From NCBI GenBank assembly GCA_016213135.1, contig JACRBQ010000028.1, positions 71,284 through 135,283 on the forward strand: a DNA stretch of 64,000 nucleotides, written 5' to 3'. This DNA is from Chloroflexota bacterium (GTDB lineage: Bacteria; Chloroflexota; Anaerolineae; Anaerolineales; VGOW01). Positions 1-64,000 of this stretch are shown piece by piece (within the stretch, counting starts at the first letter, position 1; each line of letters begins with the position of its first letter). Below the pieces are notes generated by a model that saw only the letters and a program-made list of their open reading frames with translations, searched no databases and was not told where the DNA came from. The position numbers and the translations under genes were made by a program.

Positions 1-706
1 TAAGCGCCAGAGCAATCGGAAACAACCATCCGCCCCTCGGTTGGCCGCGGAGAGTTTCCAACCCTTCGGCGGCCTCGGAGGCGAATTGGTGAGCCAGCGT
101 CTCGGAGAGATAGTCGCGATGGAGAACGACGCGCACGATGCGGTTGACGAGTCTGGCCCCCCACACCAGCGCGCGCTCCAGTTCGGCGGCGGAGCGCATG
201 CCCAGCAATACGATGGAGATGAGGACAAGGGCCACGCCAAAGAGAATGCCGGAGGCCACCAGCTCGCTGGCGTGCAGGTCGTTGCGCCGGAACAGAGCCA
301 GCAAGCCCAGGGTGAGCACGATGCTGAACGCAATGTGGTCGAATACGATGTATAGCACGCCGGCCAGCGTCACCCGCGCCGTCGAGACGCCGCGCTTGCG
401 CGCATCGTCCAGAAAGACGGCCAGACCGCTGATGCCGGCGCTGGGCGCGACGACGTTGAGGAAGGTGCTGGCCAGGACCAGCGGCAGCAGGGTGCGATAC
501 GGCTGATCCAGCCCTACCACGCGGTAGGCGGCGCGGTATTGGGCCGTTTGATTGACGAGCCAGGCCCCTTGCACCACCAGAGCCAACACAATCCACACCG
601 GTTGGCCGCGTTGGGCCACGGCAACGAATTGCGAAAAATGACCGAATTGGCTGAAAAAAAAGCTGACGGCGAGGAGAAGGACAACCGCAAAGGCGAGTCG
701 GCGCAT
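1..706 (-). CDS. Polytopic membrane protein, UPF0104 / lysyl-phosphatidylglycerol-synthase-TM-like (flippase-like) family; 3' end runs off the window
   Basis: Absent from the ORF track because it has no stop inside the window. Manual minus-strand translation from the ATG (complement of 704-706) gives MRRLAFAVVLLLAVSFFFSQFGHFSQFVAVAQRGQPVWIVLALVVQGAWLVNQ...LNVVAPSAGISGLAVFLDDARKRG...; several hydrophobic spans. Plus-strand ORFs 41..355, 138..506 and 539..832 are antisense shadows. Confidence 0.55.
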   Translation of the reverse strand, partial: MRRLAFAVVLLLAVSFFFSQFGHFSQFVAVAQRGQPVWIVLALVVQGAWLVNQTAQYRAAYRVVGLDQPYRTLLPLVLASTFLNVVAPSAGISGLAVFLDDARKRGVSTARVTLAGVLYIVFDHIAFSIVLTLGLLALFRRNDLHASELVASGILFGVALVLISIVLLGMRSAAELERALVWGARLVNRIVRVVLHRDYLSETLAHQFASEAAEGLETLRGQPRGGWLFPIALAL

Positions 707-836
707 GGGCGCGATGACTATAGCATGATTTGCGGAAAGGGTGGAGCAGGGGTCGGCGAATCAAGAGCGCCCGACGCAAGTTTGCGGCTGGGGCCGCGCG
801 TCGGGCGCTCCGGTGTGGTGGCCCGGGCCTGACCGG

Positions 837-1979
837 TCAGGCTTGCGGTCGCTCGGCCAGCGTCACGGTGATCTTCAACGTCTGGCCGTTGCGATAAACG
901 TCCAGTTCAACTTGCTGGCCGGGGTTGTACTTGAGCAGCGTATTGATGAACGGGTGTGCGTCGTCGAGCGTCACGCCGTCTATTGCCGTGATAATGTCGT
1001 CTGTCTGCACGCCCGATTTCGCCGCCGGGCCGTCGCCCGCCACCTTGGTGACGTAGATGCCCCACTTCGCGCCAAGGTTGTACTGCGCGGCAATGTCCGG
1101 GGTCACCGCCTGCCACTGCACGCCCAAGTACGGGCGGGACACGAAGCCCTGCTTGATCAACTGCTGGCCGATCGCGTTCACGGTATTGGCCCCCACCGCA
1201 AAGCCGAGGCCCTCGGCCTGATCGCCCATTACGGCGTTGCCGCGAATGACCAGCGTGTTCAGCCCGATGACCTGCCCGGCGAGGTTCACCAGCGGCCCGC
1301 CGGAGTTGCCGTGGTTGATGGCCGCGTCAGTCTGGATCATATCCTCCATCACGTAGCCGGACTGCGTTTCAATGCTGCGGCCGGTGGCGCTCACCACGCC
1401 CACCGTCACCGTGTTCTTAAAGTCGCCCAGCGGCGAGCCAATGGCAATCACGGTTTCGCCGGGCTTGAGCACATCCGAGTTGCCCAACTCGGCCGTGGCC
1501 GGCACCTGCTTGCTTACTTTGATCACGGCCACATCGGAGAAGGGGTCGCGGCCCGTCAATGCGGCGTCGACGCTCGCGCCGTTTTGAAACACCACCGAAA
1601 GACTTTGCTGGCGATCCACCACGTGATTGTTGGTGAGAATGTAGCCGTCGGTGGAAATGATGACACCCGAACCGGAGGCTTGTGTCCCGTCGCTCAGGGT
1701 GTTGATGACGGTCACTACTGCCGGGCCTACCCGGGCCACGGCATCGGTAATCGCCGATTGAACGTCCACGGTGCGCAATCCGGCGCTCGGCGCAGCCGGG
1801 GTTGGCAGCGCAATCGTGGCCGGCTGCGGCGTGGGGGTGGCCTGCGCCGCCGAGGCGGCTTCCGTTTTGTTTTGGCGCAGGGCCACGAAAACTGCCACGC
1901 CGCCCGCCGCGGCGCCGCCGAAGGCGGCCAGGCCCATGGCCCCGATGAGTGAAATGGCAATGACAAGTCGTCTAAACAT
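837..1979 (-). CDS. HtrA/DegP-family (S1C) serine protease with N-terminal membrane anchor and C-terminal PDZ domain
   Basis: Track ORF 837..2255 trimmed to the internal ATG at 1979 (MFRRLVIAISLIGAMGLAAFGG...), just below the stop of the upstream gene at 2000. Trypsin-fold motifs TNNHVV and GNSGGPL; PDZ-like C-terminus. Confidence 0.9.
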   Translation of the reverse strand: MFRRLVIAISLIGAMGLAAFGGAAAGGVAVFVALRQNKTEAASAAQATPTPQPATIALPTPAAPSAGLRTVDVQSAITDAVARVGPAVVTVINTLSDGTQASGSGVIISTDGYILTNNHVVDRQQSLSVVFQNGASVDAALTGRDPFSDVAVIKVSKQVPATAELGNSDVLKPGETVIAIGSPLGDFKNTVTVGVVSATGRSIETQSGYVMEDMIQTDAAINHGNSGGPLVNLAGQVIGLNTLVIRGNAVMGDQAEGLGFAVGANTVNAIGQQLIKQGFVSRPYLGVQWQAVTPDIAAQYNLGAKWGIYVTKVAGDGPAAKSGVQTDDIITAIDGVTLDDAHPFINTLLKYNPGQQVELDVYRNGQTLKITVTLAERPQA

Positions 1980-1999
1980 AGTCAAGCTCAAATGTCCCG

Positions 2000-2698
2000 T
2001 TATCGCCGTCGGCGGCCAATACCGCCGATCAGAAAAACGTAGTACAGCAATTGCGCTAGCGCCGCCGCCAGCCCGGCCACGTAAGTCATGGCCGCGGCAT
2101 CCAGCACCGATTTCACGCCGCGCCGTTCGTCGGGGTCGGTGAGCAGGCCGGCGTCGGTCAGCAGCGTCATGGCGCGGGCGCTGGCGTTGAACTCCACGGG
2201 CAAAGTCGCCAGGGCGAACAACGCGCCCCCGGCGAACACAAACACGCCGAGCCACGCCAGTTGCGTGATCTGCAAAATCAAACCGATGAGGATGAGTATC
2301 CAGCCGAGGTTGGAGCCGATGTTGACAGCCGGCACAATGGCCGAGCGGAAACGCAACGGCGCGTAGCCGTCACGGTCTTGCAGGGCGTGGCCGATTTCGT
2401 GCGCGGTGATGGCGAGCGCCGCCACCGACGTGCCAAAGCCCACCCCTTGCGAAAGCCGCAGCACATTGCGCTGAGGGTCGTAGTGGTCAGTCAGTTGCCC
2501 GGCCACACTTTCGAGCTGCACACCGGCCAGCCCGGCGTATTGCAGCAGGCGCTGCGCCACGTCGGCCCCGCGCAGGCGCAGGCTGTTGGGCACGTTGCCC
2601 CACTTTTTGTACGCGCCATCCACCCGCATCTTGGCAATCCACACCAGCAGCAGGGCCGGGACCATAAAAATCAAGTACGTTGGATCGAAGAAAAACAT
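2000..2698 (-). CDS. Membrane zinc metallopeptidase (YugP-like, Zn_peptidase_2 family)
   Basis: 232 aa; N-terminal TM segment (MFFFDPTYLIFMVPALLLVWIA), HExxH motif (AHEIGHALQ), C-terminal TM helices. Confidence 0.8.
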   Translation of the reverse strand: MFFFDPTYLIFMVPALLLVWIAKMRVDGAYKKWGNVPNSLRLRGADVAQRLLQYAGLAGVQLESVAGQLTDHYDPQRNVLRLSQGVGFGTSVAALAITAHEIGHALQDRDGYAPLRFRSAIVPAVNIGSNLGWILILIGLILQITQLAWLGVFVFAGGALFALATLPVEFNASARAMTLLTDAGLLTDPDERRGVKSVLDAAAMTYVAGLAAALAQLLYYVFLIGGIGRRRR

Positions 2699-2707
2699 TG
2701 TTAGCTC

Positions 2708-4018
2708 CTATTCGGCCCGAACCGCCAAGCCAATAAGCCACTGGATCGCCAGCCCGCCGGGGCCGCCACTGAGCGTTTGCACGGCGGCATCCAACTGCGG
2801 GTCGCGCCCGGCGTCGCGGTCGGCTTTGGTGAGCTTCACCACCGTGTCGGGCGTGATGCCCACGTTGTGGATGGAGCGGCCATTGGGGGTGAGCCAGCGG
2901 GCAATGGTGATGCGCACCGTGCCCTGATCGTTTGCAAGCGGCTGCCACGTTTGCACCGTGCCCTTGCCATACGATTGCTCGCCTATGATCGTGCCGCGAT
3001 GATAATCCTGAATGGTCCCGGCCACAATCTCGGAGGCGCTGGCGCTGCCTATGTCGATGAGCACCACCAGTGGCACTTGGGTCGCCAACCCGCCCGGCTG
3101 CGCGGTAAAGGTCTCCTCGCGCCCGTCGCCGTAGCGCTGGATGAGCACCGTGCCATTGTCGATGAACTGGCTCAACACCTCCACCGCGGTGTCGCGGAAG
3201 CCGCCGGGGTTGCCGCGCAGATCGAGCACCAGGCCTTTGACGTTTTGCGACATGAGCGCCTGCAACTGCGTCTTCAGTTCGGCGGTGGTCTTCTCGCCGA
3301 AGGAATTGATTTTCACGTAGCCGATCTGCCCGTCGAGCATTTTGCCTTCCACCGACGGGATAGTGATCCTGGCGCGCACGATGTCGAACTCCAGCGGCTC
3401 CGCCTCGCCTTCACGCACAATCGTAAGGTGCACCGTGGTGCCGGCCTTGCCGCGCACTTTGCTGATGACAGTGAAGCCGTCCTGTCCGGCGACGTCTTCG
3501 TTGTCCACTTCTATAATGATGTCGCCGGCGAGTATGCCGGCCTTGAGCGCGGGTGAGCCGGGCAGGGGGCTGATGACTTTCAGAAAGTCGCCGCTGGTGT
3601 CCACTTCCGCGCCAATGCCCTCCAGTTCGCCCGAGCTGTCGCTGAGCAGGATGGCCGACTCGGCCGGGGTGCTATAACCGGTGTGTTTGTCGCCCAGGGC
3701 TTGCAGCATGCCTTTGATGGCCCCATAGGCCAGCGCCTGATCGTCCACCGGTTGGTCGACAAAATCTTCGTGAACCAGCGCCCACGCCTCCCAAAACGGG
3801 GCGAACTTCTGCGCGAGGTCGGCGGGAGTGCCGCCCTGGTTGGGCTGGGTTGCCGTGGAGGGGCCGCCATCCAAAAAGGAGACTCCGGCCAGCGGACCGG
3901 CTCCGAACGCGGTGACGTGGCCCGCCATGAATCCTGCGGCGAATACGCCGACTGCAAAAGCAATCGCCAAACCGCCCAATAGCGCCATGCGCACAAATCT
4001 GCTCATATCGGTCTCCAA
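2708..4018 (-). CDS. S41-family carboxy-terminal processing peptidase (Ctp/Prc-like) with PDZ domain
   Basis: 436 aa; signal/anchor segment, PDZ-like block (ISPLPGSPALKAGILAGDIIIEVD), S41 motifs DLRGNPGG and GSASASEI. Confidence 0.9.
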   Translation of the reverse strand: METDMSRFVRMALLGGLAIAFAVGVFAAGFMAGHVTAFGAGPLAGVSFLDGGPSTATQPNQGGTPADLAQKFAPFWEAWALVHEDFVDQPVDDQALAYGAIKGMLQALGDKHTGYSTPAESAILLSDSSGELEGIGAEVDTSGDFLKVISPLPGSPALKAGILAGDIIIEVDNEDVAGQDGFTVISKVRGKAGTTVHLTIVREGEAEPLEFDIVRARITIPSVEGKMLDGQIGYVKINSFGEKTTAELKTQLQALMSQNVKGLVLDLRGNPGGFRDTAVEVLSQFIDNGTVLIQRYGDGREETFTAQPGGLATQVPLVVLIDIGSASASEIVAGTIQDYHRGTIIGEQSYGKGTVQTWQPLANDQGTVRITIARWLTPNGRSIHNVGITPDTVVKLTKADRDAGRDPQLDAAVQTLSGGPGGLAIQWLIGLAVRAE

Positions 4019-4091
4019 GGGTTATTGACGTGGCAGATCATAGCCCACAAATATGAATTGTGGATAAGCGGCCGGTAAGTGGCCGGCCAAC

Positions 4092-4117
4092 AAAAAAACA
4101 CCCACCCGGCTGGGTGC
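4092..4117 (-). terminator. Rho-independent terminator downstream of the cupredoxin gene
   Basis: CACCCA (4099-4104) pairs with TGGGTG (4111-4116). On the minus strand a run of 7 T (complement of 4092-4098) follows, 27 nt after the stop at 4144. Confidence 0.55.
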
Positions 4118-4143
4118 CTTTCTGTTTGGGCCGAGCCGTGAGT

Positions 4144-4515
4144 CTACGGCGTCACGGTGAGCGTGCCAACCATGCCCGCCTGTTTGTGGCCGGGCACGGC
4201 GCAATAAAACTCGTACGTGCCGGCGGAACCGGGGGTGAACGAGAAGGTGATCGTATGCCCCGCCGCTGCCTTTTGCTCTCCCAAAACTCCGTCGATGATG
4301 AACGAGTGATCGAGCGTGCCGTCGTTGACGAACGTGACGTTCAGCGTTTGGCCCGCTTGGGCGGTGATGGCATTGGCGTCGTAGGCGATGTCTTTGGCGT
4401 GGAGGGTGATGGCCAGGGCCGGTTGAGCGGAACTGCCCCCGCCACTGCCGCCGCAGGCGGCCAACGTCATCATGATCAGTGTCGTCGCGAGAAAAAACGT
4501 TCTTTTGGATATCAT
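4144..4515 (-). CDS. Cupredoxin (plastocyanin/azurin-like blue copper) lipoprotein
   Basis: 123 aa; lipobox LAAC followed by GGSGGGS. Type-1 Cu ligand pattern: His in LDHSF, then C-x-x-P-G-H-x-x-x-G-M in YEFYCAVPGHKQAGMVGTLTV. Confidence 0.85.
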   Translation of the reverse strand: MISKRTFFLATTLIMMTLAACGGSGGGSSAQPALAITLHAKDIAYDANAITAQAGQTLNVTFVNDGTLDHSFIIDGVLGEQKAAAGHTITFSFTPGSAGTYEFYCAVPGHKQAGMVGTLTVTP

Positions 4516-4553
4516 TGAAATGTCTCCTTGCCGGACTCATGTCGCTCTGAAAA

Positions 4554-5522
4554 CTAAATCCAACCTTGCCTGCGGAACAGCCGCCACATGGCCAGCGGAA
4601 TGACGATGGTCAGCGCCAACATGCCTATGAACAGGTAAGGACTCTGGAAGGGGAGTGTCTCGAAATTCATGCCAAAAAAGCCGGTGAGGAAAGTGAGCGG
4701 CATGAACAGGGCGGTGAAGACCGTGAGCACTTTCATAATCTCGTTGATGCGATTCGACGACACCGACAGATAAGTGTCGAGCGCGCCGCTGGTCAGATCG
4801 CGTAAGGTGTCGTTGATGTCGGCCAGGCGCACCAGATGATCGTACACGTCGCGGAAGTACACTCGCTCGTCGGGGTCTACCACGGCGTAGGTGTCGCGCG
4901 CCAACCGGTTCATCACCTCGCGCTGGGGGATGATGATGCGCCGCAGGTGCAGGACGGCGCGCTTGATGGCGAATATCTTGGTCAGCACTGCCTGATTACC
5001 GGCGGCGAAGATTTGATCCTCCAATTCGTCAATGGCGTCGTCAAGTTGATCGACGACAGGCATGAAATCGGATACGAGCGTATCGACGATGTTGTACAGC
5101 AGATAATCGGCGCCGCGCGCGAGGTAACGCTCACTGCGCTGAGAGGCCGCCCAGACTTTGTCCGCCGACATCACCGGGTTTTTGTGGTGGGTGATCAAAA
5201 AATTCTTTCCCAAAAACACGTCGATCTCGTTGGTGTCCAGCTCGTTCGTCGCCGGGTTGTAAGAAACCCCATGCACCACCGCATACACGTATTCGCCCCA
5301 GTCGTCGATCTTCGGGACGTGGGCTTCCTGCAGCGCATCGTCTATCGCCAGTGGATGAAAATGAAAAAGGTCGGCAAGCAGTTGTTCAACCCGTCCGCCC
5401 GGCTCCCCGGCCAGGTCGGCCCAGAAAAGGCCGCCGGAATCGAGCAAGGCGACTTTCCATTTTGATTCCGGCACATCGGTGGTGATGCCACCTTTGCTGC
5501 TGCGGTAGATGGTCCGGATCAT
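4554..5522 (-). CDS. corA: CorA-family magnesium/cobalt transporter
   Basis: 322 aa; two C-terminal TM helices with the signature GMNFE (FFGMNFETLPF). Confidence 0.9.
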   Translation of the reverse strand: MIRTIYRSSKGGITTDVPESKWKVALLDSGGLFWADLAGEPGGRVEQLLADLFHFHPLAIDDALQEAHVPKIDDWGEYVYAVVHGVSYNPATNELDTNEIDVFLGKNFLITHHKNPVMSADKVWAASQRSERYLARGADYLLYNIVDTLVSDFMPVVDQLDDAIDELEDQIFAAGNQAVLTKIFAIKRAVLHLRRIIIPQREVMNRLARDTYAVVDPDERVYFRDVYDHLVRLADINDTLRDLTSGALDTYLSVSSNRINEIMKVLTVFTALFMPLTFLTGFFGMNFETLPFQSPYLFIGMLALTIVIPLAMWRLFRRQGWI

Positions 5523-6295
5523 AATTCCCTCCGATATTCTTCAAACTGCTCGCTGTTGCAGGCGTCGATATAACGCAAAATCTCGCCGCCGCTGAAGGGG
5601 TAGAGAGGGTGACACGAGGTGGGCCAGGCGCCCTTGGGGGCGTGAGCCACTGCCGTTACGGCCGGGCCGGGGATGTCGGCTTTGTCCAGCTTATCCACAA
5701 TCTCCTCGGCTGTGATGACGGTTTTGCGCGCCGACATGGCGAGTTCCACGTCCACGGCCGGGTTGCCGCCGATGACGGCGTTGCCACTGACATCGGCTCT
5801 GAGGGCGTGGATGACGGCCACGTCGCACTGAATGGCCGGGTAGGCCACCAGCGTTTCGCCGTTGTAGGGATCGGTAATAGTTTTCACATCGGGGCGCAGC
5901 GAGAGCATGTCGGTGCCCAGCCAGCCGCGCCCGGCCATGAAGCCCACGCCGGCCAGTGCGGCGCGCAGCCCAAATGCCAGGCTGGCTTCGGTCTCTTCGA
6001 CGATTTCAACATCGCCCAGGTTGGCCGTCTGGGTGAACATGGGGGCCAGCCCAAAGGCTTCGAGGCCGAAGTAGCACGAGCGCAGGCGCTTCACCAGCCC
6101 CGCGCCCACCAGCAAATCGGATTCGTATCCGGCGGTGAAGGCTAATAAGGTGAGGGAGTGTGGGGGTGTGGGCGCGCGGAGAAGTTCGCGCACAAAGGCC
6201 ACCGGGCGGCGGTAGAGGGTCATGCCGCCGAGGGCCAGTGTGTCGGTGGGGCTGAGGAGCGAAGGGGTTTCAGAGAGGGGGATGAGTTTGGGCAT
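5519..6295 (-). CDS. CoA-transferase subunit A-like protein (glutaconate/3-oxoacid CoA-transferase alpha family)
   Basis: 258 aa; family-typical N-terminus (...LALGGMTLYRRPVAFVRELL...FTAGYESDLLVGAG...). 4-nt ATGA-type overlap with corA. No subunit B gene is adjacent. Confidence 0.6.
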   Translation of the reverse strand: MPKLIPLSETPSLLSPTDTLALGGMTLYRRPVAFVRELLRAPTPPHSLTLLAFTAGYESDLLVGAGLVKRLRSCYFGLEAFGLAPMFTQTANLGDVEIVEETEASLAFGLRAALAGVGFMAGRGWLGTDMLSLRPDVKTITDPYNGETLVAYPAIQCDVAVIHALRADVSGNAVIGGNPAVDVELAMSARKTVITAEEIVDKLDKADIPGPAVTAVAHAPKGAWPTSCHPLYPFSGGEILRYIDACNSEQFEEYRREL

Positions 6296-7193
6296 AGGTG
6301 AGTCTTTCAGCCAGTGTCTCCAGTTCAGCGCGGCGTTCGAGGCGGACGATCCAGTCGGCGGGGATGGCGGCGCGGCCGAGGCGCGCGCCCATGATGCCGC
6401 CGGCGATGGAGGCTACCGAGTCGGAGTCGCCGGTGATGTTGGCTCCGAGTCTCACGGCGGCCACGTAGTCGTCGGGGTGTTTCAGGCAACAGTAGATCGC
6501 CAGGGCCACAGCCTCTTCGCCCACCCAGCCCTCGCCAATGTGCCGCAGGGCGGCGTCGGTGTCGGCCCAACCCAGCGTGTGGTTGAGCCGCAAAATGGCG
6601 GCGTCGAATTCGTCCGAGAGGCCGTCGCAGAATTCTAGCACGCCGCGCGAAAACTGTTTGGGGTGCGCGCCGTCGAGGGCCAGTTTGACGAGGTAGGCAG
6701 CGGCGATGCAGGCAGCGTCGGCGGCGGGGTGGGCGTGGGTGGCGCGGCCTGTGGCCTGAGCCACGGCGCGCAGCCGCTCCGGGCTGTGTTGGTAAAGGTA
6801 GCCAATGGGGGCGACGCGCATCGCCGAGCCGCAGCCTTTGGATCCTTTCACGCCAGACTCGCGCCAATGGACTCCGCGTTCCAGTGCGGCCACGGCCCGC
6901 AGGCAAGTGGCCCCGGGCGAACGGCCGGGGGTATCGGGATGATGCGCCCAGGCGATGAATTGGGCGACCACGGCTTCCATCAGTTGATCAGTGTCGTCAT
7001 TTTCCACACAGACGAGCGCTTGCGCCAGGGCCAATGTCATCTGCGTGTCGTCCGTGAACAGCGCGGGGTCGGGCGGTTCGGCGATGCCGCGCGGGCCGTA
7101 GCGGGCGCGGATGGAGTCGAGCGTCATGAACTCGACGGGCCGGCCCAGCGCATCGCCGAGGGCCAGGCCATAGAGGACGGGAAGGAACGACAT
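6270..7193 (-). CDS. ADP-ribosylglycohydrolase family protein
   Basis: 307 aa; N-terminal GLALGDALGRPVEF and C-terminal GDSDSVASIAGGIMGA motifs typical of the DraG/ARH family. Confidence 0.85.
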   Translation of the reverse strand: MSFLPVLYGLALGDALGRPVEFMTLDSIRARYGPRGIAEPPDPALFTDDTQMTLALAQALVCVENDDTDQLMEAVVAQFIAWAHHPDTPGRSPGATCLRAVAALERGVHWRESGVKGSKGCGSAMRVAPIGYLYQHSPERLRAVAQATGRATHAHPAADAACIAAAYLVKLALDGAHPKQFSRGVLEFCDGLSDEFDAAILRLNHTLGWADTDAALRHIGEGWVGEEAVALAIYCCLKHPDDYVAAVRLGANITGDSDSVASIAGGIMGARLGRAAIPADWIVRLERRAELETLAERLTYAQTHPPL

Positions 7194-7196
7194 GCG

Positions 7197-7625
7197 CTAT
7201 TTGCGGTTGACCATGACTAGTCCGCCGATGCACAGGAGGATGCCGATGGCGTTGACCGGCGACACTTTTTCTTTGAACAGCAGCAGCCCCACCGGCAACA
7301 GCAACAATCCCACGGTGGTGTTGGAAACAATGCCGGCCAGACTGATGTTCCAGCCGGCGCGGTACGCCAGCAGGAACCCCAACTCGAGTCCGATGATGGC
7401 AATGCCGAGCGCGAAGCTTGTCCAGTTGAGCTGGCGCAGGGAATGGGCCAGCCCGCCCTCGGGCCGGTACACGGCCAGCAAGCCCATCGAGCCCAGCGCG
7501 GCAGTGAGGTAGGTGGCAGTGAGGGCCAGCGCCGGGTTCGCGTTGCCGGGCGTGAGCTTTTGCACGATGTGATAGACGGTGTTGGCAACGACGGTGAGGA
7601 TGATGGAGAAATAGAAGAGGAACAT
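7197..7625 (-). CDS. Small EamA/DMT-superfamily membrane protein
   Basis: Track ORF 7197..7709 trimmed to the internal ATG at 7625 (MFLFYFSIILTVVANTVYHIV...). About 142 aa and 4-5 hydrophobic helices. The longer N-terminus would read through the repeat region. Confidence 0.6.
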   Translation of the reverse strand: MFLFYFSIILTVVANTVYHIVQKLTPGNANPALALTATYLTAALGSMGLLAVYRPEGGLAHSLRQLNWTSFALGIAIIGLELGFLLAYRAGWNISLAGIVSNTTVGLLLLPVGLLLFKEKVSPVNAIGILLCIGGLVMVNRK

Positions 7626-7719
7626 GGGGGGATTGGGGTATGGGGGTAGGGGAGTATGGGGGTTTCGCTGCCGGCGTGAAGCGTGAGGCGTGAATGGGTC
7701 GCGCCTCACGCTTCACATT
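7626..7719. repeat. Heptamer-periodic intergenic element: G-run heptamers followed by a perfect 15-bp hairpin
   Basis: ggggatt ggggtat gggggta ggggagt atggggg (7626-7660). Then GTGAAGCGTGAGGCG (7676-7690) and CGCCTCACGCTTCAC (7702-7716) with an 11-nt loop. Confidence 0.85.
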
Positions 7720-8370
7720 TCACTCTTCCGCTATCAGTCGCTTAATCACGTCGCCCGTTTCCAAAATCGTCGCCACCTGAAAATCCACGGCCGGGTCGAG
7801 GCTTGGGCCGTCGCCCACCAGCACCGTGGTCATGCCCAGCGCCTGCGCGGGGCGCAGGTTGCGCACGCTGTCCTCTATAAGCACGCACGAGGCGGCGGGG
7901 GCGGCGACGCGCTGCAACAGGATTTCGTAAGCCCGGGGCAGGGGCTTGTTTTCGAATTCCATAGCCCGGATGTCGATGATGGCGCTGAAATGGCGGGCGA
8001 TGCCGAGCATGCCCAGCACCCGGCTCGTGTGGCCGGTGTCGGAGTTGGTGAAGATGGCTTTGGGGCAGGGCAGGGTGGCAAGCATCGAGTCGAGGGCCGG
8101 ATCGGGCGCGATGTAGCGCGTGAGGTCAAGGTCGTGCACGTAGGCAAGGTAGTCGTCGGCATCCACGCCGGGGTAGTGGCGCATGAGGCCCCGCAGGGTG
8201 GTGCCATAGTCGTGGAAGTATTGCCCGCGCAGAGCTTCCACCTGCGCCGGGTCGAGGCCAATTCGCTCGGTCATAAAACGGATGATGCGCTGGCCGATTG
8301 CTTCCCACAGGCCGTTGTTGCCGGGGTATAGTGTGTCGTCGAGATCGAAGATAAGCTGTCGGATGGCCAC
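7720..8370 (-). CDS. HAD-superfamily hydrolase, pyrimidine 5'-nucleotidase-like (subfamily IA)
   Basis: Track ORF 7720..8643 trimmed to GTG at 8370 (VAIRQLIFDLDDTLY...), so the DxDxT nucleophile motif sits at the usual N-terminal position. Later motifs FTNS and IEDSVRN. Confidence 0.75.
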   Translation of the reverse strand: MAIRQLIFDLDDTLYPGNNGLWEAIGQRIIRFMTERIGLDPAQVEALRGQYFHDYGTTLRGLMRHYPGVDADDYLAYVHDLDLTRYIAPDPALDSMLATLPCPKAIFTNSDTGHTSRVLGMLGIARHFSAIIDIRAMEFENKPLPRAYEILLQRVAAPAASCVLIEDSVRNLRPAQALGMTTVLVGDGPSLDPAVDFQVATILETGDVIKRLIAEE

Positions 8371-8457
8371 AGGGCGATGATTATAAGGCAAAACAGGCAA
8401 TCCATAGACTCTTTCCCAAGCGAGTGGTATGTTATACGACCAAAGGGAAGGACTCGT

Positions 8458-9564
8458 ATGCAACCGAAAGCACAGCGCGGCTATTTCCTGTTGGCCGATA
8501 TCTCCGGCTATTCCACTTACGTGGCGCAAACAGAATTGGAGCATGCGCAGGAAGTGCTGACCGAGTTGCTGGAGTTGCTCGTCGGGCGCCTCACGAGCAA
8601 GCTCATTCTTTCCAAGCTCGAAGGCGATGCCGTATTTGTTCATTTACCCGAAGAGCAGCTTGCGCGCGGCGACACGCTGCTGGATTTGATCGATGCCACT
8701 TACGGGGCGTTCCGCGACCGGGTGGAAGGTATTCGCCGCCGCACCACGTGCGAGTGCCGCGCCTGTCAGGCCATTCCCCTGCTCGATCTGAAATTCATCG
8801 TGCATCATGGCGACTACATCACCCAGAACGTTTCGGGCATTCGCGAGTTGCTGGGCACGGATGTCAACCTCGTCCACCGGCTGCTGAAGAATCATGTCGC
8901 CGAGGCTACCGGCTGGCGCAGCTACGCGCTGTTCAGCCGACAGTCGCTCACCCGACTGGGCTTGACCCTTGCCAATCTGCACGAGGCTACGGAGACGTAT
9001 GATCTCGGCGCCGTGGACACTTTGGCCCTGGACCTGCTGCCGCGCTACCGGGAAATGGTGGACGCCCGGCAGGTGGTGGTAGGCCCGGATGAGTGCGACG
9101 CACGGGTGACGCACGACTTCCGCGCCCCGCCAATGGCCGTGTGGGACTGGCTTAATTCGCCGGCGAAGCGTGTCCTGTGGGACGACCCTCGGCCGGCGCG
9201 TTCGGTAGCGGCCTTGCCACGGCCGGACGGGCGCATAGGCCCCGGGGCGCGCAACCACTGTGTCCACGGCAAACAGGAAGTGTGGGAAACCGTGCTCGAC
9301 TGGCGGCCGTTTGACTACTTCACACTTCTGGTGCATACCGGCACAGCCAAACTAACGCAAATGTGCGAACTGGCGTCCCTGCCCAATGGCGGCACGCGCC
9401 TGAACGTGTTGTACCACTTGCACTCGCCGTTGCCTCGCCTCGTGGTTAGGCCGATAGTGCGAATGGTGGTGCGGCAGAGGAAAATTGCTGAAAGCTTCGT
9501 CACCCTGGCGCGCATGATAGAGGGGACATTGGCCTCGGCACCCGAGGATGGGGATGCAAGGTAA
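8458..9564 (+). CDS. DUF2652-type (class III nucleotidyl-cyclase-like) domain fused to a C-terminal SRPBCC/START-like domain, paralog 1
   Basis: Start moved to ATG 8458, after AAGGGAAGGA. Cyclase-like motifs LLADISGYS, KLEGDAVFV, GTDVNLVHRL; Cys cluster TCECRACQ. C-terminal half (PPMAVWDWLNSPAKRVLW...) resembles SRPBCC. Confidence 0.75.
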   Translation: MQPKAQRGYFLLADISGYSTYVAQTELEHAQEVLTELLELLVGRLTSKLILSKLEGDAVFVHLPEEQLARGDTLLDLIDATYGAFRDRVEGIRRRTTCECRACQAIPLLDLKFIVHHGDYITQNVSGIRELLGTDVNLVHRLLKNHVAEATGWRSYALFSRQSLTRLGLTLANLHEATETYDLGAVDTLALDLLPRYREMVDARQVVVGPDECDARVTHDFRAPPMAVWDWLNSPAKRVLWDDPRPARSVAALPRPDGRIGPGARNHCVHGKQEVWETVLDWRPFDYFTLLVHTGTAKLTQMCELASLPNGGTRLNVLYHLHSPLPRLVVRPIVRMVVRQRKIAESFVTLARMIEGTLASAPEDGDAR

Positions 9565-9577
9565 ACTGCGGGGACAC

Positions 9578-10133
9578 ATGGACACCAAAATTCAACACGG
9601 TTACCTCGTTCTGGCGGATATTTCGGGCTACACCTCGTTTGTGGCGGCCACCGAACTGGAACACGCCCACGACATTCTCACCGAACTGCTGGAGTTGGTC
9701 CTCGGCCAACTCACGCCGACGCTCACACTCTCCAAGCTGGAAGGCGATGCGGTATTTGCCTATGCCCCCGAGGCCCGCCTCCCGCGTGGCGAGACGGTGC
9801 TGGAATTGGTCGAGGCTACCTATGTGGTCTTCCGTGACCGGCAGGAAGCCATTCGCCGCCGGACGACGTGCCAGTGCAACGCCTGCCGTTCCATCCCGGC
9901 CCTCGATCTCAAATTCATCGTTCACCATGGCGACTTCATCGCCCAGCGCGTGGCGGGCATTCACGAACTCGTCGGCTCCGATGTCAACCTGATCCACCGG
10001 CTGTCGAAGAACCACGTGGCCGAGGCCACCGGCTGGCGGGCCTACGCCATGTTTACCAAGGCCGGGCTGGCGCACATGGGTCTGCGCCCGGAGGGTATGC
10101 ACGAGCAGGCCGAAGCCTATGAGCATCTGGGCG
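9578..10133 (+). repeat. Direct repeat copy A (~556 bp), near-identical to 10741-11296
   Basis: Side-by-side reading shows only scattered single-base differences (e.g. caacacggt vs caacatggt; gagttggtc vs gagctggtc). Protein differs at about 3 of ~185 positions. Confidence 0.85.
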
Positions 10134-10699
10134 ATGTTCAAACGCACAGTATGGATTTGCGGGCGCGTTATCAAGAATTGACCGACGCGCGGCGCATCGT
10201 GGTGGCGGCAGAAGAGGCCGACCTAATCCTTACGCAGGAATTTTCTGCGCCGCCGCCCGCCGTCTGGGAGTGGCTGAATGATCCAAAGAGTCGCAACAAG
10301 TGGGCGCTTGATACAGTTTGGACGGTGGGCGGACGCCCGAACGGGCGCACCGGCATTGGGGCGCAAAACCACTGCGCGCATGGCAAAGGCAGCAGCTACA
10401 CCGAAACAGTTCTCGATTGGCGTCCCTTTGAATACGTGACCACGGAAGCGCGCGAGCACGGCTTTCCGCCGATGATTATTATCGAGACATTCCGCTTTGA
10501 GCCAACGCCGGACGGCAAAGGGACGCGCGTGACCGACTACCTTCGGATGCCCACGCCGTTGTCGCAGTGGCGGAGCGTCAGCCGCGCGTTGTGCAAGTTC
10601 ATGCTTGTTGGCATGATGAAATACGATCAAGTCTTGTCCGGCGCCGCGCGTTTGTTGGACGAGTCTGCGCAGGACATGGAGTCCGACGCTCGGCTTTGA
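9578..10699 (+). CDS. DUF2652-type cyclase-like plus SRPBCC fusion protein, paralog 2
   Basis: Start at ATG 9578 (MDTKIQHGYLVLADISGYT...), 14 nt after the paralog 1 stop. Same motif set (KLEGDAVFA, GSDVNLIHRL, TCQCNACR). Confidence 0.75.
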   Translation: MDTKIQHGYLVLADISGYTSFVAATELEHAHDILTELLELVLGQLTPTLTLSKLEGDAVFAYAPEARLPRGETVLELVEATYVVFRDRQEAIRRRTTCQCNACRSIPALDLKFIVHHGDFIAQRVAGIHELVGSDVNLIHRLSKNHVAEATGWRAYAMFTKAGLAHMGLRPEGMHEQAEAYEHLGDVQTHSMDLRARYQELTDARRIVVAAEEADLILTQEFSAPPPAVWEWLNDPKSRNKWALDTVWTVGGRPNGRTGIGAQNHCAHGKGSSYTETVLDWRPFEYVTTEAREHGFPPMIIIETFRFEPTPDGKGTRVTDYLRMPTPLSQWRSVSRALCKFMLVGMMKYDQVLSGAARLLDESAQDMESDARL

Positions 10700-10740
10700 A
10701 AGACGGCATGACCGGCGGCGCAGGCAGTGGGATGAGGCTT

Positions 10741-11296
10741 ATGGACACCAAAATTCAACATGGTTACCTCGTTCTGGCGGATATTTCGGGCTACACCTCG
10801 TTTGTGGCGGCCACCGAACTGGAACACGCCCACGACATTCTCACCGAACTGCTGGAGCTGGTCCTCGGCCAACTCACGCCGACGCTCACACTCTCCAAGC
10901 TGGAAGGCGATGCGGTATTTGTCTATGCCCCCGAGGCCCGCCTCCCGCGTGGCGAGACGGTGCTGGAATTGGTCGAGGCTACCTATGTGGCCTTCCGCGA
11001 CCGGCAGGAAGCCATTCGCCGCCGGACGACGTGCCAGTGCAACGCCTGCCGCTCCATCCCGGCCCTCGATCTCAAATTCATCGTTCACCATGGCGACTTC
11101 ATCGCCCAGCGCGTGGCGGGCATTCACGAACTCGTCGGCTCCGATGTCAACCTGATCCACCGGCTATCGAAGAACCACGTGGCCGAGGCCACCGGCTGGC
11201 GGGCCTACGCCATGTTTACCAAGGCCGGGCTGGCGCACATGGGTCTGCGCCCGGAGGGCATGCACGAGCAGACCGAAGCCTATGAGCATCTGGGGC
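10741..11296 (+). repeat. Direct repeat copy B (~556 bp), near-identical to 9578-10133
   Basis: See copy A. Identity starts exactly at the ATG and decays after ...tatgagcatctgg. Confidence 0.85.
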
Positions 11297-11838
11297 AGGT
11301 GCAAACCTACAGCCTCGACCTGCGCGCCCGCTATGCGGCGCTGGTGGACGCGCGGCGCGTAGTGGTCGCGCCCGAAGACGCGCACAACGTGCTGACGACC
11401 GACGTGCCCGCGCCCATGGCCGAGGTATGGAGTCTGTTGAACGAACCGCGGAATCGCGAAGAGTGGGAAGGAATCCACATCGTCCCGGTTTCCAAAGTCG
11501 GGGGCCGTACCGGCGCGGGTGCGCGCAGCCACTGCATGCACGGGGACAACGTTTCAATGGTCGAGACCGTGCTGGACTGGCGGCCCTTCGACTATTTCAC
11601 GGTGGAGCAAAACAGCCGCGGCATCCCCGGCATGATCATCAACATTACCTACAAGCTCACCCAAACGCCCACCGGCACACGCACCGAACGGCGCGAGCGT
11701 TGGATGGGATCAGGCTTCGGGCCGCTGTATAAGTTTCTCTGCTACTGGATGGACGTGATATTCGGGATAAAAAAGGGGTTTGAGCAGCGCCTCAAACAGT
11801 TAGCCGCTCAGGCGGACAAGCCCGAAACCGGAGGCTGA
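10741..11838 (+). CDS. DUF2652-type cyclase-like plus SRPBCC fusion protein, paralog 3
   Basis: Start at ATG 10741 (MDTKIQHGYLVLADISGYT...). The track start at 10567 overlaps paralog 2. N-terminal ~185 aa almost identical to paralog 2; C-terminal half diverged. Confidence 0.75.
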   Translation: MDTKIQHGYLVLADISGYTSFVAATELEHAHDILTELLELVLGQLTPTLTLSKLEGDAVFVYAPEARLPRGETVLELVEATYVAFRDRQEAIRRRTTCQCNACRSIPALDLKFIVHHGDFIAQRVAGIHELVGSDVNLIHRLSKNHVAEATGWRAYAMFTKAGLAHMGLRPEGMHEQTEAYEHLGQVQTYSLDLRARYAALVDARRVVVAPEDAHNVLTTDVPAPMAEVWSLLNEPRNREEWEGIHIVPVSKVGGRTGAGARSHCMHGDNVSMVETVLDWRPFDYFTVEQNSRGIPGMIINITYKLTQTPTGTRTERRERWMGSGFGPLYKFLCYWMDVIFGIKKGFEQRLKQLAAQADKPETGG

Positions 11839-11839
11839 A

Positions 11840-12625
11840 TCACCCGGCCGCCTCGGCGGCATAAAGCAGCACCCCGGCAGCCACCGCTAGATTCAGCGAA
11901 CTCACTTTGCCGTGCATGAGCAGGCGCACCGTTTGCCCGCAGGCCGCTAGTTGCTCCGCCGATAGCCCCTTCTGCTCGGACCCCATCAGTAAAATGAGCG
12001 GGCGCGAATAGTTCGCCGCGCGGTAATCAACGCTGCCGCGAGCCGACGTGCCAACCACCGCGTACCGGTGGCGCTCGGCCCACCCCGCAAACTCTGCAAA
12101 CGAAGCCGAGGCCACGGGCAGGTGAAACAAGGCCCCCATGCTGGCGCGCACCGCGCCGGGATGATACGGATCGGCCCCGCCTTCCAGCAACAGCAGCCCG
12201 CTCGCCCCCACCGCGTCCAACGTGCGCAGCACCGCGCCGATGTTGCCGGGGTCTTGCGGCGACACCAGCGCCACCCCCCAGGCAAACATCTCCGGCGAAA
12301 GATCGCTCAACCGCGCCGGGCGCTGCCGCAGCACGGCCAGCAAACCGCTGGGGTTGTCTTTCTCGGCAACGGAGGCGAAAGTTGCCGCATCCACTTCATG
12401 GCATGGCAGGCCGCGCGCCGATTCTCGCGCCACCAGCTCGCGGGCAAACGCGCTCGTCAGCAAGTCCGGCGCACACACCACGAACTCCACCCCGGCCTCG
12501 GCCTCCAGCGCCGCGGTCACGTGGCTAATGCCCTCCGCCACAAACAGGCCCGTGGCCTCGCGCTCCTTGCGCAGCCGCAACGAACGCACCAATTTAATTT
12601 TCGGGTTTGTGCGGCTGGTGATCAT
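11840..12625 (-). CDS. TrmH/SpoU-family RNA 2'-O-methyltransferase
   Basis: Track ORF trimmed to ATG at 12625 (MITSRTNPKIKLVRSLRLRKERE...). SpoU motifs GNIGAVLRT, LLMGSEQKGLS, SLNLAVAAGVLLY. Confidence 0.85.
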   Translation of the reverse strand: MITSRTNPKIKLVRSLRLRKEREATGLFVAEGISHVTAALEAEAGVEFVVCAPDLLTSAFARELVARESARGLPCHEVDAATFASVAEKDNPSGLLAVLRQRPARLSDLSPEMFAWGVALVSPQDPGNIGAVLRTLDAVGASGLLLLEGGADPYHPGAVRASMGALFHLPVASASFAEFAGWAERHRYAVVGTSARGSVDYRAANYSRPLILLMGSEQKGLSAEQLAACGQTVRLLMHGKVSSLNLAVAAGVLLYAAEAAG

Positions 12626-12635
12626 CGCCAACGAA

Positions 12636-13613
12636 TCACAGCAAAGCCAACAGCCTGGGCAACACGTCTTTGGGCTGCCCCACCACCGCTGCATCGGCCG
12701 CGTTGAAGATGGGCGCGCTGGCGTCCGGGTGAATCGCCACCACAAACTTCGCGCCTTCGGTTCCGGCGCGGTGCAGCGTGTCGCCCCAAATGCCGGCGGC
12801 AATGTAAACGTCCGGCGCAATCTCCGTGCCTATCACGCCCACAATATCCTCTTTGCCAATCCAACCCGAGTCGAATGCGGATCGATCCCCGGCGAAGTGC
12901 GCCCCGAGTTTCGCCGCGAGTAGCCTGGCGACTTCGACGGTGGCCGCATCGTTGCCCCCGCGACCCACGGCCACCACCCGGGCCGCTTTGTGCAGCGGCG
13001 TGGCCGGAGGCGTATGCGCGGCGGGACCTGTGTCCCGGCTGGGATGCTCCGGTTCCGATGCGGCCACTGGCTCCACCTCGCCCGTCCGGCCCGAGTCGCG
13101 CGCCGGCATGGGGAAAATCTCCGGGCGCACGGTGAAAATCTGCGGCTTGGCCGTCACGGCGCTGTCAAGATAATGCGCCCCATCGTAAACCGGGTGCGAG
13201 GCCACAACCTCCCGCGCCGCTTCATCCAGCCGCAGGGCAATGCAATTGAGCACCACGCCACCGTGCAACCGGCCCGCTAGCCGCGCCGCCACCTCGTTGC
13301 CCGTCTCGTCGGCGGCAAGGAACACAAATTCCGGTTTGGCATTGGCGAACAATGCGGCCAGTGTGGCTACTGCCGCGTCCGCGCCGGCGGCGGCCAGCGG
13401 ATGAACGCGGTCGGCGCCGAGGGCAATAGCCTCGCCCGAGTCGGCGGGGCCGACGTAATGCAAATACGCGCCGAGCGAATCGGCCATGCGGCGGGCCTCG
13501 CCCAACAACGGGGCGGCGCGCGCCGTGTTGCCCAGGTCCACTACCCACAGGTCGCGATACTCGTCGATTTCAATTGCTTCGCCCATCAGGGCTTGGAGGT
13601 CGTTGAGGTTCAT
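12636..13613 (-). CDS. etfA: Electron transfer flavoprotein alpha subunit
   Basis: 325 aa; C-terminal FAD-binding block (...YIAAGIWGDTLHRAGTEGAKFVVAIHPDASAPIFNAADAAVVG...). 4-nt overlap with etfB. Confidence 0.85.
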   Translation of the reverse strand: MNLNDLQALMGEAIEIDEYRDLWVVDLGNTARAAPLLGEARRMADSLGAYLHYVGPADSGEAIALGADRVHPLAAAGADAAVATLAALFANAKPEFVFLAADETGNEVAARLAGRLHGGVVLNCIALRLDEAAREVVASHPVYDGAHYLDSAVTAKPQIFTVRPEIFPMPARDSGRTGEVEPVAASEPEHPSRDTGPAAHTPPATPLHKAARVVAVGRGGNDAATVEVARLLAAKLGAHFAGDRSAFDSGWIGKEDIVGVIGTEIAPDVYIAAGIWGDTLHRAGTEGAKFVVAIHPDASAPIFNAADAAVVGQPKDVLPRLLALL

Positions 13614-14365
13614 GGAGTCATTCTCTCTGCGATTTCTTCCACCGTCATCTGCTTGCCAAATTCGCGCTCCGGCGGGAACGACTGGCCGCGCTCGACCACT
13701 GCCGGTTGCAGCGCCGAGTCGTCGAGGCCCAGGTCGGCGGCAGTCATAATCTCCACTGCTTCCGGGTCGCGATACATTTCAATGATCGCGCCGCCGTGCG
13801 GGTAGCGCGGGGTCGGGCCGCTGCGCGTGACGGTGACCACGGCGGGCAGGTCGGCTTCGACGCCGTTGTAGGCGCGTTGCGTTGCGTCGCGCACGTCTCG
13901 GCGGACGATGCGAACGACCGCGCCTTCCAACGCGCACTGCACCGCGTTACCCAGAAAAGCCATATTCACCATCTCGGCCAACTGTGGCCCCACGGCTTCG
14001 CCCGTGTCCAGCGCGCTGTCGCCGGTGAGGATCAAATCCACATCACCCAGGCTGTCGCACAGAGCTTCGTAGAAACGTCCCGCAGGGGCCGCAACGTCCT
14101 CCTTAATCAAAATCGCCCGATCCGCGCCCAGGGCGCGGGCTTCGCGCAGGGCGTCTTCGGTGCGGGCCGGGCCGACGGCAGCGGCCACCACCTCCGCGCC
14201 CGTGGCGTCTTTGATCTGCAGGGCTGCTTCCAGCGCCCGCTTGTCTGCCGGGTTGATCATGTATTCTTCGCGGTTCACAAACACCTTGCCCGCCTTGCGG
14301 TTCACCAGCATCCCGGCGGGGTCGAGGAGTTGTCTGAGGAGTACGAGGAGTCTCATGGCACGCAT
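13610..14365 (-). CDS. etfB: Electron transfer flavoprotein beta subunit
   Basis: Track ORF 13610..14422 trimmed to MRAMRLLVLLRQLLDP...; 14356 is an alternative start. Family-typical N-terminal strand and overall length. Confidence 0.8.
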   Translation of the reverse strand: MRAMRLLVLLRQLLDPAGMLVNRKAGKVFVNREEYMINPADKRALEAALQIKDATGAEVVAAAVGPARTEDALREARALGADRAILIKEDVAAPAGRFYEALCDSLGDVDLILTGDSALDTGEAVGPQLAEMVNMAFLGNAVQCALEGAVVRIVRRDVRDATQRAYNGVEADLPAVVTVTRSGPTPRYPHGGAIIEMYRDPEAVEIMTAADLGLDDSALQPAVVERGQSFPPEREFGKQMTVEEIAERMTP

Positions 14366-14422
14366 ACCCTTTGTTTCTTCGACAAGGCGACTCGATGGCA
14401 AGGTGATACGGTGATCGCTCAT

Positions 14423-14464
14423 TGAAACACTGTCACCTTGTCACCCGTTCACCGCTTCATGCCT
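14423..14464. repeat. Heptamer/octamer-periodic intergenic element (gtcacc-type) between an acyl-CoA dehydrogenase gene and etfB
   Basis: cattgaaacactgtcaccttgtcacccgttcaccgcttcatgcc. The complement carries five TGA (gtgaag, atgaag, gtgaac, gtgaca, gtgaca). Confidence 0.6.
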
Positions 14465-15631
14465 TCACGGTCTTATTCGCACGCCCACGCCCTGCATCAG
14501 CTCCGAGGCAATCACAATCCGCTGTATCTCGTTGGTGCCTTCGAAGATTTCCGAAATGCGGGCGTCGCGGAAGCCGCGTTCGATGGTGAAATCGCGGCTC
14601 AACCCCAGCGCGCCGTGGATTTGCAACGCGCGGTCGATGCAGCGCGAGGCGGTTTCGGAGCCGAGCAGTTTGCACATGCCCGCCTCTTTGATGAACGGGC
14701 GCCCGTTGTCTATGAGCCACGCGGTGCGATACACCAGCGCCCGCAGGGCCTCGATCTCGGCGGCCATGTCGGCAATCATGAATTGAATGGATTGCATGTG
14801 GGCTATCGGCCGGCCAAACTGCTGGCGCGTGCGCGCCCAACGGATGGACGCCTCCAGCGAGGCTTGCGCCCCGCCGAGCGTGGCCGCGCCCAGCGACGCG
14901 CGGCCAATGTCGAGGGCTTTCATGAACGTCACAAAACCCAATCCTATCTGTCCCACCACATTCTCGCGGGGCACGCGCACCTCGTCGAAATTGAGCAGCG
15001 AGGTGGGCGATCCGTGCAAGCCCATTTTGCTTTCGGGCTTGCCGGGCGTGTACCCGGCCCACTCGCGCTCCACGGCAAACACCGTGGCCCCGCCGCGCGC
15101 GCCCAGCGCCGGGTCGGTGAGGGCCAACACGTTGATCACGTCGGCGATGGGGCCGTTGGTGATCCACATCTTCTGCCCGTCGAGGATATACGAGTCGCCT
15201 TCGAGGGTGGCGCGCATCTGAATTCCGGCGGCGTCAGACCCGGCGTTCGGTTCGGTGAGAGCAAAGGCGGCAATCTTCCTGCCGCTGCACAGGTCGGGCA
15301 TGTATTTTTGCTGGAGGGCCTTGGAGCCGTCGAGGTACAGGCTCATGACGCCAATGCCGATGTGCGCGCCGATGATGGTAGCCACCGACGGGCACACGCG
15401 GTTCAGCTCCTCCATCATGATGCAGTAGCCCAACTCGCCCGCGCCCATGCCTCCGTATTCGCGGGGGAACGGCACGCCGAAGAAGCCCACGTCGCCCATG
15501 CGGCGGATCAACTCGGGCGGAACGACGCTGTCTTCGTCAATTTTTTTGGCGACGGGCGCAATTTCCTCGGTAATGAACTCGCGCAGCATCCGGCGCAGGG
15601 CATTGTATTCGGGGGGGAGGTCGTAGTTCAT
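14465..15631 (-). CDS. Acyl-CoA dehydrogenase
   Basis: 388 aa; ACAD signatures (AFALTEPNAGSDA, QIHGALG, IFEGTNEIQR). Confidence 0.9.
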   Translation of the reverse strand: MNYDLPPEYNALRRMLREFITEEIAPVAKKIDEDSVVPPELIRRMGDVGFFGVPFPREYGGMGAGELGYCIMMEELNRVCPSVATIIGAHIGIGVMSLYLDGSKALQQKYMPDLCSGRKIAAFALTEPNAGSDAAGIQMRATLEGDSYILDGQKMWITNGPIADVINVLALTDPALGARGGATVFAVEREWAGYTPGKPESKMGLHGSPTSLLNFDEVRVPRENVVGQIGLGFVTFMKALDIGRASLGAATLGGAQASLEASIRWARTRQQFGRPIAHMQSIQFMIADMAAEIEALRALVYRTAWLIDNGRPFIKEAGMCKLLGSETASRCIDRALQIHGALGLSRDFTIERGFRDARISEIFEGTNEIQRIVIASELMQGVGVRIRP

Positions 15632-15636
15632 TTTTA

Positions 15637-15702
15637 GTGGTCAATGGTCAGTGACCGGTGGCCAGTGATTTCTGCTCACCGTCCACTGGCCACTATCCAC
15701 TG
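15637..15702. repeat. Heptamer-periodic intergenic element with an internal 10-bp inverted repeat
   Basis: tggtcaa tggtcag tgaccgg tggccag tgatttc tgctcac cgtccac tggccac tatccac. GTGGCCAGTG (15658-15667) pairs with CACTGGCCAC (15684-15693). Confidence 0.8.
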
Positions 15703-16866
15703 TCATGGCTGGATGCGGAGTCCCTTTTCCTCGAACGCCGCCCGCGCGACGACGTATCGCTGAATTTCATCCGTGCCGCCGAGCAGGCGCAGGGCGCGCA
15801 CGTCGCGATAGTAGCGCGAGATGGCGTATTCGTCCGAGAAGCCGTAGCCGCCGTGCACTTGCAGCATTTTATTGGCGGCATCTTTGGCCACGCGCCCGCC
15901 GAAGTACTTGGCCATCGACGCGGCCCGGCCAAATTCCTGACCGCTGCCTGCCAGCCACGCAGCATGGCGCACCAGCCCGCGCAGGGCTTCAATGTCGGTG
16001 GCGGTGTCGGCCACGTAGTTTTGCATGGCCTGCTTGTGGGCAATCTGCACGCCGAACTGTTTGCGCTCGGCGGCGAAGGTCACCCCGAGAGCCAGTGCGG
16101 TTTGGGCCGCGCCCAGGGCCACGGCGGCCAGCGTGAGCCGCACGCGGTCAAAGGCTCGCACTACAATCGCCCAGCCCTCGTTCTCGCCGTTGAGGCGGTT
16201 GGCTTCGGGCACAAAGCAATCTTCAAGATATACGGTGCGAATGTCCATGCCGCGCAGGCCGAGAGTCTTTTCGCGGTAGCCGATCATCACGCCGGGGGCG
16301 TCATTCGCCACCACAAACGCGGAGATGCCCTTGTGCCGCGCTCCGGGGTGGGTGCTGGCGAACACCACCATCACCCCGCCGAGGCCGGCGTTGCTCACCC
16401 AATTCTTCGTGCCGTTCAGCCGGTAGCCGCCCTCAACTTTGTCGGCCCGGGTCGTCAACGAACCGGGGTCGGACCCGGCGTCCGGCTCGGTGAGGGCAAA
16501 CGCCCCAATGACCTCCCCGGCGGCCATGGCCGGCAGATGCTTCTGCTTCTGCTCCTCGGTGCCCACGTCCAAAATCGACATGGCCGCGAGGCTGGTGTGG
16601 ATGGCGATGGTGACGGCGGTGGAGAGGCAGTGCTTGCCCAACTCTTCGGCCAGCAGGGTGTAGCTCAGCCAGTCGATGCCTACGCCGCCGTAAGCCTCGG
16701 GAATGGGTGCGCCGAAGAAGCCCTGCGCCGCCGCCTTTTTGTACAGGTCGAGCGGCGGCTCCTCGCTGCGATCCACGTGCTCGGCGATCTTGGCGACCTC
16801 CTTTTCGGCAAAGTCGCGGAACAAATCGCGAAACATGGTTTGTTCTTCGGTCAGAGAAAAGTCCAT
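15703..16866 (-). CDS. Acyl-CoA dehydrogenase
   Basis: 387 aa; ACAD signatures (AFALTEPDAGSDP, QVHGGYGF, LLGGTDEIQR). Confidence 0.9.
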   Translation of the reverse strand: MDFSLTEEQTMFRDLFRDFAEKEVAKIAEHVDRSEEPPLDLYKKAAAQGFFGAPIPEAYGGVGIDWLSYTLLAEELGKHCLSTAVTIAIHTSLAAMSILDVGTEEQKQKHLPAMAAGEVIGAFALTEPDAGSDPGSLTTRADKVEGGYRLNGTKNWVSNAGLGGVMVVFASTHPGARHKGISAFVVANDAPGVMIGYREKTLGLRGMDIRTVYLEDCFVPEANRLNGENEGWAIVVRAFDRVRLTLAAVALGAAQTALALGVTFAAERKQFGVQIAHKQAMQNYVADTATDIEALRGLVRHAAWLAGSGQEFGRAASMAKYFGGRVAKDAANKMLQVHGGYGFSDEYAISRYYRDVRALRLLGGTDEIQRYVVARAAFEEKGLRIQP

Positions 16867-16940
16867 GAGTGCTCCTGATAGCGATAGCTTGCCGCACTCC
16901 CGGCGGCAAAAAGCTTATCGCGAAATCCGCCGACAGTGCT

Positions 16941-17345
16941 TCACCCCGTATCCTTCTTCTCTTTTTCTTCCTTCAACTTCCCCAACTCTTTCTCTAACTC
17001 TTCTTTCTCTTTCTTCAACTGTTCCACCTCGGCCTGCGCCTCGGCAGCCACCACCGCGGGCTTCTTCGCCTCTTGCCCCCAAACGCTGATGTTGTCGCTC
17101 GTGGGCGAGGGCAGATAACTGCCGTAGACGAACCACCAAACGCCCACGATTATGGCGGCCACGGCCACCGACGCCCCCACCGTGAGCCATTGGCTGAAGA
17201 ACCACGCGTAGATGAACAGAAACAACGCGGCCGGGTACAGCAGAAACCAGTTCGCCACGGCGCGGCGCTTAGGCTCCACCCGCAGCCAAAAGAAGGCGAC
17301 GACGAGGAGCAGGGCAGAGAGGGGGAGGAGGGTGGAGAAGGTCAT
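16941..17345 (-). CDS. Hypothetical membrane protein with a charged coiled-coil C-terminus
   Basis: 134 aa; three hydrophobic helices, then EAQAEVEQLKKEKEELEKELGKLKEEKEKK. I recognise no family. Confidence 0.5.
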   Translation of the reverse strand: MTFSTLLPLSALLLVVAFFWLRVEPKRRAVANWFLLYPAALFLFIYAWFFSQWLTVGASVAVAAIIVGVWWFVYGSYLPSPTSDNISVWGQEAKKPAVVAAEAQAEVEQLKKEKEELEKELGKLKEEKEKKDTG

Positions 17346-17437
17346 GGAGGTGGGAGGTCAGAGGTCAGAGGTGGGAGGTGAGGCCTGGTCACTTTGCCCT
17401 CCACCCTCCACGCTCCACCCTCCACACTTCACATTTG
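17346..17437. repeat. Heptamer-periodic intergenic element with G-rich and C-rich halves (imperfect dyad)
   Basis: ggaggtg ggaggtc agaggtc agaggtg ggaggtg aggcctg gtcactt tgccctc caccctc cacgctc caccctc cacactt cacattt. Confidence 0.8.
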
Positions 17438-18244
17438 TCACTTATCCTTGAACACCGGTTGCCTCTTGCTCAGAAACGCCGTGATGCCTTCCTTGGCGTC
17501 TTCGGTGCCGACCAGCCGGGCCACATTGGCAGCCTCCACCGCCAGCCCGTCGGCCAACGATGCGTCCCGGCCTTTGCCAATGGAGTCCAGCGCCGCGGCA
17601 ATGGTCACTGCCCCCTTGCTGACGATTTTCCTGGCGAGGTCTTTGGCGGTCTTCAGCACTTCGCCCGCCGGCACCACCTTGTTGACCAGGTTGAGCCGGT
17701 AGGCTTCCTGCGCGGTGAAGGTGTCGCCGGTGAGGATCCACTCGGCGGCCTTGGCCGGGCCTACAATGCGCGGCAGCCGTTGTGTGCCGCCCCAGCCGGG
17801 GATGATGCCCAGGCTGATCTCCGGTTGACCCAGCCGCACCCGGTCGCCCGCAATACGCATGTGGCAGGCCATCGCCAGTTCCAGGCCGCCGCCGAGGGCC
17901 ACACCGTTGATGGCGGCGATGAACGGCTTGGGACTGTTTTCAATCTTGGTGAATGTCGATTGCCCGCGCGCGATAAACTCCCGCGCGGCATTGATGGCGG
18001 CGTCGACCGAGCCGAGCTTGATGAAGTCGTTGAACTCGTTGATGTCGGCCCCGGCCACAAAGGCCATTTGCCCGCCGCCGGTGATCACCGCCGCCTTCAC
18101 CGCCGGGTCGGCCAGCACCTCGTCCACCGCTTCGCCTAACTCGATCATTGTGGTGCGGTCCAGCGCGTTCACGGGCGCGTGGTCAATGGTGATGACCGCC
18201 ACGCGATCTTCGATACTGATTTTGATGAATTGTCGCTCTGTCAT
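17438..18244 (-). CDS. Enoyl-CoA hydratase/isomerase (crotonase) family protein
   Basis: Track ORF trimmed to ATG at 18244 (MTERQFIKISIEDRVAVITIDHAPVNAL...). Crotonase motifs (FVAGADI, ALGGGLELAMACH). The longer N-terminus would translate the tandem repeat. Confidence 0.9.
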   Translation of the reverse strand: MTERQFIKISIEDRVAVITIDHAPVNALDRTTMIELGEAVDEVLADPAVKAAVITGGGQMAFVAGADINEFNDFIKLGSVDAAINAAREFIARGQSTFTKIENSPKPFIAAINGVALGGGLELAMACHMRIAGDRVRLGQPEISLGIIPGWGGTQRLPRIVGPAKAAEWILTGDTFTAQEAYRLNLVNKVVPAGEVLKTAKDLARKIVSKGAVTIAAALDSIGKGRDASLADGLAVEAANVARLVGTEDAKEGITAFLSKRQPVFKDK

Positions 18245-18259
18245 GGTTGTTCTCCCGTG

Positions 18260-18375
18260 AGGGCGATTCGCGTATCGCCTTGTAAGGGCGATTCGCGTAT
18301 CGCCTTGTAAGGGCGATTCGCGTATCGCCTTGTAAGGGCGATTCATGAATCGCCCCTACAAGAATCGCCCCTACG
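18260..18375. repeat. 25-bp tandem repeat: 3 perfect copies plus degenerate copies, each unit a small palindrome
   Basis: Unit agggcgattcgcgtatcgccttgta at 18260-18284, 18285-18309 and 18310-18334. Then agggcgattcatgaatcgcccctaca and agaatcgcccctacgattca. Arms GGCGAT/ATCGCC; the 4th unit holds the perfect palindrome GGGCGATTCATGAATCGCCC. Confidence 0.9.
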
Positions 18376-18377
18376 AT

Positions 18378-19607
18378 TCATGCCGAATACTCGTGAAACC
18401 CTTTGCCGGCGGCCCGGCCCAAATGCCCGGCCCGCACTTTGGTGCGCAGCGTGCGCGACGGGCGGAAGCGCTCGCCGTGCTTCTTCTGCAACTCCTCGAG
18501 CTTGGCCACCACTACATCCAGCCCGATGAAGTCGGCCACGGCCAGCGGGCCGATGCGTTCGCCGCCGTAGGTCATGCCGGTGCCGGCCACCATCGCCATG
18601 TCGATGTCGTTCAACGATGCGATGCGCTCTTCAATGCACAGCGAGGCCTCGTTGATCAGCGGCATGATCAGCCGGTCAGGGTCGAAGCCCGGCAGGCCCT
18701 TCCGCACTTTGCCGCCGGCCTGCAAGTCGGCAATCATCTTCTTCGTCGGCTCGTCGGTTTCGTTGCCGTAGCCGTAGAAGCCTGCGCCGCTTTTTTCGCC
18801 CAATCGCCCGGCCTTCACCAGTTCCACAAACAGTTCGGCCCCGTGCATACGCGAGCCGTATTCCTGCTCAAGGTATAGGCCCACGTGCGCGCACACGTCC
18901 AGCCCCAGCATGTCCATCAAAAAGAACGGCCCCATAGGCATGCCCCACTCCTGCATTTTCTGGTCAATTTCGTTGGCCGAGGCCGCCCCCTCTTGCAGGC
19001 TCAGCACGGCCTCGTTGAGGTAGGGCACCAGCAGCCGGTTGACGAGGAAGCCCGGGCACTCTTGCACCACCACTGCAATCTTGCGCAGAGACTCGGTGAA
19101 TTGCACCACGTCGTCCACCGTCTCTTGCGTGGTGTCGAGGCCGGGGATGATCTCCACCAGCTTCATCACGTGCGCCGGATTGAAGAAGTGCATGCCGATC
19201 ATCTTGCCGGGTCGGCCCGAGTAGCGGCCCATCTCCGAGATGGATAGCGCCGAGGTATTCGAGGCGAACAGCGTGGCCTCCGGCACCGCTTTGGCGATCT
19301 CGGTCAGCACGGCTTGCTTGATCTTCATCGTCTCCGGCACGGCTTCGATCACGATGTCCACGTCGCCGAAATCACCATAGGTCAGCGCGGGCGTGACGAG
19401 CGACAGCTTGCCATCCATCTCGCCGGCGGACATCTTGCCCTTGTCCACCCGGCCCTGATAAATTTTGCGGATGCGGGCCATGCCCTTATCCAGCATGGCC
19501 TGATCCACGTCTTTCAGAACAACCGGCAAGCCTGAGAACGAGATGACTTGCGCGATCTCGGCGCCCATGGCCCCCGCGCCGATGACTGCTGCTTTGAAGA
19601 TATACAT
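18378..19607 (-). CDS. 3-hydroxyacyl-CoA dehydrogenase (NAD-binding, long form with duplicated C-terminal domain)
   Basis: Track ORF trimmed to ATG at 19607 (MYIFKAAVIGAGAMGAEIAQV...), preceded by GGAGGG. Rossmann motif GAGAMG and HFFNPA motif. Confidence 0.9.
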   Translation of the reverse strand: MYIFKAAVIGAGAMGAEIAQVISFSGLPVVLKDVDQAMLDKGMARIRKIYQGRVDKGKMSAGEMDGKLSLVTPALTYGDFGDVDIVIEAVPETMKIKQAVLTEIAKAVPEATLFASNTSALSISEMGRYSGRPGKMIGMHFFNPAHVMKLVEIIPGLDTTQETVDDVVQFTESLRKIAVVVQECPGFLVNRLLVPYLNEAVLSLQEGAASANEIDQKMQEWGMPMGPFFLMDMLGLDVCAHVGLYLEQEYGSRMHGAELFVELVKAGRLGEKSGAGFYGYGNETDEPTKKMIADLQAGGKVRKGLPGFDPDRLIMPLINEASLCIEERIASLNDIDMAMVAGTGMTYGGERIGPLAVADFIGLDVVVAKLEELQKKHGERFRPSRTLRTKVRAGHLGRAAGKGFHEYSA

Positions 19608-19620
19608 GATCCCTCCAAAC

Positions 19621-19686
19621 GACAAATGACGAATGACGAATGATGAATGGGACCGCCATTCCGCATTCATCGTTCCGCATTCCGCG
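19621..19686. repeat. Heptamer-periodic intergenic element (gacgaat type) with a complementary right half
   Basis: gacaaat gacgaat gacgaat gatgaat gggaccg ccattcc gcattca tcgttcc gcattcc. TGA recurs at 7-nt spacing. Confidence 0.8.
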
Positions 19687-20901
19687 TTAGAAATGCTCGA
19701 TCACCAACGCCGCGCCCTGGCCGCCGGCGGCGCACAGCGTGGCCAACCCGTAGCGGGCCGGCTTGCCTTCCCTGGCCCGGCGCTTCATTTCGTGCAGCAT
19801 GGTGACCACGATGCGCACGCCCGAGGATCCCACGGGGTGCCCCAGGGCAATCGCCCCGCCGTTCACGTTCACCTTGCTCCAGTCCCAGCCTTCATCTTTC
19901 AGCGCCTTGCCCACCGACAGCACTTGCGCGGCGAAGGCTTCGTTGACTTCGATAAGGTCCATATCCTTCAGCGCCAGCCCCGATTTCTTGAGGGCCTTGG
20001 GCACGGCAAACGCCGGGGCCACGCCCATGCGGTGCGGCTCCACACCGGCGAAGCCGTAGCCGACGATTCTCGCCATCGGCGTGTAGCCAAGCGCCTGTGC
20101 CTTCTCGGCGGTCATCATCAGCATGGCGCTGGCGCCGTCTGAGATGCCGCACGAGTTGGCCGGAGTGACACTGCCGCCTTCTTTGAATATGGTCGGATAG
20201 AGCGCGGCTTTTTGCAGCGTCAGCCCGGGGTTGATGGTCTCATCCTGCGTCACTTTCTCCCGCGCCACTTCGCTGCCGGCCACCTTCTTCACCACTTCCA
20301 CCGGCACGATCTCGTCGGCGAACTTCTGCATCCGGGTAGCCATGAACGCCTTCTTGTGCGACTGCACGGCGTACTCGTCTTGCTCCTGCCGGCTGATGCC
20401 GAACTCTTCGACGAGATTCTCGGCCGTGCGGCCCATGAGCTGCCCGCAAATGGGATCGGTCAGGCCTTCCCACATGGCATCGGTGAACTGCGAATGGCGA
20501 ATCTTGAGTCCCCAGCGCGCGCCTTTCACAATGTACGGGATGTTGCTCATGCTTTCCACGCCGCCCACGAGGTAAATCTCCCCGTCGCCCACCTGGATGC
20601 TGCGCCACGCGTTGACGATGGCGTCCATGCCCGAGTCGCAATTGCGGGCTACGGTGTAGGCCGGAACTTCCTTGGGGATGCCCGCCATCAGCGCGGCCAC
20701 GCGGGTGATGTTGGGCGCGTCGGACGGCTGGGCGATGCAGCCAAAGATGACCTCGGCGATGCTGGCCGAATCGATCTTCGTGCGCTCCAACAATGCTTTG
20801 ATCACCGTGACGGCCAGCGCCTTGGCGTCCACGTCGCGGAACGCGCCGCCGTGGTTGCCCACGGGCGTGCGCACGGCATCTACGATTACGACATCTTTCA
20901 T
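19687..20901 (-). CDS. Acetyl-CoA C-acetyltransferase / 3-ketoacyl-CoA thiolase
   Basis: 404 aa; thiolase signatures (VARNCDSGMDAI active-site Cys region, NVNGGAIALGHPVGSSG, GLATLCAAGGQG). Confidence 0.92.
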   Translation of the reverse strand: MKDVVIVDAVRTPVGNHGGAFRDVDAKALAVTVIKALLERTKIDSASIAEVIFGCIAQPSDAPNITRVAALMAGIPKEVPAYTVARNCDSGMDAIVNAWRSIQVGDGEIYLVGGVESMSNIPYIVKGARWGLKIRHSQFTDAMWEGLTDPICGQLMGRTAENLVEEFGISRQEQDEYAVQSHKKAFMATRMQKFADEIVPVEVVKKVAGSEVAREKVTQDETINPGLTLQKAALYPTIFKEGGSVTPANSCGISDGASAMLMMTAEKAQALGYTPMARIVGYGFAGVEPHRMGVAPAFAVPKALKKSGLALKDMDLIEVNEAFAAQVLSVGKALKDEGWDWSKVNVNGGAIALGHPVGSSGVRIVVTMLHEMKRRAREGKPARYGLATLCAAGGQGAALVIEHF

Positions 20902-20923
20902 TGCGGCTCTCCTTCTGAAAGAA

Positions 20924-20982
20924 CATCAAATTCCAAACTTCAAACCCCAAATTCGGAGTTTGATATTTGAAATTTTAAATTG
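20924..20982. repeat. AT-rich heptamer-periodic dyad element between the TetR and thiolase genes
   Basis: catcaaa ttccaaa cttcaaa ccccaaa ttcggag tttgata tttgaaa ttttaaa. The right half roughly complements the left. It lies in the likely promoter/operator region. Confidence 0.7.
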
Positions 20983-21657
20983 TTATTGCGTTTTCAATCC
21001 CTTGAGCACCAACTCCATCACTCCGTTGTAAAGCGTTTGCACCTCCAGCGCCACCAGCTCGCGCCTGAGCGGGTGTGAGATGAGCACCAGCGCGCCGTTG
21101 AGCGCCGCCCAGTACATGCCCGCCGCTTGTCTGGCATCGGTCACGGCAAAATCGCCGTCATCCATGCCTTGTTGGATGGCCCGCACTGCCCAGTGCAACC
21201 CTTGCACCGACCGCAACAGGATTTGCTGATACAGCTCCGCCGACACGGACTCCTGAAACTGGCCGCGGTCAAAGGCCATGATGAGCCGATAGTAGTCGTG
21301 GGTGTTTTGGAAGAAGTCGAGGTAAGTGGCGGAGATGCGGCGTAGCCGGGTTTCGGCGGGCAGGGGGGTGGCTTCGGCATAGGCTTCGGATAATCGCTGC
21401 ACCAGCACATCCAGGCCTTCCAAAAGCAAATGAGCCAGGATTGTTTCCTTGCTCTCGAAATACAGATAGAAGGTGCCCTTGGCTACCTGGGCGCGGGCGG
21501 CCACGTCGTCAACCGTGGCGCGATGGATGCCATTGTGGAAAAACACTTCACGGGCGGCGGCCAGGATGGCGTCACGGCGGACAATGGTTTCGCGTTCGCG
21601 CCGTGCTCGGGCCGGCGTCGTCTTCCGCTTGGGTGGGGCTTTCTGACTGGCGGTCAT
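20983..21657 (-). CDS. TetR/AcrR-family transcriptional regulator (likely regulator of the downstream beta-oxidation operon)
   Basis: Trimmed to ATG at 21657 (MTASQKAPPKRKTT...). TetR HTH region (ILAAAREVFFHNGIHRATVDDVAARAQVAKGTFYLYF). Confidence 0.85.
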   Translation of the reverse strand: MTASQKAPPKRKTTPARARRERETIVRRDAILAAAREVFFHNGIHRATVDDVAARAQVAKGTFYLYFESKETILAHLLLEGLDVLVQRLSEAYAEATPLPAETRLRRISATYLDFFQNTHDYYRLIMAFDRGQFQESVSAELYQQILLRSVQGLHWAVRAIQQGMDDGDFAVTDARQAAGMYWAALNGALVLISHPLRRELVALEVQTLYNGVMELVLKGLKTQ

Positions 21658-21729
21658 ATTGTGACTAACAGTCAGTTTATTGCAATTTTCGGTCCGAGTC
21701 AATAACTGAGCCTTAAAATCTCGGCCAGA

Positions 21730-21765
21730 AACACAAAACAGCCCCGACGGGTAGGCGGGGCTGTT
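21730..21765 (-). terminator. Rho-independent terminator after the Ser/Thr kinase gene
   Basis: ACAGCCCCG (21738-21746) pairs with CGGGGCTGT (21756-21764). On the minus strand TTTTGTGTTT follows. Confidence 0.6.
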
Positions 21766-21786
21766 GGGGGTGAGAGCTGACCTACC

Positions 21787-24039
21787 CTAAGGGGTGGGCT
21801 GGTAGGGCGGCGCGATTACCGGCTGCGGGGACTCGCGCGGGTCCGAAAGGAAATCGGCGGGCAGGGGGATGGGCGTGTACGTTTTGCCGGTGTTGATGGT
21901 GCCGTAATCCATGTAATACAACTCGGTACGACTGTCGGCGCCCTTCAGTATGTCCTGGAAGGCAAAGGCGAACTTAGTGCCGTCGGCGCTCCACTGCGGG
22001 TCGCGGTAGCAGCAGGCGCTGGTTAGAACCGGGTTGAGTTTCACCGGGCGGCGGAATGTGTCGGAGTTGTAGACATACAGGTCGCCGAAGCCGCCGTTGC
22101 GCACCACATCGATCAACGCGAACAGCGATTCGCCGTTCCAGCCGAAGGTTTCAATGGATGGATGGACTTCGTAGTTAGCCATGGTAAAACGGCTGCCCGG
22201 AAAGAGGTCCTTCAAATCCAGGAAGTTGCTGCCGCATTTGAAACCCAGAAGTTTAACGGCCTCGACTGCGCGTCCGGCCTGCTGGGCTATAGCGACCACG
22301 GCAATCCTTGTGCCATCGCGCGACATGCGTATGTAGCGCGTGCCGCTGGCTGAATCCGACACGCAAGTGGCAATGCGCCCCAGTTCCGCCCGCGAGGTGA
22401 TGGGTTCCAACACCTCGGGGTTGAACTCAGTAATGAACGTCAGTCGGTCCACGCTCACGGCAATCAACTTGCCGCCCGAGGACACGTCGAAGCCCTCCAG
22501 AAAGTCCGAGGAGTTGAAACAGCCGAGGCCATGGTCTTCGGATGTAAAGATGTTGGTCGTGAGGATGCACCGGCCTGAGATGAAGCCGATGGTCTGGCCA
22601 TCCGGCAGCCAGCGCAGGCTGCGCTTCTCGCCGCCGTCAAAGGTCACCTGTCGCAAATGGCTGCCGTCGACAGGGTTGACCACCCAGATGTCGCTCTTGT
22701 TGACGAACGCCAACTTCGGCTCGGAGATGAGAGCCTGCTGGTCACCTGCGGCCTGAGCGGTGGCGGTCGTCTGCGCCCCGACTGTCGCCTCCGCTGCCGC
22801 GGTGGCGCCGGCCTGCGCCAAAGCCGTGCCGGTGGCCTGGCTTACCAATGCCAGGGCCTCGTTGGTGGCTTGCAGGTCGGTCGTTTCGGTTTGTGCGGCC
22901 CCGGCGGTGGCAGTGCGCTGAGCCAGACTGGCGGCCTCGATCGCCGCGGCGGTGGTTGTCAGTTGCTCGCCCGAAACCGCCGCGGTGGGCGCGACCGACG
23001 TCTGGCCGCGCGACCCGAGAATTCCACTGCCGAAGAGTGCGCCCGCCAAGATGCCCACCACCACCAACCCGCCCACAAGGAAAAGCCACGCCGGAACTTT
23101 CCGTTGCGGCGTGGGCGGCGCCATCGGCTGCGTTTGAATAATCGCAGCCGGCAGCGGGCCGGAGTGCACCATGGTGGCGGTGACGCTTGCCGGTGGCGCC
23201 GCCACCACCTCGCCGCGGGCTACGGCGCTCAGGGCCAACGCCAAATCCCTGGCTGTAGCAAACCGATCTTGGCGCTCCTTGGCCATCGCCTGCGCGATTA
23301 CGGTTTCGATGGCCGGGGGCAGGTTGGGATTGGCCGAAAGAATCTGCGGCACAGGGTCTGTAATGTGCTTGACGATGACGCCCATGGCCGTATCGGATTC
23401 GTAAGGCAACCGCCCGGCGAGCATTTCAAACACGATACCGCCGAGCGAATAAATGTCGCTGCGCCCGTCGATCTCTTTTTCGCCGCGAGCCTGCTCCGGA
23501 CTCATGTAGGCGGGTGTGCCAATAAGCCCGGTGCCGGTATAGGTGCCGCCGCCGCCGGTGGCAATTTTGGCAATGCCAAAATCGGACACGTACGGCGAGC
23601 CGCGCTGATCGAAAAGAATGTTGCCCGGTTTGAGATCGCGGTGCACGATGCCGCGCGCGTGCGCCTCGTCCAGCGCCGGAGCCAGGCGGGCGAGAATACT
23701 CGCCGTTTCCTCCAACGACAGCGGCCCATGCTCGAGCTTGTCGGCCAGCGAACCGCCCGACATGATCCGCATCACAAAATACAGTTGGCCCTTGTCCTCG
23801 CCGAAGTCGTACAGCGGCACTATGGCCGGATGCTCCAGCAGGGCGATGGTCTGCACTTCGCGTTCGAAGCGCGCGCGGAAGGAGGGATCGTGCAAGAACT
23901 CGGGCGGCAAAATCTTAATTGCCACGTCGCGTTTAACCTGCGGATCGAAACCGTGGAACACGGTTGCCATTCCGCCGCGGCCAAGCTCGCCTTTAATTTC
24001 GTAACGCCCGATGGAAGAGGGAAGAGAGGGTTGCGTCAT
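21787..24039 (-). CDS. Ser/Thr protein kinase with TM helix, Ala/Thr-rich linker and extracytoplasmic TolB-like (PD40) beta-propeller domain
   Basis: 750 aa; Hanks motifs (GRGGMATVF, AIK, HRDLKPGNIL, DFG, TPAYMSPE). TM WLFLVGGLVVVGILAGALF; low-complexity A/T/Q linker. C-terminal repeats of the type DIWVVNPVDGSHLRQVTFDG. Confidence 0.9.
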   Translation of the reverse strand: MTQPSLPSSIGRYEIKGELGRGGMATVFHGFDPQVKRDVAIKILPPEFLHDPSFRARFEREVQTIALLEHPAIVPLYDFGEDKGQLYFVMRIMSGGSLADKLEHGPLSLEETASILARLAPALDEAHARGIVHRDLKPGNILFDQRGSPYVSDFGIAKIATGGGGTYTGTGLIGTPAYMSPEQARGEKEIDGRSDIYSLGGIVFEMLAGRLPYESDTAMGVIVKHITDPVPQILSANPNLPPAIETVIAQAMAKERQDRFATARDLALALSAVARGEVVAAPPASVTATMVHSGPLPAAIIQTQPMAPPTPQRKVPAWLFLVGGLVVVGILAGALFGSGILGSRGQTSVAPTAAVSGEQLTTTAAAIEAASLAQRTATAGAAQTETTDLQATNEALALVSQATGTALAQAGATAAAEATVGAQTTATAQAAGDQQALISEPKLAFVNKSDIWVVNPVDGSHLRQVTFDGGEKRSLRWLPDGQTIGFISGRCILTTNIFTSEDHGLGCFNSSDFLEGFDVSSGGKLIAVSVDRLTFITEFNPEVLEPITSRAELGRIATCVSDSASGTRYIRMSRDGTRIAVVAIAQQAGRAVEAVKLLGFKCGSNFLDLKDLFPGSRFTMANYEVHPSIETFGWNGESLFALIDVVRNGGFGDLYVYNSDTFRRPVKLNPVLTSACCYRDPQWSADGTKFAFAFQDILKGADSRTELYYMDYGTINTGKTYTPIPLPADFLSDPRESPQPVIAPPYQPTP

Positions 24040-24252
24040 ATTTCTCGAATTCGTTCAGCCCAATTTCACAGTGGCAGATTGTCTCTCATTTGTCGGGATT
24101 GCGCAACCTGCCGGCGATTGGCGATTGACGTGTGTCACGCCAAGACCGACGCGGCCTGCTTCGCAAAAACCGCGTCGGTCTGCCTGTTTGCTGAGGTTTT
24201 TTGCGTGCACGCCGACGGTTCGACACGGCTTTCTGTTCCTGTCGACATCGCC

Positions 24253-24258
24253 TATAAT
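24253..24258 (+). promoter_or_regulatory. Candidate -10 box (TATAAT) placed for a leaderless mutL transcript
   Basis: A perfect TATAAT at 24253-24258 lies 6 nt upstream of the mutL GTG at 24265. No Shine-Dalgarno sequence sits between them. Only a weak -35 candidate (TTCTGT, 24231-24236). Confidence 0.3.
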
Positions 24259-24264
24259 CTCGCA

Positions 24265-26121
24265 GTGCCCATCCGATTGCTCTCCGAGGACGTTGCTTCC
24301 CAGATCGCCGCCGGCGAAGTCGTCGAACGGCCCGCCTCCGTCGTCAAGGAACTGCTCGAAAACGCGCTCGATGCGGGGGCCCGCACCCTCAACATTGACG
24401 TCGAGGGCGCCGGCCGCGCCCTCATCCGCGTGTCCGACGACGGCTCGGGCATCCCTGCAGCCGAACTGGCGCTGGCCTTTGCCCGCCACGCCACCTCGAA
24501 GATCACGTCGGCGGACGATCTATTCTCCGTATCCACCCTCGGCTTTCGCGGCGAGGCGCTGGCCTCCATCGCCTCCGTCTCGCGCACCAGCCTCGTCACT
24601 CGCGCCGTGGGCGAAGCCGACGGCACCCAACTCAAACTTGAGGGCGGCGCGACCACCAGCCGGGGACTTATCGGCGCGCCCCGGGGCACGGTCGTCACCG
24701 TCGAGAATCTTTTCTTCAACGTTCCCGCCCGCCTCAAATTTCTGAAGTCGGAAGTGTCGGAGCGGGGGCACATCCTTACGCTCGTCACCCGCTACGCCCT
24801 TGCCTATCCAACGGTGCGCATTCGCCTCAACTTCGATAATCGCACCGCTTTCCAGTCTTCGGGAAATGGGGACTTGCGCGAAACGTTGATCGCAGTCTAC
24901 GGCGTGGAGATCGCGCGACAACTTCTGGAAGTGACCCCTGCCGCCGACCCGGCCGCAACGCCCGAACTGCCGGTTCCGCTGGACGCCCACGATGCCGACC
25001 CGTGGCCCCCGGCGTTGCACGAACGCCCGCTGCGCCCGGCCCCGGCCATCACGGTCACCGGATATATCTCCACCCCGTCGCTCAATCGCTCCAACCGCAA
25101 AGAGATTGCGCTGTTCGTCAACGGGCGCTGGGTGCAAGACATCCGGCTTTCCGCGGCAGTGATTCAAGCCTACCACACGATGCTCATGGTGGGCCGTTAC
25201 CCAATCGTACTACTCATGCTCGGCGTGCCGCCGGCCGACGTAGACGTGAACGTTCATCCCACCAAAGCCGAAGTTCGCTTCCGCAAACCGGACCAGGCCT
25301 TCTCGGCAGTCGAGCGCGCCGTGCGGCGCACACTGCTGACCAGCGCCGCCGTGCCGCATTTTGAACCGGCCCACTGGAGCAGCCAGCCAGGCACTTTTAG
25401 CGCCCCGCCAATTTTCACGGATCTGCCCCCGCACTTCGATGCGGCCTCGGTTCCCCCCGTGGCGGCCCCGCCGCAGTCGGGCATTGAGCCAAATGCCACA
25501 TCGCCACAGCCGCCCGACCAGCCGCCGCTACCTACAGCCAACATGCCGCTACTGCGGGTCATCGGCCAAATTGGCGCGGCCTACATTGTGGCCGAAGGCC
25601 CCGACGGTCTGTATCTCGTCGACCAGCACGCCGCGCACGAACGGGTGCTATACGAAGCCCTCAGCCTCCAACGCGCCGCGGCGCAAGTGGTGTCGCAGGC
25701 CTTGCTGGATCCGGTGGCGGTAGAAGTGCCGGCCGATGCCGCCTATCTGCTGCAAACTCAAATCGACACCCTTAACGCCCTGGGCTTCAGCATCGAGCCG
25801 TTCGGGAGCAACACATTTTTGGTGCGGTCACTCCCCGCCGTACTAGGACCTATTGACCCGGCCCGGGCCGTGCGCGTGGTGGTGGAGGACTTTGAGGAGG
25901 ATGAAACAGCGCTGGCGGCCGAGGTGGAAGCGCGGCTCATTGCCCGCGTGTGCAAACGGGCGGCGGTCAAAGCGGGGCAGGTGCTTTCGCCGGCCGAGCA
26001 ATCCGAGCTTGTCCGGCGCCTGGAGGCTTGCCACTCGCCGCGCACCTGCCCGCACGGGCGCCCCACCATGATTCATTTGAGTGTGGATGCATTGGAAAAG
26101 CAATTCGGTCGGCGCGGCTGA
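24265..26121 (+). CDS. mutL: DNA mismatch repair protein MutL
   Basis: In-frame GTG at 24265 inside track ORF 22657..26121 gives VPIRLLSEDVASQIAAGEVVERPASVVKELLENALDAG..., the canonical MutL N-terminus. The upstream 536 codons are antisense to the kinase gene. C-terminal dimerisation domain present. Confidence 0.92.
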   Translation: MPIRLLSEDVASQIAAGEVVERPASVVKELLENALDAGARTLNIDVEGAGRALIRVSDDGSGIPAAELALAFARHATSKITSADDLFSVSTLGFRGEALASIASVSRTSLVTRAVGEADGTQLKLEGGATTSRGLIGAPRGTVVTVENLFFNVPARLKFLKSEVSERGHILTLVTRYALAYPTVRIRLNFDNRTAFQSSGNGDLRETLIAVYGVEIARQLLEVTPAADPAATPELPVPLDAHDADPWPPALHERPLRPAPAITVTGYISTPSLNRSNRKEIALFVNGRWVQDIRLSAAVIQAYHTMLMVGRYPIVLLMLGVPPADVDVNVHPTKAEVRFRKPDQAFSAVERAVRRTLLTSAAVPHFEPAHWSSQPGTFSAPPIFTDLPPHFDAASVPPVAAPPQSGIEPNATSPQPPDQPPLPTANMPLLRVIGQIGAAYIVAEGPDGLYLVDQHAAHERVLYEALSLQRAAAQVVSQALLDPVAVEVPADAAYLLQTQIDTLNALGFSIEPFGSNTFLVRSLPAVLGPIDPARAVRVVVEDFEEDETALAAEVEARLIARVCKRAAVKAGQVLSPAEQSELVRRLEACHSPRTCPHGRPTMIHLSVDALEKQFGRRG

Positions 26122-26189
26122 GGACGCTTTAACGACATGCGGGCCGCCGGCGTCAACTGCATGGTGCAACTGCAAGCTGCGCCCCAAAA

Positions 26190-26231
26190 CAAAACAGCAC
26201 GGCCCTCGCGGGGAGGGCCGTGCTGTTTTTC
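26190..26231. terminator. Bidirectional rho-independent terminator between convergent mutL and PPIase genes
   Basis: ACAGCACGGCCCTC (26194-26207), loop gcgg, GAGGGCCGTGCTGT (26212-26225). Flanked by an A-run upstream and TTTTT downstream. Confidence 0.75.
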
Positions 26232-26287
26232 AAAAGAAACTCAAGTCTGCATTTGCCGGGCGGCGTCTCGATAGAGCGCGGCCGCGC

Positions 26288-27622
26288 TTACGGCGCGGCG
26301 GTCGGCGCATTCAGCACCTGGTCAATCGTCGGCACGGTGGGTACGCTCAACTGCCAAATGTCATATTCGGTCACCAAAGCCGGGTCGGCGCGCTGATCAC
26401 TAAGCCATTGGGTAAACGCATCGCTCTTGTTCTGCTCCAGCTCTGCTGCGGTGAGCAGCCGCGATTGGCGCGAGAGAATTTCGATGACGTGATAACCAAA
26501 GGTGGTTTTCACCGGGTCGGGGTACAGGCCGACCGCGGCTTGGAACGCCACGTCGTCGAATTCAGGAACCATCCTGCCGGGCGCACAAGTGCCGAGGTCG
26601 CCGCCGGTGTCTTTGTTGCTGGCGTCGGTGGAATACCGGGCCGCCAGTTGCGCAAAATCTGCGCCGTTCTTGAGCTGCGAGATGACGTCTTTGGCTGTCG
26701 CCTCGTCAGCCACCAGAATGTGCCGGGCGTGGGCTTCAGGAGTATCGGTGGGCACATCCGCCGTGATGATTTCGATCAGCTTCTTTCGCAGCAGGTCAGT
26801 CTCCAACATGCGCCGGAGGTCGGTCTCGGTCATGCCGGTCTGGCTCTTCATGCGTTCCAGAAAGCTGGCGAACGCCTTTTGATACCCCTCCAGCGTGTAC
26901 GGCGTTGCCGTCGGCGGCGGCGTGGGTGACGGCCCGGCCGTTGGAGTTTCCGTGGGGCCGGTGGTTTCTGTAGGAGCCGGCGTTTCACTGGGAGCCGTGG
27001 TGGCAGAAGCCGTAGGCGTGAAATTCGGCGGAAAGGTGGGCGTCAGCGTGGGGGCGGTAGTAGCGGTAGGCGGGGACGTAGGCCCTTCGGTGGCGGTGGG
27101 TTCCGGGGTGGGCGTGCCATTGGCGTAAAAGCCGAAGGCCTCCTGCATGGCTTTGTCCACATCGTCGGCCGAAACGGTCAGCCCGCGTTTGGCGGCTTCC
27201 TGCCGTACCAGCTCGTCGTTGATCACATTGGTCAGTATTTGGCGGCCCATGGCGTTGGTGTCGGCCAGTTGGCTTTCCACCTGCGCTAGTTGCTGCTGGT
27301 AGTAGGCGGCCGTATTTTGGTCGCTGCCGAATATCTGGATGATTTGCGAAAGCCTGGTGTACTGGTTAATGAGTTGCACGCGCTCGTACTTGACGGCTTT
27401 CTGGAAGTCGGCAATCGTAATTTGCACCGCGCCCACTTTAGCCACCGGCTTGCGCGGCTGGAGCACGGTCAGGTCCAATGCGCCGTACCCCAGGATGCCC
27501 AACACCAACAGGGCTATGGCCGCCGCGCCGGTGATGAGCCAGCGCTGCAGCATAGCGTCGCGCTCGGCGCGCGCGAGGTGTTTCTTGGTTAGGATGATTT
27601 TTGGCTCCCTGCTTTTAGCCAT
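26288..27622 (-). CDS. Membrane-anchored peptidyl-prolyl cis-trans isomerase (SurA/PrsA-like, parvulin type) with a Pro/Thr-rich linker
   Basis: 444 aa; N-terminal TM, SurA_N-like region, PT-rich block (TPTPEPTATEGPTSPPTATTAPTLTPT...). Parvulin domain (ARHILV..., FGYHVIEIL). Confidence 0.85.
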   Translation of the reverse strand: MAKSREPKIILTKKHLARAERDAMLQRWLITGAAAIALLVLGILGYGALDLTVLQPRKPVAKVGAVQITIADFQKAVKYERVQLINQYTRLSQIIQIFGSDQNTAAYYQQQLAQVESQLADTNAMGRQILTNVINDELVRQEAAKRGLTVSADDVDKAMQEAFGFYANGTPTPEPTATEGPTSPPTATTAPTLTPTFPPNFTPTASATTAPSETPAPTETTGPTETPTAGPSPTPPPTATPYTLEGYQKAFASFLERMKSQTGMTETDLRRMLETDLLRKKLIEIITADVPTDTPEAHARHILVADEATAKDVISQLKNGADFAQLAARYSTDASNKDTGGDLGTCAPGRMVPEFDDVAFQAAVGLYPDPVKTTFGYHVIEILSRQSRLLTAAELEQNKSDAFTQWLSDQRADPALVTEYDIWQLSVPTVPTIDQVLNAPTAAP

Positions 27623-27742
27623 AGGAGGTCTCCTTTGCGTTACACAGCAACGGGCATAGGAGTGACCCTATGCCCGGTTGTGTTGCGACTCACTCTAAAT
27701 TGATGAACGACGGCGGGGCGGGCCGCGCCGTCGGTGGTGACT

Positions 27743-28030
27743 TTAGCCGGCTTCGAAGGGCAACAGCGCCATGTGCCGGGCGCGCTTGACAGCCTCGGTG
27801 ACCAGGCGCTGGTGTTTGGCGCAAGTGCCGGTCTGGCGTCGGGGGCGGATCTTGCCGCGTTCGGTGACGTACTTGCGCAGCACGTCCACCTGTTTGTAAT
27901 CCAGGGTGTTGATCTTTTCGACGCAAAACTGGCACACACGGGCGCGGCGAACAAATCGCCCTCCGCGCTCGTCGCCTTCACCTTCTTCTTCTTCACCGCT
28001 CCCGCGGCGATAGCGATACTCTTCGTCCAC
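27743..28030 (-). CDS. rpsR: 30S ribosomal protein S18, with an acidic N-terminal extension
   Basis: Core [60 protein letters not shown] is canonical S18. Confidence 0.92.
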
Positions 28031-28050
28031 GTTGGTGGTCTCCTAAAACA

Positions 28051-28464
28051 CTAAAACGGAAATTCGTCGTCGGGTTCCGGGTTGTCGGGGGGTTCCGCGG
28101 CCGCGCTTTCGGCGGGGTGCGCCCGGTTGCTGCGCTCGCCGAGGATGATCATTTCGTTCGCGACCACCTCGGTCTTGGAATGCTTCTTCCCTTCCGGGTC
28201 ATCCCATGAGTGCGTTTGTAACCGGCCCTCGACGTAAACCAGTGACCCTTTGACCAGATACTGCTTGCACGTTTCGGCCAATTTGCCCCAGGCCACCACG
28301 CTGAACCATTCGGTCTCCTCGTGGCGGTCGCCTTCAGAAGTATTCCAGGCCCGTGAGCAGGCCACTGTAAAAGTGGTCACCGGGCGACCCGAGGTGGTGT
28401 AGTGCATCTCCGGGTCGCGGCCAAGGTTGCCAATGATCATGACTTTGTTCAACCCTCTGCTCAT
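28051..28464 (-). CDS. ssb: Single-stranded DNA-binding protein
   Basis: 137 aa; OB-fold N-terminus (LNKVMIIGNLGRDPEMHYT) and acidic tail ending DDEFPF. Confidence 0.92.
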   Translation of the reverse strand: MSRGLNKVMIIGNLGRDPEMHYTTSGRPVTTFTVACSRAWNTSEGDRHEETEWFSVVAWGKLAETCKQYLVKGSLVYVEGRLQTHSWDDPEGKKHSKTEVVANEMIILGERSNRAHPAESAAAEPPDNPEPDDEFPF

Positions 28465-28504
28465 AGGTCGCTCCTTTTGGGTGGGCTAATCGGCTAATCG
28501 GCAA

Positions 28505-28870
28505 TTACGCCTCCGGGGAGGCGGTCTCTACAGGCACGGGTGTAGCTTCGGCCGTTGCCGGCGCCGGCGTTGCCACCGGCGCGGTTTCGTCGGTACGCGT
28601 GATCATAAAACGCAGGATCTGCTCGTTGAGCCGCAGGTTGCGTTCTACAATGATGGGGGCCGATGCGTTCATAGTTGCTTGTATCAGCACATAGCTGCCA
28701 TCATTCTGTTTGCGTATCTCGTAGGCCAATCGCTTCTTGCCGAGGCGCTCGGTTTTGTCAACCGTGCCGCCGGCAGACGCGATCCAGCCCTGCACCTTTT
28801 CGGTGAGCGCAGTGACGCCATCCTCGTCCACTTCCGGGTGAACGATGTAGGCCACTTCATAAAGACGCAT
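28505..28870 (-). CDS. rpsF: 30S ribosomal protein S6
   Basis: MRLYEVAYIVHPEVDEDG...KKRLAYEI is canonical S6. Gene order rpsF-ssb-rpsR. Confidence 0.92.
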   Translation of the reverse strand: MRLYEVAYIVHPEVDEDGVTALTEKVQGWIASAGGTVDKTERLGKKRLAYEIRKQNDGSYVLIQATMNASAPIIVERNLRLNEQILRFMITRTDETAPVATPAPATAEATPVPVETASPEA

Positions 28871-29028
28871 AAGTAGAAGGTCTCCTTTCCTTGGGATTTT
28901 GCCCCGGTGAGGCGGCGGGAGCCGACGGCCGGAGCGGAAAGTGTTTGGGCAGGCGGGGAAGTGCAGGTCGCCAAATCCGTTTACACAGCGAGTGCGAGTG
29001 TATCACAAGATTGCGCAACACACAAATG

Positions 29029-32000
29029 CTATGTTGGCAATGCGACGTAGAAAGTGCTGCCCTGGCCGAGACGGCTGTCCACCCATACCCGCCCGTCGTG
29101 GCGGTCGATGATGGATTTGACAATGGCCAACCCCAGCCCGCTGCCCTTGACGCCTCCGCTGTCTCGCTGGCGCACGCGGAAGAATTTCTCGAACAACCGG
29201 GCCTGGTCGCCGGGGGCAATGCCGATGCCGCTGTCTTGGACGGCAATGATGATGCTCTGCTCAATTAGCTCGGCGGACACGCGCACGTGCCCGGTGGCGG
29301 GGGTGTACTTGATGGCATTGTCCACGAGATTGGAGATGGCCTGTCGCAGCAACGTGCAGTCGCCGGGCACCGGCGGCAGGTCCGGGGCTATATGCACGGT
29401 GATGGCGATGTCTTTGTTGGAGGCGCTGTTGCGCAGATTGCCTACGGCGTCGGTGACCAGGTCGGCCACGCTGCACGATTCCCTGGCCAGACCCACGCCG
29501 GCTTCGACGCGGTTCAAATCCAACACGTCGTCGATCAGCTCGCTCATTTGCTCAATGCCGATCACGATCTTGCCGGCGAATTCGTTTTGCTTGGCGTTGA
29601 GCTGGCCCACCATGGGCAGCATGGTGGCGTAGCCGCGCATAAATGTGAGCGGCACGCGGAGGTCGTGGCTCACGGTGGCAACGAATTCCGATTTCAATTC
29701 ATCCAATTGCTTGAAGTAGGTCACGTCGCGCAGCACCGCCACCAGCCCGATGTAGGAGCCATCCGCGGCTACAATGGGCGAGGCCGAGGCGTACAGCGTG
29801 CGCCCGTCGGCCAGCGGCACCTGCCGGGAGGCGGCCATGTGCGGGTTGCGGATCAATTCCAGCAATTCGGGCCGGCTGATTACCTCGGCCAGCGGGCGGC
29901 CGTGCGCGCTGTGGGCCGGGACGTTGAACACGGACTCGGCTGCCGGGTTGAGTAGCAACACCCGCTCGCGCCGGTCGATGACGATGACCGCATCGGGCGA
30001 GGAGGCCAGGATGGCCTGCAATTGCTGCCGGCCGCCTTCGCTGGCCTCATAGAGGCGGGCGTTAGTCACGGCCACTGCGGCCTGCCCGGCCAGCGTGGAC
30101 AGGAAATCGACTTCGGATTCGGTAAACGGGTGCGGTTGGCTGAAGCCAATCCACAACATGCCGATATATTCGGCCTCCTGTCGCAGCGGCAGGGCAATGA
30201 GCGATTGCACTTGCCCGCCGGTTTTGTTCACGCTGAACACGGTGCGAGCGCGGGCGATGTTTTCCAGCACGATGCGCCCATCCGATTCGGTTAACGCGAG
30301 CAGGTCTCTATCCAGCGGGGCCATGGCGGCGCTCAACGAACCATCGGCAAACACCACCGGCGGCGACTCGTCGCTCGCGCGGCTGACCAGCCGTACCCCG
30401 TCGCCGCGAACGGCGGTGAGCGCGCCGGAAAGCAGCGAGGGCAGTGATTGATCCAGATTCAGGCTGCCGGCAATGCCCTGGCTGACGCGCAACAGCAAAT
30501 TCAATTCGCCAATCCGGGCGCGCAGCCGTTCGCGCATGCCCTCGAAGGCCACGCCCAGACGGCCTACTTCATCCTCCCCGGAAAGATCCACGGGGCGATC
30601 GAACTCGCCCTGGGCGATACTGGCGGTGGCGCGAGCCAGCGCGGCAATGGGCCGGGTGATGCGGCTGGTAACCCACAGCATCACCCCGGCGCCTATAATG
30701 CCGATCGCAATGAGAATGAACACTGTGGGTGTGGTGATTTGTGTGGCCTGCGCCAGCACCACCTCGTTGGGCAAAATGACCACCACCGTCCACGGGTAGC
30801 CCTGCACCGGGAGCGAAAACACCAACTGCCGGGTGTTGCCGGGCGACCGATCACGGAAGGCCGCGCCATTCGGAATAGTAGTCTGCAATTGTTCAACGTT
30901 GGCCACTGGCGCGGCCCACGTTTGCAGCAGCCGCGACTGGCTGGAATCGTAAATGATCGCGCCGCGTTCGTCGACAATAAACCCCTGGCCGGCGTCGGCG
31001 GTGAGGCCGGCCAACTGGCTCAACGCCGGTTTCAGCAGCGGGTTGCCGTCTATCTGCGCCCGCCCTACCAGCGCGCCGCGTGACACGCCGGATTGCGCGC
31101 CGATGACCGGCACTACAAACGACACCTCCACTTTGCCATTTGCCGGGGCGGCTGGATACAGGGTCAGTGTTTGCGGCACCGCCGATTGCACGGCGGACTG
31201 CTCGTCTAAAGTGATGAGTTGTTGCGCGTCGGCGCCGGGCGGATAGGTGGCGATGAGGGTGCCAGTGGGATCTAAATAGGACAGGCGGTTAAAAAACGCA
31301 ATGGTCTGGATCTGTTCCTCCAGCCACTGGCCCACCAGCGCCGGGTCGGTCTGTTGCGACTGCTCATCCGCCGCCATGGAAGTGAGGATGCTCTGGCCGG
31401 TTTGGATGAAGTAGGGGATGCTGTTGCTGACGCTTTGGGCGTCGCGGCCCATTTGGGCGACGATAAGGCCGGTAGCTGCCGAGTTGGCGATGCTGGTGCT
31501 GGCCAAGAACAACACGAGCAGGCCGGCGAAACTGAGCGGAAACAGTGTGAATAGCAGCCGGCTATTAAGGCTGGAGGCATAGGGCGGGGGGCGCGCGCCC
31601 ATACGAGGCGCCCATGAGCGAGGAAAGGCAGCCCGGGCTAATACGGCTATTACGCCGGCGATCAGTAATTCGCCGAACAGCGGCACGGCCCGCGCCCACC
31701 ACTGGGCCGCGGCAAAGTCTAATCCGGTGAGGCCGGTGGCGGTGTCGCTCGGCAGATAGGCAAGGAAGGAGAAGTAGGAAAGCAGCCAAACCGCCAGGGC
31801 GGAGGCGAATGCAGCCGCTAGTGGAAACCGGATGAGCCGGGGTGGGAAATCGCGGTAGTCCTGCCGCATGAGCCAACTCACCAACCATGCGGCCAGCGCA
31901 GTTTCAAGGGCGGTCGTAATCTGATAAGTTTCCCAGCCGGCCCGCGCCAATCCGGCCACCAGGCCCACAGCGAGGGCCGGGCCGGTGCCCAGCAACCCGG

Positions 32001-32310
32001 CGGCCAACAGAATGGGTGTGTAGCCTAGCAGGGTCAGGGTGGGGCCGGGCGGTTCGATAGGCACGCCGGGCGGGGCAGCCATCCCCGGAAACCGGAGGCG
32101 CAACATACTAATTAGCACAGGCGATGCCACGGCCAATGCCCCGAACAGCAGCCACTGTGAAGAGGTGAGTTTGTGGAAATCGCGCCAGGTGGTGGCGATG
32201 GCAGCGACAAGGAGGAATAGGACGTATGCCCCAAGGACTGTGTAGCCAACCAGATTGGTGGGCAAGCCAAAGTACGGCAGGCGATCAATTCCCCATGGCT
32301 CGAAGGACAT
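29029..32310 (-). CDS. Large multidomain sensor histidine kinase (polytopic N-terminus, extracytoplasmic sensor, HAMP, GAF, PAS, HisKA, HATPase_c)
   Basis: 1093 aa; about 8 N-terminal TM helices, a second TM pair flanking a ~250-aa loop, HAMP-like segment. H-box ATVSHDLRVPLT; N/G boxes (DNAIKYT, DSGIGI, GSGLGLAIV). Confidence 0.88.
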   Translation of the reverse strand: MSFEPWGIDRLPYFGLPTNLVGYTVLGAYVLFLLVAAIATTWRDFHKLTSSQWLLFGALAVASPVLISMLRLRFPGMAAPPGVPIEPPGPTLTLLGYTPILLAAGLLGTGPALAVGLVAGLARAGWETYQITTALETALAAWLVSWLMRQDYRDFPPRLIRFPLAAAFASALAVWLLSYFSFLAYLPSDTATGLTGLDFAAAQWWARAVPLFGELLIAGVIAVLARAAFPRSWAPRMGARPPPYASSLNSRLLFTLFPLSFAGLLVLFLASTSIANSAATGLIVAQMGRDAQSVSNSIPYFIQTGQSILTSMAADEQSQQTDPALVGQWLEEQIQTIAFFNRLSYLDPTGTLIATYPPGADAQQLITLDEQSAVQSAVPQTLTLYPAAPANGKVEVSFVVPVIGAQSGVSRGALVGRAQIDGNPLLKPALSQLAGLTADAGQGFIVDERGAIIYDSSQSRLLQTWAAPVANVEQLQTTIPNGAAFRDRSPGNTRQLVFSLPVQGYPWTVVVILPNEVVLAQATQITTPTVFILIAIGIIGAGVMLWVTSRITRPIAALARATASIAQGEFDRPVDLSGEDEVGRLGVAFEGMRERLRARIGELNLLLRVSQGIAGSLNLDQSLPSLLSGALTAVRGDGVRLVSRASDESPPVVFADGSLSAAMAPLDRDLLALTESDGRIVLENIARARTVFSVNKTGGQVQSLIALPLRQEAEYIGMLWIGFSQPHPFTESEVDFLSTLAGQAAVAVTNARLYEASEGGRQQLQAILASSPDAVIVIDRRERVLLLNPAAESVFNVPAHSAHGRPLAEVISRPELLELIRNPHMAASRQVPLADGRTLYASASPIVAADGSYIGLVAVLRDVTYFKQLDELKSEFVATVSHDLRVPLTFMRGYATMLPMVGQLNAKQNEFAGKIVIGIEQMSELIDDVLDLNRVEAGVGLARESCSVADLVTDAVGNLRNSASNKDIAITVHIAPDLPPVPGDCTLLRQAISNLVDNAIKYTPATGHVRVSAELIEQSIIIAVQDSGIGIAPGDQARLFEKFFRVRQRDSGGVKGSGLGLAIVKSIIDRHDGRVWVDSRLGQGSTFYVALPT

Positions 32311-32479
32311 AGCGAAGGATTATAGCATCGTGATCCTATAGGTCAAATGCCCCATGACCATAGGGTTGATTGCGTATTGGTTGTGGCTCTGTCATACTTG
32401 TGCTAGACTACAAACTGGCTGAAAACGGACGTTTTCGCCGATGCTTATGCGTCGATGTGTCTTTCGAAAGGATTGACTT

Positions 32480-33655
32480 ATGGCCGAGAAGATTCTTATT
32501 GTTGACGACGATCTCGATACGCTCAAACTCGTCGGTTTGATTCTGCAGCGTCAGGGGTATGAGATCATTGCCGCCAACACGGGCAGCCAGGGGCTGGCCA
32601 AGGCGGCGTCAGATCGCCCCGACCTGATTCTATTGGATGTGATGATGCCGGACATGGAAGGCTTTGAGGTCACGCGCCGCCTGCGCGCCTCGCCGGACCT
32701 GGGGCACATCCCCATCATCATGTTTACGGCCAAGACCATGGTGGACGATAAGGTCACCGGTTTTGAAGCCGGCGCCGACGACTACATGACCAAGCCCACG
32801 CACCCGGCCGAACTGGTGTCGCGGGTGAAGGCGCTGCTGGCCCGATCCGGGGCTAGCGCCGCTGCCCGACCCTCGGCGGCGCCGACCGAACGGGCGCACA
32901 TTGTGGGCGTGTTGGGGGCCAAGGGCGGCCTTGGCGCCAGCACGCTGGCCCTCAACCTCGGCACGGCCTCGGCGCAGGCCGGCGAGGACACCGTCCTGTG
33001 CGACTTGCGGCCCGGCCAGGGAACCCTGTCGCTGCAATTGGGCTTCACCCAAAGTCCGGCTGTAGGCTTGTTGTTGAGCAAAAGCGTGGGCGAGATCACC
33101 ACTCGGGCCATCGAAACGCAAATTACCACCCACGCCCGCTCCGGGCTGCGGCTGCTCATGTCGTCGCCCTTGCCCAGCGAGGCTTCGCTGGCGAGCGCCG
33201 CGGCGCAGGCCGAGCAGCTCGTCCGGCAGACTGCCACCATGTGCAAGGTGTTGGTGCTTGACCTGGGAGCGGGGTTCACCGACATCAACAAAAAAGTGCT
33301 GCCGCTGTGCGACCGGTTTGTGCTGATTGTGGAACCGGTGCGCCTGACGCTCACCATGGGCAAAGCGATTCTTTCCAGCCTCGAGACCATCGGCCTCAAT
33401 CCGGCGCGAGTGGATGTAGCCATGGTGAACCGCGTCCGCTCCAGCTTGCAGGTGGCGTGGCAACAGGCCGAGCAACTGCTGGGCCATAACATTGCCACGG
33501 TGATTACCTCCGCGCCCGAACTGGCTTATCAGGCCGCGGAAGCCTGCGTGCCGATGACGATTATGCAACCCGATAGCTTGCTCACCGATCAGGTGAACAA
33601 GCTGGCCGAGATCGTTGTTCAGGGCAAGCGCGGAGGCAGCGCCCTTACCACCTAA
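32480..33655 (+). CDS. Response-regulator receiver domain fused to a MinD/ParA/CpaE-like P-loop domain
   Basis: 391 aa; REC motifs (ILIVDDD, DLILLDVMMPDMEG, KP). ParA-like block VGVLGAKGGLGASTLALNLG, where the usual GK[ST] lysine is Ala. Confidence 0.8.
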   Translation: MAEKILIVDDDLDTLKLVGLILQRQGYEIIAANTGSQGLAKAASDRPDLILLDVMMPDMEGFEVTRRLRASPDLGHIPIIMFTAKTMVDDKVTGFEAGADDYMTKPTHPAELVSRVKALLARSGASAAARPSAAPTERAHIVGVLGAKGGLGASTLALNLGTASAQAGEDTVLCDLRPGQGTLSLQLGFTQSPAVGLLLSKSVGEITTRAIETQITTHARSGLRLLMSSPLPSEASLASAAAQAEQLVRQTATMCKVLVLDLGAGFTDINKKVLPLCDRFVLIVEPVRLTLTMGKAILSSLETIGLNPARVDVAMVNRVRSSLQVAWQQAEQLLGHNIATVITSAPELAYQAAEACVPMTIMQPDSLLTDQVNKLAEIVVQGKRGGSALTT

Positions 33656-33665
33656 GCAAACCCTG

Positions 33666-34442
33666 ATGGCCTCCATCGCAACCCGCCACTCTATCGGGCG
33701 AGCAGCGGATCTGGTGCGCGGGTCGCCATCGACCGTTGCGCTCACCGGGGCCGGAATCTCCACCCCGTCCGGCATACCAGATTTTCGCAGCCCGGAATCG
33801 GGATTGTGGACGGACATCGATCCGACGGTGGTGGCGACGCTACAGGAATTCTGCCGAAACCCCAAAGCCTTTTACGAATGGATACGGCCGCTGGCGCGGC
33901 TGTTGCTGGCCGCCGAGCCCAACCCTGCTCACCGAGCGCTGGCGCGGCTGGAGCAGGCCGGACGCCTCGCCGTGATCGTGACTCAAAACATTGATATGTT
34001 GCACCATCGGGCCGGCTCCGAGCGGGTCCTGGAAGTTCACGGCCACTTGCGCGAGGCGACGTGCATTCATTGCTACCGCGCGTGGCCGGCCCACGCGTTT
34101 CTGCTTCGCTGGCTCGACGACAATGTGCTCCCGCGCTGCCCCGAGTGCGGCTACCCCCTCAAACCCAATGTGATTCTATTTGGCGAGCAACTCCCTGCCC
34201 AAATTCTTACCCAGGCCAAGCTGGCCGCCCGTCGCTGCGGGGTGATGCTGGTGGCCGGGTCGTCGCTGGAGGTGTTCCCCGCCGCCGACCTGCCGCTGAT
34301 AGCGTTGGAGCACGGCGCCAAGCTGATCGTGATCAACCACATGTCCACGTTTGTGGATGACCGGGCCGAGGTCGTGATCCGCGACGACGTGGCCGAAGTT
34401 CTGCCCGCACTGGCCGACGAGGTGCTCCGTGCCGGACTATAG
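33666..34442 (+). CDS. cobB: NAD-dependent protein deacylase, Sir2/CobB family
   Basis: Trimmed to ATG 33666 (MASIATRHSIGRAADLV...). GAGISTPSGIPDFRS, QNIDMLH, zinc ribbon CIHC...CPECG. Confidence 0.88.
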   Translation: MASIATRHSIGRAADLVRGSPSTVALTGAGISTPSGIPDFRSPESGLWTDIDPTVVATLQEFCRNPKAFYEWIRPLARLLLAAEPNPAHRALARLEQAGRLAVIVTQNIDMLHHRAGSERVLEVHGHLREATCIHCYRAWPAHAFLLRWLDDNVLPRCPECGYPLKPNVILFGEQLPAQILTQAKLAARRCGVMLVAGSSLEVFPAADLPLIALEHGAKLIVINHMSTFVDDRAEVVIRDDVAEVLPALADEVLRAGL

Positions 34443-35643
34443 CGGGCCTGAGCGCCGCCGTGTCTACGACCTTCGCTTCCGGCGCTACGAGCGGCTGCTG
34501 GAAGTGGCGCGCACGCTCTCGGGCACGCTGGATCTGCCCGCGCTGTTGCGCAACATCATCGCGGCGGCTACCGAGTTGACCGACACCGAGGCGGCATCCA
34601 TCATGCTGGTGGATTCGCGCACCGGGCAACTGCGGTTTGAAGCCTCCACCGACCCCTCGGCAGACGTGATGGAAAGCATTGTTGTGCCCGTCGAGGGCAG
34701 CATTGCCGGCGCCATTTTCTCGACCGGCAAACCGCTGATGATCGACGACGTTGCAACGGACCCGCGCCACTACCGGGGGGTGGATAATAAAGTGACGTTT
34801 GTCACGCGCTCCATTCTGGGTGTGCCGCTGGTGAGCAAAGAAAAATCCATCGGCGTGCTGCAGGCGCTCAACAAAAAAAAGGGCGAGGCTTTTACCCAGG
34901 AAGACCTGCACTTTTTGGAGGCGCTGGCTGCCCAGGCGGCAGTGGCCATTGTGACCACGCGGTTGTTCCAGCAGAGCGATCTCATCGCCGAAATGGTTCA
35001 CGAGATCCGCACGCCGCTGGCCGCGCTGAGCGCGTCGACACATCTGTTGCTGCGCAACGACTTGTCCGCCGATCAGCGCGAGGAAATGGTGCGCACCATT
35101 CAGTCCGAGACTTCGCGGTTGGCTACCATGACCACCGACTTTCTGGATTTGGCCCGACTGGAATCGGGCCGGGCGCGGTTTGTGCGCGAGCGGTTCGACC
35201 TGCCCAAGCTGGTGCACGAGTGCCTGCAGGTCGTCCAGCCTCAGGCTGACAGCCGCCGCGTTACGATGGACGTGCTGCTCCCCGGCGAATGGCCGGCGGT
35301 GTTTGCCGATCGGGGCAAGATTAAACAGGTGTTGCTTAACCTGCTCACCAACGCCGTCAAATACAACCGCGAAGGCGGCACCGTACACGTCAGCGGGCTG
35401 GATGCCCCCGACCACGTGAGCATCACCGTGGTCGATTCGGGCCGGGGCATTCCGCCGCCGGCCCTGCCGCACATCTTCGAAAAGTTTTATCGCGTGGCCG
35501 ACAGCGAGGGCTGGACTCAGGGCACGGGCCTCGGGCTGGCCATTGCCAAGCGCATCGTGGAGGCCCACGGGGGCGCTATATTTATCGGCAGCACGGTCAA
35601 CGTGGGCACGGCGTTCACATTCACACTCCCACGCGGCAAATAG
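34429..35643 (+). CDS. GAF-domain sensor histidine kinase (cytoplasmic)
   Basis: 404 aa; GTG start overlapping the Sir2 stop by 14 nt. GAF region; H-box VHEIRTPLAAL; N box NAVKYN; G boxes DSGRGI and GTGLGLAI. Confidence 0.88.
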   Translation: MPDYSGPERRRVYDLRFRRYERLLEVARTLSGTLDLPALLRNIIAAATELTDTEAASIMLVDSRTGQLRFEASTDPSADVMESIVVPVEGSIAGAIFSTGKPLMIDDVATDPRHYRGVDNKVTFVTRSILGVPLVSKEKSIGVLQALNKKKGEAFTQEDLHFLEALAAQAAVAIVTTRLFQQSDLIAEMVHEIRTPLAALSASTHLLLRNDLSADQREEMVRTIQSETSRLATMTTDFLDLARLESGRARFVRERFDLPKLVHECLQVVQPQADSRRVTMDVLLPGEWPAVFADRGKIKQVLLNLLTNAVKYNREGGTVHVSGLDAPDHVSITVVDSGRGIPPPALPHIFEKFYRVADSEGWTQGTGLGLAIAKRIVEAHGGAIFIGSTVNVGTAFTFTLPRGK

Positions 35644-35685
35644 TCGCCCCGCCCTATCACCGGGCCGTGCTTGTGGCGGCTTGCT

Positions 35686-36075
35686 TCAACGACCGTGACG
35701 TTGCCCCACGGGGGCGAACAGCGCCACGGCCAGCAGCAGGCTGGTGGCGGCCAGTGCCAGCGCCCCGGCCAGTATGGGCCATAAGGTCGCAATGGGGCCG
35801 ATCCATTGGCGCAGCCATAACACCTCCAGCGCGGCTTGCGCGCTCCATTGCGCCGGAATAGACACCCACAGCAGCCCGCATACGAAAACCATCGCCGCCC
35901 CGAACACGCTCATCGTAATATCCAGCCAGCCAATGCTGAACCGCGCCGCAGGTCGCTCTGCCCGAATGCGGGCCAACACCCCCGGGGCCAGCGTGGGCGG
36001 AGCCGGGGCCGGCGGATAAGTTCGCAGCGCATGCTCTACTGAGTCATAAGGATTGGCTTCGGTCAACTGGCTCAT
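35686..36075 (-). CDS. Putative membrane anti-sigma factor
   Basis: 129 aa; 4-nt overlap with the upstream ECF sigma gene. Short cytoplasmic N-terminus followed by 3 TM helices. The call rests on position. Confidence 0.5.
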   Translation of the reverse strand: MSQLTEANPYDSVEHALRTYPPAPAPPTLAPGVLARIRAERPAARFSIGWLDITMSVFGAAMVFVCGLLWVSIPAQWSAQAALEVLWLRQWIGPIATLWPILAGALALAATSLLLAVALFAPVGQRHGR

Positions 36076-36635
36076 GCTGGCTCCTCCGTCAACTCCTTCA
36101 ACGCGGCTCGCAATCGGGCTTTGGCCCTAAACAGCCCGGTCTTCACCGTGCCCACGGGCAGGCTCACAACACTCGCAATTTCCTCGTACGACAATTCCTG
36201 CTGATAGCGCAGCGCGATCAGCAGGCGATAGCTCTCCGGCAGCGCTTCAATTTGGCGGTGCAAAAACGCCTGCCGCTCCTGGGCCTCCGCACGAGTAGTC
36301 GGGTCGTTGCTCTCGTCGCCCGCCACATCCATGACCTCCTCGTCGCCCACGGCGGCCATGTCGCGGCGCAGGCGGGGCAAGCGGTTGTAACACAGGTTCG
36401 TGGCAATGCGATACAGCCATGTGCGGAATTGCGACTGCTGGCGGAAGTTGGGCAGCGCCAGCCATGCGCGCACAAAAGCTTCCTGCGACAAGTCTTCGGC
36501 TTCGTGCGGGTCGCCCAGCGTCCGCAGAATCAAGTTGTACACAAATTGCTGATGCGCGCTTACCAGCACCCCAAAGGCCTCTGTGTCTCCGCCTTTGGCC
36601 CGGCGGATCAATATCCCCTCGTCAATAGTCACCAA
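36072..36635 (-). CDS. ECF-type RNA polymerase sigma-70 family factor
   Basis: 187 aa; region 2 (FVYNLILRTLGDPHEAEDLSQEAFVRAW) and region 4 (ALRYQQELSYEEIASVVSLPVGTVKTGLFRAK). Confidence 0.9.
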   Translation of the reverse strand: MVTIDEGILIRRAKGGDTEAFGVLVSAHQQFVYNLILRTLGDPHEAEDLSQEAFVRAWLALPNFRQQSQFRTWLYRIATNLCYNRLPRLRRDMAAVGDEEVMDVAGDESNDPTTRAEAQERQAFLHRQIEALPESYRLLIALRYQQELSYEEIASVVSLPVGTVKTGLFRAKARLRAALKELTEEPA

Positions 36636-36794
36636 CGCGCCCTCTTGCCCCTGTTGATTAGACCGGGCTACACCCCCGGAAGTTTCACCCCTCGGCGTGC
36701 GCCGCGGCGAGCCACCCTTGCCCCGGTTCCGGTGAAACTTTTTTGCCCCAACCCGGTCGAACCTAATGAATCAGATTCTACAGGAGGTATTGAT

Positions 36795-38066
36795 ATGAAA
36801 GGAAAATGGATCGTAGCAGCCGTGTTGTCGCTGGCCATGCTGGGCCTGTGCGCGGCGATGGTCGGCACGCTGGTGTTCACCATCGGCCGGGTGGGAGAGT
36901 CGGCGTTCAACGTGCGCTTTGGCGGCATTGGCCTGGCTACGGTGTCGGCAGAGGCCACCGAGGAACAGCGATTCGCCGTGACCGGCGACGCGGTGCTGGA
37001 TGTTCAGCCGGGCGACCAGAGCGCCGCCGGCGACGTGACCATCGTGGCCGGCACAGGCGATGAGATTGTCGTGTCGGCCCACAAAACCGCATGGGCTGCC
37101 GATACAGCCAAAGCCGAGGCAGCGCTGGCCGACCTCAAGGTGCAAATCTCCCAGCAGGGCAACACGGTTACCGTGCGAGTCGATAGGCCGCCGATCATTA
37201 ACGTGAACGTGGGCCAGGGCAGGCCGGATAGGGTGGACTTCACGATCGCCGTGCCGGCCCGTACTACCGTCACCGCCCGCACCCGGTTTGGCAACGTGTC
37301 ATTGACGGGCACGAGTGGCGACGCCGACCTGGGCACCAGCTTCGGCGACGTGAAAGCCTCAGGCCTGACGGCGGGCATCATCAAGCTGGACTCGGCCTTT
37401 GGCGAAGTGTCCCTGAGCGAGTCGTCTGCACGGGAGATCGCGGGCCACACGAGCAACGGCGCTATCATGTTCGACTCGGTCGAGGCCGCCGACTCGGTCG
37501 ACCTGTCCACCGAGTTCGGCGAGATCACTTTCAAAGATGGCAAGGCCGGTTCGCTCAGGGTGAACACCAGCAGTGGCGAAGTCTACCTGAGCGGGGTGAG
37601 TGTGAAGCAAACCATCACCGTGGCCGGGAGCTTCGGCGGCATCAAGCTGGAAGGCGCTACTGCACGGGCGTATGATCTGGTGACGAGCAGCGGCGCGATT
37701 GCGCTGAGCGGCGCCGACGGAACGGTGAAGGCGCAAACGCAGTTTGGCGACATCACCGTATCCGAGGCCTCGGCGGTGACGCTGGACCTGAATACCAACA
37801 GCGGCGGCATCGAAGTCTCCGGCTCGCTTGGCCCAGGGCCGCACCGGCTCGAGACTCAGTTTGGCGGCATCAAACTGAGTCTGCCCGAAGACACCGCCCT
37901 AAACATTGATCTTTCGACCCAGTTCGGCCAGATCAAAAATGAATTCCCGATGTCGATTGACGGTGCGCCCGACGAAAAGCACTGGCGCGGCAAAATCAAC
38001 GGCGGCGGCGAAAGCCTGACCGCCGCCACTGACAACGGCAACATTACCATTCAGATTCTCAAATAA
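36795..38066 (+). CDS. DUF4097-type (putative adhesin, repetitive beta-strand) protein with an N-terminal membrane anchor
   Basis: Track ORF 36252..38066 trimmed to ATG 36795, after CAGGAGG (MKGKWIVAAVLSLAMLGLCAAMV...). Repeated units of the type TQFGDITV / SFGEVSL / SSGEVYL / NSGGIEV. Confidence 0.75.
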   Translation: MKGKWIVAAVLSLAMLGLCAAMVGTLVFTIGRVGESAFNVRFGGIGLATVSAEATEEQRFAVTGDAVLDVQPGDQSAAGDVTIVAGTGDEIVVSAHKTAWAADTAKAEAALADLKVQISQQGNTVTVRVDRPPIINVNVGQGRPDRVDFTIAVPARTTVTARTRFGNVSLTGTSGDADLGTSFGDVKASGLTAGIIKLDSAFGEVSLSESSAREIAGHTSNGAIMFDSVEAADSVDLSTEFGEITFKDGKAGSLRVNTSSGEVYLSGVSVKQTITVAGSFGGIKLEGATARAYDLVTSSGAIALSGADGTVKAQTQFGDITVSEASAVTLDLNTNSGGIEVSGSLGPGPHRLETQFGGIKLSLPEDTALNIDLSTQFGQIKNEFPMSIDGAPDEKHWRGKINGGGESLTAATDNGNITIQILK

Positions 38067-38079
38067 AGGAGAGATTGCG

Positions 38080-38481
38080 ATGAGCGACGTTATTCCATGC
38101 CTCGGTTCGCTGGGCTTCTTCTTCCTGCTGTTCAGCTTCATCATTGTGATGCGATATATGGGTTACCGCGAAACTATGGCCCTGGCCGAGAAAGGCCTTG
38201 TGCGTTCCGACAAAGGGCCGGGCAACGGCAAGAACACCTTGCGCTTCGGCATTGTCATCACCGGCATCGGCCTCGCCCTGTGCGTGGGTTTGTATCCTCT
38301 CGGTTTCATGGGCGACGGCGCGCGGTTTCCTCTGGGCCTTGGCCCGTGGATGCTGGCGGGCTTTCTGCCCATGTTCTTCGGGCTGGCGCTGGTCCTGATT
38401 TACGTGCTGACCCGCGAAGACAAAAAGCCGGATCAGCCACCTGCCGCCGAGATCAAACCGCCTGAGCCGCCACAAGGGTAG
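38080..38481 (+). CDS. Small hypothetical membrane protein (4 TM)
   Basis: 133 aa; hydrophobic helices; co-directional, 13 nt after the DUF4097 gene. I recognise no family with confidence. Confidence 0.5.
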   Translation: MSDVIPCLGSLGFFFLLFSFIIVMRYMGYRETMALAEKGLVRSDKGPGNGKNTLRFGIVITGIGLALCVGLYPLGFMGDGARFPLGLGPWMLAGFLPMFFGLALVLIYVLTREDKKPDQPPAAEIKPPEPPQG

Positions 38482-38495
38482 GCGGCCTGAGCGCC

Positions 38496-38552
38496 AAAAA
38501 CAAACTGGGAGCGGAGCGCCCACGCGGCAACCCGCTCCCAGTTTTTTGTTTT
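38496..38552. terminator. Strong bidirectional rho-independent terminator
   Basis: AAAAACAAACTGGGAGCGG (38496-38514) pairs with CCGCTCCCAGTTTTTTGTTTT (38532-38552). The stem is flanked by A- and T-runs. Confidence 0.8.
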
Positions 38553-38608
38553 GCAGGCCTAACAAGGCGAATTCGCGACCTTTCCGCCAGATATTACAAA
38601 AAACAAAC

Positions 38609-38636
38609 TTGTGCCAAATGCTAAATCTGTTACACT
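38609..38636 (+). promoter_or_regulatory. Candidate sigma-70-type promoter for the small peptide gene
   Basis: TTGTGC (38609-38614), 16 nt, TACACT (38631-38636), in the only AT-rich stretch of this neighbourhood, about 100 nt upstream of the 38741 ATG. Confidence 0.25.
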
Positions 38637-38740
38637 ATACAAATAGTCCATATTATGAGGCAAGCCGCGTTTGCACTAAAGGGAGGCGCGCTACCTCAGT
38701 AGTATATTCGCATTTCCACCTACCGCTCAGGAGGCCAGCC

Positions 38741-38806
38741 ATGTACGAGAAGCCCGAAATCACCAAGCACGACGACCTGTCCCAGATCACCTTCAGCAGC
38801 CACTAG
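38741..38806 (+). CDS. 21-aa peptide MYEKPEITKHDDLSQITFSSH; candidate RiPP precursor/scaffold with lasso/PqqA-like leader features
   Basis: AGGAGG lies 6 nt upstream of the ATG. 19 of 20 sense codons end in G/C (host-like GC3) within an AT-rich intergenic region. Spacing Y2-x2-P5-x-I7 ... T17-x matches the Y-17/P-14/L-12/T-2 lasso leader motif. Flanked by hairpins. Confidence 0.55.
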   Translation: MYEKPEITKHDDLSQITFSSH

Positions 38807-38919
38807 TTCTACCCGACTCGGCAGACTAGCCCGTGAACCGTTCTCGCCCGAGTCGCCTGGCACCACAGCACGACCCGTCGTAGCGCGCCTCCCTTTGGCT
38901 CAAACTCGCACTTGAATAT

Positions 38920-38953
38920 CCTCCGAGTGTCTGTCCAATGCGACACTCGGAGG
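38920..38953 (+). promoter_or_regulatory. Perfect 12-bp stem-loop between the peptide gene and the nucleotidyltransferase gene; the 3' arm contains the downstream GGAGG
   Basis: CCTCCGAGTGTC (38920-38931), 10-nt loop, GACACTCGGAGG (38942-38953). GGAGG at 38949-38953 lies 11 nt before the ATG at 38965. Confidence 0.6.
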
Positions 38954-38964
38954 CCTAATGCCGA

Positions 38965-40137
38965 ATGCCAGCCTTTGCCCAGTCCGCCGCCCAGGTATTG
39001 CTCTCTGCACTTCGCCACGGCCAAACCGCCAATGCGTGGGAAGCCGAGCGCTCGCAATCTGGCGTGGAATGGGAAGACCTCGCCATCCGGGCCATTGTGT
39101 TCGGGTTGGCTCCTCAGTTGCACCATCGGCTGCAAAGGTGGGGGGCCGCCGTGCCGCCCCGCGCCGCGGCCAAGCTGGCAGCCACCTATCAGGCCACCGC
39201 ATACCGCAACGCCGCCATCTATGAGCAACTGGGGCAACTGCTCGTCGCCTGCGACGAACACGGCGCGCATCCCATCGCCCTCAAAGGCGCGCACCTTGCC
39301 GCTGCCGTGTACGCGCACCCGGCACTGCGCCCCATGAGCGACATTGACCTGCTGTTTGCGCCGGGCGAGCTGCCCGCCGCCGAGGCCGCCCTGCGCTCGC
39401 TGGGTTACGAGGGCAAGCATAAGCCCGCCCAAATCGGCGCCGGCGTCACCAAACACACGAGCACGTTTCAGCGCCCCGCGCCCACTGAGGCCACGCCCAA
39501 CCCTTACCTCTCGGCACAGGCCAACGTCATGGTCGAGCCGCACGGCTCGCTCGAAGAATCGTGGTACGGCCTGCGGGTGGACATCACCCCCGGTATGAGT
39601 GACCGGGCCGCGCAAGCCTGGCTCGGCGGCTGCGGCTGCCGCGTGCTAACGCCCGAGGATTTGCTGTTGCACCTGTGCGTCCATTTTTGTTTTCATTTGA
39701 TCATGGGCGCGCCTTCGATGGTGCAATTGACGGACCTCCTTACGGTGGTGGACACATGCTCTCCCGATTGGGCTGTGTTCACTTCCCGCGTGCTGGATCG
39801 CCGCGCCGCACCCTACGCGTTGGCAGCTTTGACTCTGGCTTCCGGCCTGCTGGGTGCGCCCGCGCCACAGTCCACGCTGGCCGCCCTCTCGGCTGCCGCG
39901 CCGGGGCCGTTGCGCGCGCGCATCGCCCGCCTCGGCCTCGCCGATGTTCTGCGGCGCACGCAACAAAAACCGTTCAACAATCTTGCGGGCCGCATTTGGC
40001 ATGGCCTGGCCGACCGCGCCGAGACTGCGCGCTGGGCCGCCGACTGGCCAAGCCGCTGGCGCGTGTGGCAAACGGCGTTGAATGTGGGAAGCACTGATAC
40101 AGGACGGATGCTATTGAAAATGAACAATGAACAATGA
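38965..40137 (+). CDS. Uncharacterised nucleotidyltransferase family protein (NTP_transf_5-like), copy 1
   Basis: 390 aa; paralogous in layout to 57135..58316 (e.g. ALKGAHLAAAVYAHPALRPMSDIDLLF vs VLKGWPVVERLYANPAQRVMYDHDFLL; LHLCVHFCFH vs IHLAMHFAGH). The stop lies inside a heptamer repeat. Confidence 0.7.
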   Translation: MPAFAQSAAQVLLSALRHGQTANAWEAERSQSGVEWEDLAIRAIVFGLAPQLHHRLQRWGAAVPPRAAAKLAATYQATAYRNAAIYEQLGQLLVACDEHGAHPIALKGAHLAAAVYAHPALRPMSDIDLLFAPGELPAAEAALRSLGYEGKHKPAQIGAGVTKHTSTFQRPAPTEATPNPYLSAQANVMVEPHGSLEESWYGLRVDITPGMSDRAAQAWLGGCGCRVLTPEDLLLHLCVHFCFHLIMGAPSMVQLTDLLTVVDTCSPDWAVFTSRVLDRRAAPYALAALTLASGLLGAPAPQSTLAALSAAAPGPLRARIARLGLADVLRRTQQKPFNNLAGRIWHGLADRAETARWAADWPSRWRVWQTALNVGSTDTGRMLLKMNNEQ

Positions 40138-40200
40138 ACAATGAACAATGGCGATACTTCTGACCTCTGACCTCCGACCTCTGTCCTCCGCCTTCCGAAT
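40117..40200. repeat. Heptamer tandem repeats (aatgaac x4, then tgacctc-type x5)
   Basis: aaaatga acaatga acaatga acaatga acaatgg cgatact tctgacc tctgacc tccgacc tctgtcc tccgcct tccgaat. TGA at 40121/40128/40135/40142 and ATG at 40120/40127/40134/40141/40148. Confidence 0.9.
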
Positions 40201-42028
40201 GAAGCTCTCTCGCCTTCTCGCCACCGCCCTCGCCGTTGCCGGAGCCGCCTCCGCCGCCCGCGTGCTTCGCCGCCGTCGCGCCTGGGAGCAGACTCACAAC
40301 CGCGTTGCCATTTGTGTCGATTTCGACGACGCCCACGAGGCCGCCATTCGCGCCGCGCTGCCTTTCGACTCCTTCCTCGGTGAGCTTGCCCGCCACGGCG
40401 CGACTCATCTCTCCCTGCCCGAACTTACGCTCAACCGTTTGATCGAAGGCGGGCGGCTCACCCCGCAATCGCCGGCCACGCCGTTCAGTCGCGCCCCGCG
40501 CGTGGGCCGCTGGAATTACCTCCACGGCGACCCGGCCCTCGTGAGTCAACTGGCCGCCGAACTGTCGGCGCGGTTGCCGTACACCGAACCGGCCATAATG
40601 GGTGAGGGCACGCTGGTGTTTGCGGGCGACCTCGCGGCCATTGGCTCCATCGGCATGGGCTTCGACGCAAGCGTCGCGGCGATTATCGCCGGGCAAGGGC
40701 TGGGTGTGGTGTCACGCCCGGTCAGTTATCCGTGGCCCGAAGATTCCCTCATCACCCTCAGCCTCGCGCAGGCCTCGGTGTTCGGCAAGCTCATCGCCTT
40801 CGACGGCGAGATGATTCTCGGCCACGAGATGCACCTCAGCGCAACGCTTGAGGCCATGGAGCGCGAGGGGCTGACGCTGGTTTACTTTGCCGAGTCGCGC
40901 CACCAAAAGGGCGACTGGTTCGTTGCCAAGCGCCGCGCTCCAGCGGTGGTGCTGGCGCACGGCTTCACTCCCGCCGGGATGATTCCGTTGGACTATCACG
41001 CTGCCGCGCATTTGTGGGCGCACCTGGCGCGTGAGCGCGGCATCCGCTTTTGCTACGTCACCCTTTTCAAAGTGCTGCACGCCACCGCGCCGCTCGAAGC
41101 GTTGCACTACGTCGGGCATATCAAGGAGGCGCTGGAGGCCGAGGGCTTTGTGGTGACGGCAGACGCGAGCCTGCCTGTGCCCGTGCCCGCGCCCGATAAA
41201 AAGGATTTAGCCCTGGTGGGCCTGACCTCGGCGGGCGCGGCCTCAGCCGCGCTGGCCGGCGCGCTGAACCTGCCCGAGGCCGCCGCCGTGCCATTGGTGG
41301 CCCTTGCCGCAGGGGCCGCCGTCGCGCTGCCCTACCTCGAGCAACCGCGCGATCGTTTGGAGGCGCAATACCCGCCCTCGTATGCGCCCAAACTGCTGGC
41401 CCTCGCTGCTGCATTGTCGCCAGTGGCAGCCCTCGCCGCGCGCAACCCGCTGGAGTGGGGCCAGGGCCTGCTGCTGCAAACCGCCGCCGCCGCCGGCCTC
41501 GCCGTTTTCACCAGCGGGCAGGATTATCATTTGCGAATCGAAGAATACCGGGGCTTCAATTTGGATTGGCTGCTGCCGCTGGCGTATGCCGCTACCGGCA
41601 TCCCCGATGCCATGGCGCGGGTCGCGGCCATCAGTGCGCTGGTGGGCGCGTGGGCGGTGCTCACTCAACGCGGGCAAGACCCGCTGGCGAAGCTTGACCC
41701 GGCGCATGCCGAAGGTCACACGCACCACCTCTCGGCGGCCACGCGCCTCTTGGGCGACGCCCGCATGGTCCTTGGGCCGAAACCGGCGCGCAAGTGGGCC
41801 GGGCTGGGCGCGGCGGGCACAGCGGCCGGCCTCGTGCTGGCCAGTCGCGGGCACAGGCAATGGGCCGCCGTTGCCGCGCTGGCCGGAGCCGTGGGCGGCG
41901 TGCTGGGCCTCGTGGGCTTCCGCCGCCCCGAGCGCGCCCTCGCCGTCACCGCCAAAGAATCATTACCGAGTTGGGGCGTTGGCATTGCCGTCGGCTTGCT
42001 TGCCCTGTTGTTCTATCGTCGCGAGTAG
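40199..42028 (+). CDS. Large polytopic membrane protein with an N-terminal extracytoplasmic domain (DUF5693-like)
   Basis: Start moved to ATG 40199 (MKLSRLLATALAVAGAASAA...). N-terminal pattern RVAICVDFDDAHEAA...GATHLSLPELTL, then more than 8 hydrophobic helices. Family assignment is from memory. Confidence 0.5.
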   Translation: MKLSRLLATALAVAGAASAARVLRRRRAWEQTHNRVAICVDFDDAHEAAIRAALPFDSFLGELARHGATHLSLPELTLNRLIEGGRLTPQSPATPFSRAPRVGRWNYLHGDPALVSQLAAELSARLPYTEPAIMGEGTLVFAGDLAAIGSIGMGFDASVAAIIAGQGLGVVSRPVSYPWPEDSLITLSLAQASVFGKLIAFDGEMILGHEMHLSATLEAMEREGLTLVYFAESRHQKGDWFVAKRRAPAVVLAHGFTPAGMIPLDYHAAAHLWAHLARERGIRFCYVTLFKVLHATAPLEALHYVGHIKEALEAEGFVVTADASLPVPVPAPDKKDLALVGLTSAGAASAALAGALNLPEAAAVPLVALAAGAAVALPYLEQPRDRLEAQYPPSYAPKLLALAAALSPVAALAARNPLEWGQGLLLQTAAAAGLAVFTSGQDYHLRIEEYRGFNLDWLLPLAYAATGIPDAMARVAAISALVGAWAVLTQRGQDPLAKLDPAHAEGHTHHLSAATRLLGDARMVLGPKPARKWAGLGAAGTAAGLVLASRGHRQWAAVAALAGAVGGVLGLVGFRRPERALAVTAKESLPSWGVGIAVGLLALLFYRRE

Positions 42029-42103
42029 AGCGGGAGTCAGGAGTCAGGAGTCAGAGGTCAACATTGAGTCTTGAGCCTTGAGCCTTGTGAATTGTGCATT
42101 GTG
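42029..42103. repeat. Heptamer-periodic element carrying phased stop and start codons
   Basis: gagtcag gagtcag gagtcag aggtcaa cattgag tcttgag ccttgag ccttgtg aattgtg cattgtg. Plus-strand tca at 42037/44/51/58; TGA at 42065/72/79; GTG at 42087/94/101. Confidence 0.9.
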
Positions 42104-42931
42104 CCTTCTCCTCTTTCCTCCTCCTTCGCCCACATCCCCTCCGGCCCGTTCATCTACGGCCCGGAAGAGTGTTACGAGCGGCTTGAGCAGTGCCCGCCGC
42201 TCAAGCCGAGGCAAACGCTGGAACTGCCGGAGTTTTGGATAGCCAAGGCCCCGGTGACGTATGGGCAGTGGCGGGAGTTTTTGGAGGCGACGGGCCACCG
42301 ATGGGCCGGGCAGTGGTATCGAGTCGTTCGTGGCTGGCGAGGGGTTTTCTTGCGCGCCTATGCGCCCACACCCACTTATCCCGCTGGGCACGACGACGTC
42401 CCCATCGTTGATGTGTCGCAGCGGGACGCATATGCCTATTGCGAATGGCTGTCGGGGCGGTTGGGCTGGCGGTGCACACTCCCCACCGAGGCCCAGTGGG
42501 AAAAGGCGGCCCGGGGCACGGATGGGCGGGTCTATCCATGGGGCGACGAGTCACCCCGGCCCGAAATCCAGTGGCAGCGCAAGTTCCCCGTGGGGCCGGA
42601 GTCGTACCTGTTCAGCCTCGCCGTCCGCCCCCGGCGCGAGTGGGCGCGGGCGGGGTGGTATTGGCGTAACGGTCACCCGTGGCCGGTGGGCGCCGCGCCG
42701 CAAAACGTGTCGCCCTACGGCTGCATGGATATGAGCGGCAACATTTGGGAATGGACGAGCAGCCTTTACAACCCGGCCCTGCCGCAGTTTCACGCGGTGA
42801 AGGGCGGGTCGTGGGGGTACAGCATTCACCACACGAAGTTGAATGTTCGCAGCGCGTGTAGTGTAACGACTCCCAGCGCCGAATACCGGGCGCAGGGCAC
42901 GGGGTTTCGGATGATGGTTGAAATGGTCTAA
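42101..42931 (+). CDS. Formylglycine-generating-enzyme (SUMF1/FGE-sulfatase) domain protein
   Basis: Frame of track ORF 42071..42931; probable start at the third phased GTG (42101, VPSPLSSSFAHIPSGPFIYG...). FGE-type motifs (PVVDVS-like PIVDVSQRDAYAYCEWL, RLPTEAEWE-like CTLPTEAQWEKAARG, NIWEWT, KGGSW, GFR). Confidence 0.8.
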   Translation: MPSPLSSSFAHIPSGPFIYGPEECYERLEQCPPLKPRQTLELPEFWIAKAPVTYGQWREFLEATGHRWAGQWYRVVRGWRGVFLRAYAPTPTYPAGHDDVPIVDVSQRDAYAYCEWLSGRLGWRCTLPTEAQWEKAARGTDGRVYPWGDESPRPEIQWQRKFPVGPESYLFSLAVRPRREWARAGWYWRNGHPWPVGAAPQNVSPYGCMDMSGNIWEWTSSLYNPALPQFHAVKGGSWGYSIHHTKLNVRSACSVTTPSAEYRAQGTGFRMMVEMV

Positions 42932-43198
42932 ACTTTGGAGCGGGGACTGTAGAACCGCGCCGTAGCAGACCGGAAGCCGCCGAAGTTTATGCACGAAGAG
43001 ACTTTTCGATTTGTGCAGTTGTAGTGATTTGTCTGTCATAGTAGAGACATTTGCGGGTTAAGCAGTCGTTAGGCGGCTTGGCGCAATCCAAAGTGCCGCC
43101 AGTTCGGTCACCGCGTGTCCCGCGGGAGTTCGGTGAAACTGCCGGCTTATCGGCACAAGCGTTTGTATTCATTCTGCTGGATAAGGAGAAACTTCCAC

Positions 43199-43987
43199 AT
43201 GGAGCAGAAAGAACACCTATCAAACGAACGACCGCCCGTCGTGTTCGTCCCCGGTGGGATCATGCCTGCCGCGATGGCATACGGGCCGCTCCTCGACGTG
43301 GCCAAGGGCGAAGTCCAACCGATCGTCAAGGACTTGGAGGTCTACGCTACCGATACGCCGCCACCTGACTTCGGGCTGGAGTTGGAGGTCGAAGGTATCC
43401 GACGCGTTGCCGACGACGCCGGCGCAAAGCGCTTTCACCTCGTCGGATATTCCGCCGGCGGCGCATCCTCTCTGGCATTCACCGCGAAATATCCCGAGCG
43501 GCTCAGAAGCCTTGCCCTGATCGAGCCAGCTTGGAGTGGCGGTTTGATGACCCCCGAGGAGACGGCTGACTGGGCAGAGCTCGACCACGCGATGTCTCTC
43601 CCGCCCGGCGAGCGGATGCGCGCGTTTATGCGCTGGCAAATGCGCCCGGGCGTGGAGCCGCCTGTTCTACCGCTGCCGCCTGGACCACCACCGCCCTGGA
43701 TGGCAAAGCGACCGGCGGGCCTCGAAGCATTCGCCCGAGCCTTCAAGATCTACAACCTCGACACGGAGCGCTTTCGCCAATTTCAGCAACCGGTCTACTA
43801 TGTGCTCGGCGGCCTGAGCACTCGATACTACGAGCGCGCGGCAAAGAGGCTCGCCGGCCTGTTCCCCAACATGCAAGTGGAAGTTTACGAGGGTCGCAGC
43901 CACATGGATCCACCACACCGAGCCGAGTCAGAGCGGTTCGCGCGGGCGCTGCGCGCGCGGTGGGCGCGCGCTGAACAACCTTTATAG
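43199..43987 (+). CDS. Alpha/beta-fold hydrolase
   Basis: Start at ATG 43199, after AAGGAGAA (MEQKEHLSNERPPVVFVPGG...). Nucleophile elbow GYSAGG. Confidence 0.75.
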   Translation: MEQKEHLSNERPPVVFVPGGIMPAAMAYGPLLDVAKGEVQPIVKDLEVYATDTPPPDFGLELEVEGIRRVADDAGAKRFHLVGYSAGGASSLAFTAKYPERLRSLALIEPAWSGGLMTPEETADWAELDHAMSLPPGERMRAFMRWQMRPGVEPPVLPLPPGPPPPWMAKRPAGLEAFARAFKIYNLDTERFRQFQQPVYYVLGGLSTRYYERAAKRLAGLFPNMQVEVYEGRSHMDPPHRAESERFARALRARWARAEQPL

Positions 43988-44003
43988 TTGTGGAGGACAA
44001 TCT

Positions 44004-44294
44004 ATGGCTGCGTATATCGTTGGGCGAATGCATATCCAGCATCGAGACTGGTGGGATGAGTATTTCGCGCAAGTCCCCGCCTTGATCGCACAACATTCAG
44101 GCAAATTCCTGGTGCGCGGCGGCGCTCCTGAAACGCTGGAAGGGCACGAGCGCCTGCCCGATGTTGTGTTTGTTGTCGAATTCCCGAGCAAAGCACAGGC
44201 CCTCGCATTCTGGCATTCTGCCGATTTTGCGCCATTCATTGCGCTCCGACAAACCGGCTCCACGCTGGAAGCGATGCTTCTCGACGGCGTTTAA
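44004..44294 (+). CDS. DUF1330 domain protein
   Basis: 96 aa; MAAYIVGRMHIQHRDWWDEYF...FVVEFPSKAQALAFWHSADF... matches the DUF1330 pattern as I remember it. Confidence 0.65.
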   Translation: MAAYIVGRMHIQHRDWWDEYFAQVPALIAQHSGKFLVRGGAPETLEGHERLPDVVFVVEFPSKAQALAFWHSADFAPFIALRQTGSTLEAMLLDGV

Positions 44295-44418
44295 GTGGAC
44301 CATGTGATGCGTGCATCTGCCGCCAAATAGTCGTTACACGCGTTACGTCTTCCGATATCGTCCGATTTCACTGTGACGTAGAGTAAATGAGAGGCGGTGG
44401 CACAACTCGCTAACTGAA

Positions 44419-44652
44419 GTGATAAAATTCCTCAATCGAGTAATTCGGGGATGGCGGAACTACTTTCGTAGTGGAAACTGCACCTTGAAATTCCAGCAAC
44501 TTGACCGCTATGTACGCAACCGACTGGAACAATGGGTTCGGTCTAAACAGGGGTCTCGTGGGCATTGGAACGAACGTGCCTTTCGGGATTTGATGGCTCA
44601 ACACGGATTGGAATACTTCTACCTGCCCGGAGTATGTGCGGTTAAGCCTTGA
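44419..44652 (+). pseudogene. Group II intron reverse transcriptase/maturase, C-terminal fragment only (~77 codons)
   Basis: IKFLNRVIRGWRNYFRSGNCTLKFQQLDRYVRNRLEQWVRSK...; the RT finger/palm domains are absent. Confidence 0.7.
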
Positions 44653-44677
44653 AAGCCACAGGAAGAAGGTTGTCAGA

Positions 44678-44710
44678 GAGCCGGATGAGGGAAAACCTCA
44701 TGTCCGGTTC
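44678..44710 (+). ncRNA. Group II intron domain V
   Basis: GAGCCGGAUGAGG-GAAA-ACCUCAUGUCCGGUUC: AGC catalytic triad, 2-nt bulge, GAAA tetraloop; close to the domain V consensus. Confidence 0.75.
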
Positions 44711-44887
44711 GAGGTGGCAGGGGATGAAAACCAGACATGGTGATGGTATTGAGGCACTCTCAGAAGAAATGGAGAGCAACGGGTCTGCCACACCTAAATT
44801 CAGGCGTCATCCCTTGACCCTACCAGCCGATGGGCGGAGGTTGCCGCTATGAACACAGGCTTTTTCTGAATGAAAGGAGAACCCAAA

Positions 44888-45328
44888 ATGATAAAGTATC
44901 GTAGTGAGATAGCTATCAATCGGCCAGTGGACCAAGTCTTTCGTTTCGTAACCGATGTCCAGAAGTATTCGCAATGGACGGATATGGGCGAGACCAGGCT
45001 CGTTTCCGATGGCCCGCTCGGAGTCGGATCGAAAATGCAAACAGTTATAAAAATGGGCCCTTTGAAAGTGAACATGACTTTTGAAGTAACTGAATACGAA
45101 GTAAACCGAAGGATGTCATTCATTGGTACATCCGCAGGGCCTCTGGAATGGGATGCTACTTTCACTGTCGAGCCCAAAGATGCGTCCACTACGCATATGA
45201 CTAGCTCTGGCGAATTGCGTCTGAAAGGGCTGTGGAGATTGGCCGAGCCGCTCATGGCGGGGGAGGTGAAGAGCGGAGAAGCCAAGGAGCTGGAGAGGCT
45301 AAAGAACCTTCTTGAGACCACTGCATAG
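44888..45328 (+). CDS. SRPBCC (START/polyketide-cyclase-like) family protein
   Basis: Start at ATG 44888, after AAAGGAGA (MIKYRSEIAINRPVDQVFRFVTDVQKYSQW...). GC content is visibly lower than the neighbours. Confidence 0.75.
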   Translation: MIKYRSEIAINRPVDQVFRFVTDVQKYSQWTDMGETRLVSDGPLGVGSKMQTVIKMGPLKVNMTFEVTEYEVNRRMSFIGTSAGPLEWDATFTVEPKDASTTHMTSSGELRLKGLWRLAEPLMAGEVKSGEAKELERLKNLLETTA

Positions 45329-45389
45329 AGCCTGCGTTGTGAGGGGACAAATAGCCGCGCATGCCAAAGCGGCGATCTAAGGAGTTCCT

Positions 45390-46220
45390 ATGCCAAACCC
45401 GCTCCCGCCCAAAGATCCCTATCTGAGATACCTAAAAGTCAACTCGGCAGATGAACTGTGGCAAAAGGTCCTCACCGAGGGCGAACCCATAGATAAGCAC
45501 CTGCATCACCTTTTTGGCCTGCTCCCCTCTAATCCGCGGTGCAAGTATTGTCATGGCCCCTTCACTGGCATTGGCGGCGCGTTCATGCGCTTTCTCGGCG
45601 TTCGCCAATCGGCCAAGAATCCTAAATTTTGTAATGCTTGCGATCTCTTCACTGGTAAGTATCGGGGCGGCGCAGAGGTAGAGCTGACGATGCTGTTCGT
45701 GGATGTGCGCGGCTCGACCACGCTGGCCGAGAAAATGAACGCCACCGAGTTCAGCCACTTGATGAATCGCTTCTATGACGCCGCGATAAATGTCCTCGTG
45801 CATGCCGATGCTTTTATTGATAAACTGGTTGGGGATGAGGTCACGGCCCTGTTCATTCCCGGCTTCGCGGGCAAGGCGCATGCCCGCCGGGCGGTGGACG
45901 CCGGACAGGCCTTGTTGCGGGTCACGGGTTATGGGGAGCCGGGTGGTCCCTGGGTCCCGATCGGAGTCGGGGTCCACACCGGCTCGGCCTACGTCGGTTC
46001 TATTGTTGGCGCAAGCGGAGCCTCCTCCGATTTCACCGCGCTGGGCGACAACGTGAACATAACCGCGCGTCTGGCTTCCAAAGCCGGCTCGGGCGAAGTC
46101 CTAATCAGCGACGCCACGTGCAATGCGGCGCGGATAGAAACTGGGGGATTGGAAAAGCGTGAACTGGAACTAAAGGGCAAAAGTGAGCCGGTGAGCGTGA
46201 GAGTATTGCATGCAGGATGA
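45390..46220 (+). CDS. Class III adenylate/guanylate cyclase with an N-terminal Cys-rich (zinc-ribbon-like) segment
   Basis: 276 aa; CKYCHGP...CNAC, then the cyclase core (LTMLFVDVRGSTTLAE, KLVGDEVTALF, LGDNVNITARLAS). Confidence 0.85.
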   Translation: MPNPLPPKDPYLRYLKVNSADELWQKVLTEGEPIDKHLHHLFGLLPSNPRCKYCHGPFTGIGGAFMRFLGVRQSAKNPKFCNACDLFTGKYRGGAEVELTMLFVDVRGSTTLAEKMNATEFSHLMNRFYDAAINVLVHADAFIDKLVGDEVTALFIPGFAGKAHARRAVDAGQALLRVTGYGEPGGPWVPIGVGVHTGSAYVGSIVGASGASSDFTALGDNVNITARLASKAGSGEVLISDATCNAARIETGGLEKRELELKGKSEPVSVRVLHAG

Positions 46221-46427
46221 CTTACGTGAGCGAAGCGTTCATATCGAACCGCCGCCCAACAACAGGTTCCAGCCGACGTTGCTCCGCCGCGCTCCGACGA
46301 GCGGCTGAACCCGACCGCTATTTTTCATTGGCTGTACGAAGTGGGACATCAGCAGGGTGCTCCGTAGTTCGAAGGCGTATTCACGATAAACTTGTGTACG
46401 TACGAAATGGACGAGGAGGGGACTCCA

Positions 46428-47924
46428 ATGACTTCCAATACCATTTTCCTCATCAACTTCCGCAACCACCGCGATATGTATCCGCCGTTTGGGATCATGT
46501 ACGTGGCCGACGCGCTGGAGCAGGCGGGATTCGGTGTGAGAATCTTCCACGAGACCGAGGAGTTCGTGGGCGACTTTGTGCGGCAAGTGGCCGACGAGCG
46601 CCCGTTGTTCGTGGGCTTCAGCACTATCACCGGGCCGCAACTCAAACCCACCATTGAGGCCTCGCGACGGGTGCACGCGCTGGGCGTGCCGGTGGTGTGG
46701 GGCGGGGTGCACGCCACCATCATGCCGCTCGAAGTGCTCAAAGAAGATTACGTGGATTTTGTCGTGGTGAACGAAGGCGAAGAGACGACGCAAGAGCTGG
46801 CGGGGATGCTGTCGGGCAAGCAGTTGCCGTTCTGGGCCGGGGTGACCGGGCTGGCGTACAAAGACGAACAGGGCGTCCCCAGCTTTGGGGCCGAGCGGCC
46901 CTTCATTCAAGACCTCGACCGCTTTCGCCCGCGCTGGGACAAGATTCCCGTGGAACGCTATCTCATCCCCAGCGGCCCGTACACCCGCGCCATCCCCGTT
47001 TACATCTCGCGCGGCTGCCCCTTCCGCTGCGGCTTCTGCTACAACGAGGTCGTGATGAAGCGCACGTGGCGGCAGCACTCGGATCAGTTCATCCTCGATC
47101 AGCTTCAGTGGCTCAAAGACAACTACCGCATTGACGCCGTGGATTACGCCGACGACTATCTCTTTGGCCGCATCAAGCCCATGCAGCGGCTGGTGGAAAA
47201 AGTGGGCATGCCGTGGAGCGGGCAGGTGCGGGTGCAGTTGCTCTCGCCGGAGTTCGTGCAGTGGATGAGCGATACCGGCTGCCAGTGGGTGAACATCGGG
47301 GCCGAGTCCGGCTCGCAGGCCGTGCTCGATAACATGCACAAAGATCAGAAAGCGTGGCAGATCGAGTGGGGCGTGCGCAACCTCACGCAGGGCGCGCCGC
47401 ACATCGAAGCCAACCTGTCGTTCATCATCGGCCTGCCCGGCGAAAAAGGCGAAGACACCAAAGTGACTCTCGACCTCATCGAGACGCTGTGCGACATCAG
47501 CCCCAAGGCCCGCTGCTCGGTGTGCGTGTACATGCCCTATCCCGGCACGCCGCTGTGGCCGCAGGCGCTGGCGCAGGGCTACGTGCCGCCGGATAATCAG
47601 GAGGGCTGGTGCCACCTCGATCTCAATCGCGGCAACACGCCGTGGATGGACGACGGCGAAGCGCAAGTGATGAGCGACATCAACGACATCCTGTTTGTGG
47701 GCCGCTCGACCGGCCACTGGATTTTGCAGCCCTACTATGCCCTGCTGCGCTGGCGCTGGCGTAATCGCTACTTCCGGCATTACTGGGAGGGCGCGCTCAA
47801 AAAGGCCGTCGCCAATTCGCCGTTGCGCCGGGTGCTGGCCTGGCTCATCGAGCGGCTGGTGCGGTTCAACCCCATCACCCACAAAGGCCCGGCGGCTGAG
47901 GCGGGCGGGTTGGCCGGCGATTAA
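46428..47924 (+). CDS. B12-binding-domain radical SAM protein
   Basis: Start at ATG 46428, after GAGGAGGGG (MTSNTIFLINF...). N-terminal B12-binding-like Rossmann region; CxxxCxxC motif (RGCPFRCGFCYN). Confidence 0.85.
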   Translation: MTSNTIFLINFRNHRDMYPPFGIMYVADALEQAGFGVRIFHETEEFVGDFVRQVADERPLFVGFSTITGPQLKPTIEASRRVHALGVPVVWGGVHATIMPLEVLKEDYVDFVVVNEGEETTQELAGMLSGKQLPFWAGVTGLAYKDEQGVPSFGAERPFIQDLDRFRPRWDKIPVERYLIPSGPYTRAIPVYISRGCPFRCGFCYNEVVMKRTWRQHSDQFILDQLQWLKDNYRIDAVDYADDYLFGRIKPMQRLVEKVGMPWSGQVRVQLLSPEFVQWMSDTGCQWVNIGAESGSQAVLDNMHKDQKAWQIEWGVRNLTQGAPHIEANLSFIIGLPGEKGEDTKVTLDLIETLCDISPKARCSVCVYMPYPGTPLWPQALAQGYVPPDNQEGWCHLDLNRGNTPWMDDGEAQVMSDINDILFVGRSTGHWILQPYYALLRWRWRNRYFRHYWEGALKKAVANSPLRRVLAWLIERLVRFNPITHKGPAAEAGGLAGD

Positions 47925-47936
47925 ACTCGGAGACCC

Positions 47937-48803
47937 ATGCTTGCACTCTCAGGGGGATCGAAGTCGAAACCCATCGGGCAGGTGACCCGCGGCAAAACCG
48001 CGCCCAACCGTTTGCGCCAGACGGACGTGTATCTGGCGGTGGCCCATGCGGCGCAGGTGCGCGGGGCCACGGGCGTTTGCGTGGATTTGGGCTACGGCGC
48101 GTACCCCGTCACCACGGTGGAAACGTTGCACCGCCTGCGGCGGCTCAACCCCGGCCTCCGCGTGGTGGGGGTGGAAATTGATCGCCAGCGGGTAACCGAT
48201 GCCGAACCGTACGCCGAACCGGGGCTGGAGTTTCGCTTCGGCGGCTTTAATTTGCCGCTGCTCCCCGGCGAGCGTGTGAGCTTCATTCGCGCCTTCAACG
48301 TGCTGCGGCAGTACGACGAGTCGGCGGTGGCCGAGGCGCTGGCCGCGCTGGCCGGGCCACTGACCGAGGGCGGGCTGATTATCGAAGGCACGTGCGACCC
48401 GCCGGGACGTTTGCTGACCTTCAATCTGTTTCTCAAACAGGGCGGGGCGCTGAGCCGCACGGGGTTTGTGCTGGCCCCGCGCCTCTCCGGCCTCAGCGTC
48501 GATTTTGACCCTCGCGAGTTTCGCGCCGTGCTGCCGAAAAACTTCATCCATCACGCCGAGCCGGGCGGGGCGGTTGATTGCTTTTTTGCCGCGTGGCACG
48601 CCTCGTGGCAGGCAGCCCGCGCCCTCGCCCCCGACGCGCGCGGCGTCTTTATGCAGGCGGCCCTGCGACTGGCCGATGGCTACGGCTACTCGCTGGATCG
48701 CCGCCCGGCGCTGTTGCGACGCGGGTTCCTATGCCTGGGTGCGCATGTCCTCGCCAGCCTTTCGGGGATCGTGCTCACTTCCGGCCCTAACCGTAGCCGG
48801 TAG
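47937..48803 (+). CDS. Class I SAM-dependent methyltransferase-like protein
   Basis: 288 aa; motif I-like VCVDLGYGAYP and VVGVEID. The last ~118 nt overlap the 3' end of the convergent HprK-like gene. Confidence 0.6.
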   Translation: MLALSGGSKSKPIGQVTRGKTAPNRLRQTDVYLAVAHAAQVRGATGVCVDLGYGAYPVTTVETLHRLRRLNPGLRVVGVEIDRQRVTDAEPYAEPGLEFRFGGFNLPLLPGERVSFIRAFNVLRQYDESAVAEALAALAGPLTEGGLIIEGTCDPPGRLLTFNLFLKQGGALSRTGFVLAPRLSGLSVDFDPREFRAVLPKNFIHHAEPGGAVDCFFAAWHASWQAARALAPDARGVFMQAALRLADGYGYSLDRRPALLRRGFLCLGAHVLASLSGIVLTSGPNRSR

Positions 48804-49699
48804 GCCGGGGCGGATTGCACCAGCGCATTGAGTGCGGCCAGGTGCGCCGGGATCATCGCTCGATCCCACTGCTCGATGGCATGCGGCAGGATGAGTCGCA
48901 AAGCCTCGGGCTGGCTCACCGGCTCGAGGGCATGATCCATGCGCCCTTCGATTTGCGGAAACACAATGGCAGCGGCGGGGGCGCGATCCCGCCACACGTC
49001 CGGCCACAGTCGCTCGGCGGTCACGGTGATCTTTTTTCGCTCGCCGGTTGCCAGTGCGGCAGTCGTTTCAAACCGGGCCAGCGTGTCGGGATACGCGGCC
49101 AGCAGGCCCGGGTAGCTCAGCACCTCCGCCGCGGCGGTGATGATGGGCGAATCGTTCGAGAGCAGTTTCCACCCGGCGTTGAGCAGCGCCATGCCGGTGG
49201 TCGTCTTGCCCGCGCCGATGTGCCCGACGATCAACACCGCTCCCCCTCCCCCATTCCGGTGATGTTCCGGAATGGGGGAGGGGCGGGGTGGGGGCGAGGC
49301 CGCAAAGGCGTGCAGCAAAAACATCCCGCGCCGGCGCAGGTGCGGCGACAGGCCGATGGCAATGAGGTCTTCAAACACGCCGTAGGTGTCGAGCGCGGCG
49401 GAAGTCAGTTGCCCCTCGGTGTGGCCATGGGCGCAGTCCAGCCGCAGTTGCCCGAAGCGCGGGAAGTGCGCGGTGACGCGGGCACCGTCGAGAAAGTATT
49501 GGAGCAAGTCGCCCTGCCGGAACTGCGGCTCGCGGGGCGGGGGCGGGGGAACGTGATCGGTGAGGGACAAGTGAAACGTGATCGTCGGCGGCTTGCCGTC
49601 CGCCTGCGGGCGCGAGGCAAACGATTCCACCCATCGCTCGCCGATGGCCGCCTCGTCCCACTGCCCCTCGACGACCACGCCGTGGAGGTCCCATAACAT
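48686..49699 (-). CDS. HPr-kinase-related P-loop kinase, copy 1 (HprK-related kinase of RiPP-like clusters)
   Basis: Probable start at MLWDLHGVVV... (49699); the longer track start at 49762 would overlap the PqqD gene. Core LLHAFAAS...AVLIVGHIGAGKTTTGMALLNAGWKLLSNDSPII resembles the HprK C-terminal domain. Confidence 0.75.
   Translation of the reverse strand: MLWDLHGVVVEGQWDEAAIGERWVESFASRPQADGKPPTITFHLSLTDHVPPPPPREPQFRQGDLLQYFLDGARVTAHFPRFGQLRLDCAHGHTEGQLTSAALDTYGVFEDLIAIGLSPHLRRRGMFLLHAFAASPPPRPSPIPEHHRNGGGGAVLIVGHIGAGKTTTGMALLNAGWKLLSNDSPIITAAAEVLSYPGLLAAYPDTLARFETTAALATGERKKITVTAERLWPDVWRDRAPAAAIVFPQIEGRMDHALEPVSQPEALRLILPHAIEQWDRAMIPAHLAALNALVQSAPAYRLRLGPEVSTIPERLARTCAPRHRNPRRNSAGRRSSE
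49242..49283. repeat. 17-bp perfect palindrome inserted in-frame in the HprK-like gene
   Basis: CCCCTCCCCCATTCCGG (49243-49259), 7-nt loop, CCGGAATGGGGGAGGGG (49267-49283). It encodes ...PPPRPSPIPEHHRNGGGG... just upstream of the P-loop. Confidence 0.85.
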
Positions 49700-49734
49700 G
49701 GCCGCGAGTATATCACGCAGAGAGTCTTCAAAAA

Positions 49735-50034
49735 ATGGCCGTACCGAAATCTGAGGACACATTGGACGCCGAGACCGTACTCCGCCGCTCGCCCCAGAGC
49801 ACCTTTCAAGTCGTGGCCGACGAGGCCATTCTCATCCACCTTGGCACCGGCACGTACTTTTCGCTCAACCGTGTGGGCACGGAATTTTGGCAGATGCTCG
49901 ACGGCCAAGGCACCATCGGCGGACATGCCGAAACCCTCGCCCAAAAATACAGTGTGGACGTTTCGATTGTCACCGCGGACTTGCTGGAGTTGGCCGGAAA
50001 GATGGCCGCGGACAAACTTGTCGATGAACTCTGA
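49735..50034 (+). CDS. PqqD-family RiPP recognition element protein (lasso B1-like)
   Basis: 99 aa; VVADEAILIHLGTGTYFSLNRVGTEFWQMLDGQGTIGGHAETLAQKYSVDVSIVTADLLELAGKM matches the PqqD/RRE pattern. Confidence 0.85.
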   Translation: MAVPKSEDTLDAETVLRRSPQSTFQVVADEAILIHLGTGTYFSLNRVGTEFWQMLDGQGTIGGHAETLAQKYSVDVSIVTADLLELAGKMAADKLVDEL

Positions 50035-50509
50035 AGCTCCCCCATCGGCCGGGCGCGCCCGCCACTGGGCGTTGGCTCTCTCCCTCGCGCCGGGCCTGGC
50101 CCTCAGCCCGCGCCGCCGCGCGCTGTTGCGCGACATGCGCGCCTTTTGCCGCGCCCTGCCGCACGCCCTCGTGAACCCGCTGCCGGAAGCCATGCACAAC
50201 ATCACCCCCGCCGCGCCCGCGCCCGCCGACCTCGATCTCATCCGCAACCTGGCCGACCTCGCCGCGCTGCTGGAGCGCCGCTCGCCGCTGGGATTGTGCC
50301 TGCGGCGCTCGCTCACCCGTTATCACTTTTTGCGCCGCGCCGGGCTGCCTGTGGCCGTGCAGTTCGGGGCGCGGTTCGTCGGCGGCCGGCCCGACCGCGA
50401 CATCACCGGCCATGCCTGGCTCACGTTGCGCGACGCGCCCTACCACGAGTCCGGCGAGGACTGGCAGGGCTTTGCGATCATGTATTCCTATCCACCCACG
50501 GAGGCTTGA
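50024..50509 (+). CDS. Lasso-peptide B2-type transglutaminase-like cysteine protease
   Basis: ATG 50024 overlaps the PqqD stop. GLCLRRSLTRYHFLRRAGLPVAVQFG...ITGHAWLTL gives the Cys and His of the B2 catalytic set. Confidence 0.8.
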   Translation: MNSEAPPSAGRARHWALALSLAPGLALSPRRRALLRDMRAFCRALPHALVNPLPEAMHNITPAAPAPADLDLIRNLADLAALLERRSPLGLCLRRSLTRYHFLRRAGLPVAVQFGARFVGGRPDRDITGHAWLTLRDAPYHESGEDWQGFAIMYSYPPTEA

Positions 50510-50511
50510 AG

Positions 50512-51051
50512 ATGATGAACAGACTCATTGCGATCGCGCTCGCTGCGATTCTACTCCTGACCGCCTGTGGCGCGCCTACCCCGCCGCCACCCACTGTGTT
50601 CCCCACCCTGCCGCCGCCCGCAGCCGCGACTGTTCAACCGCCCACCGCCCCGGTGCCGCCGCCCACCCGCACAGCCGCCCCGGCCACTGCCGTGGTGGAG
50701 ACTCCGTACGAAGTCGCCACTGCCGCCCCTACCGTGGCGTCCCCGACCACCGCGCCGCCCACCGCCTCCGTCGTATACATGACGCTTCAGGATTTTGTCA
50801 TCGTGCCGGACACCCTCACTGTCCCCGTCGGCGCCAAAGTGATCTTTTTGATCAAGAGCGCCCCGGGCGGCTTTCATCAACCATATTCCTCCTTCCCCGA
50901 CAACTTCAATGAGTCCGGACTGTTCTCTGCGCCGAGCGGCCTCGGCGACGGAACGAGCTACGCCTACACGTTCACCACAGCCGGCACGTACACCGTGCGC
51001 TGCGGCTATCACCCCGCCGCGATGGTCGCCACCATCACCGTGACCCCGTAG
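50512..51051 (+). CDS. Cupredoxin lipoprotein with a Pro/Thr/Ala-rich linker, embedded in the RiPP-like operon
   Basis: MMNRLIAIALAAILLLTACG (lipobox), PT-rich linker, cupredoxin core ending YTVRCGYHPAAMVATITVTP (C-x2-H-x3-M). Starts 3 nt after the B2 stop; its stop lies 2 nt before the AsnB ATG. Confidence 0.75.
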   Translation: MMNRLIAIALAAILLLTACGAPTPPPPTVFPTLPPPAAATVQPPTAPVPPPTRTAAPATAVVETPYEVATAAPTVASPTTAPPTASVVYMTLQDFVIVPDTLTVPVGAKVIFLIKSAPGGFHQPYSSFPDNFNESGLFSAPSGLGDGTSYAYTFTTAGTYTVRCGYHPAAMVATITVTP

Positions 51052-51052
51052 C

Positions 51053-52906
51053 ATGTGCGGTATCGTGGGCCTCGCGGCCCCGGATGCTTCCGCCGACACC
51101 CTCGGCCCGCTCAACGACCTCCTCGCCCATCGCGGCCCGGACGACTCGGGCGTGTACGGGGGTGAGGGCCTGGCGCTGGCCGCGCGCCGCCTGAGCATCA
51201 TCGACCTCGAGGCCGGGCATCAGCCTCTCAGCAACGAAGACGGCACGGTGTGGCTGGTTTACAACGGCGAGGTCTACAATGCGCCCGCGCTCCGCGCCCA
51301 ACTCGAAGCCGCCGGGCATCGCTTCGCCACCCACACCGACACCGAGACCATCGTCCACGCCTACGAGCAATGGGGCCGCGCCGCCGTGGCTCGCCTGCGC
51401 GGCATGTTCGCCTTCGCCCTGTGGGACGCACCGCGCCGCCGGTTGCTCCTTGCCCGTGACCGCTTCGGCGTGAAGCCGCTGTATTACGCACAGGCGGGCA
51501 ATCGCTTCGCCTTCGCCTCCGAAGTGCGCCCCGTGCTGAGCGCGCTGCCCCAGCTCTCGCGCTGTGCCAGCCTGCCCGCTTTGCATCACCTCTTCAGCCT
51601 CGGCTTCATCCCCTCGCCGCTCACCGCCTTCGACGGCGTATTCAAGCTGCCCGCCGCGCACACACTCGTGTTGGAGAACGGCCAACTCACGCTCGAATGC
51701 TATTGGCAATTGCGTTACCCGCCCGACGGCGGGCACCGGCGTATCGGTCTCGACGAGGCCTCCGAGCAGTTTGTCGCCGCGCTGCGCGACGCCGTGGCCG
51801 CGTGGCGGCTCAGCGACGTGCCCGTCGGTTCACTCCTCAGCGGCGGCGTGGACTCGGCCTCGCTCGCCGCGCTGCTGGCCGAGATCACCGGCGGGCAGAT
51901 TCACACCTTCACCATCGGCTTCACCGCCGCCTCGCACGACGAATCCGCGCTTGCCCGCGAAGCCGCCCGCGCCATCGGCAGCCACCATCACGAACTCACT
52001 TTCTCCGCCGCCGACTTCGAGTTACTGCCGCACGTCGTCCGCCGCCTCGAAGAGCCGCAGTGCTCGGCCACCAGCGTGCCCATCTTTCTGCTTTATCGCG
52101 CCTGCCGCGAGGCGGGCTTCAAAGTGATCATGACCGGCGAGGGCGCCGACGAACTGCTGGGCGGCTATCACTGGTTCGATGGCGACCGCCGCGTGCGGCC
52201 TCTGTTACGGTTGCCGCAATTCATCCGGGGGATAATGGCCCGTGCCCCCGTGACCGCCTCCGACGCGGCCCGGCGCGTCCTGGCCCGTGGCGGCGCTGAC
52301 CCGGTGGCGCGTTATGCCCTGTGGCAACAGGTCGCCGGCCTGACCGAACTCGCCGCCCTCACCCCCAGCCCCTCTCCCTTGGGGAGAGGGGAGTTGAGGC
52401 TCCCTCTCCCTTTGGGAGAGGGTTGGGGTGAGGGTTGGCATCCCCTCGACCAATTCCTCTACCTCGAATCGCAAACGCGCATGATCGACTTCATCAACTT
52501 CGAAGTGGATCGCATGAGCATGGCGAACTCCGTCGAGGCCCGCCCGCCGTTTCTCGATCATCACCTGTGGGAGTTGTGCGCCGCGCTGCCGCCGGACTGC
52601 AAACTGAGTCCCAACGGCAACAAACTGCTGTTGCGCCTCGGCATGAAAGGCAAACTGCCGCCCGCCGTGCTCGGTCAGCCCAAACGCGGCCTCGCCGCGC
52701 CCCATGCCGCGTGGCTTCGCGCCGAGCGCCTGCCCCCGTGGGCCGAGGAGGCCCTGCACCCCTCGGCCCTCGCCCAAACCGGTTACTTCCAACCCGCCGA
52801 AGTGTCCCGCCTACGCGCTGCTCACCAGTCCGCCCGCGCCGACCACTCTCGCCTGCTCATGGGCATCCTCACGACCCAACTCTGGCATTCCGAATTCCTC
52901 CTCTGA
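51053..52906 (+). CDS. Asparagine synthetase B-type (glutamine-hydrolysing) enzyme; positional equivalent of the lasso cyclase
   Basis: 617 aa; N-terminal MCGIVG (Ntn Cys2 intact), PP-loop SGGVDSAS, C-terminal RMSMANSVEARPPFLD. Confidence 0.85.
   Translation: MCGIVGLAAPDASADTLGPLNDLLAHRGPDDSGVYGGEGLALAARRLSIIDLEAGHQPLSNEDGTVWLVYNGEVYNAPALRAQLEAAGHRFATHTDTETIVHAYEQWGRAAVARLRGMFAFALWDAPRRRLLLARDRFGVKPLYYAQAGNRFAFASEVRPVLSALPQLSRCASLPALHHLFSLGFIPSPLTAFDGVFKLPAAHTLVLENGQLTLECYWQLRYPPDGGHRRIGLDEASEQFVAALRDAVAAWRLSDVPVGSLLSGGVDSASLAALLAEITGGQIHTFTIGFTAASHDESALAREAARAIGSHHHELTFSAADFELLPHVVRRLEEPQCSATSVPIFLLYRACREAGFKVIMTGEGADELLGGYHWFDGDRRVRPLLRLPQFIRGIMARAPVTASDAARRVLARGGADPVARYALWQQVAGLTELAALTPSPSPLGRGELRLPLPLGEGWGEGWHPLDQFLYLESQTRMIDFINFEVDRMSMANSVEARPPFLDHHLWELCAALPPDCKLSPNGNKLLLRLGMKGKLPPAVLGQPKRGLAAPHAAWLRAERLPPWAEEALHPSALAQTGYFQPAEVSRLRAAHQSARADHSRLLMGILTTQLWHSEFLL
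52369..52422. repeat. Two tandem G/C-rich palindromes inserted in-frame in the AsnB-type gene
   Basis: CCCCTCTCCC-ttg-GGGAGAGGGG (52369-52391) and CTCCCTCTCCC-ttt-GGGAGAGGG (52400-52422). They encode PSPSPLGRGELRLPLPLGEGWGEGW. Confidence 0.85.
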
Positions 52907-52969
52907 CCATTTCGCCTCCCACCTCTCACCTCCCACTTCCCACTTCCCACTTCCCACCTCTCCTCCCCC
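52907..52969. repeat. Heptamer-periodic intergenic element (tcccact type)
   Basis: tcccacc tctcacc tcccact tcccact tcccact tcccacc tctcctc, between the AsnB-type and EEP genes. Confidence 0.85.
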
Positions 52970-53749
52970 ATGCGCCTCCTCACTTACAACCTCTACTTCG
53001 GCGGCGCCGACCGGGCCGAGCAAATTCTTGCGGTGCTGACTCACGCCAACGCCGACGTGATTGCCCTCACCGAGGCGGACGACCGGGCCGTGGTGGAGAT
53101 GCTCGCTGCGCGGTTGGGCATGGTTCACCAGTGGGCGCGAGGCAGCGGCGATCGACACATTGCCACCCTCTCCCGCTTCCCCATCGTGGATTGGCATATC
53201 TACAACAGGCCGCCCCTCAGCCAAGCCGCGCTGGAAACAACGCTGGAAATCCGGCCGTCGCCGATCGGGTCGGAGGTTGGAGGGGTGGGGGTCACAATTT
53301 ATAACGTGCATCTTCTCCCTTACCTCTTCCTCCCGTTCGAGCTGCGCCGCTGGCAAGCCGTAGGCTGTCTGCTGCAAATCATCCGCCAGCAGCCATCGGG
53401 GCCGCACCTGCTCGTGGGCGACTTCAACGCCATTGCCCCCGGCGACCGTGTGCTGCAACACCTCCACCCGCCGCGCATGAGGCGGCAGCAGGCGCTGCAA
53501 TTCAACATCATCTTCCGGTTGGCCCTTCGCCGCCTCCTCAGCGCCGGGTACACCGATTGCTTCCGTGCCCTGCACCCCGCCGACGACGGCTTTACGTGGA
53601 TGCCCCCCAGGCCGAGCACCCGCTACGACTACATCCTCGCCGACCCCACCCTGGCCCGCGCCCTCACCGCCTGCCGGGTCGTCGACGACCTGCCAGCCAT
53701 CGCCACCGCCTCCGACCACTTGCCGCTGATGGCTGACTTTGAGTTTTGA
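52970..53749 (+). CDS. Endonuclease/exonuclease/phosphatase (EEP) family protein
   Basis: 259 aa; MRLLTYNLYFGG...ALTE...GDFN...SDHLPL pattern of the EEP fold. Confidence 0.8.
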   Translation: MRLLTYNLYFGGADRAEQILAVLTHANADVIALTEADDRAVVEMLAARLGMVHQWARGSGDRHIATLSRFPIVDWHIYNRPPLSQAALETTLEIRPSPIGSEVGGVGVTIYNVHLLPYLFLPFELRRWQAVGCLLQIIRQQPSGPHLLVGDFNAIAPGDRVLQHLHPPRMRRQQALQFNIIFRLALRRLLSAGYTDCFRALHPADDGFTWMPPRPSTRYDYILADPTLARALTACRVVDDLPAIATASDHLPLMADFEF

Positions 53750-53759
53750 ATGTTGAGTG

Positions 53760-53773
53760 TTGAGTTTTGAATT
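53760..53773. repeat. Left 14-bp terminal inverted repeat of the four-helix-bundle cassette
   Basis: TTGAGTTTTGAATT is the exact reverse complement of 54152-54165. Part of heptamer array 53741-53775 (gagtttt gaatgtt gagtgtt gagtttt gaattc). Confidence 0.85.
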
Positions 53774-53793
53774 CTCACGAAGGAGTCTTGCCT

Positions 53794-54153
53794 GTGAGCG
53801 AAAGCATTGTTCAGAAGAAGAGTTTTGAGTTTTCGTTGGAAATTATTGCGCTTTATCGAGTGCTTCAGGGAAAGCGCGAATATGTAATTTCCAAACAGTT
53901 GCTGCGCAGCGGCACAAGCATTGGGGCCAATGTGGAGGAGGCATCGGCGGGGCAGAGCAAAAAGGATTTTCTCTCAAAGATGTCGGTAGCTTCCAAAGAA
54001 GCCAGAGAAACGAAATACTGGCTGCGCCTGCTTCAAGAGTCGAAAATCGTTGATATGGATGTCGCCACTGAGCTTTCTCACGTCGAGGAGCTGATCCGTA
54101 TCCTCACTGCCATAGTCAAAACCACCGGCGCCCAACTTCGCCCCAATTCATAA
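53794..54153 (+). CDS. Four-helix-bundle protein (23S rRNA intervening-sequence protein family)
   Basis: Probable GTG start at 53794, after GAAGGAG (VSESIVQKKSFEFSLEIIALYRVL...SKQLLRSGTSIGANVEEA...KDFLSKMSVASKEARETKYWLRLL). GC content is clearly lower than the flanking genes. Confidence 0.8.
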   Translation: MSESIVQKKSFEFSLEIIALYRVLQGKREYVISKQLLRSGTSIGANVEEASAGQSKKDFLSKMSVASKEARETKYWLRLLQESKIVDMDVATELSHVEELIRILTAIVKTTGAQLRPNS

Positions 54154-54165
54154 TTCAAAACTCAA
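54152..54165. repeat. Right 14-bp terminal inverted repeat of the four-helix-bundle cassette
   Basis: AATTCAAAACTCAA; part of heptamer array 54147-54177 (aattcaa aactcaa aactcaa aacttca). Confidence 0.85.
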
Positions 54166-54178
54166 AACTCAAAACTTC

Positions 54179-55177
54179 ATGCAGCACCCAACTCCTCCTC
54201 AAGATTTTTGGTCCCGGCAAGCGAATGCTCAAAGCCACTCATTGGCGTTCGCCCCGCTGGGCACGCCCGCCGCAATCACCGCCAACGATCCGGCCGTCCT
54301 CGCCGCCGCCCGGCTCTCGGCGGGGCGTTACAGCCGCGCCCCCAACGTCGGTGGCCGGCCCATCCGTGTCAGCATCGTCGTCGGCGCGCAAGCCACCGCG
54401 CCCGTGCCGCCCGACCTGCCCGACCGGTTGGTTTACGCCGGGTTGGGTCATTGGCTCACCGTTTCCGCCGGCGAATGGGGACACGGCTTTGCCAACCGCC
54501 AGACGCGCCAGGCCTTCGTCTTCCTCTCCCCGGCCCTCGCCGCCGAGCCGTTGCTGGTCAGCCGCTACTTTGTGGATCATTATCTGCTCAACCTGCTAAT
54601 GACCGAGTGGGCCATGCTTCACGCCTCGTGCGTGGTTGATGCTGCCGGGCGACTCATCCTCATGGTCGCCTCGCACAACACCGGCAAATCCACCACCGCC
54701 CTGCGGCTCATGCGCGCCGGGCACACCTTCCTCGCCGACGGCATGGCGTTGCTCAAAGCCGACGGGCCTGGCCTGCTCGTCGGCGGCTACCCCATCGGCG
54801 AAGTGAAATTGCGCGACGACGTGCTGGCTCTGTTTCCGGAATACACCGGCGACGCCGTGCAAGTTCGCGAGCATCGCAAAACAGTGGTAAATTTGCGGGC
54901 CGCGCACCCGGCGCAAGTGGCCGAGTCCGTATTCACGCCCGCTGCCGTGCGGCTGCTGTTGGTGGAGCAGGGGGCCGCCACCGCTGCCGAGCCGTTGACC
55001 GACCGCGCGCAGATGCTCGCCGCCATTGCGCCGAACACGGTGTTTTGGGACGAGCCTGTCGCGCTCGAACACAACACGGCCATTCTCAATCGTTTGTTGG
55101 ATGCGGCTCGCGCTTACCGCTTCACCCTCGGCCCCGACCCGGCTCAGATCATTTCCGCGATGGAGGCATTGGAATGA
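54179..55177 (+). CDS. HPr-kinase-related P-loop kinase, copy 2
   Basis: 332 aa; LHASCVVDAAGRLILMVASHNTGKSTTALRLMRAGHTFLADGMALL resembles the HprK C-terminal domain (compare HGV..V.G.GVLI.G.SG.GKSE.AL.L...GH.LVADD). Confidence 0.75.
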   Translation: MQHPTPPQDFWSRQANAQSHSLAFAPLGTPAAITANDPAVLAAARLSAGRYSRAPNVGGRPIRVSIVVGAQATAPVPPDLPDRLVYAGLGHWLTVSAGEWGHGFANRQTRQAFVFLSPALAAEPLLVSRYFVDHYLLNLLMTEWAMLHASCVVDAAGRLILMVASHNTGKSTTALRLMRAGHTFLADGMALLKADGPGLLVGGYPIGEVKLRDDVLALFPEYTGDAVQVREHRKTVVNLRAAHPAQVAESVFTPAAVRLLLVEQGAATAAEPLTDRAQMLAAIAPNTVFWDEPVALEHNTAILNRLLDAARAYRFTLGPDPAQIISAMEALE

Positions 55178-56322
55178 AACGCACCTTGATCGTGATCATA
55201 GCCTTCGCTATGGCCGCCTGTTCCTCCCCGGCGCCAACCTTGCCTCCCCTGCCCACCCTGCCGCCGGGGGCCACCGCCGCCCCGGCCACCGAGCCAGTTG
55301 CCCCGGCGGAAACGGCGACTCCGCCGCCCGTCACCGCCACTGCGGCCCCCACCGCCACTCCCGCCTCCGACGCGGTGCCGTGTCCCCTCACCGACCTGCC
55401 CGTGTCGCAGTCCGTGCTGCAATCGCGCCGCCCGCTGCTGGTGCAAATCGGCAACTCAGGCCCCGAGCGCCCGCAGTTCGGGCTGGCCCAGGCCGACCTC
55501 GTGTTTGAGACCATTGCCGAGGGCGGCATCACCCGCTTCTCGGCCATCTACTTTTGCCAGGATGCCACCGACATTGCCGGGGTGCGCTCCGGCCGGTTGA
55601 TTGACCTTCAGCTTCTGCCCATCTTCGACGCCGTTTTTGTGCACGTGGGGGCGAGCGAGCAAGTGCAGGCGCTGTTTGAAAACGATAGACACATCCGCGA
55701 CACCAGCCTCGACTTCTTTCGCAGTCACCCCGGCTTCACCCTGCAACCGGATCGCCGCCGCGCCCCGTTCGACGTGTTCACCAGCACCGAAGCGCTGTAC
55801 AATGCCGCGCGCCGGCGGGCCATTCCGGTTCCGGGCGACCGGCCCGTGCCGCAGTTGAACTTTGCCGCTGCTCCGCCTGCCGGGGGAACGCCCGTCGCCT
55901 CCGTCACCGTGCGGCACCACTCGAGCTATTGGGTGCGCTGGAAGTGGGATGCCGCTGCCAATGTGTGGGGGCGACACCTCACCAGCGAAACGGCCCCGGC
56001 CAACGACACCCCCCACGTGGACGCGGCCACCGGGCGCATCCTCACCGCTGCCAACGTGCTCATCGTTCAGGCGCCGCACGAGCAGACGGACATCATTGAA
56101 GACAGCCTGAACTCGCGCTCGATGCAAGTGAACCTCATCGGCAGCGGCGCGGCCACACTGCTGCGCGACGGGCAACTGTTCACCGGCTCGTGGAAGCGCG
56201 AGGCCCTCACCGACTGGTTCACCCTCACGCTGGCCGACGGCTCGCCGATGACTCTGCATCCGGGAAACACGTTTGTGCATTTCTATCCGACTACGTTTAA
56301 GCTGGATGCGGCTCAACCATGA
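55174..56322 (+). CDS. DUF3048-domain lipoprotein
   Basis: ATG 55174 overlaps the upstream stop (ATGA). MKRTLIVIIAFAMAACSS lipobox, PT/A-rich linker, then CPLTDLP...RRPLLVQIGNSGPERPQFGLAQADLVFETIAEGGITRFSAIY. Confidence 0.75.
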   Translation: MKRTLIVIIAFAMAACSSPAPTLPPLPTLPPGATAAPATEPVAPAETATPPPVTATAAPTATPASDAVPCPLTDLPVSQSVLQSRRPLLVQIGNSGPERPQFGLAQADLVFETIAEGGITRFSAIYFCQDATDIAGVRSGRLIDLQLLPIFDAVFVHVGASEQVQALFENDRHIRDTSLDFFRSHPGFTLQPDRRRAPFDVFTSTEALYNAARRRAIPVPGDRPVPQLNFAAAPPAGGTPVASVTVRHHSSYWVRWKWDAAANVWGRHLTSETAPANDTPHVDAATGRILTAANVLIVQAPHEQTDIIEDSLNSRSMQVNLIGSGAATLLRDGQLFTGSWKREALTDWFTLTLADGSPMTLHPGNTFVHFYPTTFKLDAAQP

Positions 56323-57128
56323 CCCGCACCCTCGACACCCTCCGCGCTTTCACCGAACGCGGCTTCCGGCTGGCGGCCAGTTACCGGCTGACCTTCGTGG
56401 GCACTTACCTCGGCGGGGCGATGACCGTGGTGTTCTTTGGCGCGCTGCAAAGTCTGGTGGGCAAGCGTGTGCCCTCGGTGGCGGCCTATGGCGACTACTT
56501 CACCTATCTGCTCATCGGCGGCATCTTCGCCCGTTACCTGTCGTTTGGCATGAGGCACTTTGGCCGCGAACTGGAACAGGAAATGCTGGCCGGGACGCTG
56601 GAGCCGATGCTCGTCACCCGCACTCCGTCTCCGCTCATTCTGCTGGGGCCGTCGCTGTGGGTGGCCGTGGAAGGGCTGCTGGTGATGGCGCTGCAATTCA
56701 TCGTCGGCGTGACGTTTTTTGTGACCGACTTTTCGCGCGCCAACTGGCCCTCGGCCCTCGTCGTCGGGGCGCTGGCGTTGGTGGCTCTCAGCTTTTGGGG
56801 AGTGCTGGCGGCGGCGTTCATGCTGCTGTTCAAACGCGCCGACCCGCTGAGCTGGTTTGTGGACTTCACTATTTTTCTGCTGGCGGGCGTGTACTTCCCG
56901 GTCGCCATTTTGCCGCTGTGGCTCAAAGCCATCGCCTATCTTTTGCCCTTGAGCTACACCTTGGACGCCGTGCGGCTGGCGCTCATGCGCGGTCAATCGG
57001 TCACCGACCTGGGCGGCTACGTGGGCATTCTGTTGCTGTTCAATGCGTTGCTGATTCCGGGCGGGTTGCTGGCCTTTCGCGCTGCGCTGCGGCACGTCAA
57101 GCAAACCGGATCGTTGGGCCATTACTAA
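56319..57128 (+). CDS. ABC-2-type transporter permease (no cognate ATPase gene adjacent)
   Basis: 269 aa; 6 predicted TM helices. 4-nt overlap with the upstream gene. ABC-2 style N-terminus (LRAFTERGFRLAASYRLTFV). Confidence 0.7.
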   Translation: MTRTLDTLRAFTERGFRLAASYRLTFVGTYLGGAMTVVFFGALQSLVGKRVPSVAAYGDYFTYLLIGGIFARYLSFGMRHFGRELEQEMLAGTLEPMLVTRTPSPLILLGPSLWVAVEGLLVMALQFIVGVTFFVTDFSRANWPSALVVGALALVALSFWGVLAAAFMLLFKRADPLSWFVDFTIFLLAGVYFPVAILPLWLKAIAYLLPLSYTLDAVRLALMRGQSVTDLGGYVGILLLFNALLIPGGLLAFRAALRHVKQTGSLGHY

Positions 57129-57134
57129 TCACCC

Positions 57135-58316
57135 ATGTTTCCCGATCTCGTCCGTTCCCTCCGCCTTGACGCGCCGGCGTTTGAACCGGCCCCCGGCGCC
57201 GACTGGGCCGCACTGCTGGATCAGGCTGACGCGCACTCGCTGACGCCGTTGTTGCATGCGTTGGGGCGGGAGTTGGGGTGGCTGCGTATGCTTCCAACGG
57301 AAGCGGCTAGTCGGATGGCGAAAGCGTTTGGCGACAATGCGCGTAGGCAGATCAACGTGCGCGCCGAGTTGCTGGAGATCGACTCGATCCTCACCGAGGC
57401 CTGTGTCCCTCACATTGTGCTGAAGGGCTGGCCGGTAGTGGAGCGGCTATACGCCAACCCGGCGCAGCGCGTAATGTACGACCACGATTTTTTGCTTCCG
57501 GCGGAGGCGGCGCAGGCCGGGCACGCGGCGCTGAAGGCGGCGGGGTTCGGGCCGGTGCCCGTTAAGGATGCCTGGGTGGAAAAGCATTTGCCCGCACTGT
57601 GGCGCAACGAGGGCTATGTGTGGGATGGCTATCTGTTCGATCCCGACTACCCGCGCCCGGTGGAACTGCACGTGCAGTTGTGGGACACGGGCTGGCGCGG
57701 GTTGCGGGTGGGCCCGTTGCCCGACGTGTGGAGCGCCTCGCCAACCCGAACCGTGGCCGGGCGGCCCATGCGTGTGCTGTCCGACGCCGACAACATCATT
57801 CATCTGGCGATGCACTTCGCCGGGCACTGGGTGGAGCGCGAGGCGCGGCTGAATCAATTGCTGGATGTGGCCCGCTGGCTGGCGCTGCCGGAGGCGCGGG
57901 GCGAGGCCTTTTGGCAGGCGGTGGCGGCGCGCGCCTCTGCCGCCGGGGTGGGGCGGTTTGTGTATGCCTCGGTATGGCTGGCGGGCGAGGTGTTCGGCGC
58001 GCCTCTGCCGCCCGCCGCGCCGTGGCAGCAGCTGGCCCGGGCCACGCCGCCCAGGTTGCGCGCCTGGCTGGCGGCCCACGGCGTGGCGGATGCCTTGGAA
58101 TCCAACTATCGCCGCCGCAACCTGCGCACCGGCTACGAGTTGACTTTTTTGGCCGCCGCTTCGCCGGCAGAACGGCTGGGTATTCTGCGTTTTGCCGCCT
58201 TCCCGAATTTGGCGCATCTTATGGCAAAATATGGGCTACACTCTCGTTGCCAGGCGGTGCTATATTATCCCCGCTACGTGGCCGAGCGCATGGGTAGGGT
58301 GACGGCGAAATTCTGA
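57135..58316 (+). CDS. Uncharacterised nucleotidyltransferase family protein (NTP_transf_5-like), copy 2
   Basis: 393 aa; VLKGWPVVERLYANPAQRVMYDHDFLL, VELHVQLW, IHLAMHFAGH; paralog of 38965..40137. Confidence 0.7.
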   Translation: MFPDLVRSLRLDAPAFEPAPGADWAALLDQADAHSLTPLLHALGRELGWLRMLPTEAASRMAKAFGDNARRQINVRAELLEIDSILTEACVPHIVLKGWPVVERLYANPAQRVMYDHDFLLPAEAAQAGHAALKAAGFGPVPVKDAWVEKHLPALWRNEGYVWDGYLFDPDYPRPVELHVQLWDTGWRGLRVGPLPDVWSASPTRTVAGRPMRVLSDADNIIHLAMHFAGHWVEREARLNQLLDVARWLALPEARGEAFWQAVAARASAAGVGRFVYASVWLAGEVFGAPLPPAAPWQQLARATPPRLRAWLAAHGVADALESNYRRRNLRTGYELTFLAAASPAERLGILRFAAFPNLAHLMAKYGLHSRCQAVLYYPRYVAERMGRVTAKF

Positions 58317-58326
58317 TTGAGGGGCG

Positions 58327-59796
58327 ATGAAGCGAACCAGCACTATTCTGATAGCCGACGACGAACCCGATGGCCGTGAGGTGATGGCGGCTTTGCTCCG
58401 CTCATCCGACTACGAAATGGTGTTCGCCGGGGACGGGCAGGAAGTATTGGATCAGGCCAAAGCCGTTCAGCCGGACCTGATATTGCTGGATGTGATGATG
58501 CCGGTGATGGACGGGTTTGAAGTGTGCCGCCGCCTGCGCGCCGACCCCGTTCTGGCCGAAGTGCCGGTGATTATCGTCACCGCCCTCGGCGACCAACAGG
58601 CCCGCATCAAGGGCATCGAGGTGGGCGCAGACGATTTCATCAGCAAGCCCTATAACCGCCTCGAACTGCGGGCGCGGGTCAAGGCCGTCACCCGCCTCAA
58701 CCGCTTTCGCCGCCTGCAACTCGAACGGGCCAAGTTCGAATGGGTGGTGGAGCAGGCCGACGACGGCTACGTGATCCTCAACGGCCAGGACGCTTTTGTG
58801 TATGCCAACCCGCAGGCCCGGCTCTATTTGGACTTGCCCGATGGCAGCGATCTGGCCGAAGGCGACCTCAAGTTTATTCAGACGGTCAAAGGCCACTACC
58901 GCCTCGAACCCATGGAAGCCTGGGTGACGTGGCCCGACGAAATACCCCCCAACGCCGCCACTCCGCCGCGCTACCTTGTGCGCCCCGAAACCGCCATCGC
59001 CGACGCCCGCTGGCTGCAAGTGAAAGTGCTGGAGACGGCCATCGGGGCCGAGCCGGGGCGCATCGTCCGCCTGCGCGACATCAGCACACAGGTCAAATCG
59101 CGCAACGACGTTTGGACGTTCCACAACTCGGTATCCCACAAACTGCGCACTTCGCCCGCCGTGATGACCAGCAGCCTGCAACTGCTGGAGATGCACATTG
59201 ACCAGCTTTCCAAGGAAGAGATCAAGGCCTTCGCCGACAACGCCCTCAAGGGCGCAAAGCGGCTGCGCGATGAAATAGAAGACGTCGTCCAATTTCTCAA
59301 CGTGCGCACGCTGGCCCGCCCCGGCGAGGGCTTCGCCCTCGAGGCCTTGGCTCCACTGGTGAAGGAGGTGGCCGCTGAGATGGGGGAGATGAGCGTCGCC
59401 ATATCCGTTGCGCCTGAACTGGCGCAGGCGCGGCTGGCGCTTTCGCACCAGGCCACGGAAATCCTGTTGCGCGAATTGCTGGAAAACGCAAAGAAATTCC
59501 ACCCGCGCCATCGCCCCACGGTGGAAGTCTCCGTCAAACAAGGGCCGGGCAGGACCGTCAGTCTGCGTGTTTCCGACAACGGCCTCACCCTCTCGGGGGA
59601 ACAACTGGCCAAAGTGTGGACGCCTTACTATCAGATAGAAAAACACTTCACCGGCGAGGCCCCGGGCATGGGCCTCGGGCTGGCCTCGGTGGCGTTCCTC
59701 ATCGGCGGGGTAGGGGGCACGTCGCGCATGACCAACCGCCCCGACGGGCCGGGCATCACCGTCGAGCTGATTGTGCCGCTGGCCTGGGCGGCCTGA
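58327..59796 (+). CDS. Hybrid protein: N-terminal receiver domain, central sensory region, C-terminal histidine kinase core
   Basis: 489 aa; REC (ILIADDEPDG, DLILLDVMMPVMDG, SKP). H-box-like SVSHKLRTSP; N box LLENAKKF; G boxes DNGLTL and GMGLGLA. Confidence 0.8.
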   Translation: MKRTSTILIADDEPDGREVMAALLRSSDYEMVFAGDGQEVLDQAKAVQPDLILLDVMMPVMDGFEVCRRLRADPVLAEVPVIIVTALGDQQARIKGIEVGADDFISKPYNRLELRARVKAVTRLNRFRRLQLERAKFEWVVEQADDGYVILNGQDAFVYANPQARLYLDLPDGSDLAEGDLKFIQTVKGHYRLEPMEAWVTWPDEIPPNAATPPRYLVRPETAIADARWLQVKVLETAIGAEPGRIVRLRDISTQVKSRNDVWTFHNSVSHKLRTSPAVMTSSLQLLEMHIDQLSKEEIKAFADNALKGAKRLRDEIEDVVQFLNVRTLARPGEGFALEALAPLVKEVAAEMGEMSVAISVAPELAQARLALSHQATEILLRELLENAKKFHPRHRPTVEVSVKQGPGRTVSLRVSDNGLTLSGEQLAKVWTPYYQIEKHFTGEAPGMGLGLASVAFLIGGVGGTSRMTNRPDGPGITVELIVPLAWAA

Positions 59797-59805
59797 CTCA
59801 CCGCC

Positions 59806-61002
59806 ATGGGGCCACTACCGGCAATCGTCCGCTGGCTGCTGGTCGGCCTCGGCCTCGGCCCGCTCGCCGTTTTCGCGCTGCGGCGCATCCTCTTCACCCT
59901 CACCCTGCTGCACCCTCAGCCGCCCGCTGACGCGGCCCGGTGCCCCACCGTACTCATCCTCGTCCCCATCCGCAACGAGCCTCAATCCATCCCCGGCCTG
60001 TGCGCCGCCCTCGATGCTCTCGACTACCCGCGCCCGCAGTGGCAAGTGGCCCTCATTGACGACGGCCCCACCGACGATTTGCGCCAGCATGCCGCCATCG
60101 AAGCTGCCGTGGCGACGCGCCCCGGGTGGCAGGCCCTGCACCTGCCCGCCAGTGTGGGCAAAGCTCAGGCCCTCAACCACGGCCTGGCCCACGTCCCCTT
60201 TGGCGAAATCGTCTTCATCTTCGACGTGGACAGCCGCCCGCAACCCAATTGCCTGCGCTGGGCCGTGCGGCCTTTTGCCGACGCGCGCGTGGCCGCCGTC
60301 AGCGGGCGGCTGGTGGCAGCTAATGCGCTGGCCGGCCCGGCCGCTTATTACACCGCCGTTGAATCCCTCGTCCATCAACTGGTCACCCTGCGCGGCAAAG
60401 ACGTGCTGCGCCTCGGCCCGCCGCTGCTCGGTTCCAACAACGGCTACCGCCGCGCCGCCCTGGCGCAAGTGGGCGGCTTCCGGCCCGGAGCCTTCCTCGA
60501 AGATAGCGACCTCACCCTCGCCCTCCTCCGCGCCGGATACACCACTCGCTTCGTGCCGCAAGCCGTGGCTTCGCACCGCGTGCCCGCCACCCTGCGCGGA
60601 TACATCCACCAGCACATCCGCTGGGGGCGCGGCTTCAACGACGTGGCCCGCGACCACCTCCCCGGCCTGCTCACCGGCCCGCGCCTGTCGTGGCCCCTGC
60701 GTCTCGAGCTGGCCCTCTTCGCCGTGGGCTACCTCGACCGGCTGGCGTTGCTGTGGGCCATCGCGCTGGCGCTGCTCGGCGTCGAGCCGGTTGTGCTTTG
60801 GATCGGGATTGGAATCAGCTTGACTCTCCCGCTCGTGCAGATCATCGCCGCCCTGGCATTCGACCGCGCCGCCGCCGGATATTGGTGGCGGCTGCCTCTC
60901 ATCCCCGCCTTCTTCGTGGTGGACACATGCACCGCCCTGTGGGCCATGGCCGCCACCCTGCTGAACCTGCCGCGCCTGTGGCATAAAACCGACCGTGGCT
61001 AA
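59806..61002 (+). CDS. Membrane glycosyltransferase family 2 (processive, cellulose/chitin-synthase-like)
   Basis: 398 aa; N-terminal TM, DDGPTDD, FDVDSRP (DxD), GSNNGYRR, Q-x-x-RW (QHIRWGRG), 4 C-terminal TM helices. Confidence 0.85.
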   Translation: MGPLPAIVRWLLVGLGLGPLAVFALRRILFTLTLLHPQPPADAARCPTVLILVPIRNEPQSIPGLCAALDALDYPRPQWQVALIDDGPTDDLRQHAAIEAAVATRPGWQALHLPASVGKAQALNHGLAHVPFGEIVFIFDVDSRPQPNCLRWAVRPFADARVAAVSGRLVAANALAGPAAYYTAVESLVHQLVTLRGKDVLRLGPPLLGSNNGYRRAALAQVGGFRPGAFLEDSDLTLALLRAGYTTRFVPQAVASHRVPATLRGYIHQHIRWGRGFNDVARDHLPGLLTGPRLSWPLRLELALFAVGYLDRLALLWAIALALLGVEPVVLWIGIGISLTLPLVQIIAALAFDRAAAGYWWRLPLIPAFFVVDTCTALWAMAATLLNLPRLWHKTDRG

Positions 61003-63985
61003 TCCCTCTCCCCCCACGGTCACCGTCATCATCCCGGTGCGCAATGGCGGCCCGGCATTCAAACGCTGCCTCGCCGCCCTCAACCAGTCCAGCGCCCGCC
61101 CGTTTGAAGTGCTGGTCGCCGACGACGGCTCCACCGACTCGTCGGCCCAGTGGGCGGTGGAGGCCGGGGCGCGCCTCGTGCGCCCCGAGCCGTTGGGCGG
61201 CGGCCCGGCGGCGGCCCGCAACGCGGCAGCCGCCCGCGCCTCCGGCGACGTGCTGTTCTTCTTCGACTCCGATGTGCAGGTGCGCCCCGACACCATGGCC
61301 CGCGTGGAGCGCGCCTTTGCCGACGACCCTGCCCTCGCCGCTTTGTTCGGCTCGTACGACGACTCGCCCGGCGACCCTGGCTTTCTCTCGCAATTCAAAA
61401 ACCTGTTTCACCACTATGTCCACCAGCACGGCGCAGAAGAGGCGTCCACTTTTTGGAGCGGATGCGGGGCCGTGCGGCGCGATGCCTTCCTGGCGGTGGG
61501 CGGCTTCCCCGCCCGTTATCGGCTGCCCTCCATCGAAGACATCGAACTCGGTTACCTGCTCAAGCGGCGCGGCCACCGCCTGCGGCTGGATAAGGGGCTG
61601 CAAGTGAAGCACCTCAAACGGTGGACTCTGCCCGGCCTGCTGCATTCCGACATCGTAGCTCGCGGCATCCCGTGGACGCGGCTCATATTGCGCGAGGGCG
61701 CATTTCTCAACGATCTGAATTTGCAGACGCATAATCGCTTTAGCGTGGTGGCAGCCTATCTTGGCGTGGTGTGCGCCCTGGCCGGTGTTTGGATTCCGGC
61801 GGCGTGGTTGGGTGTGCCGCTGGCGGCGCTGACTCTGCTGGCGCTCAATTGGCCGCTGTATCGCTGGTTCGCGCGCAAGCGCGGCGCGGCCTTTGCGGCG
61901 AAGGCGCTTGCCCCGCATTGGTTGTATTACTTCTACAATGGAATTTCATTCGGGGCCGGAGCGCTCCTGCATTTGAGAGATCAAATCGCGCATACGGCGG
62001 CTGAATCACCAAGACACCAAGACACGAAAGACACTCCCTTTTCTCTTCGCGCCTCCGCGTCTTTGTGGTTGATGGTGGCGATTCTTCTGGTTGCCACCTT
62101 ACTTCGTTTTCACCGCCTGGGCGCACAAAGCATGTGGCTGGACGAATTGTTGGAGATCGGGATCGCCCGGCAGCCATACGCCGCTATCCTGAGCCAACTA
62201 CTTGCGTATGGCGCGATGCCCTTGGATTATTTTGTGGCGCACGGCGCGTTGCTGTTGGGCGATCAGGATTTCTGGCTGCGCGCCGCGCCGGCTTTGTTTA
62301 GCGTAATGACCGTGGCGGCCATGTACCGCCTGGCGGGGCGGTTGGTCAACCGGGCCACTGGTTTGGCGGCCGGCGCACTGCTGGCCGTGGGCGCGTTTCA
62401 CGTTCATTACGCGCAAGAGACTCGCCCCTATGCCCTCTTTGGCTTGCTGGCCCTATTGTCGTTTCATTTTTTGTTCCGCGCTCTGAAAACGAATCAACCC
62501 GCCCACTGGATCGGCTACGCCGCCGCCACCGCGCTCTCGCTGGCGACACACTACTTCACCCTATTTATGATCGCGGCGCAAATGCTTATAGTTCTCCAGA
62601 AAAGTCTTTTCTCAATTTCAGGCGCAGACCGAGCCGGTCTTAGAGACCGGCTTGGTCTTAATCGCCAACGCTGGCTGCGCTTCGCCCTGGCCTTGTCGTT
62701 TGTCGGTGTTGTGTTATCGCTCACGCCCTATCTCGACAATGTGCTGGAAGTCGGCAGTGAATTTACGCGCGCGATGCTCGGCCTGCGCGCGAATGCGGCC
62801 GCGATTCAACCGGCGGCCGATCCGCTTCTGCAGCCGCCGATCCTCAATCGCGAATTTTTCGTGGGCCAACTGCTTGGCGAATTGAGCGGTGGCGGGGGGC
62901 TTTGGCCCTGGCTGTTTTTGGCGCTGGCGGTGGCGGGCGCAATCGTGGGGTGGCGGCGTCACGGCAGAGTGTTGGCGGCTCTCGCGATCTGGGCCGTGGC
63001 GCCGATCCTCCTGACGGTGATCTTTTTGATTCACCGCCAAACATTTTTCGCCGTGCGATACGTCACGCCTGCCTACGTGGCATTGATCATTTTAGTGGCG
63101 GTTGGCGTTGTTGAGATCGCCGGGCTATTCAAAGAGCGCCTTCGCGCCGTTGCCCTACTCGGTTTGCTCGGCGTGTCTGTGGCGTTCAGCTTGCTCCGCG
63201 TGAATGCGTACTACGCGACGAACAAAGAGAATTGGCGCGGCGCGGGGCATTTCATTGACGCCAACTATTCGCCGGGCGATAAGGTGGACTCGCCGTTGGG
63301 GGGCGGCGTGATTTTTCATTACACGCGGCTGGCCGATGCCGGCCGTCTCGACACCACTTCCACAGCCGATCTGGATTCGGTGACCGGGCGGCTGTGGGTG
63401 GTTATGCATCCGTACATCGGTCCGGCCACGGGCGGCCTGGGCGATTGGCTCGCGGCGCAACCCTCGGCTGTGGAATACCGGATTGACGAGGGCCTCCGAG
63501 TTTTCGTGTTGGATAAGTCGAAAACGAGAGCGGAGATTCTGGCGAGCATCACACCGCCGGATACACCGACGGCCTGGAGCAGGTTGGGCGAACAATACGC
63601 GCTCATTGGCGCGTGGGCCGAGGCCGAGACGAGTTATCTGCGCGCCATTGCTTCGAGCGATGCGCCGCAATTCAAAGTGAGCTACGCCGACACCCTCCGG
63701 CAGAACGGCCAGACCGACCGGGCGGCGCGGTATTATCTCGCGGCGTTGATGGACGAGCCGCAAGCGGTGGGCGCGTTGAACGGGATCGGGCGAATTTATT
63801 TGGAGCGTCGCTTGTTCGACGAGGCGTTGACGGCCTTCACCCGCGCCGCCGCCGCCGACCCCGGCGACTACACCGCCAACTTCTTCCTGGCCCAAACGTA
63901 CGATCGCCTTGGCCGACCGGCTGAGGCCGCGCCGTATCGTGACCGGGCAAGCCAGATCGTGCCCGATTTGATCGAGCCGCCATAA
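60995..63985 (+). CDS. Tripartite fusion: GT2 glycosyltransferase, then a GT-C (ArnT/PMT-like) polytopic membrane glycosyltransferase, then C-terminal TPR repeats
   Basis: 996 aa; GTG start overlapping the upstream stop. GT2 (VIIPVRNGG, ADDGSTD, FFDSDV, IEDIELGY) plus 2 TM. ~11 TM region with the early loop WLDELLEIG (GT-C style). C-terminal TPR-like repeats (AETSYLRAIA, YYLAALMDEP, AFTRAAAADP). Confidence 0.75.
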   Translation: MANPSPPTVTVIIPVRNGGPAFKRCLAALNQSSARPFEVLVADDGSTDSSAQWAVEAGARLVRPEPLGGGPAAARNAAAARASGDVLFFFDSDVQVRPDTMARVERAFADDPALAALFGSYDDSPGDPGFLSQFKNLFHHYVHQHGAEEASTFWSGCGAVRRDAFLAVGGFPARYRLPSIEDIELGYLLKRRGHRLRLDKGLQVKHLKRWTLPGLLHSDIVARGIPWTRLILREGAFLNDLNLQTHNRFSVVAAYLGVVCALAGVWIPAAWLGVPLAALTLLALNWPLYRWFARKRGAAFAAKALAPHWLYYFYNGISFGAGALLHLRDQIAHTAAESPRHQDTKDTPFSLRASASLWLMVAILLVATLLRFHRLGAQSMWLDELLEIGIARQPYAAILSQLLAYGAMPLDYFVAHGALLLGDQDFWLRAAPALFSVMTVAAMYRLAGRLVNRATGLAAGALLAVGAFHVHYAQETRPYALFGLLALLSFHFLFRALKTNQPAHWIGYAAATALSLATHYFTLFMIAAQMLIVLQKSLFSISGADRAGLRDRLGLNRQRWLRFALALSFVGVVLSLTPYLDNVLEVGSEFTRAMLGLRANAAAIQPAADPLLQPPILNREFFVGQLLGELSGGGGLWPWLFLALAVAGAIVGWRRHGRVLAALAIWAVAPILLTVIFLIHRQTFFAVRYVTPAYVALIILVAVGVVEIAGLFKERLRAVALLGLLGVSVAFSLLRVNAYYATNKENWRGAGHFIDANYSPGDKVDSPLGGGVIFHYTRLADAGRLDTTSTADLDSVTGRLWVVMHPYIGPATGGLGDWLAAQPSAVEYRIDEGLRVFVLDKSKTRAEILASITPPDTPTAWSRLGEQYALIGAWAEAETSYLRAIASSDAPQFKVSYADTLRQNGQTDRAARYYLAALMDEPQAVGALNGIGRIYLERRLFDEALTAFTRAAAADPGDYTANFFLAQTYDRLGRPAEAAPYRDRASQIVPDLIEPP

Positions 63986-64000
63986 TCTTACGAATGACAC

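Follow-up and report, generated by a model that had tools for sequence, protein, structure and literature searches.

Three tandem genes in a Chloroflexota contig join a predicted class III cyclase-like DUF2652 domain to an SRPBCC domain

The members of the DUF2652 family (PF10851) were predicted in 2016 to be class III cyclases, and were described, on the basis of Phyre2 and AlignHUSH, as 'nucleotide cyclase-like proteins' (Ramakrishnan et al. 2016, Biol Direct 11:27; PMC4886424). The set analysed there includes Rv2561/Rv2562 from M. tuberculosis, with Rv2561 located near the cNMP-binding proteins Rv2564 and Rv2565 (PMC4886424, Table 2), as well as Bradyrhizobium U1IMS0, in which DUF2652 is joined to a polyketide cyclase domain and which was treated as the lone exception among 53 proteins (PMC4886424). 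Since this relationship was published at that time, one fusion included, the link to cyclases is not a discovery of the present study. Our literature searches found no experiment on any DUF2652 member, in agreement with the first-pass annotation of this DNA, which knew of no experimentally defined function for the family. Also relevant here are the NTT-HEAT-cNBD fusions, for which it was speculated that cAMP from adenylate cyclase might tune the transporter, no cognate cyclase being proposed (Major, Embley and Williams 2017, Genome Biol Evol 9:480; PMC5381601).

Here we analysed three neighbouring genes in a 64-kb stretch of DNA (the window), whose layout and domains are as follows:

8401-8457, no strand: short intergenic region between the divergent pyrimidine 5'-nucleotidase gene (- strand) and copy 1
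8458-9564, + strand: copy 1, open reading frame of 368 aa
9578-10699, + strand: copy 2, open reading frame of 373 aa
10741-11838, + strand: copy 3, open reading frame of 365 aa
8458-9033, + strand: copy 1 DUF2652 cyclase-like domain, about aa 1-192 (Pfam E 1.6e-27)
9578-10156, + strand: copy 2 DUF2652 cyclase-like domain, about aa 1-193 (Pfam E 2.6e-28)
10741-11319, + strand: copy 3 DUF2652 cyclase-like domain, about aa 1-193 (Pfam E 2.7e-29)
9100-9534, + strand: copy 1 SRPBCC domain, about aa 215-359 (Polyketide_cyc2 19.9 bits, below the cut-off)
10223-10693, + strand: copy 2 SRPBCC domain, about aa 216-372 (Polyketide_cyc2 E 2.3e-10; AHSA1 E 4e-4)
11386-11835, + strand: copy 3 SRPBCC domain, about aa 216-365 (Polyketide_cyc2 E 9e-10)

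The three + strand reading frames described previously were all found with the same ends, and the starts at 8458, 9578 and 10741 are backed by homologue alignment (consensus MxxKTQHGY...). Because thousands of relative clusters have the same architecture and domain, these are real genes and not chance reading frames. All three are co-directional and separated by gaps of only 13 bp (copies 1 and 2) and 41 bp (copies 2 and 3), from which we infer an operon. No + strand terminator was found between the three genes, no consensus sigma-70 promoter in the 8401-8457 intergenic region and no Rfam match in a search of the locus. The purine-rich AAGGGAAGGA about 7 nt 5' of the copy 1 ATG is likely to be a ribosome-binding site.

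Pfam assigned DUF2652 to the N-terminal part of all three copies (96-102 bits; cut-off 22.1), as the first-pass annotation had proposed together with a class III cyclase-like fold. The AF2 models of copy 1 (pLDDT 89.1, pTM 0.85) and copy 2 (pLDDT 91.9, pTM 0.86) bear out this fold: in Foldseek, their N-terminal halves matched class III AC/GC structures with probability 1.0, E-values of 1e-8 to 1e-9 and TM-scores of 0.65-0.76 on target. For copy 1 the matches were OaPAC (4yut, E 1.3e-9) and also CyaC, Cya2 and Rv1900c, for copy 2 they were class III cyclases at E 1e-8, and taken together they include OaPAC, bPAC, CyaC, Cya2, Rv1900c, CyaB and mammalian AC. The best structural neighbours, at least 40, were all class III AC/GC, with no GGDEF, Cas10 or polymerase among them. 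In HMM comparison the kinship appeared at the profile-profile level. A profile of 310 DUF2652 domains aligned by hhalign with a profile of 21 canonical cyclase domains (P 9e-4 across 150 columns), but sequence HMMs made no link: Pfam Guanylate_cyc had no match among 53 DUF2652 family members, PDB sequence searches with the proteins found no cyclase, and PADLOC PycC matched none of the three proteins. The reading of the DUF2652 domain as a divergent class III nucleotidyl-cyclase fold is therefore supported by profiles and models, and the earlier proposal is upheld at the computable level.

The motifs and other features discussed below map to these positions:

8491-8511 (copy 1), 9611-9631 (copy 2), 10774-10794 (copy 3), + strand: LADISGY, aa 12-18
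8614-8637 (copy 1), 9734-9757 (copy 2), 10897-10920 (copy 3), + strand: KLEGDAVF, aa 53-60
8743-8766 (copy 1), 9863-9886 (copy 2), 11026-11049 (copy 3), + strand: T-T-C-x-C-x-x-C, aa 96-103
8854-8883 (copy 1), 9974-10003 (copy 2, GSDVNLIHRL), 11137-11166 (copy 3), + strand: G[ST]DVNL[IV]HRL, aa 133-142
9256-9270 (copy 1), 10370-10384 (copy 2), 11530-11544 (copy 3), + strand: H-C-x-H-G in an SRPBCC strand
10412-10429 (copy 2), + strand: L-D-W-R-P-F, which with H-C-x-H-G forms the invariant polar core
9578-10131, + strand: homogenised tract of copy 2, from the ATG to codon 185, exactly the cyclase-like module
10741-11294, + strand: homogenised tract of copy 3, partner of 9578-10131

Each of the four motifs quoted in the first-pass annotation (LADISGY, KLEGDAVF, T-C-x-C-x-x-C and G[ST]DVNL[IV]HRL) is found in each copy. 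Three of them had been lined up with the cyclase at 45390-46220 of the window, a Pfam Guanylate_cyc protein that does carry FVDVRGST, KLVGDEVTA and GDNVNITARL, and the unbiased hhalign alignment reproduced the pairings LADISGY-FVDVRGST, KLEGDAVF-KLVGDEVTA and G[ST]DVNL[IV]HRL-GDNVNITARL. In this alignment D14, K53, D57, E130, N137 and R141 fall on catalytic positions of the canonical cyclase, with E130, just upstream of GSDVNLIHRL, pairing with the Thr of DFTALG. Conservation, counted over 203 relatives, was complete for D14 and D57, the predicted metal-binding Asp A and B (203/203 each), and reached 93-99% for R141 (201/203), K53 and E130 (194/203 each) and N137 (189/203). D14 and D57 are predicted to bind metal, K53 and E130 to specify the base, and N137 and R141 to act as transition-state residues.

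In three lineages (L029, L065 and L068) K53E is paired with E130K, a covariation of the predicted specificity pair. Some second array copies (L060:9140-10204 and L057:9095-10153) are without K53, E130 and N137. Canonical specificity pairs are Lys/Asp or Lys/Thr in adenylyl cyclases and Glu/Cys, Glu/Ser or Glu/Gly in guanylyl cyclases, and the Lys/Glu pair of the DUF2652 relatives matches neither. By sequence reading, E-H-L-G seems to stand in place of the conserved Lys in the beta7-beta8 'KGK' motif.

The segment carrying the Cys cluster is inserted into the alpha3-beta4 loop and faces a gap in the canonical cyclase (hhalign). C98 is present in 202/203 relatives and C100 and C103 in 203/203, and in two standalone DUF2652 proteins that have no SRPBCC domain C98 and C103 are retained in both and C100 in one. 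We suspect that the cluster is a Zn, Fe-S or redox site. Known cyclases have nothing equivalent to this insertion, which adjoins the predicted active site.

Copies 2 and 3 share a tract of 554 nt with only 9 mismatches (1.6%; 98.4% identity), 6 synonymous and 3 nonsynonymous. Its 3' end coincides with the domain boundary: the next 146 nt show 40% mismatch. On the 5' side, the sequences flanking the two tracts are unrelated. Compared with copy 3 of a related public assembly (P0004), copy 3 of the window shows 100% identity in the SRPBCC half, and the six amino-acid differences are confined to the tract. From these sequence comparisons, we read the tract as the product of gene conversion.

The C-terminal half had been proposed to resemble SRPBCC domains and to differ between the copies, and both points were confirmed. 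Polyketide_cyc2 scored 41.4 bits in copy 2 and 39.4 bits in copy 3 (Pfam; cut-off 27.4), and the copy 1 half is counted as SRPBCC despite its 19.9 bits because it is homologous to that of copy 2 (36% identity, E 1e-28, BLASTP) and its model matches SRPBCC 1z94 (E 1.4e-6, Foldseek). Copy 3 is 47% identical to copy 2 in this half (E 2e-34), and the copy 2 model matches 1xuv and 3q63 (E 2e-6). Overall the sensor halves of the three copies are 36-47% identical versus 65-98% for the catalytic halves, and in the tandem arrays of relatives the values are 27-51% versus 38-79%. Mean conservation falls from 0.74 in the N-terminal domain to 0.59 in the SRPBCC core and 0.42 in the C-terminal helix, as against 0.86 for aa 261-270, and H265 (201/203), C266 (201/203), H268 (196/203) and D280 (199/203) are nearly invariant among the relatives. 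We infer ligand gating and diversified input across the three copies. The invariant polar core (N-H-C-x-H-G, L-D-W-R-P-F) suggests that the SRPBCC function is partly common to all copies, and its His/Cys/His/Asp set fits a metal or cofactor site equally with a hydrophobic-ligand pocket.

The family is large and concentrated in Anaerolineales, where tandem arrays of two to six copies recur. The DUF2652 plus SRPBCC architecture is present in over 3,500 clusters defined at 90% identity, the N-terminal domain matches 2,801 clusters at 50% identity, and at least 582 reference-genome stretches encode a relative. The survey of homologue neighbourhoods suggested earlier covered 49 related loci whose downstream sequence was long enough. 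In 17 of them the gene that follows, on the same strand and at a distance of -8 to +316 bp, codes for an NTT-HEAT-cNBD protein; two-thirds of the related loci are without this partner. It comprises about 1000 aa, with a TLC/NTT-like transporter domain of 8-11 hydrophobic segments, then HEAT repeats and, at the C-terminus, a cNMP_binding domain (Pfam E 2e-17). In this last domain the phosphate-binding cassette (G-E...R-x-A) is intact, with at least 90% conservation. Our literature searches found no published operon link between DUF2652-SRPBCC genes and NTT-HEAT-cNBD genes, and as far as they show this is a new point. The 64-kb window contains neither an NTT-HEAT-cNBD gene nor an ORF with a cNMP-binding domain.

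The explanation we favour, and consider reasonably probable, is that the locus is a small operon of paralogous soluble signalling enzymes, each with a DUF2652 class III cyclase domain and a regulatory SRPBCC domain. By analogy with class III cyclases, the DUF2652 domain would work as a head-to-tail dimer, in which D14 and D57 would hold Mg or Mn ions, K53 and E130 would read the base, and N137, R141 and probably also K112 and R94 would position the ribose and phosphates, converting NTP to a 3',5'-cyclic NMP and pyrophosphate. Regulation would fall to the SRPBCC domain (AHSA1/YndB-like helix-grip). No other part of the protein varies as much as its C-terminal helix, which lines the pocket, so each of the three copies probably answers to a different small ligand, and the invariant polar core (H-C-x-H, D-W-R-P-F) would relay the signal or bind a shared cofactor. 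The most likely reader of the product in many related Chloroflexi would be the cNBD of the adjoining downstream protein; for this array, which has no partner in the window, the receiver must lie elsewhere. The fold, the residue conservation, the sensor divergence and the downstream linkage speak for this explanation, as does, independently, the position of Rv2561 near Rv2564 and Rv2565. Against it count the failure of sequence HMMs to reach canonical cyclases, the non-canonical Lys/Glu pair, the apparent loss of the 'KGK' Lys, the Cys insertion, the missing partner in this window and in two-thirds of the related loci, and an SRPBCC core that would suit a metal or cofactor equally well.

The non-canonical Lys/Glu pair, the apparent lack of the canonical gamma-phosphate Lys, a distance from canonical cyclases beyond HMM detection, and an invariant Cys cluster that, by the fold topology of the models, would lie beside the beta1 phosphate-binding loop would all suit a different chemistry on the same fold and metal site. 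The domain could then be a palm/cyclase-superfamily nucleotidyl-transferase or lyase, with the CxCxxC-bound metal taking part in the reaction. Its product might, for instance, be 2',3'-cyclic, linear or a dinucleotide, or its substrate a non-nucleotide phosphoester. We consider this unlikely, as the best 40 or more structural neighbours are all class III AC/GC, the cyclase transition-state Asn and Arg are retained, and the recurrent downstream partner has a classical cNMP-binding cassette. The same Cys cluster could instead belong to a redox, metal or gas sensor, in which Zn, Fe or Fe-S, bound by CxCxxC, possibly H29, H116 or H140, and the SRPBCC H-C-x-H/D, would switch the cyclase by oxidation or occupancy rather than by a hydrophobic ligand. 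Rieske oxygenases, whose SRPBCC-fold catalytic domain has a mononuclear iron, offer a precedent for the pocket as a metal site. The four Cys and several His are near-invariant over the 203 sequences while typical ligand-pocket positions vary, the cluster persists in standalone DUF2652 proteins, and many Anaerolineales are anaerobes; however, none of the AHSA1-type SRPBCC structures among the Foldseek matches is described as a metalloprotein, and the three loop Cys could be simply a structural zinc site. We consider this proposal unlikely as well.

Pseudo-cyclase domains are known in class III, and some second array copies have lost K53, E130 and N137, so the N-terminal domain might be a dead cyclase serving only nucleotide binding or dimerisation, with SRPBCC as the working lipid/polyketide carrier or enzyme. 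We regard this as very improbable: without catalysis it would be difficult to account for invariant metal Asp (203/203), a nearly invariant R141 and a covarying specificity pair, and of the two halves the N-terminal one is better conserved. Moreover the degenerate copies retain the metal Asp, like the C1-like half of heterodimeric cyclases.

Our preferred reading, a ligand-regulated cyclase, can be set against the known systems. OaPAC/bPAC (BLUF-AC; 4yus, 5mbk), CyaC (1wc0, Spirulina), Cya2 (2w01, Synechocystis) and Rv1900c (1ybu, M. tuberculosis) share the catalytic fold, canonical soluble class III cyclases have equivalent metal-binding Asp, Lys, Asn and Arg, and sensor-fused ones have the same soluble design of one sensor and one cyclase domain. 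In contrast, the three copies are only 11-18% identical to canonical cyclases, escape the Guanylate_cyc HMM, and differ in the C-terminal SRPBCC sensor, the Glu as second specificity residue and the CxCxxC insertion before beta4, with no evident signalling helix/coiled-coil linker. Pycsar PycC proteins, anti-phage cCMP/cUMP synthases, are likewise divergent class III-type cyclases making non-canonical cNMPs; the window's ordinary cyclase matches PycC at E 2e-13 but the three copies do not, and their locus has no Pycsar-type effector-gene context.

The helix-grip fold is shared with AHSA1/YndB SRPBCC proteins (PF08327, PF10604, COG3832; 1xuv MM0500, 3q63 MLL2253, 1z94 CV1439, CalU16 2luz; E about 2e-6, TM-score 0.66-0.77 on target, Foldseek), and relatives carry the JGI annotation 'YndB with AHSA1/START domain'. 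Those proteins are stand-alone and about 150 aa long, whereas here the domain is enzyme-fused and has the invariant N-H-C-x-H-G / L-D-W-R-P-F core. The NTT-HEAT-cNBD fusions (PMC5381601) have the exact architecture of the relatives' downstream neighbour, which is absent from this window. Finally, the 2016 DUF2652 set belongs to the same Pfam family, is soluble and has the same predicted Asp, Asp / Lys, Glu / Arg ('AC/GC' type), and U1IMS0 is the same two-domain fusion. Here, however, the fusion is the dominant architecture (the over 3,500 clusters given above). The Chloroflexi members keep Asn at the transition-state position, which is Ile in the mycobacterial type; they occur in tandem arrays, and their linkage is to NTT-HEAT-cNBD genes and not to proteins of the Rv2564/Rv2565 type.

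The three fusion genes lie in one direction on the plus strand, and both their open reading frames and their homologue-supported starts confirmed the positions that the first-pass annotation had assigned to them.

Genes of the array, with the upstream neighbour
7720-8400, minus strand: pyrimidine 5'-nucleotidase (TIGR01993, 190 bits, cut-off 142.9), divergent from copy 1
8458-9564, plus strand: copy 1, ORF of 368 aa, start set by homologue alignment
9578-10699, plus strand: copy 2, ORF of 373 aa, start set by homologue alignment
10741-11838, plus strand: copy 3, ORF of 365 aa, start set by homologue alignment

Since the homologue alignments open at a conserved MxxKxQHGY, the starts at 8458, 9578 and 10741 are fixed. 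All the motifs quoted earlier are present in every copy (LADISGY at residues 12-18, KLEGDAVF at 53-60, TTCxCxxC at 96-103 and G[ST]DVNL[IV]HRL at 133-142). The genes are separated by 13 and 41 bp and the genes on either side of the array are both on the opposite strand. No plus-strand terminator was found between the three genes, so they most likely form a single operon. Downstream lies a minus-strand gene for an RNA 2'-O-methyltransferase (SpoU/TrmH superfamily); RlmB, its best match in NCBIfam, does not reach the cut-off. The GC content of the array region equals that of the remaining window, a search for regulatory RNAs around the array gave no Rfam match, and candidate promoters and terminators were discarded because their consensus counts were no higher than in shuffled sequence. 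The pyrimidine 5'-nucleotidase was also considered as a functional partner; this adjacency recurred in only 1 of 80 loci (L053), which argues for local synteny. On the minus strand at 12636-16866, beside the array, an EtfA/EtfB-like pair is followed by two acyl-CoA dehydrogenase-like genes; as read by eye from the translations, this cluster would serve fatty-acid or amino-acid oxidation.

All three copies match DUF2652 (PF10851) in Pfam with 96.3, 98.8 and 102 bits (E 1.6e-27 to 2.7e-29; gathering threshold 22.1 bits), as do 53 of the 53 aligned relatives, and NCBIfam had no model for the three array proteins. The C-terminal halves of copies 2 and 3 match Polyketide_cyc2 (PF10604, SRPBCC clan) with 41.4 and 39.4 bits, over the gathering threshold of 27.4 bits, whereas copy 1, with 19.9 bits, remains under it. 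Even so, homology in this half is evident between copies 1 and 2 (36% identity, E 1e-28), and copies 2 and 3 are 47% identical over it (E 2e-34). Together with the structural matches obtained with Foldseek, these results uphold the SRPBCC-like character proposed for the C-terminal halves.

The relationship of the DUF2652 half to class III cyclases was harder to see in sequence searches. BLASTP of copy 2 against the canonical cyclase of the window (the Pfam Guanylate_cyc protein at 45390-46220) gave nothing significant, Guanylate_cyc (PF00211) had no match in the 53 members in a Pfam scan at E up to 10, and searches of the PDB sequences with phmmer (one sequence) or hmmsearch (the 53-member profile) returned no cyclase, only spurious designed-repeat and weak SRPBCC matches. 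With shallow profiles (Neff about 2) hhalign gave an E of 0.2. When the profiles were diversified, using 310 DUF2652 domains, among them representatives of the clusters matched by the N-terminal domain, against 21 canonical cyclase domains (that of the window, those of its orthologues and others in the retrieved loci), 150 columns were aligned with a P of 9e-4. Among sequence methods, only profile-profile comparison links DUF2652 to class III cyclases; the HMM support for this relationship thus came from that comparison (P 9e-4) and not from the Guanylate_cyc, PDB-sequence or PycC models. The hhalign alignment reproduced exactly the correspondence of three motifs to the 45390 cyclase that the annotation had drawn: D14 of ADISGYT aligns with the Asp of FVDVRGST, K53 and D57 of KLEGD align with KLVGD, and E130, N137 and R141 align with the Thr, Asn and Arg of DFTALGDNVNITARL. 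VHHGD also aligns with VHTGS.

Structural comparison was far clearer. The AlphaFold2 models of copy 2 (pLDDT 91.9, pTM 0.86) and copy 1 (pLDDT 89.1, pTM 0.85) both have the element order expected for a class III cyclase, beta1-alpha1-alpha2-beta2-beta3-alpha3-beta4-beta5-alpha4, followed by an order that fits the SRPBCC helix-grip (beta-alpha-alpha-beta6-alpha). In Foldseek searches of the PDB, class III cyclases fill at least ranks 1-42 (E 1e-8 to 1e-9, probability 1.00, target-normalised TM-score up to 0.76), including OaPAC, bPAC, Spirulina CyaC, Cya2, Rv1900c, CyaB and mammalian AC, and AHSA1-type SRPBCC proteins rank after them with an E of about 1e-6 (1xuv and 3q63 for copy 2, 1z94 for copy 1). 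The predicted structures show a class III cyclase fold in the DUF2652 half, and the fold relationship put forward in the annotation is borne out by these models and matches as well as by the hhalign result.

Two other kinds of cyclase were considered and rejected. A GGDEF diguanylate cyclase would require the GG[DE]EF motif, which is absent, as are a GGDEF Pfam match and any such protein among the top 50 Foldseek matches. For a Pycsar defence cyclase, PADLOC gave no PycC match at E up to 0.01, and the neighbours are housekeeping genes with no effector context; the ordinary cyclase of the window does match the PycC models, which miss copies 1-3. This ordinary cyclase carries an N-terminal, zinc-ribbon-like CxxC...CxxC segment, and 61 bp upstream of it is a stand-alone SRPBCC gene (44870-45328, Polyketide_cyc2 E 7e-16), the pair lying in a low-GC stretch (53.9% versus about 63%). 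The possibility that these two genes represent the domain pairing of the fusion in trans was set aside, since neither of two orthologues of the cyclase has such a neighbour and the stand-alone SRPBCC protein shows no sequence relationship to the SRPBCC domains of the fusions, so that the pairing is probably a coincidence.

Conservation was analysed in 203 aligned relatives (genome loci and database matches) that are 40-100% identical.

Residues conserved among the 203 relatives, numbered as in the array proteins
D14, D57, C100, C103, H29, H116, K112 and K144: 203 of 203
C98: 202 of 203
R141: 201 of 203
K53 and E130: 194 of 203
R94: 193 of 203
N137: 189 of 203

The two predicted metal-binding Asp, D14 and D57, are thus conserved throughout the family, as the annotation had expected of an enzyme of this class, and are aligned with the canonical Asp; N137 and R141 correspond to the transition-state N-x-x-x-R of alpha4, aligning with GDNVNITARL. 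The predicted base-specifying pair consists of Lys53, which is canonical, and Glu130 at the second position. The canonical pairs are Lys with Asp or Thr for ATP and Glu with Cys, Ser or Gly for GTP; the Lys/Glu pair does not favour any one of ATP, GTP and a pyrimidine NTP as substrate. In three lineages (L029, L065 and L068, with genes at about 8001) the two positions have undergone a reciprocal double change, K53E with E130K, which implies that 53 and 130 are an interacting, functional pair, and which may represent a change of nucleotide specificity.

Mean conservation is highest in the cyclase domain (0.74), lower in the SRPBCC core (0.59) and lowest, at 0.42, in the C-terminal helix, the element that lines the ligand pocket in the SRPBCC fold. 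The SRPBCC core nonetheless keeps a near-invariant set of polar and neighbouring positions (N264, H265, C266, H268, G269, D280, W281, P283, F284 and Y286). In the cyclase half, the CxCxxC segment stands opposite a gap in the hhalign alignment and is thus an insertion in the alpha3-beta4 loop. Since fold topology suggests that beta4 starts beside the end of beta1, this insertion and the invariant K112 would be located, in the predicted structure, at the mouth of the active site. A putative structural zinc, Fe-S centre or redox switch at CxCxxC is plausible.

Copies 2 and 3 are mosaics of a gene-conversion or domain-swap kind, sharing a near-identical tract at their 5' ends.

Near-identical tracts
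9578-10131, plus strand: tract of copy 2, 98.4% DNA identity to the copy 3 tract
10741-11294, plus strand: tract of copy 3, 98.4% DNA identity to the copy 2 tract

Over the first 554 nucleotides, from the ATG to codon 185, where the cyclase module ends, 9 positions differ between the two genes (1.6%), six of them synonymous; over the 146 nt past the tract 40% of the positions differ, identity falling abruptly to about 60%, and the 5' flanks are unrelated. The edge of the tract therefore coincides with the domain boundary. No such tract was seen in other arrays, where the N-terminal halves are 38-79% identical. An assembly artefact is unlikely to have produced the tracts, given the nine real differences and the sharp, in-frame edges, and is further countered by a second public assembly with the same two genes (database proteins P0001 and P0004). 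P0004, the copy-3 protein of that assembly, is 100% identical to copy 3 in its SRPBCC half and differs from it by six residues, all inside the tract, two of which match copy 2. Judged from these sequences, the simplest reading is a recent gene conversion limited to the catalytic module of copies 2 and 3; it is possibly ongoing, the P0004 differences reflecting either conversion in the population or consensus mixing in that short-read assembly. This domain-precise exchange is the one unusual local feature of the window's array.

The two-domain architecture itself is common, with over 3,500 clusters (90% identity) matching at E up to 1e-5; the best 120 matches all have DUF2652 and nearly all also have PF10604, and the named matches are Chloroflexi or Anaerolineales MAGs. 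Searched with the N-terminal domain alone, 1.84 billion representatives yield 2,801 clusters at 50% identity, of which 1,652 reach an E of 1e-10 or lower. When each species is represented by a single genome, a relative turns up in at least 582 stretches, mostly of Anaerolineales, with scattered occurrences in Gammaproteobacteria, Desulfobacteraceae, Bacteroidota, Acidobacteriota, Actinomycetes and Armatimonadota. Tandem arrays of two to four copies occur in 16 of 80 loci, and one genome (L086:1572-8297, GCA_973467895.1) has six DUF2652 genes in a row, one of them a 282-aa stand-alone copy of 'mycobacterial type' with Ile in place of Asn137 and another one frameshifted, a sign that the arrays evolve by birth and death. 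When relatives were placed in a rough neighbour-joining tree, two-gene arrays of different genomes grouped copy by copy, first with first and second with second, implying that at least one duplication is old and conserved.

The survey of gene neighbourhoods that the annotation had recommended revealed one recurrent partner. Specifically, ORFs of 80 loci were clustered using a crude longest-ORF caller, so that the counts are approximate, and in 17 of the 49 loci with at least 3.2 kb of downstream sequence the next gene on the same strand encodes an NTT-HEAT-cNBD protein of about 1,000 aa, a membrane transporter-like protein with a cyclic-nucleotide-binding domain (L002:4953-8000, L013:9095-12094, L011:3264-6386 and 14 other loci). 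The gap between the DUF2652 gene and its partner ranges from -8 to +316 bp, with the stop codon of one often overlapping the start codon of the other. The partner has 8-11 hydrophobic segments within its first ~410 residues, resembles TLC/NTT and MFS proteins, contains HEAT repeats and ends in a cNMP_binding domain (Pfam E 2e-17), in which the phosphate-binding cassette G-E-M-[AS]-[LI]...R-x-A-[ST] is at least 90% conserved (n=19). A cNBD ORF is present in 20 of the 80 loci, and 17 of these ORFs adjoin the DUF2652 gene. Within the 64-kb window we found neither an NTT-HEAT-cNBD homologue nor any cNBD ORF, and the array there is connected to this partner solely through homology. Among the genomic relatives closest to copy 2 are the partner-linked loci L002, L004, L005, L011 and L013. 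Major, Embley and Williams described the NTT-HEAT-cNBD fusion in 2017 (PMC5381601) but gave no functional data, and raised the speculative idea that an adenylate cyclase might tune the transporter through cAMP; our literature search found no later characterisation of these proteins and no published report of their linkage to DUF2652-SRPBCC genes.

Given the architecture, the predicted fold, catalytic residues that map onto the canonical ones and are conserved, a specificity pair that covaries, and relatives in which the gene shares an operon with a cNMP receptor, we lean towards a cyclase controlled by a fused sensor as a somewhat probable explanation. The DUF2652 domain would dimerise head to tail, by analogy with every known class III cyclase, and the dimer would convert an NTP into a 3',5'-cNMP; the SRPBCC domain would gate this activity through a small ligand that differs between the copies, and cNBD proteins would read the product. 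A rival reading places a different chemistry on the same fold; the unusual Lys/Glu pair speaks for it, and against it speaks the translationally coupled arrangement of a cyclase-like gene before a cNMP receptor, which is the strongest argument available for a cyclic-nucleotide product of DUF2652. The DUF2652 half might also be a pseudo-enzyme: in the second array copies L060:9140-10204 and L057:9095-10153, K53, E130 and N137 are lost, and even these copies keep both Asp and R141. A third rival replaces the hydrophobic-ligand sensor with a redox or metal sensor; the invariant cysteines of the cyclase half speak for this reading.

A more elaborate version of the sensor-gated cyclase, which we regard as unlikely when taken as a whole, makes use of the paired paralogues. 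Near-identical cyclase domains would allow both homodimers and heterodimers, so that one active site would integrate two different SRPBCC inputs; the sensors of copies 2 and 3 would diverge, whereas their shared module for catalysis and dimerisation would be kept identical by conversion. NTT-HEAT-cNBD proteins would find their long-sought ligand in the cyclase product, and a new pathway in Chloroflexi would lead from cNMP to the control of nucleotide transport; it may extend to the cyanobacterial, chlamydial and oomycete proteins. A redox or metal switch absent from known cyclases would come from the invariant CxCxxC and HCxH residues.

With about 2,800 clusters at 50% identity, DUF2652 is a fairly large family, with members in Mycobacterium tuberculosis as well, and the Chloroflexi members are well suited to settling its product, having a full catalytic residue set, confident models and, in relatives, a candidate receptor. 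The operon link makes both this product and the control of NTT-HEAT-cNBD proteins directly testable. If cyclase activity were shown, SRPBCC would be a new class of sensor in cyclic-nucleotide signalling, and a cognate cyclase would be supplied for the NTT-HEAT-cNBD transporters, known from cyanobacteria, Chlamydia and oomycetes.

Finally, these results can be set against what is known of the family and of cyclases in general. Ramakrishnan et al. predicted in 2016, by profile comparison and threading, that DUF2652 is a separate class III cyclase subfamily (PMC4886424). They tabulated its residue classes (Asp, Asp; Lys, Glu or Glu, Lys; Arg), described a C-terminal polyketide cyclase domain in the 385-aa Bradyrhizobium protein U1IMS0, and listed the cNMP-binding neighbours Rv2564 and Rv2565 for M. 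tuberculosis Rv2561 (PMC4886424). Our literature search found no experimental study of DUF2652, of Rv2561/Rv2562 or of SRPBCC combined with a cyclase, in agreement with the annotation's remark that the family has no experimentally defined function. The cyclase reading is right but repeats the 2016 prediction, so that the novelty of this core claim is low; copies 1-3 are members of a computationally predicted family, and their architecture is no surprise to a specialist. The additions made here concern context: the linkage to NTT-HEAT-cNBD proteins, arrays that recur with conserved pairs of paralogues, a conversion tract that follows the domain boundary, and the invariant motifs of Cys and His. 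The lineages with the reciprocal K53E/E130K change correspond to the 'E,K' type of the 2016 paper, and the second array copies of L060 and L057 resemble the metal-binding, C1-like half of heterodimeric cyclases.

Follow-up and report, generated by a model that had tools for sequence, protein, structure and literature searches.

The window analysed here is a stretch of 64,000 nucleotides from a metagenome-assembled genome of the Anaerolineales (Chloroflexota). On its minus strand, Pfam matches identify a fatty-acid beta-oxidation operon with seven intercistronic spacers. Five of these contain short-period tandem arrays arranged as dyads, with a period of 7 nt in four cases and of 8 nt in one; the remaining two hold a 25-nt tandem array (18245-18377) and a plain hairpin (16867-16940). 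A previous sequence-only reading had assigned a heptamer element to every gap of the operon, which is correct for four of the seven spacers but not for the period-8 spacer or for the two non-heptameric ones. Its description of the elements as degenerate heptamer arrays like the STRR sequences of cyanobacteria was confirmed, the units being tandem, intergenic and degenerate (72-90% matches).

The spacer between the genes for a TetR-family regulator and a thiolase (20902-20982, minus strand, like all operon spacers) reads in mRNA sense AAATTTC AAATATC AAACTCC ... GGGGTTT GAAGTTT GGAATTT, followed by a GGAG Shine-Dalgarno sequence. Among the operon dyads, this one alone begins with the C/A-rich arm, and its predicted folding energy is -27.1 kcal/mol (z -4.1). 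Between the thiolase and 3-hydroxyacyl-CoA dehydrogenase genes (19611-19686), four GACGAAT and four CATTCCG units, as read on the plus strand, are followed by GGAGG and ATG (predicted fold -31.2 kcal/mol, z -2.7). The dehydrogenase/hydratase spacer (18245-18377) contains 3.4 copies of the 25-nt unit AGGGCGATTCGCGTATCGCCTTGTA and a related palindrome, with a folding z of -10.2. In the spacer between the enoyl-CoA hydratase gene and a small membrane ORF (17346-17437), five GGAGGTG units pair with five CCCTCCA units, and the 3' arm adjoins the ATG without a Shine-Dalgarno sequence; the predicted fold has -42 kcal/mol with a weaker z (-1.6). The next spacer, between the membrane ORF and acyl-CoA dehydrogenase 1 (16867-16940), is the imperfect hairpin without a short period. 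The two acyl-CoA dehydrogenase genes are separated by a dyad of four TGGTCAR and four CCACTNN units (15632-15702), also without a Shine-Dalgarno sequence (predicted fold -37 kcal/mol, z -5.9), in which the previously quoted pair GTGGCCAGTG at 15658 and CACTGGCCAC at 15684 is exact.

The spacer between acyl-CoA dehydrogenase 2 and ETF-beta had earlier been placed at 14423-14464. There is indeed an array at that position, but it is the 5' arm alone of a period-8 dyad, GCGGTGAA CGGGTGAC AAGGTGAC ... GATCACCG TATCACCT. Since homologue alignments of ETF-beta start at residue 22-23, and the gene call in a 99.7%-identical contig is 248 aa, the gene starts at 14356, not at 14422, and the first operon spacer is therefore 14357-14464. 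In the predicted fold of this dyad (-32.9 kcal/mol, z -1.3), 5-bp helices alternate with 3x3 internal loops.

The loops of the operon dyads measure 4-20 nt, and the hairpins span each gap exactly, from the stop codon to the Shine-Dalgarno sequence or start codon. With predicted energies of -27 to -42 kcal/mol, the long imperfect hairpins that had been proposed for the polycistronic RNA are borne out at the level of folding prediction. The sense and antisense folding energies of the spacers are mixed and thus do not demonstrate an RNA-level constraint. Intrinsic terminators were ruled out, as no terminator-like site (a GC-rich stem with a U-tract) is present on the minus strand inside any operon spacer. 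At the gathering threshold, Rfam gave no match at the arrays and no rRNA in the window; its sole match there, at 44676-44823, is to part of a group II intron.

For the TetR/thiolase spacer only, one may consider that the palindrome overlaps an internal promoter and serves as the operator to which the neighbouring TetR-family repressor binds. The palindrome is situated immediately between the regulator gene and the genes that this regulator probably controls, is AT-rich in a genome of 63% GC, and has an arm order opposite to that of the other dyads. However, no promoter-like sites were found in the operon gaps on the operon strand, and no motif is common to the orthologous spacers of the relatives L001, L002 and L003, whose regulators are 57-73% identical; in L001, this spacer carries a 9-mer dyad of different sequence. 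We give the operator explanation a very slim chance.

Short periods were sought throughout the window as tracts in which 18 or more of 21 positions were self-matches at a given lag. Nine such tracts were found at lag 7 and four at lag 14, and none at any other lag between 2 and 15. Compared with shuffles, the z-scores of the pooled short non-coding segments were 6.5 for lag 7 and 4.0 for lag 14, and the coding DNA of the window showed period 3 only. Of the short periods, only 7 is strong in the window, where it is restricted to non-coding DNA. The comparison with shuffled and coding controls, which the sequence-only reading had itself named as one that could refute it, came out in its favour.

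The arrays are not tied to the beta-oxidation operon. At least five further sites lie elsewhere in the window. An intercistronic spacer on the minus strand (7626-7719) holds a dyad of three GCGTGAR and three to four YTCACNN units beside a G-rich ~8-nt array. The other sites are on the plus strand. At 40113-40197, five ATGAACA units and four to five TCTGACC units form two adjoining, non-complementary arrays just upstream of a start codon; at 42030-42107, three arrays (GGAGTCA x4, CTTGAGC x3 and ATTGTGC x3) adjoin each other between two plus-strand genes; and at 52915-52962, seven CCTCCCA/CTTCCCA units lie directly upstream of the ATG at 52970. These three sites are direct, not dyadic. The fifth site, 53738/54144, is described below. 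No two array sites within the 64 kb align; each has its own unit. Dispersed repeats of the REP/BIME or MITE type, which would have a common consensus, were ruled out on this basis.

The arrays could also be multivalent single-stranded RNA sites for a protein of the OB-fold, S1, Csp or CsrA type, which would bind one protein per unit and control downstream translation. Such a model was proposed for the TAACTGA repeats of Beggiatoaceae, and CspB binds heptamer units (PMC4679880). The arrays at 17346, 15632 and 52915 abut start codons without Shine-Dalgarno sequences, in favour of this model. However, a single sequence-specific protein would not fit, given that each site has a unit sequence of its own. 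In addition, most arrays are paired into dyads, which would hide the single strand, and periods of 7, 8 and 9 coexist. Hence, this explanation appears highly unlikely.

The site at 53738/54144 contains a gene between its two arms. The 5' arm (53738-53773, plus strand; TTGAGTT/TTGAATG x5) extends into the end of the upstream gene, whose TGA stop codon it provides. It is followed by a gene (53767-54153, plus strand) for a four-helix-bundle protein of the 23S rRNA intervening-sequence family (PF05635, TIGR02436; E 2.9e-24 with Pfam and 8.7e-29 in a second search), which matches PDB 2RLD (E 1e-25) and whose family is related to DGR Avd. The 3' arm (54144-54179, plus strand; AATTCAA/AACTCAA x5) is complementary to the 5' arm: the duplex has a predicted energy of -35.9 kcal/mol vs. 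-16.7 +/- 3.6 kcal/mol with shuffled partners, and the 471-nt minimum-free-energy structure is closed by the arms.

This arrangement recurs widely. Of 80 metagenome loci encoding relatives of the 53767-54153 gene, 73 were testable, and 60 of these have period-7 tracts within 200 nt of the PF05635 gene. Within 150 nt of the gene, 100 such tracts were counted (3.7 per kb) vs. 0.15 per kb elsewhere, an enrichment of ~24-fold, and periods 6, 8 and 9 yielded 0-1 tracts there. All six plasmid loci examined, from two Nostoc strains, Anabaena, Chlorohelix, Bernardetia and Treponema, have an array-flanked PF05635 gene. Such genes are also found in the spacers of the same beta-oxidation operon in other Anaerolineae, i.e., L005, L006 and L020, the latter with two copies. 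Decayed copies occur as well: the copy in an operon spacer of L007 is frameshifted and its arms are shortened, and one in L005 is truncated to 92 aa. In L001, an ORF-less octamer dyad (GGTAGA-type units) occupies the place where L020, L005, L170 and L189 carry an octamer cassette.

The period depends on the cassette family and may be 7, 8 or 9, so the 7-nt period is not conserved as had been claimed. A different PF05635 subfamily, of 151 aa, has octamer arms, GGTAGATT ... TACCAATC, in four of four sampled clusters and at two different operon sites, and the cassette of L077 has nonamer arms, which indicates that the arms travel with the PF05635 gene. Which operon spacers the cassette families occupy varies from genome to genome, and the elements may be mobile. 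It had been argued that the diversity of units speaks against a single transposing element; the sites are indeed not copies of one sequence, but the argument was too strong, as the arms belong to PF05635 cassette families found in varied spacers. The order of the arms is biased, in the same direction for solo dyads and for cassettes. G exceeds C in the 5' arm of 35 of 47 dyads at operon loci, a mixed set of mostly solo dyads with a few cassette arms, and in 60 of 70 at IVP loci, which are mostly cassettes. Where solo arrays lie near PF05635 genes, they have the same unit as the cassette in 9 of 20 cases vs. ~30% expected, i.e., only slightly above chance.

Units and occupancy turn over fast between related genomes. 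When orthologous gaps were compared, as the sequence-only reading had suggested, arrays were found in the same operon spacers of relatives, with other units and sometimes with period 8 (L008 and L009 carry TAACTGA-type units), but L004, L010 and L011 have no element anywhere in the operon, which therefore does not need them. These observations bear on the possibility that the arrays arise neutrally when replication slips in non-coding DNA, without function and without relation to PF05635. Besides the turnover and the relatives without arrays, a difference of two octamer units between L170 and L171 is in line with slippage, and heptameric repeats are over-represented in many bacterial genomes, for which the polymerase footprint was proposed as the cause (Mrazek 2007, as cited in PMC4692102). 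However, a polymerase footprint would not make the period follow the PF05635 subfamily, nor produce periods of 7 and 8 in one genome, as in L005. The complementarity and equal length of the arms, the ~3:1 bias in their order and the enrichment beside PF05635 genes also argue against slippage. Furthermore, unit number is unchanged in the dyad spacers of the window (three of period 7 and one of period 8) among the strains L081, L082 and L169 (99.3-99.9% identity), while the 25-nt array at 18245-18377 has three copies here vs. one in L081. We consider slippage unlikely. Together with the degeneracy of the units, the stable unit number among close strains also rules out contingency-type simple sequence repeats.

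Alternatively, the hairpins could be operon-specific regulators, i.e., they would set the relative expression of the cistrons, either as REP/BIME-like stabilisers or by insulating translation, and would resemble PF05635 arms by convergence. The exact fit of the hairpins to the gaps, the significant folding z-scores in three spacers and the occupation of the same spacers in several relatives would agree with such a role. Moreover, three of the four substitutions that distinguish the 20902-20982 dyad from that of a 99.25%-identical strain are at stem positions (the fourth is in the loop), raising the predicted stability in L081. On the other hand, the same type of element is present in unrelated spacers across the window, one spacer has three different occupants in three relatives with flanking genes that are 91-93% identical, and operon spacers are near zero in length in some other relatives. 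The periodicity is left unexplained, since any stable hairpin would serve. Thus, convergent regulators seem quite unlikely.

As similar repeat arms flank the PF05635 gene in many bacteria, the operon dyads are probably gene-less copies of intervening sequences (IVSs). We regard it as somewhat better than an even chance that they are ORF-less members of an IVS-like class of elements, the stem most likely being cut by RNase III or acting as a structured determinant of processing or stability. The full-length form is a small cassette that consists of a tandem array of 7-nt (or 8- or 9-nt) units, a PF05635 four-helix-bundle gene and a complementary array, usually with the G-rich arm first. Such cassettes are found in spacers that are transcribed, for the most part in the same orientation as the host operon, and their paired arms close a long stem. 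The operon elements would have retained no more than the two arms and a short loop between them and, on transcription, would each form an imperfect hairpin of 21-30 bp that fills the spacer between stop codon and ribosome-binding site. Judging from the homologous cassette of 23S rRNA, RNase III would then be expected to cut the stem, unless the latter acts as a structured element. If the stems are cut, the polycistronic mRNA would be split into segments with their own ends. Among the roles suggested in the sequence-only reading, that of a processing site is the best supported, by analogy with the rRNA IVS of Coxiella (PMC4990558).

Complementary ends that close a long stem and tandem heptamers at the element ends are shared by the cassette and the operon dyads, but the PF05635 ORF is present in the cassette and absent from the five operon dyads. 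As their loops are only 4-20 nt, the latter could only be ORF-less derivatives, and no ORF remnant is visible in these loops. Two further observations speak against the IVS-like explanation: the units of the solo dyads in the window are unlike those of its single PF05635 cassette, and the TetR/thiolase dyad, which has cassette-like units, has the opposite arm order. The direct arrays elsewhere in the window, the mixed sense and antisense folding energies and the relatives that lack the elements also count against it. As for RNase III, the periodic internal loops of the stems could block the enzyme.

Several known repeats resemble these elements. Mazel et al. reportedly described in 1990 that the STRR sequences of cyanobacteria are degenerate tandem heptamers in intergenic DNA, including the spacers of co-transcribed genes. 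The arrays described here are likewise tandem, degenerate, dispersed and intergenic, and the PF05635 genes of Nostoc and Anabaena are flanked by such arrays, but the host is a member of the Anaerolineales and not a heterocystous cyanobacterium, and both phylum and units differ. To our knowledge, GGAGGTG, GACGAAT, TGGTCAR and the other units found here are not canonical STRR units. Calothrix heptanucleotides are cited in PMC4692102, and the literature searched does not mention STRR dyads or a link to a four-helix-bundle gene.

The TAACTGA repeats of Beggiatoaceae, Cyanobacteria and Bacteroidetes are intergenic as well and often end just upstream of a start codon without a Shine-Dalgarno sequence (PMC4679880); they are patchily distributed, in taxa that largely coincide with those matched in the plasmid search for PF05635. 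However, that study reported one unit per genome and almost only direct repeats, whereas here many unit families form mostly dyads. The GGGAATC/GGGGATT repeats of Xanthomonas and Nostoc are also intergenic heptamer arrays, with some inverted pairs and one array inside the pec operon, but they have a single G-rich unit and were studied because they form G-quadruplexes, and no gene association was reported (PMC4692102). No description for Anaerolineae was found in the literature searched, which supports the earlier impression of novelty for this kind of genome, but heptamer-derived (GATAGRA)n satellites are scattered through the genome of Chloroflexus aurantiacus, another member of the Chloroflexota (PMC6749651). 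These represent one family of units in transposed satellites, for which dyads, operon context and a PF05635 link were not reported.

The elements described here have an internal short period and no shared consensus, in contrast to REP/BIME elements. The latter are imperfect palindromes in intercistronic and 3' regions of enterobacteria that can stabilise upstream mRNA segments, and REPs share one consensus throughout the genome and depend on RAYT transposases for their movement.

ORF-less IVSs are known, e.g., in Salmonella. Unlike the 23S rRNA IVSs, which are located in helix 25 or 45, all elements described here lie between protein-coding genes, within mRNA operons; their arms are longer, as arrays of 4-15 units, their periods include 8 and 9, and cleavage by RNase III is putative. 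In Coxiella burnetii, the IVS contains an S23p ORF, tandem GACAGAT heptamers and a terminal stem of 28 bp, in which RNase III cuts on the 5' side, at the start of the first repeat (PMC4990558). The likeness to the IVSs of C. burnetii and Leptospira extends to the PF05635 ORF inside the element, the long stem formed by its complementary ends, the heptamers at the element end, where the copy number of GACAGAT differs between strains, and the decay of the ORF while the RNA structure is kept (PMC4990558).

The region under study is a minus-strand operon, the gene identities of which were assigned with Pfam. In the order of transcription, it encodes a TetR-family regulator (20983-21702), a thiolase (19687-20901), a 3-hydroxyacyl-CoA dehydrogenase (18378-19610), an enoyl-CoA hydratase (17438-18244), a 134-aa membrane ORF (16941-17345), two acyl-CoA dehydrogenases (15703-16866, then 14465-15631), and ETF beta and ETF alpha. 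Four of its spacers, i.e., 20902-20982, 19611-19686, 17346-17437, and 15632-15702, contain degenerate heptamer arrays with mutually complementary left and right halves, thus forming dyads of two short-period arms around a short loop. The sequence-only reading had located these heptamer dyads exactly. Its claim that every gap is heptameric holds at its core, for these four, but not for the remaining three. The spacer in front of the ETF-beta gene (14357-14464) contains a period-8 dyad, in which 5-bp helices alternate with 3x3 internal loops. Spacer 16867-16940 is a plain hairpin, and 18245-18377 combines a 25-nt tandem array (AGGGCGATTCGCGTATCGCCTTGTA, x3.4) with a palindrome (GGGCGATTCATGAATCGCCC) in a predicted fold of -76 kcal/mol (z -10). 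The 25-nt array is a repeat family distinct from the heptamers and has three copies in the window vs. one in the close strain L081 (99.25% identity).

The earlier bounds of the ETF-beta spacer (14423-14464) were wrong. The longest ETF-beta ORF runs 22 codons into the spacer (14356-14422), but homologues align only from residue 22-23 of this ORF, and the gene called on a 99.7%-identical contig encodes 248 aa. The true start is therefore the ATG at 14356, and the spacer comprises 14357-14464. A naive ORF list likewise extends the hydratase (start 18244) and the dehydrogenase (start 19610) too far, through repeat DNA. In the membrane ORF and the second acyl-CoA dehydrogenase, the start codon (17343-17345 and 15629-15631, respectively) immediately follows the 3' arm of a dyad, and there is no Shine-Dalgarno sequence; these two genes also lack one in the related operon loci L001 and L002.

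When the whole window was scanned for tracts with at least 18 of 21 self-matches at lags 2-15, nine were found at lag 7 and four at lag 14, the other lags giving none; all period tracts of the window were intergenic. When short non-coding segments were pooled, their identity at lag 7 was 0.318 vs. 0.269 +/- 0.008 after shuffling (z 6.5), with a z of 4.0 at lag 14, whereas coding DNA showed a period-3 signal only. Thus, period 7 is indeed stronger in intergenic DNA than in shuffled and coding controls. Outside the operon, further arrays were found at 7626-7719, 40113-40197, 42030-42107, and 52915-52962, and at 53738-53773, which is paired with 54144-54179. Several arrays of the window are direct only and not dyadic. 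At 44400-44823, the window contains a group II intron fragment: its 3' end (Rfam RF00029 at 44676-44823) follows what seems to be the C-terminal portion of a maturase ORF, the 5' part is seemingly missing, and no link to the arrays was evident.

As mRNA, the operon spacers are predicted to fold into long imperfect hairpins. Predicted energies were -37.0 kcal/mol for 15632-15702 (z -5.9), -27.1 for 20902-20982 (z -4.1), -31.2 for 19611-19686 (z -2.7), -42.0 for 17346-17437 (z -1.6), and -32.9 for 14357-14464 (z -1.3). A comparison of sense and antisense folding, as a measure of selection at the RNA level, gave mixed results: folding favored the sense strand in 13 of 22 spacers, and approximately five strongly favored the antisense strand. 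A scan of the operon strand revealed no terminator-like or promoter-like sites in the gaps, and no Rfam family matched within the spacers at the gathering threshold.

At the species level, the closest relatives are Anaerolineales and Anaerolineae MAGs, in many of which the operon is syntenic; an identical hydratase is encoded on GCA_016189805.1. L001, L002, L003, and L008 contain periodic dyads in the same spacers, with wholly different units. Octamers (e.g., GGTAGACA/TGTCTACC) are present in L001, L020, and L021, heptamers in L002 and L008, and both in L005. No periodic arrays were found in most of the non-Anaerolineae operon loci, and few or none in L003 (in part), L004, L010, and L011 from Anaerolineae; hence, the operon can do without them. 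The hairpins have also been considered as operon-specific regulatory structures, a possibility that ranks lower, since their genome-wide occurrence and rapid replacement do not fit. Ranking lower as well is the explanation that the arrays are binding sites for a single-strand binding protein (PMC4679880), which fits neither the diversity of the units nor their pairing. In L001, L002, L003, L008, and L009, an extra gene of ~1 kb, by its motifs resembling a ribose-phosphate pyrophosphokinase gene, lies between those for the thiolase and the dehydrogenase (7524-8671 in L001); the window lacks this gene and has only a GACGAAT dyad in this spacer (19611-19686). N runs, i.e., scaffold gaps, lie inside octamer arrays of L001 (10809-10907) and L021 (10799-10842), showing that the repeats break short-read assemblies.

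Among three strains of 99.3-99.9% identity, the number of units in the dyad spacers of the window (three of period 7, one of period 8) is unchanged. The TetR/thiolase hairpin differs from that of L081 by four substitutions in 81 nt, against a background of 0.75%; three are at stem positions and one is in the loop, and the hairpin is predicted to be more stable in L081, at -37.9 kcal/mol as against -28.7. Reading this spacer as a TetR operator was ranked low.

The paired arrays at 53738-53773 (TTGAGTT-type) and 54144-54179 (AACTCAA-type) lie 370 nt apart and enclose a gene for a 128-aa protein of the PF05635/TIGR02436 family. PF05635 is the 23S rRNA intervening-sequence (IVS) protein family of four-helix bundles, which is related to the DGR protein Avd; the closest structure is 2RLD. 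The predicted energy of the duplex between the arms is -35.9 kcal/mol vs. -16.7 +/- 3.6 for shuffled partners, and the predicted minimum-energy fold of this 471-nt cassette closes through its arms. The upstream gene (52970-53749) runs into the 5' array, the first units of which (53738-53749) cover its last codons and provide its TGA stop codon; in several relatives, arrays likewise start at or inside a stop codon. An exact-protein look-up for this upstream gene returned no record.

This arrangement recurs in other genomes. Among 80 metagenome loci encoding relatives of the PF05635 protein (GC 32% to 62%), 73 were testable, and period-7 tracts were present at 200 nt or less from the gene in 60 of these; any other period from 5 to 10 was found in one only. 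The density of period-7 tracts was 3.7 per kb within 150 nt of the gene (100 tracts) vs. 0.15 per kb elsewhere (24 tracts), a 24-fold enrichment, with zero, one, and zero tracts near the gene at periods 6, 8, and 9, respectively. Flank-to-flank duplex energies ranged from -31 to -163 kcal/mol, and polarity was kept, with T/G-rich units (TTTTGAG, TTTTGAA, TGTTGAA) upstream and their complement downstream. In some cassettes, the gene is directly preceded by a solo dyad and followed by a second copy of the pyrimidine-rich arm, i.e., an A - A' - gene - A' layout (L167, 1300-1500 and 1851-1960; L099, 1386-1911).

In a plasmid collection, relatives were found mainly in Nostoc and other cyanobacteria, and also in Bernardetia and Chondrinema (Bacteroidota), Chlorohelix (Chloroflexota), and Treponema. 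The array-gene-array layout was present in all six plasmid loci examined, with flanking units AGTAAAA in Nostoc TCL26-01 and Anabaena cylindrica, GTCGGAG in Nostoc punctiforme, ATGAAGG in Chlorohelix, TAGTGAT (x15) in Bernardetia, and GAAAGNG in Treponema. On the plasmids of Nostoc sp. TCL26-01 (L163, 1489-1845) and A. cylindrica (L164, 1489-1836), cas2 and cas1 flank the gene with its AGTAAAA arrays, which lies on the opposite strand. Possibly, this location explains the result of a large screen, in which the protein was scored as linked to CRISPR arrays (PMC10910872).

Cassettes also reside within the operon spacers of sister genomes. A tblastn search of the operon loci with the PF05635 protein of the window gave no match because the subfamilies are too distant, and a local profile (HMM) search was needed to detect the genes. 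In L020 and L005, a PF05635 gene with octamer arms occupies the dehydrogenase/hydratase spacer; L020 contains a second copy downstream of the second acyl-CoA dehydrogenase gene, and L005 a truncated copy of 92 aa with heptamer arms. L006 has a copy with heptamer arms (GCAGGTC/CTGCGAC) in the hydratase/acyl-CoA dehydrogenase spacer, where L007 has a frameshifted copy with shortened arms, and a gene with nonamer arms (GGCGGGCAG/GCCCGCCCT) is present in L077 (Gemmatimonadota). The hydratase genes of L005, L006, and L007 are 91-93% identical, and their dehydrogenase/hydratase spacers contain an octamer cassette, a plain hairpin, and a heptamer solo dyad, respectively. The PF05635 family is large, with at least 2019 relatives for the L020 protein and its subfamily alone, and octamer arms of the GGTAGATT/GGGAAACT ... 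TACCAATC type were found in all four sampled clusters of these, at two sites (dehydrogenase/hydratase and ornithine-carbamoyltransferase/amino-acid-kinase) and co-oriented with the host genes. Thus, gene and arms travel together, and the period is characteristic of the cassette family, not of the genome. L170 and L171 encode an identical protein with arms that differ by two octamer units. L001 contains an ORF-less octamer dyad with GGTAGA-type units exactly in the spacer where L020, L005, L170, and L189 have a cassette.

A precedent is offered by the 23S rRNA IVS of Coxiella burnetii, which contains an ORF of the same family, S23p, and, at its 5' end, two to three tandem GACAGAT heptamers in strain-variable copy number (PMC4990558). 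An RNase III cut was mapped in its 28-bp terminal stem, on the 5' side at the start of the first repeat, and the ORF decays while the RNA structure persists (PMC4990558). By analogy with these findings, we interpret the operon dyads as IVS-like elements without an ORF, the 21-30 bp stems of which would, in the polycistronic mRNA, be RNase III substrates or at least structured determinants of processing or stability. Since a dyad shows the same arm first on either strand, arm order is intrinsic and independent of the direction of transcription. The 5' arm was richer in G than in C in 35 of 47 dyads of the operon loci, a recount in which some mis-assigned arms remain, and in 60 of 70 elements, mostly cassettes, at the IVS-protein loci, a first automated count that is noisy and contains duplicates. 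As a possible reason for this bias, it may be speculated that a C-rich arm, if it emerged first, would offer Rho a loading site ahead of transcription of the second arm.

The main rival explanation is that the arrays merely result from replication slippage, which is supported by the general excess of heptamers cited in PMC4692102. However, slippage does not account for the bias in arm order, the matching of complementary arms, the enrichment adjoining PF05635 genes, or the periods, which track the protein subfamily inside one genome. Some observations speak against reading the dyads as IVS-like elements: several arrays are direct only, the solo dyads of the window have units unlike those of its one cassette, and in the sole dyad with similar units, the arms are in the reverse order. 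Near cassettes, 9 of 20 solo arrays share the cassette unit, which is marginally above the ~30% expected by chance.

In practice, the elements break assemblies, as at the N run in the L001 array, shift start-codon calls, as for ETF-beta in the window, and may account for the CRISPR-array-linked score of a PF05635 protein. Linking the arrays with the PF05635 family provides a testable framework: the arrays would be arms that pair to close an IVS-like cassette, the candidate enzyme for its processing would be RNase III, and the array period would go with the protein subfamily. A literature search of incomplete coverage, with key early papers outside it, revealed no report of such elements in Anaerolineae, of the dyadic form in operon spacers, or of short-period arrays being generally linked to PF05635 genes. 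To our knowledge, neither an origin nor a function has been established for the short tandem arrays of heptamers catalogued over decades in bacterial intergenic DNA, and we know of no role assigned to the 23S rRNA IVS protein family outside diversity-generating retroelements.

The short tandemly repeated repetitive (STRR) heptamers of cyanobacteria have been known since 1990. Heptamer arrays are already on record for cyanobacteria and Xanthomonas (PMC4692102), for Beggiatoaceae and Bacteroidetes (PMC4679880), and for one Chloroflexus genome (PMC6749651), and heptamers inside one IVS were mentioned for Coxiella (PMC4990558). A rather unlikely possibility is that one widespread, unrecognized class of mobile cassettes around Avd-like PF05635 proteins underlies the STRR heptamers, the TAACTGA-type repeats of Beggiatoaceae and Bacteroidetes, the heptamer satellites of Chloroflexota, and the ORF-bearing 23S rRNA IVSs alike. 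Each protein subfamily would then set the period (7, 8, or 9 nt) and the unit of its own arrays by binding, templating, or maintaining them, and the cassette would spread into transcribed spacers, leaving gene-less dyads behind.
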